A stretch of DNA of 64,000 nt from Prolixibacteraceae bacterium. GTDB taxonomy: Bacteria > Bacteroidota > Bacteroidia > Bacteroidales > Prolixibacteraceae. Position 1 is the stretch's first letter, and each line of letters begins with the position of its first letter. Location: positions 2,106,690 through 2,170,689 of the forward strand of contig CAXXIY010000001.1 of assembly GCA_963675995.2 (NCBI GenBank), written 5' to 3'. A program made the translations under genes and the position numbers. Positions 1 to 64,000 of the stretch are shown piece by piece. The notes under the pieces were generated by a model, which saw only the letters and a program-made list of their open reading frames with translations, did not search any database and had not been told where the DNA came from.

Positions 1-1806
1 CCTTACCAGGGCAACGGAGTGAATGTTGCCGTTACCAACGGTGAGGTAGTGGTAACTGCAACAACGACAACCACCGAAATCAACTATGTTTTATCGGGCC
101 GTAGCACCAATGGTACCTTTAAGATCTACAGTGATTACAAATTTGGACTTATCCTCAACGGGGCAAGTATTATTAATGTCAAAGGTCCAGCAATAAACAT
201 TCAGTCCAGCAAAAAGGTCTCAGTGTCTGTAGTGACCGGTACCAATAACAGACTTATCGACGGAGCTACCTATGCAGCCAGTTCTGAAGATCAAAAAGGG
301 GCCTTTTTCAGTGAAGGGCAACTCATTTTCAGCGGCAAAGGATCGCTGGCGGTTACCGGTAAATACAAACATGGTATTTGCAGTGATGGCTACATTTATA
401 TTCAGGATGGAAATATTACTATTTCCCAGGCAGTTACCGATGGGATGCATGCCAACGATTATGTTAAGATAGATGGAGGAACTGTTGCTATAACTTCATC
501 GGCTGATGGTATTGACTGTGAAGCGGGTTATGTGGCTATCAATGGCGGGTCGGTCACCGTTAACAGCGTCGATGATGGTATAACGACCTCATACACTGGT
601 ACAGATGTTACAATTGTTCCATATGTGACTGTCAATGGGGGAGTTATCAATATTACTACCACAGGTGATAAAGGTAATGCTATCAAAAGCAAAGGTTATA
701 CGCTTGTAAACAGCAATGATGCAATTACACTCAAAGTTTCGGGCAAGGCTTCCAAAGGTTTTAAGACAACAGGTGATTTCACCCTTACCAATGGAAATGT
801 AACCATTACGACTACAGGGAATGCCTATTATGATACCACAGATAAAGATATTGCCGCTGCTTCGGGCATTAATTGCGATAAAACATTTACCATGGCAAAG
901 GGAACCTTATCGATTACCAGCAGTGGACTTGGTGGAAAAGGTATTTCCGTGGATAATACGATGACAATAAATGGCGGAACAATCAATATTACCGCATCTG
1001 GTTCCAAATTTACTTATGGTACAACTTCCAGTGAAGCAAAAGGAATAAAATGTGATAACGAATTAGTCATCAATAATGGAGTACTCAATATCTCAGCTGC
1101 TGATGACGGAATGAAATCTGAGAAATCAATAACAATTAACGGAGGAACCGTAATAATTTCGAAATCCTATGAGGGGATTGAAGCGCCAAAAATAAATCTG
1201 CTCATGGGAACTGTAACGGTTGTTTCAACAGACGATTGTTTGAATTCAACAAATGGGAATGGAGGTGAAGCTAACGATGGCAGTTTAATGACCATTGCCG
1301 GCGGCACAATCGCGCTGAGTTCATCCGGTGGAGATTCGATGGATAGTAACGGTAGTATTGTGATGACAGGTGGCACCGTTATTGCTCAGGGACCTCCCTC
1401 GGCACCTGAAGTTGCTCTGGATTATAACGGAACATTCAATATTTCAGGCGGACTCTTTATAGCCTCAGGGCCGAACTCAGGGAATATGATTCAGGCTACG
1501 AGTACCTCATCAACTCAAAATGCGGTATTGGCCAAAACATCCGCAAGTATGTCAACAGGAACTTTATTCAATATTCAGGATGCGAGTGGCAACACGCTTG
1601 TTACCTACGCCCCTGCAAGAAATGCCTATTATTTTGTATTCTCATCCCCAAGCTTGCAAAGTGGTTCTTCTTTTAAAATTTTTACAGGGGGTACTATCAC
1701 CGGAGCAACATCCACCAACGGATTGTATATCGGAGGTAACTATAGTGGGGGAACACAAAAATCCTCCTTTACTCCATCATCAAAAGTTACAAGCGTTACT
1801 TTCTAA
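1..1806 (+). CDS. Secreted carbohydrate-binding beta-helix repeat protein (Cthe_2159-like), 5'-partial
   Basis: The frame is open from nt 1 (PYQGNG precedes the listed start at 19), so the gene probably starts upstream of the window. The protein is built of repeated G/T/N-rich ~25-aa units ([49 protein letters not shown]) with interspersed DG(I/M) motifs, typical of parallel beta-helix Cthe_2159-type proteins. The family name is from memory. Confidence 0.5.
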
Positions 1807-2055
1807 GGACAGATACGCCTAAGAAACCGGGAAGTCAGCAATTAAATACCGGGAGAAAACAAGAAGGGGGTGTTCCACAAGGGCACCCTCCTTTTTGATG
1901 AAAATGACTGCAAAATATTTTCTTATTATTTGGATTTCAATTTTTTTAATAATTTTATACGTGTGAATGGAATATAAAGGGGGAGTATGAAATTGGATAG
2001 GAATAATAGACCTGAAGATCCGAACAAAATATTTGTCTGACAAATCCAATAAATT

Positions 2056-3495
2056 ATGCAAAGTAAACGGAGAGATTTTCTGAAACTTGCCGGCCTGACA
2101 GGTGTTGGCTTAGCTAGCGGAGGGTTCACCAAAGGGTTTGGACAGGAAGGGGTGAAGGAAGAGGTGCCAGATCTTCCCCAATTCATTAAACAATACGGCC
2201 AATTGCGCGAACAGCAGTTTAACATGTCGGGTTTTGCAGCTCCCAAAATAGCCACAGTACGTGTTGGAATCATCGGTTTAGGTCAGCGAGGCCCTTCGCA
2301 TGTCCAACGGATGAGTATCCTCGAAGGGGTTGAGATCAAGGCACTCTGTGATCTTTTACCAGAGAAGGCAGAAGCGTCCAAAAAGAAACTGGAAGGAACT
2401 GGCCATCATCCGGATCTTTATTCAGGGGCCAGAGACGAATGGAAAAAGGTTTGTGAACGGGATGACATAGATCTGGTCATCATCACTACTCCATGGTACT
2501 TACATGCCGAAATGGGAATTTATGCAATGGAGCACGGGAAGCATGTGGCTTCAGAAGTGCCTGCGGCGGGTACTATCGAAGAGTGCTGGAAGTTGGTGGA
2601 GACCGCGGAACGCACGCGAAAGCATTTCATGATGATGGAGAACTATGTCTATATGGAATTCCAGCTCCTTACTCTGAATATGGCCAGGCAGGGCTTTTTT
2701 GGAGAGGTGGTACATGGCGACTGTGCTTATAATACGAGCAAAATGGGAAATAATTTTTCCAAATCGCTTTATTGGGACATGTGGTGGCTGAAACAATATG
2801 CCTGGCGGAAGGGTAACTTCTATCCAACACATGGGTTAGGACCTATATCTTATGTGATGGACATCAACCGGGGCGACCGACTCGATTTCCTGGTGTCGGT
2901 TGAAAGTAACGATTTTATGATGAATAACAGAGCTCAGGAGCTGGCTGCAAATGATGATTTCTTCAGGCCATTCACAGGCAAGGATTACCGGGGGAATATG
3001 AACGTGACCACGATCCGCACCAAGAAGGGGAAAACCATTATGCTGCAACACGATGCAACGTCGCCTTCGCCGCATAATCTGATTCACGGAATATCAGGAA
3101 CTCGTGGAACAGCCCTTTACGACCCCCAGCCTCCTAGGTTTGCAGCGGGGAACCATCAATGGGTTCTGCAAGAGGAGTTCGAAAAACTGAAAGAAAAATA
3201 TACCCCTAAACTTTTTGAAAGGATGGGGACCATCGCCAGAGAGAGTGGCCATGGTGGTTCAGACCTCCTTTTGAGCTGGCGCCTGATTGATTGTTTGCAT
3301 AACGGACTTCCACTGGATCAGGATGTTTACGATGCGGCAAGTTTAAGTTCTATTGTCCCTTTAAGTGAATGGTCGGTGCGCAATCATTCCAATTCCATCG
3401 ATATACCCGATTTTACCTCCGGAGCATGGGAGACCAATAAACGGAATATGGATATCAATCTGGAAAAGGGAGGGAACACTAAAATAAAAGGATAA
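2056..3495 (+). CDS. Gfo/Idh/MocA-family NAD-dependent oxidoreductase with twin-arginine signal (GH109-like)
   Basis: N-terminal Tat motif KRRDFLKLAGLTGVGLA. Rossmann motif VGIIGLGQRG. The size (~480 aa) and overall layout match Bacteroidota GH109-like proteins. Confidence 0.7.
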   Translation: MQSKRRDFLKLAGLTGVGLASGGFTKGFGQEGVKEEVPDLPQFIKQYGQLREQQFNMSGFAAPKIATVRVGIIGLGQRGPSHVQRMSILEGVEIKALCDLLPEKAEASKKKLEGTGHHPDLYSGARDEWKKVCERDDIDLVIITTPWYLHAEMGIYAMEHGKHVASEVPAAGTIEECWKLVETAERTRKHFMMMENYVYMEFQLLTLNMARQGFFGEVVHGDCAYNTSKMGNNFSKSLYWDMWWLKQYAWRKGNFYPTHGLGPISYVMDINRGDRLDFLVSVESNDFMMNNRAQELAANDDFFRPFTGKDYRGNMNVTTIRTKKGKTIMLQHDATSPSPHNLIHGISGTRGTALYDPQPPRFAAGNHQWVLQEEFEKLKEKYTPKLFERMGTIARESGHGGSDLLLSWRLIDCLHNGLPLDQDVYDAASLSSIVPLSEWSVRNHSNSIDIPDFTSGAWETNKRNMDINLEKGGNTKIKG

Positions 3496-3567
3496 AGCCG
3501 ATTTCAACCGGATTACTGCTTTTTGAAGACGAATTTTTGATAATGATCTCAACACTGAAATAAAATT

Positions 3568-4647
3568 ATGATGAGTCACAACCGAAATCCACATATTCAT
3601 TCATCTCCGCTACCCGTCGATATCGTCTTTCATCCTTCGTGGTGGTTCAGACATGCGGGGATAAGTTTTGATGAGGATTTTTATTACCACCCTCTCAGAA
3701 GGGTTGAGGTTGAGAGGCAGATGGAGGAGGAACTTTACCAAAGGTTTGGTCGGTTTGGTTTAGGCAAGGATAGGAAAACGAATCTGCCCCTGATCGGGGC
3801 AGTGCATAATGCTGCAGGGTATATCCTGTCGGAGATGCTTGGTTGCAAGGTGATCTATCAACAGGACAGTTCACCCCAGGTCATTGCCGAAGGAATGGAT
3901 AGATTGGATATTCATGTGGAAGATGCATTTAAAAGCCCGGTTTTCAAGCGGTTGTTAATGCTTCAGGAAAAGCTGAAGGGGAAGTACGGATATCTAACCG
4001 GAGACATCAACTGGAGCGGGATACTGAACATTGCCATGGATCTGGTTGGAGAAAAAGTCTTTACCGATTTTTTTATCGAACCCGAAGCAACAAAAGCACA
4101 ATTTATGCTGATAGCTGAAGTAATTGAGAAGTTTGTTTCAGGTATTACTCTGGAAACCGGAACAAGTTCCATTTCCGTGAACCGGAATGTGAGAAACATT
4201 GAACAACCTGTCTTTTTGCATTCGGAATGCTCCCATACCATGATTTCTACAGAACAATATGAGGAATTTTTATTGCCTGCAGATATTCAGTGGAGTAAAA
4301 AGTACCGCCCGTTTGGTATCCACTACTGCGGAAATGATCCCCACCGGTATGCAGAGTCCTTTGCAAAAATAGAAAATCTCGATTTTCTGGATGTAGGCTG
4401 GGGTGGCGATGTTAAAGAACTGAGGAAACATCTGCCCAATACCTTCTTAAACATCCGTTTAGATCCGGTAACAATTAACAATTATACTGACAGCGAACTG
4501 CATGCAACGATTGCCCGGCTTGTTCAGGATTCAGGAAATCCTTATCTGACAGGAGTCTGTTGCATAAATATGGATGATAAGGTCGAAGATTCCAGGATTG
4601 AGGGCATTTTCAATTCTGTTAACGAAATCAAATTGGATATGGTTTGA
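3568..4647 (+). CDS. Hypothetical cytoplasmic protein, possibly uroporphyrinogen-decarboxylase-like (URO-D/MtaA-type) fold
   Basis: Long ORF with no signal peptide, co-directional with the upstream gene. The fold guess rests on weak overall resemblance only. Confidence 0.3.
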   Translation: MMSHNRNPHIHSSPLPVDIVFHPSWWFRHAGISFDEDFYYHPLRRVEVERQMEEELYQRFGRFGLGKDRKTNLPLIGAVHNAAGYILSEMLGCKVIYQQDSSPQVIAEGMDRLDIHVEDAFKSPVFKRLLMLQEKLKGKYGYLTGDINWSGILNIAMDLVGEKVFTDFFIEPEATKAQFMLIAEVIEKFVSGITLETGTSSISVNRNVRNIEQPVFLHSECSHTMISTEQYEEFLLPADIQWSKKYRPFGIHYCGNDPHRYAESFAKIENLDFLDVGWGGDVKELRKHLPNTFLNIRLDPVTINNYTDSELHATIARLVQDSGNPYLTGVCCINMDDKVEDSRIEGIFNSVNEIKLDMV

Positions 4648-4679
4648 CAGTGAACTGAGCCTGATTATGTTTACCTATC

Positions 4680-6551
4680 CTATTCGTCCTTTGGATTCAG
4701 TGCCAAAAGCACCAAATAACCATCGCAGAGGAATCCTTCATACCCCCAGCATTCCCCTTGCCAGGTTTTCCAATCTTTAGCCATTATGCCGCAGAAGCCC
4801 TGAAAATCACCTTTGTTAATCCCTTCAAGAATGCCATCCTGAATAATCTTTAGCTCCTCGTACATACCGGCTTTCTGAAATGCCTTTAAGGTAAAGTACG
4901 ACCAGTTAATCGATGCACCTCCATTTTCATAACGTTGAAACGCATCACTGCCATCTTCCTTTTCACCGCCACCCCACCGTGGATCGTGATGATAATAATC
5001 TTCTCTTCTGACAGAAACCAAATTACCAGGAACTCCCATACTAAAGTCTTTGAATCCAACTTCACCCATTTTCTTCCAAAGGGCCTCCATCACCCCTTTC
5101 ACTTTATCCTCCGGCACCAGATTGTAGTAAACAGCCATACTATTTACATATAAAAAGTAGTAATCGTGAAGATTTCCGTCTTTACTTTTCCAACCCGCCA
5201 AAACACCGGTATTTGGGTTGTAAAATGTTGGGAAGTAGGAATCCCTGAGCTTTTGAGCGTATCGTTTATAGATATCAGCATCCTCTTTTTTACTGAGTTT
5301 TTCAGAAGTCTCAGCCATAAGGATTAGCGCATGATAGGTTAGGGCATTGCTGAAAGCATCTTCATGACCAAACCCAATGGTATCCCACCAGTTGGCTGGT
5401 CTCATTTTTTGATCCTCTGAACCCGAATTACCACTTCGTAGATCCTCAACCAAACCGTTATTATTGCGATCCCTCTTCATCTGGCTATCCATCCACCCTT
5501 TAATGACCGGATAATATTTTTCAGCCCATTTCTTATCATTGGATCCTTTTACAAAATTGCAGGCTGATATGACCAGTGAAGGATAGGAATCAAGATAGGA
5601 GTCATGCTTCGAAGTGTCAGGTTTGGCGAGATTTCCAGTTGTCTCCCAATCAGAGTTGTATCCCTCAAGACCATAAGCCTTCATCCCGTTCAAATACTTT
5701 TCGATGGACATTTTAAGCAAATCAAGCGCGGTTAAGGAATGGACAAGTGGCGGTGTTTTAAGCGCAAGCATCGACGAAAGAAAGAGTGTAAACGCACAGG
5801 GATCGCTGCAGGAGTTATTGGCTAAAACCTGGAGTCTTGGATTTACCTGGAATAAATTCAGGTAATTGCGCCTATACCCGGCGAATTTTTCACTTTCAAC
5901 TCCCGGAAACTTAGGATAAACAGATCTGGAAGTGAATGTATACCGAATCGTTTTCTGATTCTCATTTGCAACGGGTAAAACAATTGAGATATAATTAGTT
6001 TCTTTTTTGCGGTTTGCATCATAATCAACAGTAACTCCGGGTTTGCTGGCAATCAACCGGAAGGTTCCCATATCGGGAAGGTGCAGAATCGCTGGTAATT
6101 GGGTTTTATTTTTTTGGACCATCAATCCCAGTAGTGTGGCATGGTTTTCATGCTTGTCAAATCTGAAATTTACCCCCTTTGATAAATTCCCGGTATGATA
6201 GATTGATGTTACAGAGAATTTCTTCTCAAAGAATTTGAACACCCATTCGACATCGCCGAAAGCTCCCTTTCGGCATATTTCTACTTCTGAATCTGAAACC
6301 TTATGAAGATCAAATTCCCCAGAACCAAGTGACTCTTTCCACCTGATAATATTTTTATAAAGCATTTGGTTTCCCAATCCATCCACCGAAAAGGATTTCA
6401 CAAATGGGGAATTACTCACCAACTGAATCCTGTAGAATTTTGAAACAAATACAAAACTGTCTACCTTTTCAGAGCACAATGTTCCAAGAGGTAAAATGAT
6501 TACCAGCAATACGATCAGCCACTTATTTCTAACTGTCTTCCTGTTTTCCAT
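4680..6551 (-). CDS. Secreted hypothetical protein with six-hairpin (alpha/alpha)6 glycoside-hydrolase-like C-terminal half
   Basis: N-terminal hydrophobic signal (KWLIVLLVIILPLGTLCS). The C-terminal half is rich in W/Y/D helical-hairpin patterns (WWDTIGFGHEDAFSNALTYHAL). No family was identified. Confidence 0.35.
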   Translation of the reverse strand: MENRKTVRNKWLIVLLVIILPLGTLCSEKVDSFVFVSKFYRIQLVSNSPFVKSFSVDGLGNQMLYKNIIRWKESLGSGEFDLHKVSDSEVEICRKGAFGDVEWVFKFFEKKFSVTSIYHTGNLSKGVNFRFDKHENHATLLGLMVQKNKTQLPAILHLPDMGTFRLIASKPGVTVDYDANRKKETNYISIVLPVANENQKTIRYTFTSRSVYPKFPGVESEKFAGYRRNYLNLFQVNPRLQVLANNSCSDPCAFTLFLSSMLALKTPPLVHSLTALDLLKMSIEKYLNGMKAYGLEGYNSDWETTGNLAKPDTSKHDSYLDSYPSLVISACNFVKGSNDKKWAEKYYPVIKGWMDSQMKRDRNNNGLVEDLRSGNSGSEDQKMRPANWWDTIGFGHEDAFSNALTYHALILMAETSEKLSKKEDADIYKRYAQKLRDSYFPTFYNPNTGVLAGWKSKDGNLHDYYFLYVNSMAVYYNLVPEDKVKGVMEALWKKMGEVGFKDFSMGVPGNLVSVRREDYYHHDPRWGGGEKEDGSDAFQRYENGGASINWSYFTLKAFQKAGMYEELKIIQDGILEGINKGDFQGFCGIMAKDWKTWQGECWGYEGFLCDGYLVLLALNPKDE

Positions 6552-6639
6552 TTTAGATATCGGCGCTTCCCAACGTGATAAAAAATTTGAAAAATAATGC
6601 TTAACGTTACCTTAGTGATTAATCAAAAGATGAACTTTT

Positions 6640-8586
6640 TTATACTTGATTTTTAGCTTCGATTCCGAAAGTAAATCCGGCTTTTACACGTTCAATCAGT
6701 TCGGGAATAATGTCCTGATAATTTCCAATGATACCGAAATCGGCGTTGTTAAAGATGCTCGCTTTAGGGTTTTGATTAATTGCGATTACCTTACCTGATT
6801 CTTTCATTCCTGCGATGTGCTGGATGGCGCCTGAGATACCAACGGCAACATAAATTTTCGGGCGGACAGTTTTTCCGGTTTGTCCCACTTGTCGGGCATA
6901 CTCAGTAATCCCTTCATCTACCACCGGTCGGCTGCATGCCCATTCGGCATTGATCCCCTGGCTTTTTAATGCCTCAGCCAGCGCTTTTATAAGACCCAGA
7001 CTGTCATTTGTTGTTCCCCTTCCACCTGAAATAATGATATCAGCATCGAAAAGATTTTGTAATCCACCTTCGCCTCGCACAGTTTTTAGAATCTTGACAA
7101 CAAAATCTTTTTCATCCAAAACAGGTTCGAAACCTGAAACAATTCCTTTTCTGCCTACAATACGCTCTGGAACCTCAAAGGTGCCGGCGCGTGCAGTTGA
7201 AACCTGGGGACAAACAAAACCCAGAATTGTTGCAAGTTTGCTTTCACCATATGTCGGACGGCGTGATTCAAGGATCGGGGAATAGATTACTTTTTCTTTT
7301 TTATTGATATACTCACCAATTTCAAGTCCTGTACAGTCGGCAGTCACTCCACTGCTGGTTCTCATCCCGATTCTCGGAGCTAATTCCCTCCCTGAAGTGG
7401 TGGCAGCAAAGAGGGCAATTTCAGGATTCCGTTCCCTGATCACCTGTGTGAAAATCGATGCGAACGGAAGAACAAGGTATTCTTCAAGCCTGTCGTTTTC
7501 AACAAAAATCACCTCGTCCGAACCATGCTCAATTAATGTCTGAGCCAATGGCTGAACATTTTTCCCGATAATAAGTGTCATAACTTTTGTATCCTTACCC
7601 AATTGAGTAGCCAGGTTTCTGGCAGGTGTTAAAAGTTCGAGCGATGGACGTGAGATATTCCCGTTGGTTACTTCGGCCCAGGTGATAATCCCCGTTGCAC
7701 CATTTCTGAAATCTTTGTCAGGGAACTCGGGGCGATCTACCTCTTTCTTTGCAGCTTCTTCCTTCTTTACGAGTAAATTTCCCCCTTTTTTTATGTTGGC
7801 GATTAAACTGTCAACTAATGCGACCTCGTTATGACCTTCTGATAGGGTGATCGGTGGCCGCTCACTCACCATATTGACCACTTTGGCGACAATTGTTGGA
7901 GAACCGTTGATTCCTATTTTCTCTGTTCCCAGACCAATATCATCGATGCCAAAAGTGGTAATCTTCAGGTTACGGGCTTTGATGGCTCCGCTCAATGAAG
8001 GTTTACGGGGAGGAATGCCGGTCGGAGTTAGGGATATCATACAAGGCATGGGCAGTTTCATCATCTGATAGCCACCTTCGATAATTCGTTTTGCGATAAC
8101 GCTGTTTGTTCCTTCCGATTTTACACTCTCCACAAATGTAGCCTGTGGGATTCCGATATTTTCAGCGACCTGGGACGGAACGTGTGCCGTATCGCCATCG
8201 CTGGTTTGCCTGCCCGCCAGGATGATATAAGGTTCTTTGGAATCTTTGGTAAATCCAAGGTGCTTAAGCATTGTTGAAATAGCGAGACCGGTAGCATAAG
8301 TATCGCTTCCGCCAAGTTTGCGGTCTGATAACAAGTAGGCTTCGTCGTATCCCATGGCGATCGCACCCCTGAGTGAGGTCTCGAACGATCCAGGGCCCAT
8401 CGAACAAACGATTAAACGTGCATCAGGGTGCTGTTTTTTGAGCTGTAAACCAGCTTCCAGACCAAACTGGCAATCTATATTAATAATTGATTTTGCTTTT
8501 GTCCGGTCCATAAGTCCATCTTCTCCCATTCTCATTTCACTGGGAAGTGGAACTTGTTTTACTAAACTTATAATTGTTAAGGCCAT
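6640..8586 (-). CDS. Fused electron transfer flavoprotein beta-alpha (EtfB-EtfA) polypeptide
   Basis: N-terminal ~260 aa resembles EtfB (ISLVKQVP..., GRQTSDGDTAHVPSQVAE). A K/E-rich linker follows. The C-terminal ~330 aa resembles EtfA with an FAD-binding tail (GGRG..., QVGQTGKTVRPKIYVAVGISGAIQHIAGM). Confidence 0.85.
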   Translation of the reverse strand: MALTIISLVKQVPLPSEMRMGEDGLMDRTKAKSIINIDCQFGLEAGLQLKKQHPDARLIVCSMGPGSFETSLRGAIAMGYDEAYLLSDRKLGGSDTYATGLAISTMLKHLGFTKDSKEPYIILAGRQTSDGDTAHVPSQVAENIGIPQATFVESVKSEGTNSVIAKRIIEGGYQMMKLPMPCMISLTPTGIPPRKPSLSGAIKARNLKITTFGIDDIGLGTEKIGINGSPTIVAKVVNMVSERPPITLSEGHNEVALVDSLIANIKKGGNLLVKKEEAAKKEVDRPEFPDKDFRNGATGIITWAEVTNGNISRPSLELLTPARNLATQLGKDTKVMTLIIGKNVQPLAQTLIEHGSDEVIFVENDRLEEYLVLPFASIFTQVIRERNPEIALFAATTSGRELAPRIGMRTSSGVTADCTGLEIGEYINKKEKVIYSPILESRRPTYGESKLATILGFVCPQVSTARAGTFEVPERIVGRKGIVSGFEPVLDEKDFVVKILKTVRGEGGLQNLFDADIIISGGRGTTNDSLGLIKALAEALKSQGINAEWACSRPVVDEGITEYARQVGQTGKTVRPKIYVAVGISGAIQHIAGMKESGKVIAINQNPKASIFNNADFGIIGNYQDIIPELIERVKAGFTFGIEAKNQV

Positions 8587-8607
8587 CGTTTGAATATCTT
8601 TTAAATG

Positions 8608-10266
8608 CTACATATTTTGAAAATCCGGACCATTGCCGCCATTGGGGATGACCCATGTTATGGCTTGTCCCGGAGCTTTAATATCACAGGTCTTGCAATG
8701 CATACAATTCTCTGCATGGATCCTTATCTCCTTCTCACCTGCTTTGTTAATATGAAGTTCATAAACTTCTGACGAACAGTAAAATTGCTCAGGCGCTCCA
8801 TACTGTTCAATATTAACCGCTTTATATTTCTCAGGATCATTAATATGGATGTGAACGACCTGCTGCTCGTCATGGAAAACGCCCGAGTGGTAAACATCTG
8901 TTGATTTATCGAAAGTTAACACTTTGTCGAAATCCAGTTTACCTTTAAACCGTTCTTTAAATGGCTTCTGTTTTAGTTCACTCAATTTCGAAGTTGCCTG
9001 GTAGTCAGGATGAGTCCTTAGTCGGCCAAAGAATCCAGCTCCACCGGTAATTAGTTGAGTCGCAAAATGCAATCCTCCGATAAACAGACCTTTTGCAAAT
9101 CCTTGCCTGAAATTTCGGACAGGATACATCTCCCGGCGAATAGTGCTGTTATTTAATAGTGTCTCGTACTGTTTAAGACTATTCTCAGAGGTATCGTTGT
9201 TTAACAGCGCATTGGCGGCAGTTTCGGCTGCCAGCATTCCGGATTTTATTGCCAAATGTGTCCCTTTCAATGCAGGCATGGCAACCAAACCTGCACTGTC
9301 TCCTACGATTAATGCATTATCGACATATAATTTTGGAATCGCATAATAACCACCTTCGGGAAGCGTTTTGGCGCCATATTCTACTAATTTTCCCCCTTTC
9401 AGAATTTTCGAAACGAAAGAAGTGGTTTTCCATGCTTGCATTGCGTCATGAACATCAAAAGAGGGGTCTTTGTAATCGAGTCCGACAACAATCCCTACAG
9501 CCACTTTATTATCGTTCAATCCGTAAATAAAACCTCCACCAAACTCTTCATTATTAAGTGGGTATCCCATCGTATGATAAACCTGTCCCGCTGCTATATT
9601 GCCTTCAGGAATCGACCATAACTCCTTACATCCTAAAGAGTATATTTGGTCGTTTTTATCTTTGTCGAGACTAAACTTTTTAATCAGCATTTTTGTCAGA
9701 CTGCCACGTGTCCCTTCGGCAAAGATGGTAATCCGGGATTCTATCCTGGTTCCTGCCTGAAAGTTTTCAAGCTGATTGCCATGATGGTCCAAACCTGTAT
9801 CTTTAGTTTTTGCACCTATTACTTTTCCCTCTTTGTATAAGATTTCATCGATTGCAAACCCTGGATATATCTCCACCCCTTTTTCCTGAGCTTTTACGGC
9901 TAAGTACCTGCAAATTTGACCTAATGATGCAGTGTAATAACCCATATTGCTCATATAGGGGATGTGAAAAGGAAGGGGAAAAGCACTTTTCTCCGAAAGG
10001 ATAATTGTTTTGTCTTTCGTAACCTTTGCATTGAACGGAATTTCTGCAAAGTCGACATCAGGCAATAATTCCTTAAAGACTGCTGGTTTAATTATGGCAC
10101 CGGATATAATATGACTTCCGATTGAACTCCCTTTCTCGATTAACAATATCCGATGGCTTTGTCCATTTTTTTTAAACAGATCTGCCAAATGAATTGCAGT
10201 TGCCAGACCGGAAGGTCCTCCCCCAATTATTAGCACATCTGTTGAAACGGTATCAACATTATTCAT
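8608..10266 (-). CDS. Electron-transfer flavoprotein:quinone oxidoreductase (ETF-QO, FixC/FixX-type fusion)
   Basis: FAD motif DVLIIGGGPSGL. The C-terminal 4Fe-4S region ENCMHCKTCDIKAPGQAITWVIPNGGNGPDFQNM matches the conserved ETF-QO tail. Lies 21 bp upstream of the Etf fusion on the same strand. Confidence 0.85.
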   Translation of the reverse strand: MNNVDTVSTDVLIIGGGPSGLATAIHLADLFKKNGQSHRILLIEKGSSIGSHIISGAIIKPAVFKELLPDVDFAEIPFNAKVTKDKTIILSEKSAFPLPFHIPYMSNMGYYTASLGQICRYLAVKAQEKGVEIYPGFAIDEILYKEGKVIGAKTKDTGLDHHGNQLENFQAGTRIESRITIFAEGTRGSLTKMLIKKFSLDKDKNDQIYSLGCKELWSIPEGNIAAGQVYHTMGYPLNNEEFGGGFIYGLNDNKVAVGIVVGLDYKDPSFDVHDAMQAWKTTSFVSKILKGGKLVEYGAKTLPEGGYYAIPKLYVDNALIVGDSAGLVAMPALKGTHLAIKSGMLAAETAANALLNNDTSENSLKQYETLLNNSTIRREMYPVRNFRQGFAKGLFIGGLHFATQLITGGAGFFGRLRTHPDYQATSKLSELKQKPFKERFKGKLDFDKVLTFDKSTDVYHSGVFHDEQQVVHIHINDPEKYKAVNIEQYGAPEQFYCSSEVYELHINKAGEKEIRIHAENCMHCKTCDIKAPGQAITWVIPNGGNGPDFQNM

Positions 10267-10567
10267 TTTGTGGCCTCCTTTATTAGTTTTGTTATGTTCT
10301 ATAATGTATTTAAAAATTTAAAACTTCAGATAGCGTTAAATTTTTATTTTAAGATTTCGTAAACATACAAAATAGTTATCACCAAGCCGAAAAAAGTCGA
10401 GGTAATGGTAAATATTTTTTATAATCGGTTAAAAAAATTGAATTTTTCAGGGATGAAGCAAAATTTTTATGGATGTTCTCCCTGATTTTGGTCATGGCAA
10501 ATACAATCAGGTGAAATTTATTGTAGCTTTACGTGTCGATACGATTTTGAACTAAATAATAACAGCT

Positions 10568-13246
10568 ATGAAACCTTTTCTTTTTTCAGCATTACTGCTT
10601 TGCATGGTTGTTTTTTCATTTGGGCAGGATGGAAAAAAATCGAAGGGATACCTCCGTTTCCAAAGGGAGGTATCAAAGACTACCCGGAATAATGCAGGTG
10701 AAGCTTTCAGGAAAAATCTTGAAATGCAATCAGATGATGAGCTCAGACTTGAGAAATCAGAAAAAGACCAGCTTGCTTTTGTACATGACAAATTCCAGCA
10801 ATATTATAAGAAGGTAAAAGTCGAAGGCGCTATTTATTCTGCGCACTCCCGAAATAGCCTCATAGAGAGTTATTCCGGTGAATTTAAAGGGATAAGAAAT
10901 TTTAATGTAACTCCTGGTATTTCTGCTGCTCAGGGATTGCAAAATGCCATTAACCATGTTGGTGCAAAGCAATACGCCTGGGATCGAAGTGTTAGGGCAG
11001 GATATCCGGACTATCAATTTCCCGTCGGAGAACTGGTAATCATTGGAGGAACGGCGGATGATTCTCTCGATCTTACCTTGGCATGGAAATACGATATCTA
11101 TGCAGCAGACCCCCTATACCGGGCCGAGGTATTTATTGATGCCAGGACCGGAGAATTTGTGAAGGAAAATCAGTTGCTTCACGATGTAAATACCGCCTCA
11201 TCAGGAGTTACACTTTTTAATGGAACTCAAAATTTTACATCCGACTATACGGGAACTACTTATCGGCTGCGTCAAACCGTAAGTGGGGGCGGGGTTCAGA
11301 CGTATACCCTTAAAAATAGTACAATTTATTTTCTTGCAGCAGACATCACATCTGCTTCAGCAACTGGCTGGAGTGATGCCACAGCAGTTCAGGCCCACTG
11401 GGGAGCTGAGCAAACATGGGCTTATTACTTTAATAAGTTCAACAGAAATTCATTTAATAATGCCGGGGGGATCATTAAATCATATGTTCACTATTCGAAA
11501 AATTATGTGAATGCATTCTGGGATGGATCAAGAATGACTTATGGTGACGGTGACCTTTCACAGGGATACCGACCTTTGGTTTCACTTGATATTTGTGGGC
11601 ATGAGATTACCCATGGTGTAACAACCTACTCCGCGAACCTGACTTATAGTAATGAATCGGGTGCCTTGAATGAATCGTTTTCGGACATTTTTGGAGAATG
11701 TATCGAGAATTATGCAAAGGGAACCAATGACTGGATGATGAGCTGCGATATTGGTGTTAATGGTCTTTGTGGTGCTTTTCGAAGCATGGCAGATCCAAAT
11801 AAATATAGCAATCCGGATACTTATAAAGGGACTTTCTGGCTGACCGGCACTTCAGATAACGGAGGGGTGCACACCAATTCTGGGGTACAGAATAAATGGT
11901 TTTATATACTTACAACCGGAGAATCCGGAACAAATGACCTGGGATACAACTATGCCGTTACAGGAATAGGAATCGATAAGGCGGCGCGGATCGCTTACCG
12001 AAACCTTACTGTTTACCTTACTCCCTCTTCCAATTATGCTGCGGCAAGAGCCGGCGCTATTCAGGCAGCTACGGATCTTTATGGTGTGGGGACTCCTGAA
12101 GTCACTGCAACCACAGAAGCCTGGAACGCTGTGGGTGTTTACGCTCCTGCTCCGGATACACAGGCACCTACTGCTCCGGTGCTTTCGTCAACTTCAAAAA
12201 CTCAGACTTCAATAGCACTGAGCTGGACCGCTGCAACAGATAATGTTGGAGTTATCGGTTATGATGTGTTTGTAAATGGGGTTCAAAACAATACGACAAA
12301 CATTACTGCCAGAACCTACACCGTCTCCGGGTTAACTGCAGGAATTACCTATTCAGTTTATGTGGTTGCAAAAGATGCCGCTGCAAATAAAACACCATCA
12401 AATACCTTGTCAGTTGCAACTACCGGAGCGATCACAGAAACATTAGTTCTGGAATCTTACTTCGAAACAACTTTAGATTCCTGGGTGCCATCCAATACAT
12501 CCAATTGTGTCCGAACGAGTAATGTGGCTTATGCCTATGAAGGGTCTGGTTCTGTGATGATCAGGTCAAAGAGCACCAATGCAACAACACCGACATTACC
12601 TCTTTCGGGCTACAGCCAGGTGGAAGTCACGTTTTACTTTACAGCAGTTGGGATGGAGTCAGGTAAATCGTTCGTGTTAAGTTACAGTTCAAACAATGGG
12701 TCGAGTTTTAGTACGATTGGCACGTTTACTTCAGCTGCAACAGCAACGGGTACAAAGTTTGTTACGAACCATGGGTTTTATGTAGCAACAATAACGATGA
12801 ACTCCTCTTCTTTCAATAATACCGGAAAGTTCAGAATCCAAAATAATGGGGCTAACACTACCGATGTGATTTACTTTGATGCCGTCACAATCAAAGGTAG
12901 AACCAACACGACCGGTACAGGGAATGTGGTCACACTCGCTGCTGCAACAAAAAGTTCATTACAGCTCAAAAGTCTGTTCCTAACTGAAGGAAATATGGAA
13001 ACTACTCTGCCGAAAAGTGATAAAATTTTAATGTATCCAAACCCTGTTTTAAATGCACTGAACATTTTATCAAACGAAAAAATCAGGGTGATCAGAATAC
13101 ATACTTTAACCGGATCACTTATCTTTACCAGGCTTGACAATTCAGATAATCTCAGTCTCGATCTTTCAAATCTTTCCAAAGGGATTTATATTGTTGAGGT
13201 TGTCACAGCTAGCGGAACCTCTGTAAACAAAATCGTCAAACAATAA
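10568..13246 (+). CDS. Secreted M4 (thermolysin-like) zinc metalloprotease with FN3 domain and T9SS C-terminal sorting domain
   Basis: Signal peptide. HEXXH (CGHEITHG) plus a downstream NESFSDIFGE glutamate motif. An FN3-like segment (APTAPVLSSTSKTQTSIALSWTAATDNVGVIGYDV). The C-terminal ~80 aa (MYPNPVLN...GIYIVEVVTASGTSVNKIVKQ) is typical of a Por secretion tail. Confidence 0.85.
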   Translation: MKPFLFSALLLCMVVFSFGQDGKKSKGYLRFQREVSKTTRNNAGEAFRKNLEMQSDDELRLEKSEKDQLAFVHDKFQQYYKKVKVEGAIYSAHSRNSLIESYSGEFKGIRNFNVTPGISAAQGLQNAINHVGAKQYAWDRSVRAGYPDYQFPVGELVIIGGTADDSLDLTLAWKYDIYAADPLYRAEVFIDARTGEFVKENQLLHDVNTASSGVTLFNGTQNFTSDYTGTTYRLRQTVSGGGVQTYTLKNSTIYFLAADITSASATGWSDATAVQAHWGAEQTWAYYFNKFNRNSFNNAGGIIKSYVHYSKNYVNAFWDGSRMTYGDGDLSQGYRPLVSLDICGHEITHGVTTYSANLTYSNESGALNESFSDIFGECIENYAKGTNDWMMSCDIGVNGLCGAFRSMADPNKYSNPDTYKGTFWLTGTSDNGGVHTNSGVQNKWFYILTTGESGTNDLGYNYAVTGIGIDKAARIAYRNLTVYLTPSSNYAAARAGAIQAATDLYGVGTPEVTATTEAWNAVGVYAPAPDTQAPTAPVLSSTSKTQTSIALSWTAATDNVGVIGYDVFVNGVQNNTTNITARTYTVSGLTAGITYSVYVVAKDAAANKTPSNTLSVATTGAITETLVLESYFETTLDSWVPSNTSNCVRTSNVAYAYEGSGSVMIRSKSTNATTPTLPLSGYSQVEVTFYFTAVGMESGKSFVLSYSSNNGSSFSTIGTFTSAATATGTKFVTNHGFYVATITMNSSSFNNTGKFRIQNNGANTTDVIYFDAVTIKGRTNTTGTGNVVTLAAATKSSLQLKSLFLTEGNMETTLPKSDKILMYPNPVLNALNILSNEKIRVIRIHTLTGSLIFTRLDNSDNLSLDLSNLSKGIYIVEVVTASGTSVNKIVKQ

Positions 13247-13256
13247 ATATCAACTT

Positions 13257-14345
13257 ATGAGTTTTAGTGCTTTTTCGCCATTGTATAAACGGAATCGTCG
13301 CAGTTTTTTAAAGTCTCAGATAATATTTGCCATCGGAACTTGTGCTTCAGGAGTGGCTATATCGGAGGCACATTCGGCTCCGGCTCATCCCGGTAACGGT
13401 GGTGGATCTTCACCCGATGCAATGCGAAAAAAGTATCAGATTTGCCTTGGTGGTCCGTTTCCCGAACCTCCTCCTTTAAATACAAAGATCCGGGAAGTAA
13501 TACAGAAGGATGGTTATCGTATTGAATCGTTGACCTTTGAGGCACAGCCCGGCGACAGGATACCTGCATTACTGTTGGTGCCTGACCATGTTACAGCTGA
13601 TCATCCTGTGCCGGGAGTAGCCGTATGGCATCAACACAATGGAGAGTATCATTTGGGGAAATCGGAGCCAGCCGGGCTTGCCGGGAATCCAATGCATCAC
13701 ACCGGTGTAGCACTTGTCAGAGAAGGTTATGTTGTCCTTTGTCCCGATGCGATTTGTTTCGAGGAGCGTCAGGACCCTACCGGGAAACTGAAAAATAGCG
13801 CCCACGAAAGGTTTGAATTTTTACGAGAAGTGATCAGGGGACGTTGTATGGCTTGGAAAGATATTTTGGAAATGAAGCGTGCTGTAGATCTGCTTTGTTC
13901 GCGTCCCGAAGTAAAATCTGATCGTCTGGGGTGTTATGGACACTCAATGGGATCGACACATGCCTGGCTTGTGGGTCCACTGGAACCTCGATTGAAATGT
14001 GTAATTGGCAATTGCTGCCTGCCAACCTACGATGCCATCGAGGAAAACCATATCCTCCATTGTATGCCCAATTATGTACCCGGATGGAAAAATATTGGCG
14101 ACACCCCCGATATCGCCGCTCTGATTGCCCCCCGGGCATTACATCTTAATTTTGGGGAGAAAGACTCCGGCAGTCCGATTGATTTTGTCAGACCCGGGCT
14201 TCAAAGAATTGCAGATGCTTATCAGAAAGCGGGTGTGCCAGAAAATTTCACCTCATTCATTGAACCTGATAAAGGCCATATGTTATCTGAAGAGATGTGG
14301 AATCAGGTAAAAAAATGTTTCGAACGACATCTTAAAATGGTATAG
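13257..14345 (+). CDS. Alpha/beta hydrolase (dienelactone hydrolase/esterase-like) with Tat-type signal
   Basis: RRSFLK Tat-like motif. Nucleophile elbow GHSMGS. Starts 10 nt after the protease gene. Confidence 0.55.
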   Translation: MSFSAFSPLYKRNRRSFLKSQIIFAIGTCASGVAISEAHSAPAHPGNGGGSSPDAMRKKYQICLGGPFPEPPPLNTKIREVIQKDGYRIESLTFEAQPGDRIPALLLVPDHVTADHPVPGVAVWHQHNGEYHLGKSEPAGLAGNPMHHTGVALVREGYVVLCPDAICFEERQDPTGKLKNSAHERFEFLREVIRGRCMAWKDILEMKRAVDLLCSRPEVKSDRLGCYGHSMGSTHAWLVGPLEPRLKCVIGNCCLPTYDAIEENHILHCMPNYVPGWKNIGDTPDIAALIAPRALHLNFGEKDSGSPIDFVRPGLQRIADAYQKAGVPENFTSFIEPDKGHMLSEEMWNQVKKCFERHLKMV

Positions 14346-14491
14346 CTGACTCTTACACCTTTACAATGATGATATTTGATATCTTCCATTAAAAGGGTTG
14401 TTGGAATTTACCCGCCAGATCCGGTTATGCTAGTTATTGGTTGAGAATTCGTTGAAGTAACCTTTTGTTCAATTTTTTTAATAATCAAAAT

Positions 14492-15471
14492 ATGGAATAC
14501 GTAAGATTAGGTAATACAGGGATGAAAGTCTCAAGAATATGTTTGGGTGCCATGACCTATGGTAAACCAACAGAGCGTTGGCCATGGGCATTAAATGAAG
14601 CGCAGAGCAGACCTTTTATTCAGAAAGCATTGGAACTGGGGATCAATTTTTTTGACACGGCTGACATGTACAGTTATGGTACAAGTGAGGAGGTGGTTGG
14701 TAATGCCCTTAGAGATTTTTCCCGACGTGATGATGTGGTGATTGCGACCAAAGTATTTCAACCAATGAGCCAGGCACCCAATGACGGAGGGCTCTCACGT
14801 AAACACATCATGAGTTAATTGATTCGAGTCTGAGACGATTAAAAACCGACTATGTGGATCTTTACCAGATACATCGCTGGGATTATCACACCCCTATTGA
14901 AGAAACAATGGAAGCGCTTCACGATATTGTCAAAGCTGGAAAGGCTCGTTATATTGGCGCCTCTTCCATGTTTAGCTGGCAATTTGCAAAAGCGCTGTAT
15001 ACCGCTGACCTTCACGGCTGGACCCGGTTTGTCTCCATGCAGCCCCACTATAATCTGCTCTACCGTGAGGAAGAGCGGGAGATGATCCCTTTTTGTCTGG
15101 ATCAAAAAATTGCAGTTATTCCATGGTCTCCCTTGGCCAGGGGACTCTTAACGGGGAAAAGGACCCGGGAAAGGAATGAAACGGTTCGTGCACAAACAGA
15201 TGAATTTGGAAAGATATTATATAAAGTTGATTCTGATTTTGATATCGTAAACCGTTTGACAGAATTGGCCACCAAACTTGAATTGCCTAATGCTCAGGTC
15301 GCGTTAGCATGGATGCTGGGCAAACCTGGCATTACGGCTCCTATTATCGGAGCAAGTAAACCTGGACATTTGGAGGATGCTGTTGCTGCCTTGACTGTAA
15401 AATTAACTCAGGAGGAAATCAATTATTTGGAAGAGCTCTACCTGCCACACACCGTACTCGGACATTCATAA
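14492..15471 (+). pseudogene. Aldo/keto reductase interrupted by a single frameshift
   Basis: Frame 1 reads MEYVRLGNTGMKVSRICLGAMTYG...GGLSRKHIMS and stops at 14816-14818. The conserved continuation IDSSLRRLKTDYVDLYQIHRWD runs from 14818 in another frame through the rest of the AKR (to 15471). Together they form one full-length AKR. Confidence 0.75.
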
Positions 15472-15643
15472 GACATTCATTTTATTTAGTGTTATCTCCT
15501 GCTCGTCAACCAAAATAAGCCAACAGAAAATTGATGACCAAGTTTTTATCTAAATAAAAAAGGATAAAGATTCTTGTGTGGAAGGTTTGGTTTGACAAAA
15601 AAGGTTGATTGGAAATAATTTATAACTATAAAATCCGGGGATC

Positions 15644-17140
15644 ATGAACCGACGAAAATTTGCCTTGGCTAATACGATAGGTATTGCAGGAATAGCAATA
15701 TTGAATAGCGATAAGAATGTTGCAGGTCAAAGCCTGTTCCACACGCGGGATACATTGCCGCCGGTTTCAATTACTCAATTAAATCCGGTTGACAATGGTA
15801 AAGCATTGGTTAATCCCATGATGGGGTGGACCATGCATTTCTATTCAAATGTCATTGAGAATTATGGGTCAAAACTTGATCCTTCAGATACCTTGGATGA
15901 TTTTCCAGGGCTTTCAACTGTTTATCTCCGGCTTCCATGGTCATTTATAGAACAGGAGGAGGGTAAATTCAATTGGGAGATTCTGGATACCCCGGCACAA
16001 AGATGGATTGACAAAGGGAAAAAAGTTGCCTTCCGGATCAGTGCAAGCGAAAGTTGGATGCGGTGGGCAACTCCCGAGTGGGTGGCGAAATCGGGTGCAA
16101 AAGGATTTGATTGGGGTCCTGGAAATAAACTTTGGGAACCAGCCTATGATGATCCGATTTTCCTTGAGAAGGTTGACAACTTCCTGGTTGAAATGGCATC
16201 CCGATATGACGGCAATCCAAATGTCGCCTTTGTGGATGTTGGACATTTTGGATTGTGGGGAGAAGGACACACCGTCCTAAGTACCAAAATTAACTATGAT
16301 TTGTCGGTTATTAAACACCATATTGATCTCTATTGCAAAAATTTCGAAAAAACGCTGCTCTGTATTAGCGACGATTTTGCTGGTCATGATCAGCCAGGTT
16401 CCCGATTCCCTATTACCGACTATGCTTTTTCGAAAGGTGTTACTTTAAGAGATGACAGCATTTTGGTACAACCTCCGCCTCACTCGTGGTATCACTCGGA
16501 AATGGCTCAGTTGTTTTGGCCAACTTTACCTGTTGTACTTGAACATGAACATTATGGTGCATCGGTAAAGAGAGGAGCTTGGAGCAAAGATCTATTAATT
16601 AAAGCAGTAGAAGACTATCATGCCAGCTATATGTCGATTCACTGGTGGCCCGAAATTCTGCTGCAAGAGAACCGTGACGTAATTGAAAAGATCAATCTTC
16701 GTATGGGATATCGTTTACAATTGAGGTCTGTCAGCTGGCCTGAAAAAGTTCGGTTGGGAGAATCGTTTAATATCTCCTGTGCATGGACAAATGGGGGAGT
16801 AGCGCCGTGTTATCCTGGCGGATATCCATGTTTCACATTGAAAGATGAAAAGGGTGGGATTGTATCGGTTTTAACCGATGAAAGCTTTAATGTCAGGGAT
16901 TTGCAGGTTGCTAAATCTCAGATGGCCGAAATAAAACAAATCACTTCCTCCTTCGCGATTGCTTCTGCATTTAGTGATCCGGCAAAGTCATTCTTCAGGG
17001 GAGTAAAACCTGGCAAATACGATCTTTTTGTTTCAGTCGGACAAAAGGACGGTACTCCTGTGCTTGAACTTCCTTATAATGAATGTGATGGGCATAAACG
17101 CTACAAAATAGGGCGAATTGAACTTAATGAACGAATTTAA
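15644..17140 (+). CDS. Secreted TIM-barrel glycoside-hydrolase-like protein (DUF4832-like)
   Basis: Tat-like N-terminus (MNRRKFALANTIGIAG). The segment PMMGWTMHFYSN...LRLPWSFIEQEEGKFNW resembles GH42/DUF4832-type proteins. The family call is tentative. Confidence 0.4.
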   Translation: MNRRKFALANTIGIAGIAILNSDKNVAGQSLFHTRDTLPPVSITQLNPVDNGKALVNPMMGWTMHFYSNVIENYGSKLDPSDTLDDFPGLSTVYLRLPWSFIEQEEGKFNWEILDTPAQRWIDKGKKVAFRISASESWMRWATPEWVAKSGAKGFDWGPGNKLWEPAYDDPIFLEKVDNFLVEMASRYDGNPNVAFVDVGHFGLWGEGHTVLSTKINYDLSVIKHHIDLYCKNFEKTLLCISDDFAGHDQPGSRFPITDYAFSKGVTLRDDSILVQPPPHSWYHSEMAQLFWPTLPVVLEHEHYGASVKRGAWSKDLLIKAVEDYHASYMSIHWWPEILLQENRDVIEKINLRMGYRLQLRSVSWPEKVRLGESFNISCAWTNGGVAPCYPGGYPCFTLKDEKGGIVSVLTDESFNVRDLQVAKSQMAEIKQITSSFAIASAFSDPAKSFFRGVKPGKYDLFVSVGQKDGTPVLELPYNECDGHKRYKIGRIELNERI

Positions 17141-17378
17141 GGAGGATAGCGTGTGGCCTAGTCTTGAAAATATTAGATGTTATATATTAACATAGTGAAT
17201 ATTAATAGATTGGTTTATCTGAACATCCATTCATGAGGCATTCAAATCACAGTTTTAGCTTTTGCTGTTTTCATGACAGTTGTGCTTCTGGTTCAAATGG
17301 CCAATCACAAACCAATCAGGCGATCCCCGAAGCGTGTGAACTTATGTCCCAATAGCTGTCGGAGTCAATAAGATCTTT

Positions 17379-19001
17379 ATGGATTTTTGGAATATACTTA
17401 AAACAAGAAATATGCTTAAAAATAGTGTGCTTAGGATGATTTTGATAATCTTATTATTGAACGCTGATATCGGAACGCAGAATCTGAATGCTCAGGATAA
17501 TCCTAAGAAAAAATTAAATCAGGACAGCCAACCCAAATTGGGTAACAGCTACGGAATCGAACATATAGTAAGTCAAGATATTAGTTTGATTGATTCTGCG
17601 TTTCAGAATGGTTATACAGATAATATAGTAAACGCAAATATAGATGGTAAGAAGTTGCTGACACTGAATATTCAGAGCACGAACGGAAATGTCTACCATG
17701 GTGGGGGGCAAACTTCTTATAGCACCTGGGTCCGCGACATTTATTGGGGAATGCTCGGTTGGGCCCAGGCTGGTGACGAATCTGTACTTCAGGTAATGAA
17801 ATCTTCATTGCAATTGCTGGTCATGGCTAAAAATAAGAACCAGGCTATTGGACAGAGTAAGGTGTGGCCCTTGAATGATAAACGGTTTTACATTCCCCAG
17901 GCATATACAACGGGGCTTAAAATAGCCATGGATTTTTTCCCGTGGTGTTCTGAATCCCAGACAGATTTTCTTCTTTTGGCCCATAACTACTGGAAGCTGA
18001 GTGGTGATCGTCAGTTTATTGATTCTATATGGAGTGATATTGTGTATGTTACGAGAACGCTCGAGCTATTGGACACAAACGGTAATTCATTACCCGATGC
18101 ACTTCAGGGAAGTTATGATTACCAGGGTGTTGGTTTAAATACGGAAGAGCCACTTATGTGTGCAAAGACAAGTATGGCCTATAATTCTGTGGCAACCCTT
18201 GCACGCATGCTGGGAAAAAGTAATTATGCAGATAGTCTTGCGAAACGAGCAACGAGGGTAAAAGAGATGATGAACAAGAGTATTGATGAAGGTGGTTTGG
18301 TTGGTCCAGATGGTTATTATATCAATATGCGTAAGATTGGTAAAGGGGAAAAGGGGATAGACGATAGATTTATACCCTACGAAAACCTTGTGCCAATGTG
18401 GTGCGGGATGACTAATCACAATCAGGATGAAGCAATATTTTCAAGACTGGATGACGATTTTATAAAATATTATGATTTGGCTTGGGGTCCGATGTACTGC
18501 GCTCCGGCAGCTCATAATGAACAAAGCGTAATGAATTGCTCAAGTGTCACATGGCTGGCATTTATGGATGTTTATCTGAGAGGTATAAAGGGGCACGACG
18601 CAAATCGACCAAGGATATTTAATATGCTGATGCAGCATGCGCATGATGCGGGTGGCGTACCATTCCCCGAAGGGGCGGGAATATACGGTAATCTTACCGG
18701 TGGAGCAGGCAGGTTGTGGGATAACGGTAATTTCTTTCATATGCTTATATGTGGTGTATATGGCGTCGAAAAAAGTAAAGATGGAATTAGTTTAACGGCC
18801 CCGAATGAAATTGACGGTACACCTTTGACTGAATTGAAAAACTTCTGCTGGAGAAAAGCAGTATATAACTTTAAGTGGATCGGGAAAGGGAAAAACATAA
18901 AAAGTATTACTTTAGATGGAAATAAAATTACCTCAACATCTGGTGTTTATAAACTTAACAAAAGCCATGGGAGTCATAAAATAGAAATAGTGCTTTATTA
19001 G
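17379..19001 (+). CDS. Secreted six-hairpin glycoside-hydrolase-like protein
   Basis: The likely true start is the internal Met at 17412 (MLKNSVLRMILIILLL signal). Contains TWVRDIYWGMLGWAQAGD and other (alpha/alpha)6-type helical patterns. Confidence 0.4.
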   Translation: MDFWNILKTRNMLKNSVLRMILIILLLNADIGTQNLNAQDNPKKKLNQDSQPKLGNSYGIEHIVSQDISLIDSAFQNGYTDNIVNANIDGKKLLTLNIQSTNGNVYHGGGQTSYSTWVRDIYWGMLGWAQAGDESVLQVMKSSLQLLVMAKNKNQAIGQSKVWPLNDKRFYIPQAYTTGLKIAMDFFPWCSESQTDFLLLAHNYWKLSGDRQFIDSIWSDIVYVTRTLELLDTNGNSLPDALQGSYDYQGVGLNTEEPLMCAKTSMAYNSVATLARMLGKSNYADSLAKRATRVKEMMNKSIDEGGLVGPDGYYINMRKIGKGEKGIDDRFIPYENLVPMWCGMTNHNQDEAIFSRLDDDFIKYYDLAWGPMYCAPAAHNEQSVMNCSSVTWLAFMDVYLRGIKGHDANRPRIFNMLMQHAHDAGGVPFPEGAGIYGNLTGGAGRLWDNGNFFHMLICGVYGVEKSKDGISLTAPNEIDGTPLTELKNFCWRKAVYNFKWIGKGKNIKSITLDGNKITSTSGVYKLNKSHGSHKIEIVLY

Positions 19002-19067
19002 TAGATCTATATTGTTGATTGAAAAAATCATTTAAAGAATTATCATTTCATTATATAAATAGAAGTT

Positions 19068-21572
19068 GTGAGCAGATATTTTAGGAGTCATGTTTTATTT
19101 AGTGTTGTTCTTTTATTCGTTTTTCTCCTTCAGCGATCTGCTTTGTGTGCAGATAATAATTGTATTAGTACTCTATCTACTGATTCATCGATTGTAAAGG
19201 ATCATTTCATTTGTGTTGTTAATCGCAATAGCGACTTAAAATATGTTGATGGAATTCCGTTTTTTATCAGCAGTTTCTGGAATCCCGGAGAAGGAGATAG
19301 TGTTGTCATAAATACTCACGAAATAAATGCTTGCAGGCTCTATATTCAAGGAGGACTAAATTCGGTGGATTTATGCCATCCGGGTTGGGGAGGAGGTAAA
19401 GGATTTGAAAACTTTTTTTTTGGAACCGAAACGGGCCAAATTAAAATTAAATATGCATCCGGAAAGGTGGATATTATCCCTCTGGTGGTGGGCTATACGA
19501 GCTGGATAAATAACAACTTTAAAATTTCTCCGGAGCCTTTTAAAAGCGATGCGAATATCTCTAAAATGCTAGATAATGTCTTATGTGTAGCTAATGGTCT
19601 GCGCGGTTATGAAAATGATCCGGGGCGCTACTATTTGGTGATTAATCTTCGCAAAGAGAAAGTAGAGGCTATCGAATTACATGATAATGCATCCAAAATC
19701 GGTTATTTCAGAGTCTATGGTCTTAGTTTTGAGGGCAAATCGAATAAAGATTCAATGCAGGATCCGGCGTTTTCTGAAATTAGAGGTCAGGTAACAAGCG
19801 ATGCGGTCAAAAGCTGGATTGCAAAACATACGATTGAATCCTCCGATGGATTTCCCACTTCAAGGAAAAAAGCGATTGAGGCGTTAAGGTCCAAGTTCAA
19901 TACACAGCCATCTGATATTAATTACGGGACAATATCGAAATCTAAACCCGGGATAACATCTGCAAATTTTGAAGGTCCTAAAGTGAAGTTTAGTGGTTCA
20001 CCGACGGCCAGGATAATGACCAATATCTATTACGAGAATTCACATGAAATGCTTAGTCGGGTAGATGAGGATGGTACAGTTCACGAATCATCAAAGGATG
20101 CTGATAATTATAATGCTTTGGGAGGTTGGACAGAAGGATTAGCCCCTTTTTATACTGACTCCTATACAAGACTTCGTGCTTTAACCCTTTTGGGCAACAT
20201 GGGATTTTCAAAAAAAGTGAATGCGGCAATAGACTATTTCGATAAATGGATGATGTATTTTCCTAAATCATATCCTTCAAATCAACTTGGCGGTAAGCCT
20301 GTTCCAGGGCATGCAACTGTCATCGCGAATAAACCACATGTTTATTTTGATGTCCTGAGCAAAGTTGGCTGGCCTACGAAATATCAGGTTCATGACTTTG
20401 GTAATGGTGAAAACGATGGTCACGGTATGCTGATGATCAGCCGGTGGCGTGCATGGATTAAACAAGGCAGGACAAAGGAATGGGTTGATAAAAGATGGGA
20501 CGCAATTAAGGAAGCCGCAGAATACATCCCGTGGTGTCTTGGTAATCCGGACCTCTCTTTTTCTGCGCATGGATTATTATATAGTGAATCGGAAGGTGGG
20601 ATGCAGATGGAAAGTATGTTTTGTGATTTTAATTGTTACATCGGTTTGCTGGGTTATATCGATATGGCCAAGAGCACAGGACGGAAAGAGTGGGAAAAGA
20701 GGTGGCAGGAAATTGCCGACACCTATTTGAAATCGATGAATGCTTATTATCCGACAACTATTCTGCCTTGGGGAGACGTATGGGATATTCGTAAGACTGC
20801 GAGTTGGGAGTACTTTCATGCGACACTTGCACCTGTTGTTATGGGAATAGATTATTGGGGTTATGATGTTATGAACAAACTACCTTCGGGGTGGGCCGAA
20901 AGAACATTACGAACCTATAAAATGCAGTTGACACGAAATTCACCCACGGGTGCAGCAACTGCAGGTATTGGTTATGGTCAGGGTTATATTACCGAAGCAG
21001 CGCTGCTAACAGACCATATGAAGGATGCTTCATTAACAACAGACTGGATGGCGAAGATTTGCTTTGCTCCTCACCTTCCGGACTCTTATCGTGTACCTGA
21101 AGGGGCTGTAGTTGAAGGCGATGGTTCCATATGGCGCAGGTGGGGAGATTTAGGTAATCTTTATCAACTTGCCGAGGTTGTCTATACGATTCAAATTATA
21201 ATTGGTATTGAAGATATACAGGCAAAACAATTGGTTTTAATGCCAAGAATACCCCTTAGCTGGAAAAAAATTGAAGTAAGTGATTGGCCTGTAAGGACAT
21301 TCAGTGAAAATGCCTCTCAACTTTTCAACATTGCTATGAGTATGGTGAAAAATGGAAGCGGATATACCGTAGTCCTGAAAAGTGAAAAAGTGATTGATAA
21401 AGGGAAAATCCGTGTCGGGCCTTTTAACACTTCAATAAATTCCATAAAAATTAAGTGTAACGGCAAACCTATTCCAGGCAAATTGTTTGAGAGCGGTGAC
21501 AGCAAATGGGTTTGGATTGATTTTGGAAATGATCTGTCAAAAAGTTATAAGATGAAGGTACAAGCTCAATAA
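19068..21572 (+). CDS. Large secreted hypothetical protein, C-terminal six-hairpin-like domain
   Basis: Signal peptide, 834-aa ORF. The C-terminal half has W/Y-rich helical repeats (GHGMLMISRWRAWIKQG...). Co-directional and tightly spaced with its neighbours. Confidence 0.35.
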   Translation: MSRYFRSHVLFSVVLLFVFLLQRSALCADNNCISTLSTDSSIVKDHFICVVNRNSDLKYVDGIPFFISSFWNPGEGDSVVINTHEINACRLYIQGGLNSVDLCHPGWGGGKGFENFFFGTETGQIKIKYASGKVDIIPLVVGYTSWINNNFKISPEPFKSDANISKMLDNVLCVANGLRGYENDPGRYYLVINLRKEKVEAIELHDNASKIGYFRVYGLSFEGKSNKDSMQDPAFSEIRGQVTSDAVKSWIAKHTIESSDGFPTSRKKAIEALRSKFNTQPSDINYGTISKSKPGITSANFEGPKVKFSGSPTARIMTNIYYENSHEMLSRVDEDGTVHESSKDADNYNALGGWTEGLAPFYTDSYTRLRALTLLGNMGFSKKVNAAIDYFDKWMMYFPKSYPSNQLGGKPVPGHATVIANKPHVYFDVLSKVGWPTKYQVHDFGNGENDGHGMLMISRWRAWIKQGRTKEWVDKRWDAIKEAAEYIPWCLGNPDLSFSAHGLLYSESEGGMQMESMFCDFNCYIGLLGYIDMAKSTGRKEWEKRWQEIADTYLKSMNAYYPTTILPWGDVWDIRKTASWEYFHATLAPVVMGIDYWGYDVMNKLPSGWAERTLRTYKMQLTRNSPTGAATAGIGYGQGYITEAALLTDHMKDASLTTDWMAKICFAPHLPDSYRVPEGAVVEGDGSIWRRWGDLGNLYQLAEVVYTIQIIIGIEDIQAKQLVLMPRIPLSWKKIEVSDWPVRTFSENASQLFNIAMSMVKNGSGYTVVLKSEKVIDKGKIRVGPFNTSINSIKIKCNGKPIPGKLFESGDSKWVWIDFGNDLSKSYKMKVQAQ

Positions 21573-21583
21573 AACCATAAAAA

Positions 21584-24500
21584 ATGCAAAATAAAAAAAT
21601 GAACTCAAATTGTAAGAGTGGTGGTATACTTTTCGTGATCACTTTGTTTATCATCATTCATAGTTCTTCTGCAATCGCACAAGAACAAAAACAGGTGCTT
21701 AATAAACGGATGGCTGGGTACCATTTTTCCGTTGTTTTCACAGGTGAAGCGATGCCCAGCTCGGCTGTACTAACATATCCGATAAAAACACCTGATTACC
21801 AGAATTATAATTTTCTTGTAAAATTTATGCCTTGCCTCTCTGTAGGTGGGAAGATCATTTATCCATCGGCTTTCAAGAATGTCAAAGTGGAAGATTTTCC
21901 TGGTGGAGTAGAGGCCTCATTTACATATGATAACACTAAAATTACCACTCGCATTTCTCCACTTTTGATTGGGAGGGGTGCTAAAACCTGGCAGGGAGCG
22001 ACGCTTTATGATATTCAGACTTCTCCTGCCTGTGAGGTTTTGGTTCTGCTGGGAAAAGGCAATACACTGAATCTTTATTCTGAATTTGCTACATCTTTCA
22101 TGGTCAGGGACAGTGTAATCGCAATAGATAAAATTAAACGTGTTGATGATCATAGCGTTGGCTTTGTTAGTGGGAAGGATGGATTAAATGTAGTTGTAAA
22201 GGGTTCGGAACCTATTACTATCGGAAAAATCGCTGACAAAGATCTACAAGCTTATGTTCGTTTTGCCAAAGGTTCAGGAAATGTATTGGCTGCTTATTCT
22301 GATAATGCTGGTGATATGAAAACGCTGGGAAAATTAAATGCGGCGATAGAGAGGACCCGGGTAAAAAAATATTATGAGGATTTGTATCAAACTTCCCTCG
22401 AAACTCCGGAACCAGTTATGAATCTGGCTTTTGCCTCGGCACTCTACAATTTGGAATATAGCTGGTTCGAGCCTTTTGGTTGGGGTGAGTGTCTCCACCA
22501 TTGGCTGGCCCTGTGGCACATGCAAGTAGGTGCTGCAGCGGACCTCATTGGCCAGACCGACCGTTCAAGATCATGCATACTTGAACATGCCCATCATTTA
22601 CTTAAAGATGGATCAGTTCCCCAGTTTATGCCCAATAAGGCAACAAAAAAGGACTTTGGCGGATCAAATGCATATTGGGTATGGCAAGTCCGGCATTACC
22701 TCAACTATTCTGGGGATAAGGACTTTGCAAAGCAGATAATTCCTTTTGTGGATAGGGTGATCGATCAAACTTTGAAAGAATACGACAAGGATGGAGATCT
22801 TCTTCCCTCTTGGGGACTTCAGATCGGCAACCAGGAAGACTTCCTGGGTAACCCTTACAATGGTTCGGTCCCTTCGATGGAACTATATAATATGTTCATG
22901 ACTCGTGCGGAGCTATCCAGATTTATTGGTGATATGGTTACCGCTTCTCTTTGGTTTAACAAAGCCTCCCTTGTTCACGCAAAGTTGTATAAAGAATTAT
23001 GGATGAATGATCTGGGTAGGTTTGCATATTATAAAGACCCTACCGGAACGATAATGCCCGACGGACAATACCAGACCTATCTTTATCCCATAATTTATGA
23101 CCTGGTGGATGAATACGATAAATATTCCGGCCTCCGCCATCTAAGAGACCGTCTCACAGGAGCGAACGGTGCCATATACCTTTCAAATAACTTCCCATGG
23201 CATACGTCTGGAATTTCCAGTACATGGGGAATGCAAAGCGGTGAGGCCCAGCAACCATGGGCTGCTGCTGGCTTATCCAAATCGGGATTAAACAATGAGA
23301 CTTGGCGCCCGTTAAAGGCGATGGCTGACTGGGCGCACGATATTAATCACCGGGGGTCGTGGCCAGAAACTGGTCCGGAACCAACTCCAGCCTATTTTAC
23401 ACCACCTGCAGGATTATACCTGGTGGCGGTAACAGAAGCGCTGTTCGGAATTAATGTACATGCACCAGATGGATATATTGAAATTTCGCCTTCGCTTCCC
23501 GACCTTTGGCCTTTTGCGAAATTAAATCTGCCTGACTTTAAGGTAAATTATACCAGAAAGCAAAACCGTATTGAATATTCGCTGACTTCGTCAAAGGATT
23601 TGCCGTTGAAGATTAAGTGGCGTCTACCGGTATCCGGTATTAAGAAATGTACCGTAAACAATAAGGATGTCCACTATAAAATTATTCCGGGAGTGAATCA
23701 TATGGTACTGTGCTTTGATGTCCCACATGCAGATAATTATAAATTGAGTATTGAATTTGAGCCGGTTAACTACAAAGTTAATGCGCCGCATAGTATTGCT
23801 GCCGGAGAGAAAATGGAAGTTTCAGTGGAAGGAGCTACTATTGAGCAGGTGATAGACAGGTATGGAGTATTGGAAAATATCAGGATTAATTCTGCCTCCT
23901 CCTTCTCCTCCAAAGTCCAGTTGCGTTTAATGGACCCATATAAGTCATTCAATCAACTCGGACAACTTAATTTTTCAACTCGCACCTTTTTTATGGATTG
24001 CCGTACTCCGGAAGGATTACCCTTTATCGCAGCAGTTGATGTGTGCATTTTGCCCGGAATTGAAGCCACTTATACTGGAATTGCAAAGAATACAAACAAC
24101 GGGAATGCAATTCAGATTAAAGTAAGAAATAACACAGGTGAATCTTTCAAAGGAGATGCAGGTATTACAATAGCCAATAACGACTTCCTTATCCCGGTCA
24201 GTCTCCCTTCCCGGTCAGACCAGGTAATTGATATTCCTCTGCCTTCCGGCTCAAAGCTTTCTGCCGGTGATAACATTGCAACATTCACTCTTTCGGGAGA
24301 GAATCCGGTAAATATACATTTCCCATGGAAAGATGCCACCCATATTCCAAAGTTTGTGCCAATCGAACTACAGACAAAAGACCTGATGGCGGATACCCTA
24401 TGGAATACCCTTCGTGTCATGCCCGGATTTCCTCACATTTTTTTTACGTTTACAAACTATGGTTGGCCCAAACCTATGTCGGCGCTTAAAAATGTAACCG

Positions 24501-25054
24501 AGATTGAGGCAGAGCAGATCCCAGGCTTGAAATTCAAAATACCTGGCCGGCAATTTATCCCGGTTTCCCATCTTGCAGGGAAAGTTTCTTATAGACTCGA
24601 CCTGGGAAAGAAGAATTATAAAAAACTATATTTACTGGTATTGCCGTTTGTGGATAACCACAATATGTTCTCATCGGTTGCCCGTATAACTGCCTATAAC
24701 AATAAAGAAATTGTATATAATCGGACCTTAAATTACCCCGGCGATGTAGATTATTGGGTTCCAAACAGGAATCCCACCAGCTTCGCCTCTTTCCGTGAAC
24801 CCAGGCCTGACCGTTTCGAACTTTTACCATTGTTGAATCCTGATATGTCAGACTGGAAAGAAGGCAAACCGCCCCTTTTCCCACAGTCCAAATGGTGGTC
24901 AACAAGCCTTCCTGTTGTTACTGAATCATGCCTGATGAACATTATTGAGATCAATCTGACTAAGCCTGGTGAACTCGATTATCTGGTTTTTGAAGTTCTG
25001 GGTGTTATGCCGGCATTTGGTATCGTGGCTGTGACAGCTGAATTGGCAGAGTAA
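21584..25054 (+). CDS. Very large secreted hypothetical protein with central six-hairpin glycoside-hydrolase-like domain
   Basis: Starts 11 nt after the previous gene. Signal peptide present. The central region (WGECLHHWLALWHMQVGAAADL...YWVWQVRHYLNYSGDKDF...QIGNQEDF) resembles (alpha/alpha)6 catalytic domains. Confidence 0.35.
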   Translation: MQNKKMNSNCKSGGILFVITLFIIIHSSSAIAQEQKQVLNKRMAGYHFSVVFTGEAMPSSAVLTYPIKTPDYQNYNFLVKFMPCLSVGGKIIYPSAFKNVKVEDFPGGVEASFTYDNTKITTRISPLLIGRGAKTWQGATLYDIQTSPACEVLVLLGKGNTLNLYSEFATSFMVRDSVIAIDKIKRVDDHSVGFVSGKDGLNVVVKGSEPITIGKIADKDLQAYVRFAKGSGNVLAAYSDNAGDMKTLGKLNAAIERTRVKKYYEDLYQTSLETPEPVMNLAFASALYNLEYSWFEPFGWGECLHHWLALWHMQVGAAADLIGQTDRSRSCILEHAHHLLKDGSVPQFMPNKATKKDFGGSNAYWVWQVRHYLNYSGDKDFAKQIIPFVDRVIDQTLKEYDKDGDLLPSWGLQIGNQEDFLGNPYNGSVPSMELYNMFMTRAELSRFIGDMVTASLWFNKASLVHAKLYKELWMNDLGRFAYYKDPTGTIMPDGQYQTYLYPIIYDLVDEYDKYSGLRHLRDRLTGANGAIYLSNNFPWHTSGISSTWGMQSGEAQQPWAAAGLSKSGLNNETWRPLKAMADWAHDINHRGSWPETGPEPTPAYFTPPAGLYLVAVTEALFGINVHAPDGYIEISPSLPDLWPFAKLNLPDFKVNYTRKQNRIEYSLTSSKDLPLKIKWRLPVSGIKKCTVNNKDVHYKIIPGVNHMVLCFDVPHADNYKLSIEFEPVNYKVNAPHSIAAGEKMEVSVEGATIEQVIDRYGVLENIRINSASSFSSKVQLRLMDPYKSFNQLGQLNFSTRTFFMDCRTPEGLPFIAAVDVCILPGIEATYTGIAKNTNNGNAIQIKVRNNTGESFKGDAGITIANNDFLIPVSLPSRSDQVIDIPLPSGSKLSAGDNIATFTLSGENPVNIHFPWKDATHIPKFVPIELQTKDLMADTLWNTLRVMPGFPHIFFTFTNYGWPKPMSALKNVTEIEAEQIPGLKFKIPGRQFIPVSHLAGKVSYRLDLGKKNYKKLYLLVLPFVDNHNMFSSVARITAYNNKEIVYNRTLNYPGDVDYWVPNRNPTSFASFREPRPDRFELLPLLNPDMSDWKEGKPPLFPQSKWWSTSLPVVTESCLMNIIEINLTKPGELDYLVFEVLGVMPAFGIVAVTAELAE

Positions 25055-25770
25055 CTAATCAGTGATATCATAAGTTATGTCAGAAACTGAATAGATTAAA
25101 GAAACCTATGAACAAGCTAATGGCATATGATCATATGAAGGAAATGCAAAAAGTAAAATGGAAGCAATAAAGAATGGACTATTGGAGAGACGACATGGTG
25201 CAAAAAGCAATTCCAATACTAGATTTGTTGTCTGAAAATAACCCCAGGTAGGGTAATAAGAACGGCTCTGGCGGAGCTCAGTGGAATACACTGGGCATCC
25301 GTTCAAACCAATACTGATAACCTGTTTTCAGCATCGGAGGTTCGTCATCCATTCTATCTCCCCTCCAATGCAATCATTGCTGCAAAACTTTCTCAGGCAT
25401 TGGGTTGGAGGAATGCCCGCAACGAAGGATGTATTGAAGGGTTACACATTGGTATACAGGGTGAAATGGGATGTGGAATGCAACCAGATAGAAAGATATA
25501 GTCTTGCCAACAGACCTTCAGTTTGTAATTTAACCAATGAAGGATCTGTTGTTAATATATAAAATAAAATTAAATGGAAGGGAGGCTGTTCTGCTGTTCA
25601 AGCCGGATGCATTGACTATTTCAGATCCACCAGCTGTGCCTCAGCTCACTCTTAGTAAATGGAATGATTTTATCTTCATGCAGCACTTAATTGGAAACCA
25701 TGATGCCTCAGATAGACAGGGAATAATAGAAAATTTGTATTTGCACCGATAACTTATCGAGAATTGAGAA

Positions 25771-27891
25771 ATGAAAAAAAATGAACTTTTCCTATTTATA
25801 GTTTTATTTATTCATGTATTCTGCAATGGATCAACTAAAAAGGGTTCAATTGCCAGTTATGTATCCCACCTGACGGTCGATGGTAAAATAGAGAAAATCT
25901 TTAACCGCAAGTGGGCGGAAAATGCATTTTCTCTCAAAATAGCAAGTAACCCTTCAGACCGAATGAATCCCGGGATTCCCTTCTCTTTTGTTTATGGGGG
26001 GCATAACTCATCAGAGTTTTTGAATAGCTGGGAAAAGCAGGTAAAGGACGAAAAAATAGATGCCACCAAACGCAGACGAACGCTTATACTCTCTGACCCG
26101 GAGACCGGGCTTGAGGTCCGTGCTGTTGCTATAATCTACACAAACACCGCGGGTGTGGATTGGACACTGTATTTCACTAATAATGGTACGAGGGATTCTC
26201 CGGTGATCGAACAGGTAAAGGCCGTGGATGTAAGTATAAAACTGGGACAGAATCAAAGTCCGCCTGTATTACACCGGATCAAAGGTGGTGACGGGGGTGT
26301 TGACGACTGGATGCCATTTGATGAAACTATTGGCACTGGACAAAAGAATGAGTTTGCTCCGACAGCCGGACGTTCATCGTTGGGTAATACCCCCTGGTTT
26401 AACCTTCAATGGGATGGTGGCGGAGTAATCACAGCCATCGGTTGGACCGGACAGTGGAAGGCTTCAGTGGAAAACAACAACGGTTTGGGTCGGATTCGGG
26501 CAGGGATGCAGCACCTCCATATCAAACTCCTGCCGGGAGAAACCATACGCAGTCCGCGAATCATGCAGTTATACTGGTTCGGGAATGATGAACTGCGAGC
26601 TTACAACCTCTTTCGCCAGACGATGCTTGCCCATATTGTCCCCCGAATCGACGGGAAACCGATTGCTCCACCAATTGTTCACCTGAGTACCGCTTTTTAT
26701 GAAATGGATAAAGGGACAGATGCTGATGTACTGTCTCACCTTTCGGCGATTAAAGGACTTGGTTTCGAGTACTTTTGGATGGATGCCTATTATGGAAAGG
26801 ACGATTTTCCAAAAGTAGGGAACTATGTCTTTCCCTTGTTGCGTGGATTCAATCAGAAGCGTTTTCCTAATGGGATTAAACCCATAAGTGATGCCGTTCG
26901 GAAAGCCGACCTGAAATTCCTGATGTGGTTTGAGTATGAGCGTATTTGTGCAGGAACATTGATTGCCAGGGAACACCCCGGGTGGGTAGTCCTGCCACCT
27001 GACGGTAGGTGGGGGATGTTTAATCTGGCGATCCCCGAGGCCCGGGAATACATTTACAAGTACCTCTCAACGTCAATAAGGGAATACGGGATTAGTTGGT
27101 TGCGGGTTGATAATGCTGTATTTTATGAAAGTTTATGGGCGCAGCTCGACAAAGATTACCCTGACCGGGTTGGGATCTCCGAAATACGGTATATTGAAGG
27201 ACATTATCGTTTATGGGATGATTTACTCAAGGAGTTTCCCTATCTGGCCATCGATAATTGTGCTTCGGGTGGTCACCGTGTCGATTTAGAGACCTGTTCC
27301 CGCTCAATTCCGCTTTGGCGTACCGATGGAACAATAGGACCACTGCTGAACAAAAACTATAATCAGGCTGCAATTCAAAATCAGGTAATGACAGCCGGTC
27401 TTAGCCGGTATGTCCCATTCAGCGCCAGCGGACAGATGGGGTCCACTCCATATCTGTTTCGGAGTGGCTTTAGCGGTGGGATATCCTTTTGTGAGGATGT
27501 TCGCCTCAAGGAATATCCACGCGATCAGCTTAAATCTGCTATCCTGGAGGGAAAGCGCATCCGGAATTACTATTTTGGCAATTTTTACCCCCTGACAAAG
27601 GTGACACTTGACACCACTGCCTGGTGTGTGACTCAGTACCATAGGACCAAGGAAAATGATGGAATGATCATGGCATTCCGCAGGCCTCAATCTGAACAGT
27701 CAGAGTTCAATCTTAACAGATTGCGCGAAATTGAACCGAAGGCAAAATACAGGATTACTACGTATCAAGGCTATGAGCTATTGTCAGCCAAAACGATAAC
27801 CGGCGAAGAACTCCTGCATTCAAAGGCTGCAATCCATGACAAACCTGGATCAGTCCTTATTGAGTATAAGAAAGTCAGTGTTAGTTTTTGA
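25771..27891 (+). CDS. GH36-like glycoside hydrolase (alpha-galactosidase superfamily)
   Basis: Signal peptide. FEYFWMDAYYG and DNCASGGHRVDLE resemble the GH36 (beta/alpha)8 catalytic-core motifs. Confidence 0.55.
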   Translation: MKKNELFLFIVLFIHVFCNGSTKKGSIASYVSHLTVDGKIEKIFNRKWAENAFSLKIASNPSDRMNPGIPFSFVYGGHNSSEFLNSWEKQVKDEKIDATKRRRTLILSDPETGLEVRAVAIIYTNTAGVDWTLYFTNNGTRDSPVIEQVKAVDVSIKLGQNQSPPVLHRIKGGDGGVDDWMPFDETIGTGQKNEFAPTAGRSSLGNTPWFNLQWDGGGVITAIGWTGQWKASVENNNGLGRIRAGMQHLHIKLLPGETIRSPRIMQLYWFGNDELRAYNLFRQTMLAHIVPRIDGKPIAPPIVHLSTAFYEMDKGTDADVLSHLSAIKGLGFEYFWMDAYYGKDDFPKVGNYVFPLLRGFNQKRFPNGIKPISDAVRKADLKFLMWFEYERICAGTLIAREHPGWVVLPPDGRWGMFNLAIPEAREYIYKYLSTSIREYGISWLRVDNAVFYESLWAQLDKDYPDRVGISEIRYIEGHYRLWDDLLKEFPYLAIDNCASGGHRVDLETCSRSIPLWRTDGTIGPLLNKNYNQAAIQNQVMTAGLSRYVPFSASGQMGSTPYLFRSGFSGGISFCEDVRLKEYPRDQLKSAILEGKRIRNYYFGNFYPLTKVTLDTTAWCVTQYHRTKENDGMIMAFRRPQSEQSEFNLNRLREIEPKAKYRITTYQGYELLSAKTITGEELLHSKAAIHDKPGSVLIEYKKVSVSF

Positions 27892-27963
27892 TTGTACTGA
27901 ATCTATTTAGTAATTTTGATTGGCTGACTCATCCCAATTCCACTTTCTGAATAATCTATAATT

Positions 27964-30207
27964 ATGAAACACCGTTTCTTTCTGCTTTTTTCCTTTTTTC
28001 TGCTCACTATTAGCGCCTGCAATAAAAAGGAAAACCAAATTACCGGGTTGAAAATGCTTGAAGGGGGAAAGACTTTTGCTGTCCCCACAGGCACCATTGC
28101 CGATCAGTTTGTACTAAAGAAATTTCCGGATGCCCGGATTAAGTATTACAATAGCGCACTCGATTGTGCAATTGCCGTAAAAGATGGGAAAGCTGATGCT
28201 GCCTGCTATGACCAGCCTATACTGAAAAATATTGCAGCAAAAAACGAAGGGGTTACCGTATTGCCGGAATTGCTTTTAGGTGACCGTTATGGATTTGCCG
28301 TTCAATTAGGTAACCATAGACTAAAATCGGCCATTGACTCGGTTTTATCAACTCTAAATGCCGATGGTACCTACGATGAAATGATGAAACGGTGGTTTCC
28401 TGCCAAGGGAAATCCGGCCCCTATGCCTCTATTCCAATTCAATAACGGAAATGGAGTTCTCAGATTTGGAACAGCGGCAGTTACCGAACCTATGTCGTTT
28501 TATGATTCCAACCATAAAATCGCAGGATTTGACATAGAGTTGGCAACAAGAATAGCCCATTTTTTGGGTAAAAAGATTGAAATCGTGGATATGGATTTTG
28601 GGGCAATGCTGCCTGCCTTAATATCGGGTAAGGTGGATATGATTGGTGCCGGGCTTTCAATTACGGAGGAACGTGCCAAGAAAGTGCTTTATTCCGAAAG
28701 TTATTATCCCAGCGGAATAGCAGCATTGGTAAGAAGTAAGTCTGACAGGGAAAATGAGATGGTAACACCCAAATTAAGATCAGGTAAAGAAATTTGCGAC
28801 AAACGGATAGGAGTTATGCTGGGCACGGTTCACGACAGCTATGCCAGAAAAAATTATCCAAATGCGGAAATATTTCAATACCACTCTGTTCCTGATATGA
28901 TTATGGCTTTAAATTCCGGGAAGGTGGATGTAGCTATTATTGGCAATGTTACTTTAAAGGATATTCTGAAAAGAAACGATCGAATCGGAATATTGGAAAA
29001 CGAAATTTACTCATGCCCACTTGGTATTGGCTTCAATAAAGAGAATACGGCTCTGATAAGCCGCTTCAACGCATTCCTGAAAGAAATAAAAGCCAATGGG
29101 ATTTATGACGATATGGTGGACCGTTGGATGAAAAAAGATATTTATCAAATGCCACAGATCGAAACCCCTGCCAAAAATGGAAAGCTTAATTCAGGAGTTG
29201 TCACCAGCATTGGATTTCCACACTCAGGAATCGAAAATGGTAAAAATGCGGGATTTGATATTGAACTTGCAAAACGTTTTGCAGCTTATCTCGGAATGGA
29301 ATTCGTCCCTGTGGATCTTGTTTTTTCCAGTATGCTTGCCTCTTTAAAAACCAATAAAATCGACATCGCTGCCTGTAGTATGATGATCACGGGGGAGAGG
29401 CAGAAACAAATAAGTTTTTCAGATCCTTACTATTCGTCAGTTGCATGTATCATCGCGTTGAAAAACAATATGTCCGCTTTTACCGGCAATGAAGAGAAAC
29501 CGGTAAAAGCATCTTTTGCAAAATCAATTTCCGAAAGTTTTTACAACAATATCATTTTGGAGAAAAGGTATCTGTTAATTATTGATGGTTTAAAAATTAC
29601 GATACTGATCTCCATATTTGCATCAATTGTGGGAACTATCATTGGTGGATTGGTTTGTTTTATGAGGATGTCCAGAAGAAAAATCCTTTCCATGACGGCC
29701 AGGTTCTATATCTCAATCCTGAGGGGTACTCCTGTGCTGGTTTTGTTGATGATCATCTATTATGTGGTATTTGGCTCAGTGAATATTAACCCTGCAATCG
29801 TTGCCATTTTTGCCTTCGGTCTTAATTTTGGAGCATATGTTTCAGAGATGTTCAGAACCTCTATCGAAAGTGTAGACAAGGGACAAAAGGAAGCAGGGAT
29901 TGCTGGTGGTTTCACCCAGATGCAGACTTTCATTCATATCATCCTTCCACAGGCAACACGTCAGGCTTTACCCGTTTATAAAGGGGAATTCATCTCACTT
30001 GTGAAAATGACCTCAATCGTAGGATATATTGCGGTCCAGGATTTAACCAAAGCAAGCGATATTATCCGGAGCCGAACATTTGATGCATTTTTTCCGCTCC
30101 TTATGGCTGCTTTGCTTTATCTGATCATTGCCTGGTTGCTGTCTTGGGCATTAGGTTATGTGGAAGTATCAGTCGATCCCAAAAGAAGGCATCTGACAAT
30201 CAAATGA
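27964..30207 (+). CDS. ABC transporter fusion: lipoprotein signal + two tandem family-3 substrate-binding domains + amino-acid-type permease domain (GlnP-like)
   Basis: Lipobox LLTISAC. Two SBP_bac_3-like units (GFDIELATRIAHFLGKK.. and GFDIELAKRFAAYLGME..). The C-terminal ~230 aa has multiple TM helices and an EAA-loop-like QKEAGIAGGFTQMQTFIHIILPQA. Confidence 0.8.
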   Translation: MKHRFFLLFSFFLLTISACNKKENQITGLKMLEGGKTFAVPTGTIADQFVLKKFPDARIKYYNSALDCAIAVKDGKADAACYDQPILKNIAAKNEGVTVLPELLLGDRYGFAVQLGNHRLKSAIDSVLSTLNADGTYDEMMKRWFPAKGNPAPMPLFQFNNGNGVLRFGTAAVTEPMSFYDSNHKIAGFDIELATRIAHFLGKKIEIVDMDFGAMLPALISGKVDMIGAGLSITEERAKKVLYSESYYPSGIAALVRSKSDRENEMVTPKLRSGKEICDKRIGVMLGTVHDSYARKNYPNAEIFQYHSVPDMIMALNSGKVDVAIIGNVTLKDILKRNDRIGILENEIYSCPLGIGFNKENTALISRFNAFLKEIKANGIYDDMVDRWMKKDIYQMPQIETPAKNGKLNSGVVTSIGFPHSGIENGKNAGFDIELAKRFAAYLGMEFVPVDLVFSSMLASLKTNKIDIAACSMMITGERQKQISFSDPYYSSVACIIALKNNMSAFTGNEEKPVKASFAKSISESFYNNIILEKRYLLIIDGLKITILISIFASIVGTIIGGLVCFMRMSRRKILSMTARFYISILRGTPVLVLLMIIYYVVFGSVNINPAIVAIFAFGLNFGAYVSEMFRTSIESVDKGQKEAGIAGGFTQMQTFIHIILPQATRQALPVYKGEFISLVKMTSIVGYIAVQDLTKASDIIRSRTFDAFFPLLMAALLYLIIAWLLSWALGYVEVSVDPKRRHLTIK

Positions 30208-30453
30208 GCATTCGGATTTATTTAATTTAAATAAGAGTATAGTTAAATATTTAAATAAAAAGATGCTAGTTTTGACTTTTCAACAGCTCATCTGAAGCCC
30301 TTCCAATGAAGTGAAATTTTGTTAATAATGTGAAAATTCCAAGCTTTCCACAGTTTAAATAGAACAATGATTATGGTTTGTTCGATGGAATTTCCTTATT
30401 TCGCCAATTGTTCTTTACAGCTTAGATTTGCTTTATAAATTAAAATTTAAAAC

Positions 30454-31095
30454 ATGAAAAAATCCATTTTGACAATTGGTTTTTTGTTATTAGTACTTGT
30501 GGTATCCGCAGAATCACCTTCAAAATTTGATTTTGGACTGAAGATGGGAGTTAACTTCAGTATGATCTCAGCGAGTAATCCTCCTCAGAGTAATTATCCC
30601 TATACCAATTTCAATTCGGCAACCAAACCAGGCTTTGATTTTGGCGCCTTTGCCCGTTATGGTGGAAAGAGACTCTATTTTCAGTCCGAAATCTTATACT
30701 CACGTATAAATGGTGAATCGAGTTTTTATAATGAAAATCTGAAAGGAACGGAAACACAAAATTTAAATACGATCAAAATACCGTTTTTAATAGGAATAAA
30801 GTTAGTGAAACTGAAATCAGGATCTGTGCGAATATTTACAGGACCATCACTTGGCATCCTTTTGCCCAGCAGTACCATAAATGTCCATAATTTCTTTGTT
30901 GGTGATTCAAAAAATTATAATCGTGTCGTTGGAAACTGGCAGGCAGGAGCTGGTTTGGATGTTTCAAGATTTACTTTTGATGTTCGTTATGAATATGGAC
31001 TTTCCAATATCTGTGATGGACCGGTCAGAAGTAATCAGGGTTTGGTTTGTACGGGAAATTCAATGACCTTCTCTGTTGGTTATAAAATATTCTGA
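30454..31095 (+). CDS. Outer-membrane beta-barrel (porin-family/OmpA-like barrel) protein
   Basis: Signal peptide, alternating hydrophobic beta-strand pattern, C-terminal aromatic residue (..FSVGYKIF). Confidence 0.6.
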   Translation: MKKSILTIGFLLLVLVVSAESPSKFDFGLKMGVNFSMISASNPPQSNYPYTNFNSATKPGFDFGAFARYGGKRLYFQSEILYSRINGESSFYNENLKGTETQNLNTIKIPFLIGIKLVKLKSGSVRIFTGPSLGILLPSSTINVHNFFVGDSKNYNRVVGNWQAGAGLDVSRFTFDVRYEYGLSNICDGPVRSNQGLVCTGNSMTFSVGYKIF

Positions 31096-31149
31096 TCTTG
31101 ATCGTTAGCTATTTTATCGTTCAAATTTCTTAAAAACTCCCAATACACG

Positions 31150-31200
31150 GCAGAAAACAAAAAAACACCTGTGCATTCGAATGCGCAGGTGTTTCTGTTT
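31150..31200. terminator. Bidirectional rho-independent terminator between convergent genes
   Basis: Hairpin ACACCTGTGCAT-TCGA-ATGCGCAGGTGT (31165-31192, one mismatch), flanked by an A-run upstream and TTTCTGTTT downstream. Confidence 0.6.
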
Positions 31201-31316
31201 AATCTACTCCCAATTAAATTTGAAAGATCTAAATTGCCACTTTGCGTTTTCATTAAAAATCTGCCCTCTGAAAAACAAATAATTTTTACATGAAAAAGCT
31301 TGCTGATTTGAATTAT

Positions 31317-32219
31317 TTATTCACCTCTCCTGTTTCTGCTGGTTGGCCCCTTCTCCTCACTTTTATTCTCCTTCGTTTTTTTCATATTTTTCTGAACTTT
31401 AACAGGTTGTCCGATTTGTTTGCCGTAATATTTTACCGGTTGTGCCTGACGGTTTGCGGCTCCGTTTTTCCGGGGAGTATCTTTTGATGGCTGAGGAGTT
31501 GGTTTTACTTCGATCCGGTTTCCTCCTCCATTGGTTGCCTGGTTATTATAATTGCTGTTCCGGTCAGACTGGGAACCACTACTTTGTCTTTTCTCATTGC
31601 GGTTCTCCCCGGGACTTGAAGCTTGATTTCTGTAATCTGTGTTCCTGTCGGGCTTGTATCCTGTCTCCTTTTTTAGCTCATTACGATGTGTACCTTCGTA
31701 ATTTGCCCGTTCATTGTTATTTCCCGAATGTCGGGCATTTTCATTAAACCAGCGTGAGGACCAGGCATTATCGTGATCGCGGTTTCCATTGTATGATTTG
31801 TAATAATATCGTGGATAATGAGCCACATAATATTCAAAATGGTGCCAGGGTTCGTAAACAGCTTTATTGAGTTTAACCACAAAGCAGTTGTTCAGATCAA
31901 ATGAGGCATATATAGAAGGTAATGAAGCGCTAAACCTCCAGTTGCCATCCTCAATATAAACAAATTCACGATTCCGGAGATCATAATAGCACTCAATATC
32001 AGGCAGGTAATAGTAATTTACCTGATCGAAATTGTCGTTATTCGGAGCCCAGGGCGGTGGTGTACCATAGGTCATCCCTTGATTTTGCCCAACCATATAG
32101 GGGGTGGTACAACTGTAAAGGGTGAAAAGCAAAGCTACAGCGAAAACAGGAATGATTACCAAACCCCGAAAAGATATTCCCCGAATTTCCCTTTCAAAAT
32201 GAATGTTTAAAGTTTTCAT
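31317..32219 (-). CDS. Hypothetical membrane-anchored/lipoprotein with Y/W-rich core and low-complexity basic C-terminus
   Basis: N-terminal TM segment ending ..LYSC. Long ORF on the coding strand. No recognisable catalytic motif. Confidence 0.4.
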   Translation of the reverse strand: MKTLNIHFEREIRGISFRGLVIIPVFAVALLFTLYSCTTPYMVGQNQGMTYGTPPPWAPNNDNFDQVNYYYLPDIECYYDLRNREFVYIEDGNWRFSASLPSIYASFDLNNCFVVKLNKAVYEPWHHFEYYVAHYPRYYYKSYNGNRDHDNAWSSRWFNENARHSGNNNERANYEGTHRNELKKETGYKPDRNTDYRNQASSPGENRNEKRQSSGSQSDRNSNYNNQATNGGGNRIEVKPTPQPSKDTPRKNGAANRQAQPVKYYGKQIGQPVKVQKNMKKTKENKSEEKGPTSRNRRGE

Positions 32220-32398
32220 GTAAAAAATGTTGTTAGCGTTAAATTGAGATGATATTTACAAAAGTTGTGCCGAAAAAAGAAGTTGCGAATTGAAAAAGTA
32301 TGTTTGAGATTTTCCCCTTAGGCCGTCCAAGGGGCAGTAAATCATTTGACACGAATATTTTAACAAAGAACTTAATTCAACTACTCCGTTTTAGGTTT

Positions 32399-33127
32399 TC
32401 ACTCCAGATTTAGTCTTCTCCCGATTAACTTTAAAAGATGCACAAAGTCACGACCAAAATGATGACCGCCTCCCAGAAAATCGTGATCGCTTACACTGTC
32501 AAGATTCTTCCGGCAAATGGATAATTGACTGTCATCGCAAATGATATAAGACCTTTGTCCTCTCATCTTTAATAACTCTGTATAGATGTCTGTTCCTTTT
32601 TTATCTTCAAAAAGATAATCGGTTGGTTTTAATCTGAATATTGCCTTCTGTCCTGGAGCTATTAATAGGATATCCTTCAGTTGTAGTCTTGATTTTTCAT
32701 CAAGATGATTTATTCCAAATGGGATTACTTCTGCTCCCATTGAATAACCTATTAATACAACTTTGTGCTTATTCCATTTTTTATTGTAGTGAGTTATAAT
32801 TGATCCAAAATCGTGACCCAACTGTGCCGGACTTTTTGCTGAACTAAAATAACTTTTAGAGTTTAACACTACAACAGATACATTTTTTAAATTCAGATAG
32901 TGAACAATTTCCTTATCAAAATTCAGGTATCCAAAATCACCGGTTAAAAAGATGGCATAAAAGTCACAATTGCCACTGGAAATCGATTCTTTTATTGGTA
33001 AATTTCTTTTCGGGTGAACTTTCTGGGCAAAAAGAGATGCATTGAACCAAAGAGTGATAAATATAAATATTTTACAGAAAGTATACAAAAACAATTTCAT
33101 AGTCGATTTTTGAATAATATGATCCAA
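32399..33127 (-). CDS. VirJ/AcvB-like alpha/beta hydrolase
   Basis: Signal peptide. The pattern FLTGDFGY...VVVLNSKSYF...LIGYSMGAEVIPF parallels the VirJ-family consensus (GDGGW...SLRYFW...LIGYSFGADVLPF). Confidence 0.5.
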   Translation of the reverse strand: MDHIIQKSTMKLFLYTFCKIFIFITLWFNASLFAQKVHPKRNLPIKESISSGNCDFYAIFLTGDFGYLNFDKEIVHYLNLKNVSVVVLNSKSYFSSAKSPAQLGHDFGSIITHYNKKWNKHKVVLIGYSMGAEVIPFGINHLDEKSRLQLKDILLIAPGQKAIFRLKPTDYLFEDKKGTDIYTELLKMRGQRSYIICDDSQLSICRKNLDSVSDHDFLGGGHHFGRDFVHLLKLIGRRLNLE

Positions 33128-33228
33128 TCCAAATTGAGTTGATCAAAGTTTAATTAAACTTACTAATTATTCCCTGATTCTGCAAAATATCGTCCATTTA
33201 TCCGTCATAAACAGATATAATCGACAGC

Positions 33229-33390
33229 ATGGCAAATGAATATACGGTACAGAACCCGAAAGTTATTCCTGCCTTCCTGGAGGTGACAAAGTTTGAAAAC
33301 GACACATTTGGGACAGCAAAGCTCAGGAATATACTTATTCTTTTTCGTCAGCTGGCTGAAAAGCTGAATGACTTGTCACTGTTCGCCTGA
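33229..33390 (+). CDS. Possible small ORF (53 aa), below the ORF-track cutoff
   Basis: ATG at 33229 to TGA at 33388-33390 (MANEYTVQNPKVIPAFLEV...), followed by hairpins. No family recognised, so it could be non-coding. Confidence 0.2.
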   Translation: MANEYTVQNPKVIPAFLEVTKFENDTFGTAKLRNILILFRQLAEKLNDLSLFA

Positions 33391-33471
33391 AAGGGCGACT
33401 TTACCCTGTCAGAAACCTGGCAAAAACAAAAAACACCTACACCCTTTAATGTGTAAGTGTTTGATTTTGAA

Positions 33472-33517
33472 GTTGTCCTGTCAGGTTTCGAACCTGAACT
33501 CTTCTGATCCAGAATCA
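33472..33517 (-). repeat. att direct repeat, left copy (orphan 3' fragment of tRNA-Gln)
   Basis: 46/46 identical to 62951-62996. Similarity to the tRNA stops abruptly at 33518. A terminator-like hairpin (AACACCTACA..TGTAAGTGTT) lies just outside it. Confidence 0.85.
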
Positions 33518-33635
33518 TAAAAACGTGTTTTTCGCTATTTTTCACTGTTTTTCAAGAATTTGTTAATATGCTGGATTATAGCAATTAAATTGAATTTTAT
33601 TCTTCGTTATTTTACGCTGTTTATCGTTTAATTTC

Positions 33636-33665
33636 TATATTTGTGTGCAAATCGTGTGTGCAAAT
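33636..33665 (+). promoter_or_regulatory. Putative int promoter (-7 box TATATTTG) overlapping two GTGCAAAT direct repeats (candidate arm-type integrase sites)
   Basis: TATATTTG at 33636-33643 fits the Bacteroidota TAnnTTTG box, ~47 nt before the int ATG. GTGCAAAT occurs at 33645-33652 and 33658-33665. The same doublet occurs at 62880-62887 and 62891-62898. Confidence 0.4.
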
Positions 33666-33689
33666 ATAAAGAATTAAAATACCAAGACG

Positions 33690-34919
33690 ATGTTTAATTA
33701 TTCACTCAATGGAATCACTGTAGCGTCAATTCTTGATACCCGTCGAGCTACTAAAGACAATGTTTATCCTGTCAAAATCCGTATCACCTATAAGCGGGAC
33801 AGAAAATATTATTCTACAGGAAAGACTCTTTCCAAAGAGGATTGGGCTAATTTACCTAGCCAGAAAAGTAAAGTGTCTTCTCAGTTAAGAGATGATATCC
33901 AGAATTCATTTGATAAGTTAAAAGCTGCAATTAAATTTATAGAGGCTTCCGGTGATTTCTCTTTTGATGTATTGAATCACCGACTTGGCAATGCGGTTGG
34001 AGATTCAGTAAATAATGCATTCTTAGCCAAAATAGCTAATCTTAAAAATGAAGGTAGATCCGGTACCCAGATTTCTAATGAATGCGCTTTAAACAGCTTA
34101 CAAAAGTTTGGGGGTCAAAATATTCAATTCACAGATGTAACTATTGACTGGTTAAGACGCTATGAAAAATACATGATTAGTGAAGGTAATAGCTTTACAA
34201 CAATTGGTATGTATGTTAGAGCTTTAAGGTCCTTAATAAATGATGCAATAAAGGCAGGCTTATTAAAGCCGAGCAATTACCCATTTGGGAAGGATAAATA
34301 TGAAATTCCGACTGGTTCGGGTCGAAAATTGGCATTAACCCTCACCCAAATCAAGACTATTGTGGATTATTCAGATGGGAATCCTACTACTGACAGGTAT
34401 AAAAGCCTTTGGTTTTTTTCCTATTTGTGTAACGGCATTAATTTTATCGATATGATCAAGTTGAAGTACTCTAATATACACAATGGCGAGATTTCTTATT
34501 TGAGATCCAAAACGATTAGGACATCTAAGATTAAAAAGGAAATACATGCAATTGTTTCCCCAGAGATGAAGGCTATAATTAATCGCTGGGGTAATCCAGA
34601 TAGACGAGCAAATCAATATATTTTTCCGTTCCTAAACGGCAACGAAACTCCTATGGAAATTAAAGATAAAGCCAAAGATATTATTCATCGAACGAATGAT
34701 AAGTTAAAAACAATTGGAGAAACTATGGGAATTGATGGTTTGTCTACTTATTCTGCTCGACACAGTTTTGCCTCAGTCTTGAAACGATCTGGGGCCAATA
34801 TTTCATTTATTTCAGAATCCCTTGGGCATGCAGATCAGAAAACGACAGAAAATTATCTTGCAAGTTTTGAGCAAGATGAACGTATAAAAAATGCAGCACT
34901 TCTAACCAAGTTTGACTAA
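33690..34919 (+). CDS. int: Tyrosine site-specific integrase (Bacteroidota type with N-terminal Arm DNA-binding domain)
   Basis: N-terminus VYPVKIRITYKRDRKYYSTG is Arm-domain-like. The C-terminal catalytic region is STYSARHSFASVLKRSG...LGHADQKTTENYL (R, H-x-x-R, Y). Lies adjacent to the att repeat. Confidence 0.9.
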   Translation: MFNYSLNGITVASILDTRRATKDNVYPVKIRITYKRDRKYYSTGKTLSKEDWANLPSQKSKVSSQLRDDIQNSFDKLKAAIKFIEASGDFSFDVLNHRLGNAVGDSVNNAFLAKIANLKNEGRSGTQISNECALNSLQKFGGQNIQFTDVTIDWLRRYEKYMISEGNSFTTIGMYVRALRSLINDAIKAGLLKPSNYPFGKDKYEIPTGSGRKLALTLTQIKTIVDYSDGNPTTDRYKSLWFFSYLCNGINFIDMIKLKYSNIHNGEISYLRSKTIRTSKIKKEIHAIVSPEMKAIINRWGNPDRRANQYIFPFLNGNETPMEIKDKAKDIIHRTNDKLKTIGETMGIDGLSTYSARHSFASVLKRSGANISFISESLGHADQKTTENYLASFEQDERIKNAALLTKFD

Positions 34920-34924
34920 CCAAT

Positions 34925-35920
34925 ATGGAACATTATGAACTTTTAAGATCTATAGCTGGCGGTTGGTTATCTCCCCATCTTGCTATGGATGAAGATGTTT
35001 CTCCTCTATATTATCATTGTCAGAAATATAATATATTGGAGTATAAAGACTATATGTATTTTAAAGTCGATAAAAATTTCCTATTTGAATATCCACCGGA
35101 TATTTTAAATCCGGATGGTAATTATGAAAGGAAAATACTAAAAGATAAATCAGGAAATAACTGGTATCATCCTACAAGAAAAGCTTACTATTATTATGAA
35201 ATAATCGATGCTGAAAAGACGAAATTAATTCAACATTACAATTCGATTTATAACCGTAATATACCTGTCTATACAATAGATGGATTGGTACAAAAAGAAA
35301 TTCATCAACTTAGTAAAATCGCGAGAGATACAATGATTTATACGAGTACCCATATTAAAGATTTTCAGACCCTCAATTTATCAAACAGTAACCACTATGT
35401 TATTAGTCTCCTACAAGAGACAATTATAGATTTATTTCAAGAAATCTATAATATATTTGAAGGTTTAATAAATTTAAAAGTAATATCAAGAGAAAAATTT
35501 AAAGCTGAATATTTTGGAGAAAAGCCATATGAGTTAGTAAATCTGCTAGATAAAAACACCACGATTTACCTCAATCACCGTAATATATTAAAAAAAATTT
35601 GTAAGGAATTTAATTTTGATGTTTTTCAGTGTGGTGGGGAAAATGATTTTTGTGAGATATTTGATCTCAATAACCAAATGGAATATACGTTCAAGATTAA
35701 ACATAAGACAAAATTCTGCTACCTCCTTTATGAAATGTGGGAGAATAGAGATAATATTGAGCTCATCAACCAAAAATATCCCAATAGAGAATCTTTTATA
35801 AAACCCTTTCTTGAAAAGTATTCCTGTAGCTTTGGAACCTTTACTAATAAAGATGTGTTCCATAATACAAATGCTAAATATAAGTCCTTTAAAGAAAAAG
35901 TTGAAGCTATGTTCAAATAA
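34925..35920 (+). CDS. Hypothetical protein (331 aa), co-transcribed with int
   Basis: Starts 5 nt after the int stop. AT-rich and K/N/Y/I-rich. Followed by a strong terminator. No motif recognised. Confidence 0.45.
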   Translation: MEHYELLRSIAGGWLSPHLAMDEDVSPLYYHCQKYNILEYKDYMYFKVDKNFLFEYPPDILNPDGNYERKILKDKSGNNWYHPTRKAYYYYEIIDAEKTKLIQHYNSIYNRNIPVYTIDGLVQKEIHQLSKIARDTMIYTSTHIKDFQTLNLSNSNHYVISLLQETIIDLFQEIYNIFEGLINLKVISREKFKAEYFGEKPYELVNLLDKNTTIYLNHRNILKKICKEFNFDVFQCGGENDFCEIFDLNNQMEYTFKIKHKTKFCYLLYEMWENRDNIELINQKYPNRESFIKPFLEKYSCSFGTFTNKDVFHNTNAKYKSFKEKVEAMFK

Positions 35921-35950
35921 AAGATAGTAAATCTAAACAAGATCCATATT

Positions 35951-35981
35951 AACCCATAAAATATTTTTTATGGGTTTTTTT
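35951..35981 (+). terminator. Rho-independent terminator after the int operon
   Basis: AACCCATAAAA-TAT-TTTTTATGGGTT hairpin followed by a T-run. Confidence 0.7.
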
Positions 35982-36089
35982 ATTATCCTGTAATTCAACC
36001 GACTATAAAACTAATTATTTATGTGATCCATAAAATTATCCATATCAAAGTGCCGTAAAATTGATCCATAATCAACAACAAAATGAATT

Positions 36090-36452
36090 ATGGACGAATT
36101 GATTTTAGCTTTAATAACTGTCGTCAAAGAGAGGTTTGACTCCGCGATCAAAGAGGCTGTTTTTCAAGCCTTAGGTGTACAACAGGTGATTCCCACCTTA
36201 CAAGACAAGACTGATATAAATGGAGCGTGCGAGCATTTGGAGAAGCATGGATATAAAGTTCCAAAATCCACTCTGTATAAACTTACAAGAACCAATGATA
36301 TTCCATGTGGACGTATTGGTGATGGACGTAGGCTTATCTTTTCACGGATAGAATTGGAATCCTGGTTAGAGTCCCAGATTAAGCAAAAGCCTCGGTTCAA
36401 TGCATCCCTTGAGTTGGCAAAATCAGCACAACGTAAGATTAGAAAGGGATAA
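36090..36452 (+). CDS. Excisionase-family helix-turn-helix DNA-binding protein
   Basis: STLYKLTRTNDIPCGRIGDGRRLIFSRIELESWLE resembles the HTH_17/excisionase (MerR-like) signature. Sits at the head of a 4-gene block near int. Confidence 0.6.
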   Translation: MDELILALITVVKERFDSAIKEAVFQALGVQQVIPTLQDKTDINGACEHLEKHGYKVPKSTLYKLTRTNDIPCGRIGDGRRLIFSRIELESWLESQIKQKPRFNASLELAKSAQRKIRKG

Positions 36453-36454
36453 TC

Positions 36455-37234
36455 ATGGCTGTTCCACGTACAACCAAGATTCCTTATGAAATGTGCTTAG
36501 GTGCGCTTGTTTGCCGGCATGTTCGCCTGCTTCAGTTGTACGTGTATTTAAAATTACAGTGTAGCGGAAAAATCCGGATTGACAAAGAACTAATGGAGAA
36601 GATCCGGATTGACTTAGGATTAAAGTCAATTCGAACTATTACGGATTGCTTGAGGGAATTGCAAAAGAAAGGTTGGATCACTTATAGTAAAGCATCTGGA
36701 TTTTATTTTATCAAAGGATTTGACGAGATCAGAAAATTAAATGGTTTTTATCGTAGAGCCGGTGTTGAGTTCAGCATCGATGATATTAAACAATTCAAGG
36801 AATTTCTTACTGCCGTTATAATAGGCTCCTTGATACATACACAGAAGAGAAGGGCACAGGCCGTCGAGCTCAAACAGGGAAGCTCCAAGACCCCGGCCTG
36901 TGTGCTCTCTTCAAAATATTATCCTGTAGCAAATGAAGCCCTGGCAAGCATTCTTAATGTTTCAATATCCACGGCTTTTGAACTTAAGAAAGCTTCAAAA
37001 AAATGTGGATTCATAGCGATTAAGAAGAATCTACAAGTGCTGCCAGGGATAAGTCCAAATTTGTCAAGAGAGTTCAAGAAGTATGGGGACATACCAATTC
37101 ACCTAATCCGGTATTCAAATCATAAGATTTGCGTGCAAGGCCCTGATCTGTTGCGCTCTAAAATCCACTTTGCAAAAAGAAAGAAGATTGTAAATCCTTT
37201 GGATTCTTTGGGGATCCTTCCTAATGGACCATAG
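36455..37234 (+). CDS. Hypothetical protein with winged-helix-like segments (possible replication initiator/regulator)
   Basis: Starts 2 nt after the previous stop. CLRELQKKGWITYSK and ALASILNVSISTAFELKKASKKCGFI resemble wHTH segments. The functional call is speculative. Confidence 0.35.
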   Translation: MAVPRTTKIPYEMCLGALVCRHVRLLQLYVYLKLQCSGKIRIDKELMEKIRIDLGLKSIRTITDCLRELQKKGWITYSKASGFYFIKGFDEIRKLNGFYRRAGVEFSIDDIKQFKEFLTAVIIGSLIHTQKRRAQAVELKQGSSKTPACVLSSKYYPVANEALASILNVSISTAFELKKASKKCGFIAIKKNLQVLPGISPNLSREFKKYGDIPIHLIRYSNHKICVQGPDLLRSKIHFAKRKKIVNPLDSLGILPNGP

Positions 37235-37324
37235 TTATTTATAACATAATATTTATGGAAAAATATCGAAACATTAAAGAAGGGTTATTAAGGATATTTA
37301 AGAATTATCTAATAAGTAAACATA

Positions 37325-37738
37325 ATGAGTACTGTACGATTAAAAGAAAGAATAGAATTAAAAGGAAGTTGTAAAGGAACAACTGCAACTCTTATTGAGA
37401 GAACTGCTTCCAAAGCCCTTTATCAGCGGGATGATGGATACTGGGAAACCTTTCTGGTCAAAATTAATCCTGCCATGGTTTATGTCAAGGGGGAATGGAC
37501 CGCTACTGGTGAAACCAAAGAGGTATATCCTAATGACAATGCATTTGGTGTTTTTGCCTGGTGCGGGAAAGAAGAAAAGATCAGGAATTTTTATGAATCA
37601 TTATCTGAAAGTAGAAATGCCGATTATGCTAATGACGTATCTCGATTTTTCCGTAGATCTCCCGAAAGTAAGGCAATTGCTCCACTGAAAGAAAATAACG
37701 TTAAAAATCAGGAACAGTTTATTAATTCTTTTTTGTAA
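37325..37738 (+). CDS. Hypothetical protein (137 aa)
   Basis: ORF in the co-directional block. No motif recognised. The overlapping ORF 37395-37688 is judged spurious. Confidence 0.4.
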   Translation: MSTVRLKERIELKGSCKGTTATLIERTASKALYQRDDGYWETFLVKINPAMVYVKGEWTATGETKEVYPNDNAFGVFAWCGKEEKIRNFYESLSESRNADYANDVSRFFRRSPESKAIAPLKENNVKNQEQFINSFL

Positions 37739-37749
37739 AAACAGAAATT

Positions 37750-38781
37750 ATGAGACAGAGTAAAATAAATGAAGATTTAAACTCGGCTTTAAATGAAACG
37801 AACACGTATGATGGTCTAAATGAAAAGCCGGTCATTCCCCAAAGACTTAAACGGAAAAGAAGCCGAATAAAATACTCCCCTTCATATATTGCTTTCGAGT
37901 GGCTTATAAAAACAGCAAATACTTATTGGCAATCTAACAACTTTGCCAAATACCTCCGTAACCTGTTTGGTGAGGACATTGCCTTAATAATTATCAACCA
38001 TTATTCGATTGGCACTTCAAAGGTTTGCTTAGGTGCGACCATCTTTTGGCATAGAGATAATTGGGGTGAAGTTAGGACAGGCAGGATCATTCAATTCAAT
38101 GAGGAAACAGGAAAAAAGACTAAAGTAAATGGTCCTGTAAATCAGTGGGTGCATAACTATTTAAACCAACCAAGTTATAATTATGTACCATGTTTTTTTG
38201 CAGAGAATCTAATAGAGAGATTCTCAAGTCCTGTCGCAATCGTCGATAATGAAAGAGCTGCATGCATTGCGGCTGCTTATATGCCAAAGTATACCTGGAT
38301 TGCATCTTGTGGCTTAAGAGAGTTAACCAGTAATAAATGTGCCGTGCTTAAGAATAGAAAAGTCGTTCTCTACGCTCCACTAGGAGGATATGATCTATGG
38401 AAGAAAGTTGCAGACAGAGAAAATTTTGAGATATCCGATTACCTTGAGAAAATTGCCACAGATGAAGAGCGCGTATCCAAACTTGACATTGCCAATTACC
38501 TCATAAGGTTTGATTCTCGAGAATTCAGAGCATATCTTGAAAACCCTATAAGACCACCGGAGCAACCATTTTATATGGTATATCCGATCGAACCAATTGG
38601 GAAATTCTGTCCTGACCATTTTATTCATGAAGATTCTGATAAGAAGTGGTGGAAATCGTTCAATGGTCAAGACGATAATTCACAACCAAAACCAAAACAA
38701 CGCGGTCATACCAAGGAGTTTCTTATGAAAAGATGCGCATGGAGCGATCCTAATAAGAATAGCGAAGGGAAAACTAAATAA
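37750..38781 (+). CDS. Hypothetical protein, possibly Toprim/primase-associated (DUF6371-like)
   Basis: Its position after the Xis-like/wHTH genes, plus a segment VAIVDNERAACIAAAYMPKYTWIASCG that resembles a Toprim acidic strand. Weak. Confidence 0.3.
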   Translation: MRQSKINEDLNSALNETNTYDGLNEKPVIPQRLKRKRSRIKYSPSYIAFEWLIKTANTYWQSNNFAKYLRNLFGEDIALIIINHYSIGTSKVCLGATIFWHRDNWGEVRTGRIIQFNEETGKKTKVNGPVNQWVHNYLNQPSYNYVPCFFAENLIERFSSPVAIVDNERAACIAAAYMPKYTWIASCGLRELTSNKCAVLKNRKVVLYAPLGGYDLWKKVADRENFEISDYLEKIATDEERVSKLDIANYLIRFDSREFRAYLENPIRPPEQPFYMVYPIEPIGKFCPDHFIHEDSDKKWWKSFNGQDDNSQPKPKQRGHTKEFLMKRCAWSDPNKNSEGKTK

Positions 38782-39965
38782 TGCAATGTAATAATTCAGA
38801 AATAATCAGGCAATGGCAATCATTCAAAGATATGCGTAAAGAACTTTAAATGTCAATTTAGTCCAGGCACTTATGTTCATGAAGAACCCTTTCTTGGGAA
38901 TGACGGAAAGTTCAAAGTAGGAAGATTAGGTTCTTTGTATTATGTTCCATCTAAGGATTATCATATCAAACGCAATCCTTGCGTGCCCATCAAAGATTTG
39001 CATAAGTTTAATCTTACTGATCCTGCGTTTTTAATGCAAAATTGCTCAGACCCACAATCTGAGAAAAACCTTGAAGAGAATTGGGTAAAGATTTTTGTAA
39101 GGACGAAAGTAATAATTCCTGAGAAGGCTTTCCTACCAGTCCTAAACAGTATAATTCATGATCCACTACTTCCCATAATGTTAGTCCTAATCTGTCTTCA
39201 ATTTCACCGAGTTTTTTGTAAAATTTTTTAAGAGGGAAAAGGTATAAAAAGTACTCGTAACTCATTCTTTTTTAACTACTAATAAGATGTAATTTTATCT
39301 ATGTCATAAGTATTAATAATATTCAACGATTGTTTTTAAACTGTCTCTGAACTTGTCGAAAGAGACTTTGAACACAATGTACAGTACTCGCCCAACCAAC
39401 ATAGTAGATGTTTCGCAGGAAAGATCCTAACAGTTCATCATATCTCGAATCAATCACCCTAAACATCCCTGACAACACCGCAACAGTCTTAGCAACTCAT
39501 ACACGTAAGACCACCTACCGCTACAACATCAAACTCTCCCAATGAAAGATTAAATCGGAAAATACTTATGAATGATCATTAAAACGAAACCGGTACAACT
39601 AAGCCGTATAATTCTATACTGAACGGCAAACCAATTCAAAATTGTGTGCTGCAAAAAGCCAAACCTTTTCTTCACGGAGGATACATACGATTTTGCCAGT
39701 TGTTCATATTTGTACATACACTTCGAATCAACCTACACTGAGAAATTGGATTATTGTCAAGTAATTTTAAGCTTAACTGTAAAGTGTAACCACTGCCCAT
39801 AATCTCTCTCTTAATCGTATGTACGTTTCCAAACCTATGTTTTAATTGTACATACCGTATTTGAGATATGAGTAGGAAGCTCCTATAACCTAAACCCTAA
39901 ATATTTAATTTTTATTGGCTTGCAAATTGCTAATTACAAATCCATTAGAGCCAAGTGGTATACTT

Positions 39966-40871
39966 ATGAATAATGACATTTATGACCGTATTACAAACTT
40001 GATTATCGAAAGGCTTCAAGCCGGCGTGGTCCCCTGGAAACAACCATGGTCTTGTGACTCTTTACCGAGAAATGGTATATCCATGAAACCTTATAGAGGG
40101 GTAAATCACTTTGTGCTTTTAAGCCTTCAAAATTCCAGCCCCTATTACTTCTCTTTTCAACAAGTTAGATCATTAGGAGGTAATGTTAGAAAAGGCGAAA
40201 AGAGTGTTCCAGTTGTATTCTGGAAAATGCTGGAGAAGGAAGAGCATCCCGGAGAATTGAAAAAAACTCCTTTCCTCAGGTATTACAACGTGTTTAACCT
40301 TTCGCAGACCGAAGGAATCGACGCGAGTAAGATTCCTCCAACAGAAATTCATGATCACGATTTTGATCCTATTACTAAGGCAGAGCAGCTGTTAGAAGAA
40401 TGGGAAGATTCTCCTAAAATGAAGTTCAATGAAAACCACGCCTATTACTCACCTGCTCAGGATCTAATCGGAATACCGAATCCAAGAACCTTCTTTAAGG
40501 ATGAACAATACTATTCTGTGTTGTACCATGAGATGATTCATTCAACTGGTCATACTAAACGACTGGGTCGCCACGACAAAATGAAAAATCTTCAATTCGG
40601 ATCTCATTCCTATAGTCAGGAGGAGCTTGTTGCAGAAATGGGTGCTGCATTCATATGCGGAATGACCGGTATAGAGCAGCATACAATCGAAAATAGTGCC
40701 TCTTACATCAAAAGCTGGATCAGGACCTTTAAAGATGATCCCAAAGTTCTGGTCATAGCTGCATCACAGGCTCAACGTGCAGTTGATTATATTCTTAATA
40801 ACCGTAAATCTGAAGAACCGGAACATATCCCAGGCGAGAGAGAGCTGATATTAGAGCCTTTCGAGGTTTGA
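39966..40871 (+). CDS. ardC: ArdC-like antirestriction protein (N-terminal ssDNA-binding domain + zincin metallopeptidase domain)
   Basis: ITNLIIERLQAGVVPWKQPW (ArdC N-domain) and the HEMIHSTGH zinc motif. The start is taken at the ATG at 39966 rather than the TTG at 39915. Confidence 0.85.
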   Translation: MNNDIYDRITNLIIERLQAGVVPWKQPWSCDSLPRNGISMKPYRGVNHFVLLSLQNSSPYYFSFQQVRSLGGNVRKGEKSVPVVFWKMLEKEEHPGELKKTPFLRYYNVFNLSQTEGIDASKIPPTEIHDHDFDPITKAEQLLEEWEDSPKMKFNENHAYYSPAQDLIGIPNPRTFFKDEQYYSVLYHEMIHSTGHTKRLGRHDKMKNLQFGSHSYSQEELVAEMGAAFICGMTGIEQHTIENSASYIKSWIRTFKDDPKVLVIAASQAQRAVDYILNNRKSEEPEHIPGERELILEPFEV

Positions 40872-40978
40872 TCAAGTATTCTTCATCCATTCAAAGAAGG
40901 TCGTCTGAACACCCTATTCAAGGCAATAACGACCTTCTATCACATCGTCTGTTAATGATCAATTAAAACTATTTCATC

Positions 40979-41425
40979 ATGAATATTCCTGAACTAATCG
41001 CAGAAGTAAAAATCTCCTATTCATCAAATATCAAAGCAAAGGATCGGTTTAAAATTACCTGTTCCAAAGATGCTGAAACCGCTTTCCGGTCAGTATGGCC
41101 TGCCTACGATCACATTGAATTCTGCTACCTACTTATGCTTAACCGTCAGAACCAGGTCCTGGGATCGCATCAGATTTCGAAAGGTGGAATGACCGGCGCT
41201 GTGATAGATGTAAGAGTCATCTTCCAGGTAGCACTTAAGGCATGTGCCACATCAATAATAATTTCACATAATCACCCCTCAGGAAATCTTGAAACAAGTG
41301 ATGCAGACCGGAAGATAACAAAGCAAATCAAAGAGGCCGGAGCCATTCTCGATATTCCACTGCTTGATCACCTCATTCTGACATCTGAGTCATTCTACTC
41401 TATGGCTGATGAAGGCCTCCTTTAA
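40979..41425 (+). CDS. radC: RadC-like JAB/MPN domain protein
   Basis: The JAMM motif region IIISHNHPSGNLETSDADRKIT..LLDHLIL is characteristic of RadC-like proteins on mobile elements. Confidence 0.85.
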   Translation: MNIPELIAEVKISYSSNIKAKDRFKITCSKDAETAFRSVWPAYDHIEFCYLLMLNRQNQVLGSHQISKGGMTGAVIDVRVIFQVALKACATSIIISHNHPSGNLETSDADRKITKQIKEAGAILDIPLLDHLILTSESFYSMADEGLL

Positions 41426-41514
41426 ATCAAAATAATCATTAACGGCGTGCCAGACTAATTCCCTCCACTAACGGATGCCACAACAAGTCCCCAGGGCAGG
41501 GGCATACTACCACT

Positions 41515-41940
41515 ATGGATATTAACGATTGGAATATTATCTCCACCTACACAAGAGCAGAGGCAATTGCAGACGGATTTCAGGTGCCTGTCAATCCAAA
41601 GGTTTGCAGGGAAGCCGGAATCATCTTCACCGTATTTCTTACACGGGGAGTTTACGACAAGTATGTAATGGTCCCTGAAAATATGCCTTTTCAGAGTGAG
41701 GAGGGTCGCCTCTGGGATATCCTGTATATGTTTTCTCTGAAAGCGCGCAGATGCAACGGAAATGAACTGAAATTTGAGTTCTGCTGTCAGCTTCCTGATG
41801 CAGGTAACTGGAGCAGATACGAAAAGGTCTGTGAAGGAAACCGGCTCATCAGGGAAGTCACTCTTAGGGCTGTGATTGGTCCACTTGACCTGGATGATCC
41901 TTCACCTGCAATTACTATTATGTTTCCTGATGAAGATTAA
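41515..41940 (+). CDS. Hypothetical protein (141 aa) in anti-restriction block
   Basis: Co-directional ORF. No motif recognised with confidence. Confidence 0.45.
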   Translation: MDINDWNIISTYTRAEAIADGFQVPVNPKVCREAGIIFTVFLTRGVYDKYVMVPENMPFQSEEGRLWDILYMFSLKARRCNGNELKFEFCCQLPDAGNWSRYEKVCEGNRLIREVTLRAVIGPLDLDDPSPAITIMFPDED

Positions 41941-41955
41941 TTAATAATACGCAAG

Positions 41956-42318
41956 ATGAACCTAAAACCACTCAATCTTTCCAGGCAACAGGAGTCAAAC
42001 ATTAAACTAATTCTTTCCAATCAACTTGATCCGAAGGAGTTCTCAAGTGTGAAGTTCTGGATAGATCAATGCTACAATCTGCCCAATCTCAATGAGCAGA
42101 AGATGTGTGCCTTTAATCAGATACTATTCGCGTTTGGAATCGAATCAGTAGAAGGAGAATGGCAAAACGGCTATTGGTGTAATATTATATTCTCCTACGT
42201 AAACATGGGATTTTCTGACCTGCCAACAATTATTCATCACCGGGATAAAGGCTTCATTATTGATTCAGTTGAGAACCTGCTTGTAAAATCAAAAAGGCAT
42301 GCCAGATGCCATAATTAA
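41956..42318 (+). CDS. Hypothetical protein (120 aa)
   Basis: Co-directional ORF, 15 nt after the previous gene. Confidence 0.4.
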   Translation: MNLKPLNLSRQQESNIKLILSNQLDPKEFSSVKFWIDQCYNLPNLNEQKMCAFNQILFAFGIESVEGEWQNGYWCNIIFSYVNMGFSDLPTIIHHRDKGFIIDSVENLLVKSKRHARCHN

Positions 42319-42341
42319 TCCGTAAGGCAGCGGTAAAGTAT

Positions 42342-42542
42342 ATGCAACACTCTTCTAACGATCCGAGAGTGATCACCGCAAAGTTTGCTTCCAAGTGCTC
42401 AAAGTGCAGTAAACCATTAAAAAAGGGTGACTTGGTTTACTACTGGCCCTTATCCAGAGAGGCATTATGTTCCGGTTGTGGTGAAGAACCGTATGGACAG
42501 TTTCTATTGTCTGTTCAGGACGAAGAGACCTATTCCGGTTGA
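42342..42542 (+). CDS. Small zinc-ribbon protein (66 aa)
   Basis: Two CxxC pairs (CSKCSK ... CSGC). Confidence 0.45.
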   Translation: MQHSSNDPRVITAKFASKCSKCSKPLKKGDLVYYWPLSREALCSGCGEEPYGQFLLSVQDEETYSG

Positions 42543-42710
42543 CAATATTCATCCGGTTATTGAAATAAGGAGGGAAGGGTGTGACCTTTTCCTTTTTTTG
42601 TAAATGTTCGACCAATCTTCACTACTCCCGAGAAATTTATTTTATTCTGATATCCCCTACATATTTCATATATCAATCGCATTTTACTTTAAATCTTAAA
42701 TTTTATCACA

Positions 42711-43019
42711 ATGAAAACTTTTGTTAAGAATTACATTGGAAAAGGAAAACAGGTCGCCGAATTACAAATCGTTAAGGTTACCTGTAAATTAGCTGATCTT
42801 GCTAAGTTTGCCTATGAGTATGATGGCATTCAGTATGTAACGTTTGAAGTCGCAAAGATGAAGTCAAAGGACAGTTTCGGCCGTGATCATACTTGTTACG
42901 TGTCCCATCGTGAAGAGACCGAAGGATCAGCAGTTAAAAACCAAGAAACAGAAAAAATTCCGACTCCAGTTGAAACTCCGAAACCAGAAGAAGTTCCTGC
43001 AGAGGAAATCCCATTCTGA
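42711..43019 (+). CDS. Small protein with SSB-like acidic C-terminal tip (..PAEEIPF)
   Basis: A ~70-aa N-terminal globular part, a P/E-rich linker and a terminal EEIPF resembling the DDDIPF tip of bacterial SSB. Confidence 0.4.
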   Translation: MKTFVKNYIGKGKQVAELQIVKVTCKLADLAKFAYEYDGIQYVTFEVAKMKSKDSFGRDHTCYVSHREETEGSAVKNQETEKIPTPVETPKPEEVPAEEIPF

Positions 43020-43195
43020 CTGAAAAAGAGCCTTGTATATCAAGGTTCTTTTTGTTTTTAGCTACGTATTAACTACTCGAATCATTCTGACAATTAATTT
43101 ATTCGCTTGTAGAGAAACAAATTATATTCTACCAAGCGCTCAGAAATTTAATTTTTTCTGTATCCAGAGTACAATAGCTGGATAGTATCGATACT

Positions 43196-43582
43196 ATGAA
43201 TAAAAGTAATGTTTTAGAAAAGCCAGCTCCAATTGCCGTTGAAGAAGTTAAAGTCGATGAAGTAGCTCAGACGCCTGTAATGACCGTGGTAAAGAGCGAA
43301 CCCGTAGAAGAGTCCCGGAAACTTACGCTGGATGAGAGAATCCAAAAAGTAGAAGACCTCACACTGATGATCGAACGTTGGAGGCTGTTGTCTGAATCCA
43401 GACGGAAGCTGCAGACGTTTCAAATCGGTGCTGACTCCCTTAGTTCTGTGATTCTGCTTCGGGATGCAGCGGGGAATGAGTTTAAGACTTCTAATTCAAG
43501 TGTAATCACATCCGTGCTTGAAGAGATGAAGAAGACCCTGGATCAGAAGGTTCGGGAAGTGGAACAGCAGATTGAATTGTAG
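43196..43582 (+). CDS. Hypothetical coiled-coil protein (128 aa)
   Basis: Co-directional ORF followed by a terminator. E/K/L-rich heptad-like sequence. Confidence 0.4.
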   Translation: MNKSNVLEKPAPIAVEEVKVDEVAQTPVMTVVKSEPVEESRKLTLDERIQKVEDLTLMIERWRLLSESRRKLQTFQIGADSLSSVILLRDAAGNEFKTSNSSVITSVLEEMKKTLDQKVREVEQQIEL

Positions 43583-43586
43583 AGAG

Positions 43587-43611
43587 GAAGGCTACGGCCT
43601 TCTTTTCTTTT
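43587..43611 (+). terminator. Rho-independent terminator
   Basis: GAAGGC-TACG-GCCTTC hairpin followed by TTTTCTTTT, directly after the stop at 43582. Confidence 0.65.
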
Positions 43612-43632
43612 AATCCTGGATATTGTGATTTT

Positions 43633-43913
43633 TATTTTTGGTCATAAACCATTTAAAACGTATGTACGAAAATCAGTAAGTGCCAAAACGTACATACAGA
43701 TATGCATCACGAAGTAGTTTTAATGCTATCCTTTCTGAACCCCCTTCATTCGGAAAACAGTTAAAAGGAATTTCTATTTTGGTCATATAATATTTAAAAC
43801 GTATGTACGAAAATCAGTAAGTGCATAAACGTGCATACAGATAAGCATCACGAGGTAGTTTTGATGGTATACTTTCTCCCCCCCTCATTCTGAAATCAAT
43901 TAAAAGGATTTAC
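43633..43913 (+). repeat. Two tandem ~141-bp repeat units, each with an internal GTATGTACG/CGTACATAC hairpin
   Basis: Unit 1 spans 43633-43773 and unit 2 spans 43774-43913, roughly 85% identical by eye. Each contains TTTGGTCATA..ATTTAAAACGTATGTACGAAAATCAGTAAGTGC..AACGT(A/G)CATACAGAT. Confidence 0.8.
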
Positions 43914-44391
43914 TTCAAGTACTGACGGAAGCAGAAGAGCAAGATTAAGCGCCATCAATCAGGTTCTTTCATTACTATTATTTCCACAGGAAAAAAGATG
44001 GGTCCCCTTTACCCCCGGGGGTACCCGCTGACCAGCATGCCTGGTTACAGGAAAGCCGTACTCGGTTCTCTTCCTCGTAAAGGTCTTATTTTTACTTCTA
44101 CTTATTGAATATGATTTAATGGGTTCGTAATGCCGTAATTGATAAATGGACAAGGTCTTAAAATAGGGAGGGTTTCACTTGACAGTTCTTCTGCTCAGCC
44201 GAAAGTAGAATGCACATTATTTCTCCGTATTTAAAATAATTTATTTTTTTGGGGGGGGCTGTTTTTTTTCGATGCCCGGGGGACTTTTACGAACCCTCCG
44301 GAATATTTTTGTTTTCCTTCATGGAGACCAAAGAGAATATTATTGTTTTCCGTAATATAAAATATATAGATAGCTATCTTCTATTGCCTTA

Positions 44392-44520
44392 TGAACACCA
44401 GTTTTTAAGGTATCGAAAGCGTACTCCATTGTTGGCACATTTATGAATTACCCCAACAATTGTATGGTGGCTTCCCTTACCTTTACGCCATGCTAAATAT
44501 ATTATTCCGATCGCTTTAAC
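44392..44520 (-). pseudogene. Degenerate remnant of the 5' end of a HipS-like/HIRAN gene (paralogue of 48520-49173)
   Basis: ~129 nt aligning to 49046-49173 at roughly 90% identity by eye. It translates to VKAIGIIYLAWRKGKGSHHTIVGVIHKCANNGVRFRYLK, then a 1-nt insertion causes a frameshift and stop. Confidence 0.7.
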
Positions 44521-45008
44521 TCTACCGGAGTTTTCATTTTCATTAGGATATGTTGTAAAATTAGCCATCCTTTATTTGAATAGGAAGCATAAACCCGTAG
44601 ATTTTGCATATTTATAGAAAACCTATGGTGAAATTCCGGCTGCGATTCCTGCCGGGGTTGAATATCGTGTTGCAATATCTTTTCTATAAACATGTGATGC
44701 CTCAGGCATCTGTAACGAATATTATTCCGGTTCGGTGGCCATGGTTATTTGTCTGTGGCTGGTTTACATCACTATTCTGCCCCTTGTTTCGTCGACGCAT
44801 GCTCCACAACCGCCTTTATAGCAGGTTTTGAGTGGTTTGCGTCTGGTCGATGTAATCTTTCGGGGTATCTCAAATCGGAAACAATTCACGAAGTGTAGTC
44901 CGGAAAGAAGAATACTCAATTTTACACTATCCCTATTTTTTAATTCAGCGAGGTTGACAATTAAGAATTATTTTGTATGTTTGTCAACAAAAAAAACTTA
45001 CTGAAAGG

Positions 45009-46082
45009 ATGGAAAATAATTTTGCCAACAGACTAATTTCAGCTCGTAAAATGGCTGGAATTTCGCTACAAAGTTTAGCCGACAAGCTTAGTAATGTTGT
45101 ATCAAAGCAGTCGCTGAACAAATATGAGCAAGGTAAGATGAGACCCAATAGTGAAGTGGTAATTGCCATTTCCAATATTCTGAATGTGCCGATAAATTAT
45201 TTTTATTCGGAACCAGCAGTTGAGATTAACTTTTTGAATTTGGGATTTAGAAAATATTCTTCAAAGCTTTCACCAACCGAAGAGGAATCAGTAAAGGAAA
45301 AGGCAAAGGAGGCATTCGAAAGGTATTTCGAATTGGATAACGTTCTGAATGTTCAAGATGACAATCAGTATTTTATTTATCCCACCGTTATTAAAACCCC
45401 CGAGGACGCAGAAAATGCGGCTGTTCAACTTCGTAAAGAATGGGATTTGGGTTATGATCCTATTCCTGATGTTGTTGAGATGCTTGAAGATAAGGGCTAT
45501 AAGGTCATTGAAATTGATGCACCAAATTCTTTTGATGGCTTTAAAGCTGATGTCAGTGATAAGAAAGTAATTGTGCTGCGTAAAACCAATCCTGACGATG
45601 ATATTGTGCGGAAAAGATTTACCGCTTTACATGAATTAGCTCATCACGCCTTGACTTTCCCTGAAGATATAAGTGAAAAAGATGAAGAAAAGCTTTGTCA
45701 CGCTTTTGCAAGTGCGTTGTTGTATCCTGCTGAAATGGCAAGAAAAGAGATGCAAAAAGCAAGGTTCCATTTTTATCAATACGAACTTCAGCTTATTAAA
45801 GAAAGATGGGGCATTTCCTTCTCTGCAACGTTTAGTCGCGCCTTGCAATTAGGAATTATTGATAGCAACGTTTACAAAAAATTCAATATTGGTTATCGGG
45901 CAAGGAAATATCATGTGCCAAACAATGAACCCGGACGTTTCCGTGGAAAAGAAAGACCTGTGCGAATGGAGCGCTTGGTTTATGTAGGGTTAGCAAAAGA
46001 AGTTCTGACAATCAATGAAGCTGCCTATTTTGCCGGCATCTCTTCATGGACACTCAGGTCACAAATGAATCAGCTGGTATGA
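45009..46082 (+). CDS. XRE-family HTH fused to ImmA/IrrE-type zinc metallopeptidase
   Basis: N-terminal HTH (LISARKMAGISLQSLADKLSNVVSKQSLNKYEQGKMRP) and the HEXXH motif HELAHHAL. The start is taken at ATG 45009. Confidence 0.8.
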   Translation: MENNFANRLISARKMAGISLQSLADKLSNVVSKQSLNKYEQGKMRPNSEVVIAISNILNVPINYFYSEPAVEINFLNLGFRKYSSKLSPTEEESVKEKAKEAFERYFELDNVLNVQDDNQYFIYPTVIKTPEDAENAAVQLRKEWDLGYDPIPDVVEMLEDKGYKVIEIDAPNSFDGFKADVSDKKVIVLRKTNPDDDIVRKRFTALHELAHHALTFPEDISEKDEEKLCHAFASALLYPAEMARKEMQKARFHFYQYELQLIKERWGISFSATFSRALQLGIIDSNVYKKFNIGYRARKYHVPNNEPGRFRGKERPVRMERLVYVGLAKEVLTINEAAYFAGISSWTLRSQMNQLV

Positions 46083-46576
46083 AGATCGTTATAACAGATG
46101 TCAGTGTGTTCTTCGACTTGTTTCATTTACAGGTGCTTCCAGAGTTTTTTGCTTTGGAACTTGAAATCCACACTACGGACTTTGTTTATAACGAAATAGT
46201 GCACTCAGAGCAGAAAAGTGAGTTCGCGATATTTGAGCAAAGTAAGAAGCTTCATATTATTAAAATAACTCCTGAAGAAGAGGATGATATTCGTGCAATG
46301 AAGCTTTCTCGCTTAAATAAATCTTTTCCTGACCGGACAGTCCTTTGGAAGGCCAAGCAATTTAATTGTGCTTTACTAACCTGTGATAGGACACTTCGGA
46401 AAGAAGCAGAAGGTCAAGGATTAGAGGTGCGTGGCAGTATTTGGGTGATTAGTGAACTGATTTCTAACGGAATTATATCAAAAGGAAAGGGAATTGACTT
46501 GCTGAAGCAAATGAAATTGATAAACCCACGGCTGCCGTTGGATGAAATAGATAAGTTGATTAAAAGGCATAAATAA
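46079..46576 (+). CDS. PIN-like nuclease-domain protein (DUF4411-like partner of ImmA)
   Basis: The ATG at 46079 overlaps the ImmA stop (ATGA). The N-terminus MKIVITDVSVFFDL has a PIN-type acidic start, with a later LLTCD acidic motif. ImmA+PIN-like pairing is a recurrent two-gene arrangement. Confidence 0.5.
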   Translation: MKIVITDVSVFFDLFHLQVLPEFFALELEIHTTDFVYNEIVHSEQKSEFAIFEQSKKLHIIKITPEEEDDIRAMKLSRLNKSFPDRTVLWKAKQFNCALLTCDRTLRKEAEGQGLEVRGSIWVISELISNGIISKGKGIDLLKQMKLINPRLPLDEIDKLIKRHK

Positions 46577-46749
46577 AAAAACCGAAGCTAATGGAATAAA
46601 GCTTCGGATAGTTGAAAATCATTTTTCCTGGTAAGATCATGTTTTCGACCATAAAAGTAGAATTAATTATATTACTACCAAATTTATTCCTTGGGCAAAA
46701 CGCAAACGCCTTAGTATGAAATAGTTTGTGAGCCATAAACATTTAACAA

Positions 46750-46923
46750 ATGGCAAAGAATGGAACTCCCGGAGACGGACACCGCAACGGTGCCGTAAGG
46801 GAACGTTCGCAGGTTTTTAATCCAAAGACCGAACAGTGGGTAAAAAGAGATACCAACACTGGAAGGTTTATTGATGTAAACCAGAACGGACAGCCACACA
46901 AAGGCGTGCGCAAGGAAAAGTAG
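46750..46923 (+). CDS. Small conserved-looking protein (57 aa), absent from the ORF track
   Basis: ATG 46750 to TAG 46921-46923 gives MAKNGTPGDGHRNGAVRERSQVFNPKTEQWVKRDTNTGRFIDVNQNGQPHKGVRKEK. It resembles a widespread family of small basic proteins (recollection). A 9-bp-stem hairpin lies at 47050-47079. Confidence 0.5.
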   Translation: MAKNGTPGDGHRNGAVRERSQVFNPKTEQWVKRDTNTGRFIDVNQNGQPHKGVRKEK

Positions 46924-47129
46924 CAGAATCCTTAAATCTGTTAGCCTGAACCTCCCGGGCAAGAGTGGAGGAAGTTAAGAATCTTTAATATAATTGTACG
47001 GCAAATCCTGTTAATTACATTCTTCGGAGAAGCTGTCAATTGAAAATAAAATCAGCCCTGCTGTTTGGTGGGGCTGATTATTTAATAGCTTTTCGATGTA
47101 AAAGCAACTTTGGCGACTTAAACTTAAAC

Positions 47130-48473
47130 TGTAGAAGTTTAGACTTCGTCTGACAGTAGGGATATTTTTGAGTTAATAATTCAATGCGTTTTTTAAGGCA
47201 TCTTCTCCCGGAATGATATGCTGGATTTGGGGGCCATTAATGCCCCCGTGACCATTCCAGTCGGACAGGATATTCCTATCAGGTTGGTCGCCACCAGAGC
47301 CTGGTTCCGCTTCTCCTGTCAGGTATAAAGATACATCTTTTTGAAATTGAGTATCCAGCATTTTACTTTTTGTCAGGTGAAGTGTCTCATTCCATGTTTG
47401 CCACGGTGTTTTACCAAAACAGTACTTCCCGGAATGAGGACGTTCTTTGTTATAATGATCAAGCCAAAGATCCACATCTATCTGTAGATCAACTATGGAG
47501 CTGTAAATTTTTTTCCGAAAAGCTACCGCATAAAACTCTTCTTGCATCGTTTTGTGGAATCGTTCACAAATTCCATTTGTCTGCGGATGCCTTGCTTTGG
47601 TTCGTGTATGATCGATGTCTTCTATTGCCAGGTATAATTGGTATTCATGATGTTCACGTGCTCCGCAATATTCGGTTCCCCGATCAGTTAAGATCCTTAG
47701 CAGTGGAATTTTACTTTCTTCATACATTGGCAATACCCTGTCATTAAGCATATCTGCGGCAACAAGGGCATTTTTACGATCGTACAATTTAGCCTGGGCA
47801 ACTTTAGTGTAAGTATCAATAAATGTTTGCTGATATATCCGACCAACACCTTTTATAGTGCCCACATAGTAAGTGTCTTGTGCACCGAGGTATCCTGGAT
47901 GTTGCGTTTCTATCTCACCTTGTGCAAACTTTTCTTCCTTGGCTTTTTCAAGGGCTACAACCTGAGCTTCAGTCAAGACCAATCCATCCTGAGCAGCCCG
48001 TTTTTCAAGCAATTTAAGCCTTTTCTGGAAAGTTTCTACACCATTACGGAGCCAAACACAACGCACTCCTGCAGGGGAAATAAAAACACCTTTCTTCTTC
48101 AATTCGTTCGAGGCACGTTGTTGTCCATAAGCCGGAAAATCAAAGGCAATCTGTTTAACCTGATCTTCAATGGCCTCTTCAATGCGGTTTTTAAGTACTG
48201 GTTTCCTGCGTGAAACCTCATGAAGTGCTAATTCTCCTCCTTTTTCATACAGCTCTCTAAAACGGTAAAAGCTATCACGACTGTAACCGAAGATTTTACA
48301 GGCTTGTGAAACGTTACCTAATTGCTCTGACAAATTGAGCAATCCTAACTTGGTTTTGATTAATTTTACTTCTGTATTCATTTCTGACAGTTTTAGTGGA
48401 TTAAACTTCTTTTTGAATGCAATTACAAAGTTAGTTTAATCCCTGACTGTCAGATTAAGTCGCAACTATTACA
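47130..48473 (-). mobile_element. IS481-family insertion sequence, copy 1 (1344 bp)
   Basis: Imperfect ~32-bp terminal inverted repeats (TGTAGAAGTTTAGACTTCGTCTGACAGTAGGG vs the reverse complement TGTAATAGTTGCGACTTAATCTGACAGTCAGGG). Identical to copy 2 except 47542 T vs 57567 C. No flanking direct repeat is visible. Confidence 0.85.
47173..48381 (-). CDS. IS481-family DDE transposase
   Basis: N-terminal HTH (VSQACKIFGYSRDSFYRFRELYEKGG) and an rve-type integrase core (..LTDRGTEYCG..., ERFHKTMQEEF). Confidence 0.85.
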   Translation of the reverse strand: MNTEVKLIKTKLGLLNLSEQLGNVSQACKIFGYSRDSFYRFRELYEKGGELALHEVSRRKPVLKNRIEEAIEDQVKQIAFDFPAYGQQRASNELKKKGVFISPAGVRCVWLRNGVETFQKRLKLLEKRAAQDGLVLTEAQVVALEKAKEEKFAQGEIETQHPGYLGAQDTYYVGTIKGVGRIYQQTFIDTYTKVAQAKLYDRKNALVAADMLNDRVLPMYEESKIPLLRILTDRGTEYCGAREHHEYQLYLAIEDIDHTRTKARHPQTNGICERFHKTMQEEFYAVAFRKKIYSSIVDLQIDVDLWLDHYNKERPHSGKYCFGKTPWQTWNETLHLTKSKMLDTQFQKDVSLYLTGEAEPGSGGDQPDRNILSDWNGHGGINGPQIQHIIPGEDALKNALNY

Positions 48474-48519
48474 AATGATGACATCCAAAAATTGATGCAA
48501 AAATTAAGCTGGCCAGACC

Positions 48520-49173
48520 TTAATAAGATATTTCAATAAATACCCTATTGATCGTGCCGTTTTGGTCGATACTTTTTACTTTGATTTGAAGTGGGAACTT
48601 GGTTTTATGAAATACTATTGAATGAACTATCTTCACGTAGCCTATAACTTGTTCTCCCTTTTTTACCTTAACGGCAAATTTATCGTATTGATTTCCACTC
48701 TCAAGCAGATAGTTCAATTTCTCGCCAACAGATAGTGTGCCTGGCTGTAATTTTCGATGTGAAAGGCCGCAAATCTCACTTACAAATTTTAAATCTTTAA
48801 TTGGATGGAAATCGGCTAAAAATTCAAAATTGTCGTTAGACAGCATTCCCTGAGTATAAGCCAAAAGGTAAAACTTATCTTCCTTATGTTTCGAATCAAT
48901 GTCCCAAAAGTCAAGATAACGCTGAATGTCTGATCGTTCAGTTTTTATAAGGCGTTGTCCAAAAATCTCAAGTACATTATCAGTATAAGTTCTTTCAATT
49001 TCCGGAAAATCAACATACGGAGAAAATCCGTCTTCCATCGCTTTGTGAACGCCAGTTTTAAGGTATTGAAAGCGTACTCCATTGGTGGCACTTTTGTGAA
49101 TTGCCCCAACAATTGTACGGCGGCTTCCCTTACCCTTGCGCCATGCTAAATATATTTTCCCGATCGCTTTCAC
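48520..49173 (-). CDS. HipS-like N-terminal domain fused to C-terminal HIRAN domain (putative antitoxin/sensor partner of the kinase)
   Basis: GTG start overlapping the kinase stop (GTGA). The C-terminal LNYLLESGNQYDKFAVKVKKGEQVIGYVK fits the HIRAN consensus (EP.N.yD.nAi.V....g..iGYv). The N-terminal ~130 aa resembles the HipA N-subdomain/HipS. Confidence 0.6.
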   Translation of the reverse strand: MKAIGKIYLAWRKGKGSRRTIVGAIHKSATNGVRFQYLKTGVHKAMEDGFSPYVDFPEIERTYTDNVLEIFGQRLIKTERSDIQRYLDFWDIDSKHKEDKFYLLAYTQGMLSNDNFEFLADFHPIKDLKFVSEICGLSHRKLQPGTLSVGEKLNYLLESGNQYDKFAVKVKKGEQVIGYVKIVHSIVFHKTKFPLQIKVKSIDQNGTINRVFIEISY

Positions 49174-50201
49174 CCAATCAAAGTTATCAATTTTTGAGCC
49201 CGCAAAACTATCAATTTTAAAATAAAATCCTTCCTCTCCTGCGGTAATTTGTGTTTTTCAAGTGCATAAGGTAATTCTAAATCAATATTGTCGATGCAAT
49301 TCTTAATTTTTACTTCATTAAACTTTACTTTTACCCTACCAATAATGCGTTTAACAACTTCAGGATATAAGTTGTTTACATTTTTTATGAGTTCAAAATG
49401 ACTAATTTTCTTTCCTTCCCAATGGATCTCCGATAATCCTCTATTAATCGCGTAAGCATTCATCATTAATTCATCGACAATCATTTTATTCATTTTTACA
49501 TCATCAATTTCGCGTCCCAAACAACTTCCGCTATCATAGATTTGAGAAAACCGACCGGGCATTTTAAGACTAATTTCCTTGATCATCTGGGATGTTATTT
49601 CTGGTTTAATTTTAGAGGTAATCCCCATTATTGAAAATAAAGTTTTAATCTTGCCCTTAGATGCAGCTTGTTCCAGAATTTTAATAACCTCGTTGTATTC
49701 GGTAATAATTCCCCAATTTTCCTGATGCCTGTCGCTATTCCCGATTAGGCTGTCAAGAATAATAATCTCAATGATTTTTTCGACATAATGATCAAGGTGA
49801 TAGAATTTTAATGCGTCACTGATAAGTTGAAAAGTGTATTGCTTTTTTGACTCTTTGTCTTCAGGATCGTATGTTGTATCAAATCCTGTCAGATATTTAA
49901 TTCCTTCGTTGAGCGTGTCTTTGCCCATTGTGACCATCGATTTTGAAAGGCACCCAATCTGCCCATTATTAAAGGCAATGTCGTAGGTAAGCATGTTAAA
50001 TCCAAAAAGCTTACCAATTTCGCTAGCAATAATCTCTGACCAAAATTCGTGCTTATAATCCTTTTTCTCCCTTTTCAAAGATGTTTTAAAGTAATAAGCT
50101 GAATGATCTGCTGGGTTCTCAACAATCACTTTATCTCGGGTTCCACCTGTTTGAAACCACGTCCGTTCATTCCATCCCGATATGTCGTGAAACTTTGCCA
50201 T
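49170..50201 (-). CDS. HipA-like Ser/Thr kinase (short form lacking the HipA N-terminal subdomain)
   Basis: Catalytic-loop motif LIGNSDRHQENWG (HipA-type D-x-H-x-x-N) and a downstream IYDSGS Mg-binding-like motif. At 343 aa it is about 100 aa shorter than E. coli HipA. Confidence 0.75.
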   Translation of the reverse strand: MAKFHDISGWNERTWFQTGGTRDKVIVENPADHSAYYFKTSLKREKKDYKHEFWSEIIASEIGKLFGFNMLTYDIAFNNGQIGCLSKSMVTMGKDTLNEGIKYLTGFDTTYDPEDKESKKQYTFQLISDALKFYHLDHYVEKIIEIIILDSLIGNSDRHQENWGIITEYNEVIKILEQAASKGKIKTLFSIMGITSKIKPEITSQMIKEISLKMPGRFSQIYDSGSCLGREIDDVKMNKMIVDELMMNAYAINRGLSEIHWEGKKISHFELIKNVNNLYPEVVKRIIGRVKVKFNEVKIKNCIDNIDLELPYALEKHKLPQERKDFILKLIVLRAQKLITLIG

Positions 50202-50239
50202 AAGCTCATTCTTTATTCCGGTTCTGCGGCCAAATTCAT

Positions 50240-52000
50240 TTACCCGTTGGTTGTTGCATAACCCACCTTGTCCGCAGGGTTCTTAACCAGCGCTTGCTCC
50301 ACCACCGCCCCGGCTAGCAGGTTCTGGGTGGTTTGGGCCTGATTGATACATTCTTTCAACGCATCGCAAAGGGCAAACAATTCATCCACTTTGGCTACAA
50401 TGCGGTGCTGCTCGGCGAGAGGGGGTAGAGGAATACAGGAACTTTCAATTCTATGAAGTGCTAACTTTGGTTGTGCAAGTTGTTTCGTTTTCTCAATAAA
50501 TTGATCTTGCAACATTTCGCTTGATAAAGTCTTTTGAAGCCAAGTTTTGTTAATCTCTTGAAACACAATTTTAGCTGCATTTTCTGTCAACTGCATTCCA
50601 TCAAAATATTCAGGTACTATACCAACATCTCCAATTGTACCAGCAATAGTAATATATAGATCATTTTTGCTGATAGTATATCTTGAAATTTCTGATTGGG
50701 TTTCCTTAGAAACGTACTTTAAATTGTCGCATAAGATTGTCCCATTCTTCATATTAGTTACTTGTACATAAATATACGGCGTTTCTGTCATTGAGAAAGA
50801 ATGCCCACTTGGAAGCCTTTTCCCTCCTTTTATTTCACTAAATGATCCGAGTCTCGTCCATTCCCATCCTTTCGGTAACTCAAACGGTTTTTTGTCATTA
50901 GTAATTTCAGGGAGCGGGTCTTGTTTTTTGATTTTACCTTCTTTGACCAGTTGTGCCTTTTCTTTGGCAATCTTCTTCAGCAGTTCGCTGGCGCGTTCGT
51001 CGTTTGGGTCTTGCGGTACGAGTTTGCCCATTACGGCCAGTTGGAGAATGGTTTGCTTGAGTTGGTCGATGCAGTATTCGGTGGTGAATAAGGTGTCGAA
51101 ATGGCTGGCAATGCGCTGCCAGGCTTCTTCCAGTTCGGCTGGACTGGCGGCACTGGTTAACGCACCAAGCAAAAGTTCTACTAAGGTTTGGTGGGCGGCA
51201 TTGCTTTCAGTTTGTTGCTGCTCCAGTTGGTCGCACAAGGCCATCAGTTCGTCTACTTTGGCAACAATGCGTTGCTGCTCGGCCAGAGGAGGAAGAGGAA
51301 TGACCAATTTTTCCATTCTTTCCTTTGTCATATGGATCATTGCTATACCGTTTCCTGATGCTTTTATCTTTTGTGTTATCGAAGATAAATATTGGTACAT
51401 GAACATTTTATCAAAAGAGGTCACATCAAAAAAATCTAATTTCCAAATATGGTAATGATATATTACTTTTCCTCCATCCCAAATAAATGGTCCAAATGAA
51501 GCAGACCAAGAATAAATTAAATCACCACTGTCAATATACTTTTCAGGTTCTAATTCCAAATCTGAATAATACCATTCATTAGAAGTAAAAAGATTACCCA
51601 CTCTCAAAAGAGGAGTTCCTTCCTGCAACATTTCATGTATTTTATATGCGCGGCCATTTATTACTTGCAAAACGTTTCCTAATCGTGCAAAAGACCATCC
51701 GGAAGGTACATTTTCAGGTTTATCATCATCTGCAATTTCGGGTAAAGGAGCTTGTTTCTTGATTTTTCCTTCTTTGATTAACCGCTTCTTTTCGGCTTCA
51801 ATCTTTTTCAGGAGAACGCTGGCAGGTTCATCTTTGGGGTCTTGTGGTACGAGTTTGCCGCGCACGGCCAGTTCCAAAATCAGCTCGCGAAGTTTCTGTA
51901 TGCCCAGCAAACTTTGGTTGTTTGCCCGTATGCCACGCCCGCTGGTTTTCAGGGTTTGTGCGGTTGTCCAGGTATCGAAAGTGTTTATAATTGTGTTCAT
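50240..52000 (-). CDS. hsdS: Type I restriction-modification specificity subunit
   Basis: Two target-recognition halves, each followed by the conserved helix LPPLAEQ(Q/H)RIVAKVDEL(M/F)ALCD. A duplicated LAV(R/M)GKLVPQDP..KEGKIKKQ.PLPEI segment precedes each half. Confidence 0.9.
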   Translation of the reverse strand: MNTIINTFDTWTTAQTLKTSGRGIRANNQSLLGIQKLRELILELAVRGKLVPQDPKDEPASVLLKKIEAEKKRLIKEGKIKKQAPLPEIADDDKPENVPSGWSFARLGNVLQVINGRAYKIHEMLQEGTPLLRVGNLFTSNEWYYSDLELEPEKYIDSGDLIYSWSASFGPFIWDGGKVIYHYHIWKLDFFDVTSFDKMFMYQYLSSITQKIKASGNGIAMIHMTKERMEKLVIPLPPLAEQQRIVAKVDELMALCDQLEQQQTESNAAHQTLVELLLGALTSAASPAELEEAWQRIASHFDTLFTTEYCIDQLKQTILQLAVMGKLVPQDPNDERASELLKKIAKEKAQLVKEGKIKKQDPLPEITNDKKPFELPKGWEWTRLGSFSEIKGGKRLPSGHSFSMTETPYIYVQVTNMKNGTILCDNLKYVSKETQSEISRYTISKNDLYITIAGTIGDVGIVPEYFDGMQLTENAAKIVFQEINKTWLQKTLSSEMLQDQFIEKTKQLAQPKLALHRIESSCIPLPPLAEQHRIVAKVDELFALCDALKECINQAQTTQNLLAGAVVEQALVKNPADKVGYATTNG

Positions 52001-52043
52001 GTTTTTGTTTTAAAATTTCGCGGTTACAAACCGTGATACCCAA

Positions 52044-52140
52044 ATCCGCGAATCGGAATTCGCGACACCCAGCAACACCCGGGTGATGCGGTTTTTAACC
52101 TCATTTTTAGATTATCCGCGAATCGGAATCCGCGGCACCC
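52044..52140. repeat. Two copies of a 27-nt palindromic element at the hsdM 3' end and in the hsdM-hsdS spacer
   Basis: ATCCGCGAATCGGAATTCGCGACACCC (52044-52070) and ATCCGCGAATCGGAATCCGCGGCACCC (52114-52140). Each contains a CGCGAAT..ATTCGCG-type hairpin. The second encodes the last residues of HsdM. Confidence 0.7.
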
Positions 52141-53591
52141 AATGCTTCGCTTAAAATGGATTTCAACTGGTTGCGCAAACTGCCGATGCTTTTTTGCTGC
52201 TGTTCGTATTTCCGAAGCAATTCATCGGGGTCGTGGCTCACCTGTTCGCCCACATGCGGGTTCTTCATGTCTAGGTTATAGTTCCGGGCTTTTATGTCTT
52301 CCAGCGAAACTTTCCATGCCTGTTCGTTTTCAACCCTTGCTGCAAAACCATCGGCTTCGGTTCCCCACCAGTCCATTTCTGGCTTAAACTCTTCGAAACG
52401 CATGGGTTTGGTTTTGTTGTAGCTTTTCACCCCTTCAGGATACGGGTGTTCGTAATACCAAACCGTTTCGGTGGACTTGCCTTTGGTAAAAAACAGCAGG
52501 TTGGTTTTTATGCCGGTGTACGGACTAAACACGCCGTTTGGCAAGCGGACAATGGTATGCAGGTTACACTCTTCGAACAGCTTTTCTTTGATGCGGGTTT
52601 TAATGCCTTCGCCAAACAGGAACCCGTCGGGCAATACGAGTGCCGCACGCCCATTGGGTTTCAGCAGATGAATGATGAGCGTGAGGAACAAATCGGCGGT
52701 TTCGCGGGTGCGGAAGGTGGCAGGAAAGTTATTCTCGATGCCGTCTTCTTCCATTCCCCCAAATGGCGGATTGGTCACAATTACATGCACCCGGTCTTTG
52801 GGTCCGTAGTCGCGCAAAGGGCGACTCAACGTGTTATCGTGCCGGATGTTTGTAGGTGAATCGATGCCATGCAAAATCATGTTGGTGGTGCAAAGCATGT
52901 GTGGCAAAGTCTTCTTTTCCACGCCATGAACCGTACTTTGAAGCAGCTCTTCGTCAGCAGCCGTATGAACGAAATGTTCGCGTTTGAATTCTATCACATT
53001 CGAAAGAAAACCACCGGTTCCGCAAGCCGGGTCGAGTACGATTTCATCCAGTTGCGGCGCTACCCGGTCAACGATAAGCGTAGTAACGGCCCGGGGTGTG
53101 TAAAATTCACCGGCATTTCCGGCGCTCTGTAAATCCTTCAGTATTTGTTCGTAAATGTTACCGAACGTGTGGCGGTCGTCTTTGGTGTTGAAATCAATTT
53201 CGCTGATTTTGTTGATCACCTGTCGCATCAGGGTGCCCGATTTCATGTAGTTGTAGGCATCTTCGAATACATTGTGAACAACCTGGGCACGCTTATTTTG
53301 CAGGTTCAGCTTATCTTTCAGGGTTGGAAACAGTTGCAGGTTCACAAAATCCGAGAGTTCGTCGCCTGTCATTCCTTCGGAGTCGGCAGCCCAGTTTCGC
53401 CACCGCAAATGTTCGGGCAGCGGCGATTTATAGTTGTCTTCGGTCAGCTCCAGTTCGGCTTCGCGGTCGTCAAATATCTTTAAAAAGAACATCCACACCA
53501 ATTGACTGATTCGTTGGGCATCACCATCGACACCCACGTCTTTTCGCATAATATCCTGAATGGACTTAATTATGCCTGATACATTGCTCAT
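52107..53591 (-). CDS. hsdM: Type I restriction-modification N6-adenine DNA methyltransferase subunit
   Basis: HsdM N-terminal domain, AdoMet motif (LDPACGTGGFL) and catalytic NPPFGG. A 4-nt overlap with hsdR. Confidence 0.92.
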   Translation of the reverse strand: MSNVSGIIKSIQDIMRKDVGVDGDAQRISQLVWMFFLKIFDDREAELELTEDNYKSPLPEHLRWRNWAADSEGMTGDELSDFVNLQLFPTLKDKLNLQNKRAQVVHNVFEDAYNYMKSGTLMRQVINKISEIDFNTKDDRHTFGNIYEQILKDLQSAGNAGEFYTPRAVTTLIVDRVAPQLDEIVLDPACGTGGFLSNVIEFKREHFVHTAADEELLQSTVHGVEKKTLPHMLCTTNMILHGIDSPTNIRHDNTLSRPLRDYGPKDRVHVIVTNPPFGGMEEDGIENNFPATFRTRETADLFLTLIIHLLKPNGRAALVLPDGFLFGEGIKTRIKEKLFEECNLHTIVRLPNGVFSPYTGIKTNLLFFTKGKSTETVWYYEHPYPEGVKSYNKTKPMRFEEFKPEMDWWGTEADGFAARVENEQAWKVSLEDIKARNYNLDMKNPHVGEQVSHDPDELLRKYEQQQKSIGSLRNQLKSILSEALGAADSDSRII

Positions 53592-55939
53592 GCTAATTTT
53601 TCCTGATTAAATAGTTCGTGTTCCAATTCCTGAAGGGCTTTGTCGTAGTTGGCTTTCCCTCCAAAGACCTGATTGATAATTTCCATTGGAGTACCCATTT
53701 CGCTGAAAGGTTTTAATTTCAGGATTTTGGTGTCTTCAATCGAAGTAATTCCTTTGTCGGCGTATTTGTCCAGCAGACTGTTTAAAATGGCTCTGGCCTG
53801 TTCGCCGTATTTGGTAAAATAATTTCTCTTTTTCACGTTATTTGCCCGCTCTTTTCGGGTCAGCGGTGGCTGATCGAAAGCGATGTGGCAAATTAAGTCA
53901 AAATCACCGTAATCTTTCCCGATTTCTTCCGCCAGATTTTCCAAAATGATGCCGTGTTCTTCCAGCATTTCAATAATCGCCTGCTTCTTTTTGGTCTTGT
54001 TCCACGATTTCAAAAAGTCGTTCAGTGTTGCAAACTCGGTCTGAACCTGTTTGCGTGTAAAGTCGCGGTACGACTCGGTGATCAATTGTCCGTTGTCGCC
54101 GTAATATTCAATTCGTTCGGCTACAATTCTCGCCGGAACACCACTGACATATACTTTCCGGCTTCCGGTTTGTTCTTCTTCATCCTCACCTTCGCCGTCA
54201 TCGTCCGGGTCTTCAGGATCGGGAGGCACAGGGTCGTCATCGTCACCGGGTTCATAAATCACTACCGGATCGCCATCAAAATCAGGATCGCGAAACAATT
54301 CGGTCGCCTTTTTGAAATCCATGATAGTAAAGAACATTTTGCCAAAATCTTCTTCAATGCGGGTTCCACGACCAATAATTTGTTTAAAAGTGGTCATCGA
54401 ACGGATGGTTTTATCCAGCACAATCACCTTACAGGTTTTGGCATCTACGCCTGTGGTCATCAGTTCCGAAGTGGTTGCAATTACCGGAAATTTACTTTCC
54501 GGGTCAATGAAATTATCCAGTTCAGCTTTCCCTTCCACACTGTCGCCTGTAATTCGCATCACGTATTTAGGGTTATCGGTAGCCAGTTTTCCGGCAGCGT
54601 TTACAATGGCAACGCGCATTCGTTCAGCATGGTCAATATCTTCGCAGAAAATAATTGTTTTTGAGAATGGGTCGGTGGCAAACAACAGTTTCATTACCCG
54701 CCCTGCCACCAGTTTAGTACGTTGATTCAGCACCAGAATCCGATCCATGTCTGCCTGATTGTAAGTGCGTTCTTCAATCTCCTGCCCTAAATCATCTTTC
54801 ATTCCGGGTGGAGGAGTCCAACCTTCAATGTCCTTGTCAATATCAATTCGGACTACTTTGTAGGGTGCCAGAAAACCATCCGCAATTCCTTGTTTCAGGC
54901 TGTAAGTATAAACCGGTTCGCCAAAGTAGGTAATGTTCGAAACGTATTTGGTTTCCTTTGGGGTGGCGGTCATACCAATTTGAATGGCATTCGAAAAATA
55001 TTCGAGTATTTCGCGCCAAGAAGCATCATCGGCAGCACTTCCGCGGTGACACTCATCAATCACAATCAGATCGAAAAAGTCAGGAGAAACATTTTTGAAA
55101 ATTTTATCGGCTTCATCGGGGCCGGTTATAGCCTGATATAAACCAAGGTAAATCTCATAAGACGGATCGATTTTCCGGTTCTTTATTTTGGTCATTACTG
55201 AACCGAATGGCTTGAAGTCGTTGATTAACGTTTGATCGGCCAAAATATTTCGGTCAACGAGGAATAAGGTTCTTTTAACCGCTTTGGCCTTCCACAATCG
55301 CCAAATAATTTGAAAAGTGGTATAGGTCTTACCGGTTCCGGTGGCCATTACGAGCAAAATCCTTTTCTCCCCGCGGGCAACGGCTTCAATGGTTCGGTTT
55401 ATTGCTTCCACCTGATAGTAGCGGGGTTCTTTACCCGAGCCATCGGTGTGAAATGGCTGAACTACCAATTTTTCATCTTCAGCCTTAATACCCCGGTACT
55501 GTTTGTATCGTGTCCAAAGTTCATATGGTGAAGGAAAAGCTTCTAACGGGAATTGGGTTTCTATATCATCGCCATCGGCCGGAATTTTATTGTGTGAAGC
55601 GAAAGCATCGCCATTTGAACTAAAAGCACTGGGAACTTCCAAAATATCAGCGTAACCCAAAGCTTGTTGCATTCCATGACTGACCGTGTGATTGTTGTCT
55701 TTGGCTTCAACAACAGCAAGCGGCACACCAGGTTCCCATTGAAGAACATAGTCGGCAAATTTTTTCTTCTTTTTGTTTCTGACTGACATATTGCCGCGCA
55801 CAATGACCGGGCCAGGTGTAAGCGTAACTTCACGCCTGATTTGTGTAGACGGTTCCCAGCCTGCATCTTTAATAGCGGGAGTGATATACAAATCGCAAAT
55901 GTCGATTTCGCTAAGTTCTTTTTTATTGATGTCGGTCAA
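53588..55939 (-). CDS. hsdR: Type I restriction endonuclease/translocase subunit (short, EcoAI/EcoEI-like size)
   Basis: N-terminal PD-(D/E)xK-like region (..VVEAKD..), Walker A MATGTGKT and DEAH-like box IVIDECHRGS. The 783-aa length and C-terminal region are reminiscent of type IB HsdR. Confidence 0.9.
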   Translation of the reverse strand: MTDINKKELSEIDICDLYITPAIKDAGWEPSTQIRREVTLTPGPVIVRGNMSVRNKKKKKFADYVLQWEPGVPLAVVEAKDNNHTVSHGMQQALGYADILEVPSAFSSNGDAFASHNKIPADGDDIETQFPLEAFPSPYELWTRYKQYRGIKAEDEKLVVQPFHTDGSGKEPRYYQVEAINRTIEAVARGEKRILLVMATGTGKTYTTFQIIWRLWKAKAVKRTLFLVDRNILADQTLINDFKPFGSVMTKIKNRKIDPSYEIYLGLYQAITGPDEADKIFKNVSPDFFDLIVIDECHRGSAADDASWREILEYFSNAIQIGMTATPKETKYVSNITYFGEPVYTYSLKQGIADGFLAPYKVVRIDIDKDIEGWTPPPGMKDDLGQEIEERTYNQADMDRILVLNQRTKLVAGRVMKLLFATDPFSKTIIFCEDIDHAERMRVAIVNAAGKLATDNPKYVMRITGDSVEGKAELDNFIDPESKFPVIATTSELMTTGVDAKTCKVIVLDKTIRSMTTFKQIIGRGTRIEEDFGKMFFTIMDFKKATELFRDPDFDGDPVVIYEPGDDDDPVPPDPEDPDDDGEGEDEEEQTGSRKVYVSGVPARIVAERIEYYGDNGQLITESYRDFTRKQVQTEFATLNDFLKSWNKTKKKQAIIEMLEEHGIILENLAEEIGKDYGDFDLICHIAFDQPPLTRKERANNVKKRNYFTKYGEQARAILNSLLDKYADKGITSIEDTKILKLKPFSEMGTPMEIINQVFGGKANYDKALQELEHELFNQEKLA

Positions 55940-56366
55940 AACATAAACGGTTGATTAGGTAAGGTATCTTACTTTAAACTATTTTCAAACTTAACAAATT
56001 ATATTTGTAATATTTTAATTTCTCCAAATTAATTTTTATTGTTCTTAATTTTAAAAACCAACGATCAGGCTCGAAGGGCCTTGGGCTTTGATGGAATTGG
56101 CTATAAAAATCTTGAATGAGAGTAGAATCAATCAGAAGATAATGTAGGTTTAATACTTATTCTGCAACTCAACTTTACAAATCAACTGTGTGGGTGGAAT
56201 ATTTAATGTAATAGCCAGTTTGAAGATGGTTATGATGGTTTGCTGACCTGAGCCACGTTAGAGAACTCGGATACGCCTTGAGATTTCTATAATAAATAGT
56301 GGGAGATTTACAACCTAAACCAAAACATGATTATATTACAATCAATTATTTGATTAAAATGTAACC

Positions 56367-57167
56367 ATGTGTAGAAAATTTGTGATAGTCAGCGAATTCG
56401 AAAAAATTGAAAGACGTTTTAACGTCTCCCTTAGTCCTAATATTGAACCTCTAGCGAAACATTATGCTGTTTCATCAGGCGATAAGTGTTATGTGATCAC
56501 ATGCGAAGATCCAAAGTTATTGCAGGAATTCACCTTCGGCATGACCCCCTTTTATGCTTCCGATCCAATGAATTTAATCACAGCCCGGGCCGAAGGCGAT
56601 AAAAACGGGAATAACGATCCCAATTATAACGGTTCCAGGTCCATTTTTCTTAAAACCCCCTTTAAAAAACCGATCTACTCACAACGTTGTCTGGTCATTG
56701 CCGATGCCTGGTATGAATGGACACCCCGTAAGAAACCCTTTCTATTTCACCTGATCAACAAAAACCGACCCTTCGCATTTGCAGGTATTTACGATTATTG
56801 GAAAAATCCGGATACCAACGAAATCACCACCTCTTTTTCGATCATAACCACGGTGGCAAATCCTTTGATTCAAAGTATAGGGATAAAGCGGTTGCCGGTA
56901 ATACTCTCCAAAATACACGAACAAGCGTGGATAAAATCGTCGAATCACTTATCCGATGTGCTGGTACTACTTAATCCCTATCCAGCCGAAGAGATCAGTT
57001 GTTACCCAGTGTCCGACAGGGTAAATTCACCAGGTGCAAATGACCCTTCACTACTAAATCCATTTGAGGAGAAACCACCGATTAATAGTAATACCACTTT
57101 TGTCCTCCGCAGCCATCGTCAGCCTAAACAGAAAGGCGATCCCGACAGATTATGTGTAGAAGTTTAG
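56367..57167 (+). CDS. SOS-response-associated peptidase (SRAP/YedK family), native C-terminus replaced by IS insertion
   Basis: Starts MCRKF (catalytic Cys2). The last four codons (CVEV) and the stop lie inside the IS481 left end. The pre-insertion reading continues after the IS as ..DRLWFKRN*. Confidence 0.75.
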   Translation: MCRKFVIVSEFEKIERRFNVSLSPNIEPLAKHYAVSSGDKCYVITCEDPKLLQEFTFGMTPFYASDPMNLITARAEGDKNGNNDPNYNGSRSIFLKTPFKKPIYSQRCLVIADAWYEWTPRKKPFLFHLINKNRPFAFAGIYDYWKNPDTNEITTSFSIITTVANPLIQSIGIKRLPVILSKIHEQAWIKSSNHLSDVLVLLNPYPAEEISCYPVSDRVNSPGANDPSLLNPFEEKPPINSNTTFVLRSHRQPKQKGDPDRLCVEV

Positions 57168-58498
57168 ACTTCGTCTGACAGTAGGGATATTTTTGAGTTA
57201 ATAATTCAATGCGTTTTTTAAGGCATCTTCTCCCGGAATGATATGCTGGATTTGGGGGCCATTAATGCCCCCGTGACCATTCCAGTCGGACAGGATATTC
57301 CTATCAGGTTGGTCGCCACCAGAGCCTGGTTCCGCTTCTCCTGTCAGGTATAAAGATACATCTTTTTGAAATTGAGTATCCAGCATTTTACTTTTTGTCA
57401 GGTGAAGTGTCTCATTCCATGTTTGCCACGGTGTTTTACCAAAACAGTACTTCCCGGAATGAGGACGTTCTTTGTTATAATGATCAAGCCAAAGATCCAC
57501 ATCTATCTGTAGATCAACTATGGAGCTGTAAATTTTTTTCCGAAAAGCTACCGCATAAAACTCTTCCTGCATCGTTTTGTGGAATCGTTCACAAATTCCA
57601 TTTGTCTGCGGATGCCTTGCTTTGGTTCGTGTATGATCGATGTCTTCTATTGCCAGGTATAATTGGTATTCATGATGTTCACGTGCTCCGCAATATTCGG
57701 TTCCCCGATCAGTTAAGATCCTTAGCAGTGGAATTTTACTTTCTTCATACATTGGCAATACCCTGTCATTAAGCATATCTGCGGCAACAAGGGCATTTTT
57801 ACGATCGTACAATTTAGCCTGGGCAACTTTAGTGTAAGTATCAATAAATGTTTGCTGATATATCCGACCAACACCTTTTATAGTGCCCACATAGTAAGTG
57901 TCTTGTGCACCGAGGTATCCTGGATGTTGCGTTTCTATCTCACCTTGTGCAAACTTTTCTTCCTTGGCTTTTTCAAGGGCTACAACCTGAGCTTCAGTCA
58001 AGACCAATCCATCCTGAGCAGCCCGTTTTTCAAGCAATTTAAGCCTTTTCTGGAAAGTTTCTACACCATTACGGAGCCAAACACAACGCACTCCTGCAGG
58101 GGAAATAAAAACACCTTTCTTCTTCAATTCGTTCGAGGCACGTTGTTGTCCATAAGCCGGAAAATCAAAGGCAATCTGTTTAACCTGATCTTCAATGGCC
58201 TCTTCAATGCGGTTTTTAAGTACTGGTTTCCTGCGTGAAACCTCATGAAGTGCTAATTCTCCTCCTTTTTCATACAGCTCTCTAAAACGGTAAAAGCTAT
58301 CACGACTGTAACCGAAGATTTTACAGGCTTGTGAAACGTTACCTAATTGCTCTGACAAATTGAGCAATCCTAACTTGGTTTTGATTAATTTTACTTCTGT
58401 ATTCATTTCTGACAGTTTTAGTGGATTAAACTTCTTTTTGAATGCAATTACAAAGTTAGTTTAATCCCTGACTGTCAGATTAAGTCGCAACTATTACA
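57155..58498 (-). mobile_element. IS481-family insertion sequence, copy 2 (1344 bp) with 7-bp target-site duplication
   Basis: Same ends as copy 1. GATTATG is present at 57148-57154 and at 58499-58505. Confidence 0.9.
57198..58406 (-). CDS. IS481-family DDE transposase (identical protein to 47173-48381)
   Basis: The 402-aa translation is identical to copy 1. Confidence 0.85.
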   Translation of the reverse strand: MNTEVKLIKTKLGLLNLSEQLGNVSQACKIFGYSRDSFYRFRELYEKGGELALHEVSRRKPVLKNRIEEAIEDQVKQIAFDFPAYGQQRASNELKKKGVFISPAGVRCVWLRNGVETFQKRLKLLEKRAAQDGLVLTEAQVVALEKAKEEKFAQGEIETQHPGYLGAQDTYYVGTIKGVGRIYQQTFIDTYTKVAQAKLYDRKNALVAADMLNDRVLPMYEESKIPLLRILTDRGTEYCGAREHHEYQLYLAIEDIDHTRTKARHPQTNGICERFHKTMQEEFYAVAFRKKIYSSIVDLQIDVDLWLDHYNKERPHSGKYCFGKTPWQTWNETLHLTKSKMLDTQFQKDVSLYLTGEAEPGSGGDQPDRNILSDWNGHGGINGPQIQHIIPGEDALKNALNY

Positions 58499-58631
58499 GA
58501 TTATGGTTTAAGAGAAATTAGATGTTGATTGTTTTCTCAAAAAGTGGGGCCCTTTATATATTCTGTAAAATTCTTCATTGCCTAGTTTTGTTAATCTTGG
58601 TTTAATAGGTCCGTTACCTTTATCAAATCAT

Positions 58632-59111
58632 TTATGGAGACTCAAATCCAGTTAGTTTAGCTTCAATTACAGGAATAATTGTCTCACAATACCTAATTGC
58701 TATCAGCCTTTTATTTTCGGTATATTCATCTGCAATACGATATTCACCTTCTTTCTCAATTCGATCAGCTGCTTCTCTAAGCAAATATGCCTTAAACTGT
58801 TCTGGCGTTAGAACTTCTTTCATCGCTTCATTTATCTTATTTTGGGTACTTAACATTTCTTGGTTTAACCTCCACATTTTGGAAACCAATGATTGTTGGG
58901 GAGACAAATTCGCTTTGTATTTATCATTGGCTCGTTCAAGTTGAGTCTTCCAGAATTTACCTCTTTGAACTTTTTCTCTGAGCTTATTAACAAAACCTTC
59001 AACCTCTCCTTTGCTGTTTATTACAATTCCTTCTGGATTTGTGAAAATATGAAAATAGCAATCAATATAGAAACGATGATGATGATCTTTGTCTTGAGCA
59101 TGGTGTTTCAA
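58632..59111 (-). CDS. Hypothetical protein (159 aa), last gene of the TPR operon
   Basis: Lies 12 nt downstream of the TPR lipoprotein gene on the same strand. Helical, K/E-rich. No motif recognised. Confidence 0.4.
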   Translation of the reverse strand: MKHHAQDKDHHHRFYIDCYFHIFTNPEGIVINSKGEVEGFVNKLREKVQRGKFWKTQLERANDKYKANLSPQQSLVSKMWRLNQEMLSTQNKINEAMKEVLTPEQFKAYLLREAADRIEKEGEYRIADEYTENKRLIAIRYCETIIPVIEAKLTGFESP

Positions 59112-59123
59112 TTATTGTGGATA

Positions 59124-60302
59124 TTAATTACAATATTGTTTGATCCTTTCGTAGGCTTCTTTTGACCCCAACTCACCCGCTTTGCTCAAATCCAAACATC
59201 CATTCTCCCTTTGGCCTATAGAAATCAATACCATTCCTCTAGAAAAATATGCTGAGCCATTTTTCTGATCAATTTCAATTGCTTTATCAAAATCGAGTAA
59301 TGCACCTTTCAAATCTTTTAGGTTGATCTTTACTCGACCTCTCAAATAAAATGCATTTTGAGAATCCCAAGAACATGTTTTAATAATTAGATTAAGATCT
59401 ATTAACGCGCCGCGATAGTCTTTCAAATTTAATTTTGAAATAGCTCTTTCCTCAATTGACCCCTGCCACAAAGTAGCTATTTCGTATCGACCTAAGGCAT
59501 CTATTGTTGGTGGATATCTATTAATTACTTCTGTAAAATCTGCAATTGCCCCGAAATTATCGTCTAAGTATGCTTTCGCAGAACCTCTAAATGAAAGTGC
59601 TGTGTAATAAATTGTTTCGCGGTCATCCTTATTTTCAATATTATCCGCTGAGTCTATTGACTTAGTAAAATCAGAAATTGCACCTGAATAATCTTCAAGT
59701 CCAGTTTTTGCTTGAGCTCTATTAGTATAAGCTTCTGCATACTTAGGATTAATTTCAATTGCTTTATCAAAATTTGAAATTGCTTCTTTGTACTCTTTAT
59801 TCATATAATAAATATCCAAACCTCTTTTATTATAAGCTTCTGCGTAGCTTTTGTCTATCTCAATGGCTTTTGAATAATCCGATATTGCTCCTGAGAGATC
59901 TTGACTTTTGTCTTTTGCCATCCCTCTTTGGTAATAAGCTAATGCAAATTTAGGGTTGATTTTAATAGCCTTATCAAAGTAAGTAATACTCCCCCAAACA
60001 TCCATTGCCATTCCTCTATTGCAATATGGCTCTGCAAAGAGCGTATCAGTTTTTATGGCTTTATCAAAATCATCAATTGCTCCTTTTTTGTCATCAACTG
60101 CTCTTTTTGCAAGCCCCCTTTGATTATAAGCTGCGGTATAATTCGAATCCGCATCTATTGCTTTTGTAAAGTCAATAATTGCTCCCTTGTAATCCTTGTT
60201 TTGTTGCTTTGCAAGACCGCTTGTGTAATATTCCTTTCCTTTTTGTCCGCAGCCAGAAGATATTAAAAGCACTACAATAATTAGATTAAAAATATTTTTC
60301 AT
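59124..60302 (-). CDS. Tetratricopeptide-repeat lipoprotein
   Basis: The preferred start is the Met at 60302 (MKNIFNLIIVVLLISSGC lipobox). About 10 TPR units of the type GAI.DF.KAIEI.P.YA.AY.NRG follow. Confidence 0.7.
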   Translation of the reverse strand: MKNIFNLIIVVLLISSGCGQKGKEYYTSGLAKQQNKDYKGAIIDFTKAIDADSNYTAAYNQRGLAKRAVDDKKGAIDDFDKAIKTDTLFAEPYCNRGMAMDVWGSITYFDKAIKINPKFALAYYQRGMAKDKSQDLSGAISDYSKAIEIDKSYAEAYNKRGLDIYYMNKEYKEAISNFDKAIEINPKYAEAYTNRAQAKTGLEDYSGAISDFTKSIDSADNIENKDDRETIYYTALSFRGSAKAYLDDNFGAIADFTEVINRYPPTIDALGRYEIATLWQGSIEERAISKLNLKDYRGALIDLNLIIKTCSWDSQNAFYLRGRVKINLKDLKGALLDFDKAIEIDQKNGSAYFSRGMVLISIGQRENGCLDLSKAGELGSKEAYERIKQYCN

Positions 60303-60373
60303 AGTTTTAAATTGAGAATGCATTTTTATGAATCTGTAATTATGAATGTTCATTAAAATAAATCCGAATTGCA

Positions 60374-60787
60374 TCAGAGGGGGTCTATAAAACCTAATTC
60401 TGCCGCTATATTAAAATTGATATATGCGTTTTCTTGCTGATCTAATTGAATATTAGAAAGCCCTCTATTATAAAAAGCTTCTCCAAAGTCAGGTTTAAGC
60501 TTGATTGCCTCATCAAGATCGGTTATAGCTCCTTCAAAGTCTTTTATCTCTATTTTTGCCTTACCTCTGTATGCATAAGCTTCTTCACAATATGGCTCAA
60601 TTTTTAGGGCGTCAGTGCAGTCTTGAATCGCACCCAAATAATCTTTAATTCTGATCTTCATTAACGCTCGGGAAGTATATGCAATGTGAAAGTTAGGATT
60701 AACCCTAATAGTGTGTGTAAAGTCATTAATTGCACCCTCGAGATCGTCCTCTTCTTCTTTGTTGTATGCTCTTTCAAAATATACCAT
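60374..60787 (-). CDS. TPR protein segment (probably the C-terminal part of a frameshifted larger TPR gene)
   Basis: TPR units. The reading frame stays open upstream to 60886 and encodes an acidic DEDDDYDYDY stretch with no good start. Confidence 0.5.
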   Translation of the reverse strand: MVYFERAYNKEEEDDLEGAINDFTHTIRVNPNFHIAYTSRALMKIRIKDYLGAIQDCTDALKIEPYCEEAYAYRGKAKIEIKDFEGAITDLDEAIKLKPDFGEAFYNRGLSNIQLDQQENAYINFNIAAELGFIDPL

Positions 60788-61671
60788 CGAACAATAATCA
60801 TAATCATAATCATCATCCTCATCCTTAATGTGTTCATCCCGATTATAAAATTCAATATAGTGGTCAAATCGGCCAGAGCACCCAGATTATCATTGAGAGT
60901 CTTTTTTATTGAAGATCTGTGTAAATATATTTCTGCATCATCCGGCCAGATATTTAAAGCATTATCGTAGTCAGCTATTGCACCAGTAAAATCATTTAGG
61001 CTATTTTTAATATAAACCATATTAAAATAGGCTCTTGCATTAAATGTGTCGATTTGAACAATTTTTGAATAGTCAGCAATAGCACCGACATAATCATGAG
61101 CACTTTCTTTTATCTGAGCCCTTTCTTCATATGCTTTTATGTGATTAGGGTATTCTTTAATTGCATTTGTGTAATCCTTAATCCTGGCAATGTTGTAATG
61201 CACATCTTCGTATATTGGATCATCTATGTTGGTGGCTTTAAAATTGGGGTTAATCTCCAAAGCCTTTAAAATGTCCGATACAGCTTCGGAATTCAGACCA
61301 CTATTGTACCTGGCAACTGATCTGAAATAATAAGCGTATGAGTCCTCAGGATACAACTCCAAAGATTTTGATAAATCATCTATGGCTCCGGAAAAGTCAT
61401 GAAGCTTTAATTTTGTTGTTCCTCGATTAAACCACGCAATATCATCTGTTGGATCCAATTCAAGGGCTTTGGAATATTCTGCAATAGCTTTAAGATAATC
61501 ATGTGAAAGAATTAATCCGTCACATTCAGGTAGGTATTCGTTATTAGGCATTGGGTTGAAGTCGAGCATTAAATATATATTGTGTGATTTAGGGTATATT
61601 AAGCTAGTGGGAACCACACAAAAAGGGCGTGGAACCGTATCATTATCCGCCTCTGAGGTACCGCCAAGCAC
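60661..61671 (-). CDS. TPR protein (N-terminal part; the 3' ~60 codons are out-of-frame read-through)
   Basis: TPR units run through ..LNDNLGALADLTTIL. The translation then turns into implausible sequence (MRMMIMIMIIV...) while overlapping the next ORF by 127 nt. The true start is probably an internal Met (~61569). Confidence 0.5.
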   Translation of the reverse strand: MLGGTSEADNDTVPRPFCVVPTSLIYPKSHNIYLMLDFNPMPNNEYLPECDGLILSHDYLKAIAEYSKALELDPTDDIAWFNRGTTKLKLHDFSGAIDDLSKSLELYPEDSYAYYFRSVARYNSGLNSEAVSDILKALEINPNFKATNIDDPIYEDVHYNIARIKDYTNAIKEYPNHIKAYEERAQIKESAHDYVGAIADYSKIVQIDTFNARAYFNMVYIKNSLNDFTGAIADYDNALNIWPDDAEIYLHRSSIKKTLNDNLGALADLTTILNFIIGMNTLRMRMMIMIMIIVRWYILKEHTTKKKRTISRVQLMTLHTLLGLILTFTLHILPER

Positions 61672-62875
61672 CCGTCATGCAAATAAGAACAGCCCACGCC
61701 GTGACGTGAGCGTTTTCTTATTATTCATGCATGACTGTTGAAATTTGGCGGTTTTCAGAAGCAGGAACAAAAAGCTAACGCTTCGATAATATTTTAGTCT
61801 TCTTTTACTTTTATTTGACCATATGGTTTTAATTATTGTAAGTAATGATATTTTCGGTTTGAATTAAAATGAATTTCGATCTAATAGATGATTAATATTG
61901 ATTACCTTTTTTAGGAATGACTTAAATGATACAGATTTATGCGAGATTATTCTATTATTCATTAAGTTTTTACTTGTAAGATCACGGCAGTCAAATTTAG
62001 TGTTTCTTTTTCATTAAACTATGATTATAATACATGTATTGAAAAATAATCAAATATGTTTTGTTATGGGTTATTCACCCTAATACAAAAGTATTATCAA
62101 CCAGTTATTTCTTTTACAGGCTATTTCTGATAAGACTATGACAGTTTGGGAAATCAGCACTTTTGCTTTCAAGTGGCACTATTGTCCATTTGGAGGGCGA
62201 TTAATAGAAATTTCGCGATAGGTACTAATCAAAAACAAATTTTTCCCTTATGTTCTCTATTTGATTAAAAGATTGGATCCATTTTGCTTTTTTAAACCAA
62301 ATTTCAATCTGCCGGTTCTTTTTTTGAAGACATGCAAAAATCCCCGCCCCTCATGCTTCGGGGCTTGCACGGTCTTTTTGCATGAAGTCTGTTGAGATTG
62401 TCCAGAAGGCCATTTTATAGGTTGGCTACCGGATCATTGTATCCGCTAAATTTACATAATCGACCTTATAAAACAAAACAAAGCTTCTTCTCTCAGAAAG
62501 ATGTCTTATAAGGTGATTATGTAAAATTAGCTACTGTAGCTTAATTTGGTTCTCAGCTTTGAAGGACTTTTGCTCTCTTTTTTAACCTTAACCCACAAAA
62601 TCCCCACCACCCTTTCAATGGTGCAGGAAAATGCATTGCTAATCCGGGCAATGATCAAGAGACCGATTTCGGAAGTCCTGCGAAAGTACTCCCAAAGAAG
62701 CTTGACGGAATATTAATTCAAATCCTCAATCACAACCTTGATCTGGTTGCCCTGGCAAAGAAAGGGTTGTTTTCCTGCTGTTGTAAACCCCATTAGGCTT
62801 TAAAAGTGTTTGCCTTACATGGGTTTGATAAAGAGCAACTTACTTTATGCTGTCAATGTGTGTCCCCTGAAAAAG

Positions 62876-62898
62876 TTGTGTGCAAATTATGTGCAAAT
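62876..62898 (+). promoter_or_regulatory. GTGCAAAT doublet near the right island end (candidate arm-type integrase binding sites)
   Basis: TTGTGTGCAAAT-TA-TGTGCAAAT, same orientation and near-identical to 33641-33665. Lies 53 bp from the att core. Confidence 0.35.
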
Positions 62899-62950
62899 TG
62901 ACAAAAAAATGGTGATTACTTAATGTAAGTAATCACCTTATTAATAGATT

Positions 62951-62996
62951 GTTGTCCTGTCAGGTTTCGAACCTGAACTCTTCTGATCCAGAATCA
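62951..62996 (-). repeat. att direct repeat, right copy (within the intact tRNA-Gln)
   Basis: 46/46 identical to 33472-33517. Confidence 0.85.
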
Positions 62997-63024
62997 GACG
63001 TGTTGCCAATTACACCACAGGACA
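62952..63024 (-). tRNA. tRNA-Gln: tRNA-Gln (anticodon CUG)
   Basis: The reverse complement folds as acceptor TGTCCTG/CAGGACA (U1:A72 as in bacterial tRNA-Gln), D-arm GGTG-TAATTGGCAA-CAC, anticodon stem TCTGA/TCAGA with loop TTCTGGA, and T-arm TCAGG-TTCGAAA-CCTGA. CCA is not encoded. Confidence 0.85.
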
Positions 63025-63224
63025 ATATTTAAAAGCTCAAAATAACAGGTAACTACAACTGGCTTTTGGCTACTTACAGCCGGCTTAAAGCCTTTACATG
63101 ATTGTCATCTATTAAAAACTTTGTTCCGAAAAGGGCAACCTATTTTTGACAGAATCTGCCTGTTCCCAGATGCTAATCGTACAATCTTTAAATGATCTTC
63201 ATTTACGTTACAGAACTTCAGTTG

Positions 63225-63297
63225 TTGACCCGCCAAGGCTCGAACTTGGACTCTTCTGAACCAAAATCAGACGTGTTGCCAATTACACCACGGGTCA
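63225..63297 (-). tRNA. tRNA-Gln: tRNA-Gln (anticodon UUG)
   Basis: The reverse complement folds as acceptor TGACCCG/CGGGTCA, a D-arm identical to the neighbouring tRNA, anticodon loop TTTTGGT, and T-arm CCAAG-TTCGAGC-CTTGG. Confidence 0.85.
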
Positions 63298-63566
63298 ATC
63301 AAGAATGTCTTATTATTTAAGACGGCTGCAAAAGTACGAAGTTTTTTTTTCCTGCAAACTGATCTGGGGGAAAAAATGGATTTAATCGGCTTTTTTGTTC
63401 ATTTTCCTGATCTCATGGATATTCAATAAGCTAAAAGTTATTTTATTGTAATGTTGCACACCAATATTGATAACCTGATGAAGATTATTAATATCTTCGC
63501 AAAAATTTTGAGAGCTCATTATTGGTAAAATTAGCAGGAAGCAAAAATATGATATACTAGAATTAT

Positions 63567-64000
63567 ATGAAGACAAAAGGATATAAGTTTTATAATACTG
63601 TAGTAGGATGGGTTATTTTTCTTGTCGCAGCGATTGTTTATCTGAGTACAATTGAGCCAACTGCCAGCTTCTGGGATTGCCCGGAGTTTATAACCACGGC
63701 AAATAGTCTTCAGGTGGGTCATCCCCCGGGTGCTCCCCTTTTTATGATTATGGGACGCCTTTTTACCATGTTGGCCAGTTCTCCTGCACAGGTGCCTGTG
63801 ATGGTCAATATCTTATCGGCCCTTGCAAGTGCCTTCACAATCGTATTTCTCTTCTGGACCATCACCCATATGGCCCGCAAAATAGTGGGTTCTAATACCT
63901 CTGAACCTACTCTTCCCCAGTTAATTGCAATTTTGGGCGCTGGAGCTGTTGGAGCATTGGCTTATACATTCTCAGATACCTTTTGGTTTTCGGCAGTTGA
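63567..64000 (+). CDS. DUF2723-family membrane protein (glycosyltransferase-like), 3'-partial; not in the ORF track because it runs off the window
   Basis: ATG at 63567. The translation MKTKGYKFYNTVVGWVIFLVAAIVYLSTIEPTASFWDCPEFITTANSLQVGHPPGAPLFMIMGRLF matches the highly conserved DUF2723 N-terminus (TIEPTASFWDCGEF...GHPPGAPLF). Confidence 0.75.
   Translation, partial: MKTKGYKFYNTVVGWVIFLVAAIVYLSTIEPTASFWDCPEFITTANSLQVGHPPGAPLFMIMGRLFTMLASSPAQVPVMVNILSALASAFTIVFLFWTITHMARKIVGSNTSEPTLPQLIAILGAGAVGALAYTFSDTFWFSAV

What the first reader, a model, noticed from the sequence alone, without database searches (positions are those of the whole stretch)
48520..55939. Type I R-M operon extended by a short HipA-like kinase and a HipS-like/HIRAN partner
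On the minus strand the order is hsdR, hsdM (4-nt overlap), hsdS, then the kinase 38 nt later (GNSDRHQENWG catalytic loop). The kinase lacks the HipA N-subdomain. It is translationally coupled (GTGA overlap) to a 217-aa protein whose N-terminal part looks HipS-like and whose C-terminus is a HIRAN domain. HIRAN domains are known to bind DNA 3' ends. Comparative surveys of Hip kinases have, to my recollection, catalogued kinase plus HipS-HIRAN operons, but I know of no experimental function for them. I saw no terminator between hsdS and the kinase. By eye the kinase pair is much more AT-rich than hsdRM, which suggests it was grafted onto the R-M operon. My inference is a second-layer defence: the HIRAN sensor detects free DNA ends, from phage genomes or HsdR cleavage products, and releases the kinase toxin to cause abortive infection.
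Basis: partly seen in the sequence, partly recalled or inferred. Interest (0 to 1): 0.72.

Follow-up and report, generated by a model that had tools for sequence, protein, structure and literature searches.

The report
HipA-like kinase/HIRAN pair behind R-M operon
A complete type I restriction-modification operon is followed by a two-gene kinase plus DNA-end-binding module, already catalogued as hipIN and as defence candidate PDC-M03 but never tested; this copy is a typical new member, not a new kind of system.

Summary
The anatomy is as described. On the minus strand lie hsdR, hsdM, hsdS (EcoAI/type IB), then after 38 nt a 343-aa HipA-superfamily kinase that lacks N-subdomain-1. A GTGA overlap couples it to a 217-aa protein with a C-terminal HIRAN fold.

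The pair is not new. It is hipIN of Gerdes et al. 2021, who already proposed HIRAN sensing of phage DNA ends leading to kinase activation and abortive infection. It is also PADLOC candidate PDC-M03, defined by embedding in BREX, DISARM or type I R-M systems. I found no experimental test.

My survey of 80 related genomic loci shows:
- HipI and HipN are adjacent in 77 of 78 loci.
- R-M genes lie directly upstream on the same strand in 28 of 57 informative loci and downstream in 0 of 78.
- The R-M partners fall into about 13 lineages.
- The pair also occurs alone and in prophages between the lysin and the integrase.

AT-richness is a family trait (27 of 27 loci), so it does not show a local graft. 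The HipS-like claim is only weakly supported.

The locus sits on a ~29.5-kb island integrated in tRNA-Gln, with a decayed second hsdS-hipI-hipN junction nearby. The mechanism remains inferred.

The parts
53588..55939 (-). hsdR, type IB (EcoAI/FtnUII family) restriction subunit, 783 aa, TTG start as listed
   Evidence: NCBIfam NF046051 scores 1150.9 bits against a cut-off of 550. Pfam ResIII, EcoEI_R_C and HSDR_N. PADLOC REase_I.
52107..53591 (-). hsdM, N6-adenine methyltransferase subunit, 494 aa; 4-nt overlap with hsdR
   Evidence: Pfam N6_Mtase 1.8e-79 and HsdM_N. PADLOC MTase_I 1.4e-247.
50240..52000 (-). hsdS, specificity subunit with two target-recognition domains, 586 aa
   Evidence: Pfam Methylase_S, two stretches, 1.2e-44. 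PADLOC Specificity_I 1.8e-194, full length. Internal 164-nt repeat D3.
50202..50239 (-). 38-nt hsdS-hipI spacer with no terminator-like and no promoter-like site
   Evidence: Scans. RNA fold z = -0.13. Part of it recurs in the remnant at 44722-44741.
49170..50201 (-). hipI-like short HipA-superfamily Ser/Thr kinase, 343 aa. Gly-rich loop at residues 17-24; catalytic D157, H159, N162; Mg-binding D223. A clade-specific insertion of about 50 aa spans roughly residues 171-220.
   Evidence: PADLOC PDC-M03A 7.7e-57. Pfam HipA_C 1.3e-4. Foldseek CtkA 3akk E 2e-7, HipA 4pu4 E 8e-3. PDB profile search CtkA 1.5e-7. Invariant residues. Insertion.
48520..49173 (-). hipN-like partner, 217 aa. N-terminal domain about residues 1-125, putatively HipS-like and kinase-binding. 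C-terminal HIRAN domain about residues 128-217. GTG start inside a GTGA overlap.
   Evidence: PADLOC PDC-M03B 8.3e-27. Pfam HIRAN. Model pLDDT 88.6. Foldseek HLTF HIRAN 6kcs, 4s0n and 4xzg, probability 1.0.
55986..56030 (-). Candidate operon promoter upstream of hsdR: the best sigma-70-like hit, plus a Bacteroidota-type TAAGTTTG box at 55986-55993
   Evidence: These are consensus matches only, and genome-wide counts are at chance level.
47130..48473 (-). IS481-family insertion sequence, copy A (1344 bp, 402-aa transposase). It lies 46 nt downstream of the hipN stop and has no target-site duplication.
   Evidence: NCBIfam transpos_IS481 2.7e-79.
57155..58498 (-). IS481-family copy B (1 mismatch to copy A). 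It has its own 7-bp duplication GATTATG and cuts the 3' end of the SRAP gene 56367-57167.
44377..44888 (-). Decayed second copy of the hsdS-3'/hipI/hipN-5' junction. hipI is almost entirely deleted and hipN is truncated after about 50 codons.
   Evidence: Window 44377-44540 is 85% identical to 49031-49193 (E 2e-48). Window 44796-44888 is 74% identical to 50291-50384. Window 44722-44741 is 90% identical to 50213-50232. ORF 44389-44568 reads ...VKAIGIIYLAWRKGKGS....
33472..33517 (.). Left attachment-site repeat of the ~29.5-kb integrated element that carries the locus
   Evidence: 46-bp exact repeat of 62951-62996. Tyrosine integrase 33690-34919 lies next to it.
62951..62996 (.). Right attachment-site repeat, equal to the 3' part of the tRNA-Gln(CTG) gene 62951-63024
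44973..46576 (+). Neighbouring RosmerTA-like pair: an HTH plus M78-peptidase RmrA-like gene and a PIN-domain gene. This is defence-island context.
   Evidence: PADLOC RmrA 2.5e-44 and PDC-S70 7.7e-7. Pfam HTH_3, Peptidase_M78 and PIN.

Best explanation
This is a hipIN / PDC-M03-type two-gene module placed at the 3' end of a complete type IB (EcoAI-family) hsdR-hsdM-hsdS operon and probably co-transcribed with it. The whole locus is cargo of a ~29.5-kb island integrated in tRNA-Gln.

Proposed mechanism. HipI is a short HipA-superfamily Ser/Thr kinase that acts as a growth-arresting toxin. By analogy with HipA and HipT, it would phosphorylate an essential translation factor such as an aminoacyl-tRNA synthetase. 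HipN is made by translational coupling. Its N-terminal domain binds the kinase and keeps it off. Its HIRAN domain binds free 3'-OH DNA ends. When such ends accumulate during infection, HipN changes state and the kinase is released, giving dormancy or abortive infection.

The module is functionally autonomous. Its link to R-M is shared transcription and shared carriage in defence cassettes, not a specific protein partnership with the Hsd subunits.

Shown here: gene anatomy, folds, conserved catalytic residues, obligate pairing, natural fusion, R-M association, and carriage on mobile elements.

Inferred: toxicity, neutralisation by HipN, DNA-end sensing, the kinase target, and the anti-phage phenotype.
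For: Identity of the pair:
- PADLOC PDC-M03A 7.7e-57 and PDC-M03B 8.3e-27.
- The architecture matches hipIN of PMC8262856.
- Kinase fold is closest to CtkA, then HipA.
- G20, T21, K24, D157, H159, N162 and D223 are invariant across 26 homologues. D157, H159, N162 and D223 are also retained in Firmicute-phage and Actinobacterial relatives.
- HIRAN fold.

Kinase and HipN work together:
- They are adjacent in 77 of 78 loci.
- The 4-nt overlap occurs in 56 of 77 pairs.
- P0275 is a 560-aa natural fusion of kinase, N-domain and HIRAN.
- The N-domain is found almost only in HipN-sized proteins, 293 clusters.

Toxin-like behaviour: in the decayed second copy the kinase gene is deleted while the hipN 5' end survives.

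Defence context:
- R-M genes lie upstream on the same strand in 28 of 57 loci, against 0 of 78 downstream, Fisher p = 2e-13.
- Of 65 upstream neighbour genes, 13 match Methylase_S, with further type I R subunit, Eco57I, N6_Mtase and N6_N4_Mtase matches.
- In the closest genome relative, a SIR2-like cassette sits between hsdS and hipIN.
- A Rhodococcus plasmid has the pair embedded between hsdS and hsdM.
- Prophage copies lie between the endolysin and the integrase.
- A RosmerTA-like pair lies nearby.

Autonomy: the R-M partners fall into 13 clusters at 40% identity or more, while the kinases form a single cluster. Half of the loci lack R-M.

Precedent: a HipA-family kinase system, DS-6, gives kinase-dependent phage defence (10.1101/2025.01.08.631726).

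Conserved ligand: HipN is more conserved than HipI, 7 versus 38 clusters at 60% identity. This fits a conserved non-protein ligand such as DNA ends.
Against: - No experiment on any hipIN or PDC-M03 pair was found.
- Toxicity and antitoxin function are inferred by analogy.
- Homology of the N-domain to HipS is not significant in my tests.
- HIRAN pocket residues are only partly conserved. N161 is invariant. D164 is invariant within the Bacteroidota clade but is Asn in the Rhodococcus relative.
- The kinase model has low confidence over the catalytic loop and the 50-aa insertion, with mean pLDDT 72.
- Co-transcription with hsdS rests only on the absence of motifs, and those scans are at chance level.
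- The native 3' end of the operon may have been altered by the IS copy 46 nt downstream.
Confidence: 0.55

Rival explanations
1. HipIN is functionally wired to restriction. The HIRAN domain senses the DNA ends made by the adjacent R-M enzyme, on phage DNA or on under-methylated self DNA. A restriction event is thereby converted into kinase-driven growth arrest, a true second layer that depends on R-M.
For: - The pair sits only at the 3' side of R-M operons, in 28 of 57 loci against 0 of 78 downstream.
- Intergenic gaps are short or overlapping in many loci.
- The pair is embedded between hsdS and hsdM in Rhodococcus.
- PDC-M03 was defined by embedding in BREX, DISARM or type I R-M systems.
- HIRAN domains bind 3' ends (PMC8262856).
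Against: - About half of the homologous loci have no R-M neighbour, for example the Flavobacterium aldehyde-dehydrogenase site.
- Prophage copies stand alone next to the integrase.
- The partner R-M systems are of many unrelated lineages and types. That fits a cassette hotspot as well as it fits coupling.
Confidence: 0.13
2. HipIN is mainly an addiction (post-segregational killing) module. It stabilises the R-M cassette or the integrated element and has no role in sensing phage.
For: - Toxin-antitoxin-like architecture with translational coupling.
- The locus is on a 29.5-kb integrative element with IS copies.
- The pair occurs in prophages and on a plasmid.
- TA modules classically stabilise mobile elements (PMC8262856 introduction).
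Against: - The pair is very rare on plasmids, 1 of 72,556 records, although Bacteroidota are under-represented there.
- There is no DNA-binding autoregulator of the type II TA kind.
- A HIRAN end-binding domain is hard to explain for pure addiction.
- HipN is more conserved than the kinase, which is unusual for a labile antitoxin.
- The neighbours are specifically defence genes.
Confidence: 0.15
3. HipI is not a toxin. It is a DNA-end-recruited regulatory kinase. HipN tethers it to breaks, where it phosphorylates repair, restriction-alleviation or phage DNA-end proteins.
For: - HIRAN domains in eukaryotes recruit enzymes to damaged DNA (PMC8262856).
- In Actinobacteria the HipA-HIRAN pair is linked to deoxydinucleotide nucleases (PMC11706625).
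- An SRAP gene for abasic-site repair lies beside the operon.
- The natural fusion P0275 would tether the kinase to DNA ends permanently.
Against: - All characterised HipA-family kinases listed in PMC8262856 Table 1 target aminoacyl-tRNA synthetases.
- The validated DS-6 system behaves like a TA defence.
- The kinase gene was selectively lost in the decayed copy.
Confidence: 0.08

Closest known systems
hipIN modules (HipI kinase plus HipN putative antitoxin), Gerdes, Baerentsen and Brodersen 2021, mBio (PMC8262856)
   Same: - A short Hip kinase lacking N-subdomain-1, followed by a two-domain protein with a C-terminal HIRAN domain.
- Same gene order.
- The same proposed mechanism: DNA-end sensing, then kinase activation, then abortive infection.
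   Different: - The published HipI clades are from Actinobacteria, Firmicutes, Proteobacteria and Cyanobacteria, with kinases of 279-321 aa.
- This kinase belongs to a Bacteroidota clade, is 343 aa long, and carries an insertion of about 50 aa between the catalytic loop and the Mg-binding Asp.
- That paper never mentions restriction.
PADLOC phage defence candidate PDC-M03 (Payne et al. 2024, bioRxiv 10.1101/2024.01.29.577857)
   Same: - Both proteins match its HMMs strongly.
- The candidate was defined by embedding in BREX, DISARM or type I R-M systems.
- It is described elsewhere as HipA plus HIRAN proteins.
   Different: - Here the pair is appended after the last hsd gene rather than nested between hsd genes.
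- PDC-M03 is a prediction only and has not been validated.
HipBST (HipT kinase, HipS antitoxin, HipB)
   Same: The kinase lacks N-subdomain-1, and a separate small protein is thought to supply or replace it and neutralise the kinase (PMC8262856).
   Different: - There is no HipB or HTH gene.
- The partner gene lies downstream rather than upstream and carries a HIRAN domain.
- The N-domain's similarity to HipS or to the HipA N-terminus is not significant in my tests.
PrrC anticodon nuclease within the EcoprrI type Ic R-M locus
   Same: An abortive-infection-type effector genetically tied to a type I R-M operon. PrrC is almost exclusively embedded in type I R-M systems.
   Different: - There is no homology. 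PADLOC gives no PrrC hit.
- From established literature, not tested here: PrrC is held latent by physical association with the Hsd proteins and is triggered by a phage anti-restriction peptide.
- hipIN occurs with many unrelated R-M lineages, or with none.
DS-6 (DefensePredictor; HipA-family kinase plus a DUF3037/DUF1829 protein)
   Same: A HipA-family kinase system with experimentally shown, kinase-dependent anti-phage activity.
   Different: The partner protein is different, and it has no HIRAN domain.
Helicobacter pylori CtkA (PDB 3akj, 3akk, 3akl)
   Same: It is the closest solved structure and sequence relative of the kinase: Foldseek E 2e-7 with TM about 0.6, and profile E 1.5e-7.
   Different: CtkA lacks the 50-aa insertion and has no HIRAN partner that I know of.

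Membership tests
hipIN / PDC-M03 | Short HipA-superfamily kinase without N-subdomain-1, with the Gly-rich loop near the N-terminus | tested here: met
   HipA_C profile positions 3-147 align to residues 18-168. The QTGGTRDK loop is at residues 17-24. The fold is closest to CtkA and HipA.
hipIN / PDC-M03 | Conserved catalytic motif (D-x-H-x-x-N) and Mg-binding Asp | tested here: met
   D157, H159, N162 and D223 are invariant in 26 homologues and in cross-phylum relatives. The activation-loop motif was not assessed.
hipIN / PDC-M03 | The downstream gene encodes a protein with a C-terminal HIRAN domain | tested here: met
   Pfam HIRAN in 33 of 33 family members. Foldseek HLTF HIRAN probability 1.0, TM about 0.55 normalised to the target.
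hipIN / PDC-M03 | The N-terminal domain of the partner is HipS-like, that is, homologous to HipA N-subdomain-1 | tested here: inconclusive
Foldseek HipA hits have probability 0.57-0.72. No HipS or HipA appears in the PDB profile search or among the 150 best of 293 phmmer hits.
hipIN / PDC-M03 | Match to the family's curated HMMs for both proteins | tested here: met
   PDC-M03A 7.7e-57, in two stretches split by the insertion. PDC-M03B 8.3e-27.
hipIN / PDC-M03 | Phylogenetic placement inside the HipI subclades of main clade XI | not tested
   The reference sequences of Table S1 were not available to me. The length of 343 aa is outside the published 279-321 aa range because of the insertion.
hipIN / PDC-M03 | The kinase is toxic and is neutralised by the partner; anti-phage phenotype | not testable with these tools
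   No experimental report was found.
Type I R-M, family IB (EcoAI) | HsdR of the EcoAI/FtnUII family, together with HsdM and a two-TRD HsdS in one operon | tested here: met
   NF046051 scores 1150.9 bits against a cut-off of 550. N6_Mtase with HsdM_N, and two Methylase_S stretches.
PrrC-type R-M-guarding abortive-infection system | Homology to the PrrC anticodon nuclease, and nesting between hsd genes | tested here: not met
   No PrrC model was hit. The pair lies after hsdS, not between hsd genes.
HipBST | Tricistronic operon with a HipB HTH protein and an upstream HipS | tested here: not met
   No HTH gene lies in the operon. The partner is downstream and carries HIRAN.
HipL (single-chain kinase, HipS-like and HIRAN) | All three domains in one polypeptide | tested here: not met
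   There are two ORFs in different frames with a 4-nt overlap. A fused relative, P0275, exists elsewhere.
Composite transposon (IS481-family copies flanking the operon) | A shared target-site duplication at the outer ends of the two IS copies | tested here: not met
   Copy B has its own 7-bp duplication. Copy A has none. The outer flanks differ.

The most novel reading that the evidence does not exclude
HipIN could be a restriction-coupled alarm. Its HIRAN domain would read the 3'-OH ends made when the co-transcribed R-M enzyme cuts DNA. This could happen on incoming phage genomes that out-replicate restriction, or on self DNA when methylation fails. The kinase would then switch the cell into dormancy. 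R-M and HipIN would thus form one two-stage system rather than two neighbours. The clade-specific 50-aa kinase insertion could be part of this control.
Probability: 0.13. Interest if true: 0.75.

Novelty: new member of a known kind. Interest (0 to 1): 0.38.

Why it matters
HIRAN-linked Hip kinases are widespread. PDC-M03 occurs 684 times in RefSeq according to the supplement of Payne et al. Here I found 953 kinase relatives and 293 N-domain clusters. They have been predicted to be a DNA-end-sensing abortive-infection system since 2021, yet they remain untested.

This locus adds several things:
- A Bacteroidota clade that is absent from the published phylogeny.
- A quantified and strictly one-sided association with R-M operons.
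- A natural fusion that argues for direct contact between the kinase and HipN.
- Prophage-borne copies.

These findings help to design the test. They do not change what is already expected of the family.

Tried and rejected
- **Composite transposon.** The two IS481-family copies do not share an outer target-site duplication.
- **HipS-likeness of the N-domain.**
  - hhalign against the HipA N-terminus was insignificant.
  - A PDB profile search gave only a chance hit.
  - phmmer of residues 1-125 against 1.84 billion representatives returned only HipN-type proteins and one fusion. No HipA- or HipS-sized protein appeared.
- **Internal promoter for hipIN.**
  - Sigma-70-type and terminator scans are at chance level.
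  - The Bacteroidota motif TAnnTTTG gives 70 matches against 70 expected. None lies on the minus strand between 50202 and 52000.
  - Two such boxes lie just upstream of the hipN start (49179-49210), but they cannot be told from chance.
- **A conserved third gene.** Pfam of 71 downstream neighbours found no DEDD nuclease like the actinobacterial diDNase. The only recurring family was DUF6646, at a conserved Flavobacterium site.
- **Genome of origin.** An exact look-up of the kinase found nothing on record. The cluster look-up gave no accession or organism.
- **Plasmid carriage.** One weak hit in 72,556 plasmids.
- **RNA elements.** Rfam finds only the two tRNA-Gln genes.
- **Model of the pair.** This was not possible.

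Full report
**Observation.** The ORFs are exactly as described. On the minus strand:
- hsdR is at 53588-55939.
- hsdM is at 52107-53591 and overlaps hsdR by 4 nt.
- hsdS is at 50240-52000, after a 106-nt gap.
- A 38-nt spacer follows.
- A 343-aa ORF is at 49170-50201, with GNSDRHQENWG at residues 154-164.
- A GTGA overlap leads into a 217-aa ORF at 48520-49173.

The R-M genes form a complete type IB system. HsdR is an EcoAI/FtnUII equivalog, scoring 1150.9 bits against a cut-off of 550. HsdM and a two-TRD HsdS are full length.

No terminator-like site lies between hsdS and the kinase. The junction RNA is no more structured than shuffled sequence. No Bacteroidota-type -7 box lies upstream of the kinase within hsdS. 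All of these scans are at chance level, so they only fail to contradict co-transcription.

**The two proteins.** The kinase matches Pfam HipA_C weakly, starting at profile position 3, so HipA N-subdomain-1 is absent. A profile of 26 homologues hits only H. pylori CtkA among solved structures. The AlphaFold model (pLDDT 72, pTM 0.74) is closest to CtkA, then to Shewanella HipA.

G20, T21, K24, D157, H159, N162 and D223 are invariant across 26 homologues. Compared with Firmicute-phage and Rhodococcus relatives, the Bacteroidota clade has an insertion of about 50 residues between the catalytic loop and the Mg-binding Asp. This segment is modelled with low confidence.

The partner protein models well (pLDDT 88.6). 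Its C-terminal half is a HIRAN fold:
- HLTF HIRAN and bacterial lp_0118 are hit with probability 1.0.
- Pfam HIRAN matches 33 of 33 family members.

I could not confirm the claimed HipS-likeness of the N-terminal half. It rests on the alignment published by Gerdes et al.

**What it is.** Both proteins hit PADLOC PDC-M03A and PDC-M03B at 7.7e-57 and 8.3e-27. PDC-M03 is one of 145 'phage defence candidates'. They were defined by being embedded in BREX, DISARM or type I R-M systems, and they have not been tested (Payne et al. 2024). Another paper describes PDC-M03 as HipA plus HIRAN proteins.

The same architecture is hipIN of Gerdes, Baerentsen and Brodersen 2021 (PMC8262856). It never mentions restriction and lists no Bacteroidota HipI.

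A 2025 NAR paper finds the HipA-HIRAN pair next to deoxydinucleotide nucleases in Actinobacteria and calls the link uninvestigated. A different HipA-family kinase system, DS-6, has been validated as kinase-dependent phage defence. I found no experiment on hipIN itself.

**Comparative survey.** I took 80 loci from species-representative genomes, mostly Bacteroidota, with 40-76% kinase identity.
- The kinase and HipN are adjacent in 77 of 78 loci.
- They share the same 4-nt overlap in 56 of 77 pairs.
- Among 57 loci with at least 3 kb of upstream sequence, 28 have R-M genes in the same-strand block directly upstream. About 20 of these carry two or more type I subunits.
- None of 78 loci has R-M genes downstream; Fisher p = 2e-13.
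- Pfam on 65 upstream neighbours gives 13 Methylase_S matches. It also gives type I R subunit, Eco57I/MmeI-type, N6_Mtase and N6_N4_Mtase matches. Nine aldehyde dehydrogenases mark a conserved Flavobacterium site.

The R-M partners are unrelated to one another. There are 13 HsdR clusters at 40% identity or more, while all the kinases form a single cluster. The closest kinases sit beside R-M systems only 24-27% identical to this one. In the closest genomic relative, a SIR2-like cassette lies between hsdS and hipIN.

Outside the phylum, a Rhodococcus plasmid has the pair nested between hsdS and hsdM. A C. difficile phage carries it beside its integrase. IMG/VR contigs carry close relatives between an endolysin and an integrase, with no R-M nearby.

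So the pair is an autonomous, mobile cassette that lands repeatedly at the 3' end of R-M operons.

**Composition.** The AT-richness is real: GC is 0.347 and 0.370 for the pair, against 0.490 and 0.442 for hsdM and hsdR. But it is a family trait. hipIN is AT-richer than the adjacent hsdM/hsdR in 27 of 27 loci and below its locus mean in 73 of 77. Here hsdM is the stronger outlier from the window mean of 0.402. The 'graft' inference therefore does not follow.

**Surroundings.** A 46-bp exact repeat, 33472-33517 and 62951-62996, bounds a ~29.5-kb integrated element. The second copy is the 3' part of tRNA-Gln(CTG). A tyrosine integrase lies at the left end. The cargo includes:
- DUF6371, ArdC-like and RadC-like genes.
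- A RosmerTA-like pair.
- The R-M/hipIN operon.
- An SRAP gene.
- Two near-identical IS481-family copies.

IS copy A lies 46 nt after hipN and has no target duplication, so the native operon end may be lost.

At 44377-44888 there is a decayed, 74-90% identical second copy of the hsdS-3'/hipI/hipN-5' junction. In it the kinase gene is deleted while the hipN start survives. This shows the hsdS-hipIN junction existed twice. It also fits preferential loss of a toxic gene.

**Mechanism.** The best-supported reading is a kinase toxin held off by HipN, whose HIRAN domain senses free 3' ends. The support is indirect:
- The pairing is obligate and translationally coupled.
- P0275 is a 560-aa natural fusion of kinase, N-domain and HIRAN.
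- HipN is more conserved than the kinase. This suits a conserved ligand such as DNA ends rather than a fast-evolving phage protein.

Toxicity, neutralisation, ligand, target and phenotype are all inferred.

The rivals are functional coupling to restriction cleavage, an addiction module for the island, and a non-toxic kinase recruited to DNA ends. None of them is excluded.

**Verdict.** This is a new member of a catalogued but untested candidate defence family. It belongs to a Bacteroidota branch with a distinctive kinase insertion.

Noticed in passing
window 33472-33517 and 62951-62996: A 46-bp exact direct repeat. The second copy is the 3' part of tRNA-Gln(CTG). The repeats bound a ~29.5-kb integrated element with a tyrosine integrase at 33690-34919. 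A second tRNA-Gln(TTG) gene lies at 63224-63297.
   Followed up: partly
window 44377-44888 (minus strand): A decayed second hsdS-3'/hipI/hipN-5' junction, 74-90% identical to the intact one. hipI is almost wholly deleted and hipN is cut after about 50 codons. It lies directly upstream of the RosmerTA-like pair.
   Followed up: partly
window 47130-48473 and 57155-58498: Two IS481-family copies of 1344 bp with 1 mismatch, in direct orientation, bracketing the operon. Copy B has its own 7-bp duplication (GATTATG) and truncates the SRAP gene 56367-57167. Copy A has no duplication, which suggests an IS-mediated rearrangement next to hipN.
   Followed up: partly
window 44973-46576: An HTH plus M78-peptidase gene (PADLOC RmrA 2.5e-44) overlapping a PIN-domain gene (PDC-S70). 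This is a RosmerTA-like toxin-antitoxin defence pair.
   Followed up: no
window 37750-41425: DUF6371 protein (37750-38781), ArdC-like anti-restriction protein with a zincin domain (39915-40871), and a RadC/JAB-like ORF (40979-41425). These are typical cargo of Bacteroidota integrative or mobilisable elements.
   Followed up: no
window 52044-52071 and 52114-52141: A 28-nt direct repeat, 93% identical. One copy is in the 3' end of hsdM and the other in the 106-nt hsdM-hsdS gap. It may be a scar of hsdS cassette exchange.
   Followed up: no
kinase residues ~171-220 (window ~49542-49691): An insertion of about 50 residues between the catalytic loop and the Mg-binding Asp. It is conserved across the Bacteroidota clade but absent from Firmicute-phage, Rhodococcus and CtkA relatives. 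It is predicted helical with low confidence, and its function is unknown.
   Followed up: partly
P0275 (560 aa, metagenomic): A natural single-chain fusion of a kinase of this clade with the HipN N-domain (residues 339-458) and HIRAN. It is HipL-like. It could also be a one-base frameshift artefact, because the two genes normally overlap by 4 nt.
   Followed up: partly
P0378 (292 aa, metagenomic): A protein with an HExxH zincin-like N-terminal region fused to the distal part of the HipN N-domain plus HIRAN. This suggests the HIRAN module can serve other effectors.
   Followed up: no
L001:911-3507: In the closest genomic relative (kinase 76% identical, hsdS fragment 69% identical), three genes sit between hsdS and hipIN: SIR2_2-like, CDC48_N-like and a weak nucleoside deoxyribosyltransferase-like gene. 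This looks like a defence-cassette hotspot at the end of the R-M operon.
   Followed up: partly
L081 (phage phiCDKH02) and L084-L098 (IMG/VR): hipIN-type pairs are carried by a C. difficile temperate phage next to its integrase. Predicted Bacteroidota prophages carry them between a GH108 endolysin and an integrase, the classic moron position.
   Followed up: partly
80 genomic loci (L001-L080): HipN is more conserved than its kinase partner: 7 clusters against 38 at 60% identity or more. This is the reverse of what is usual for antitoxins.
   Followed up: no
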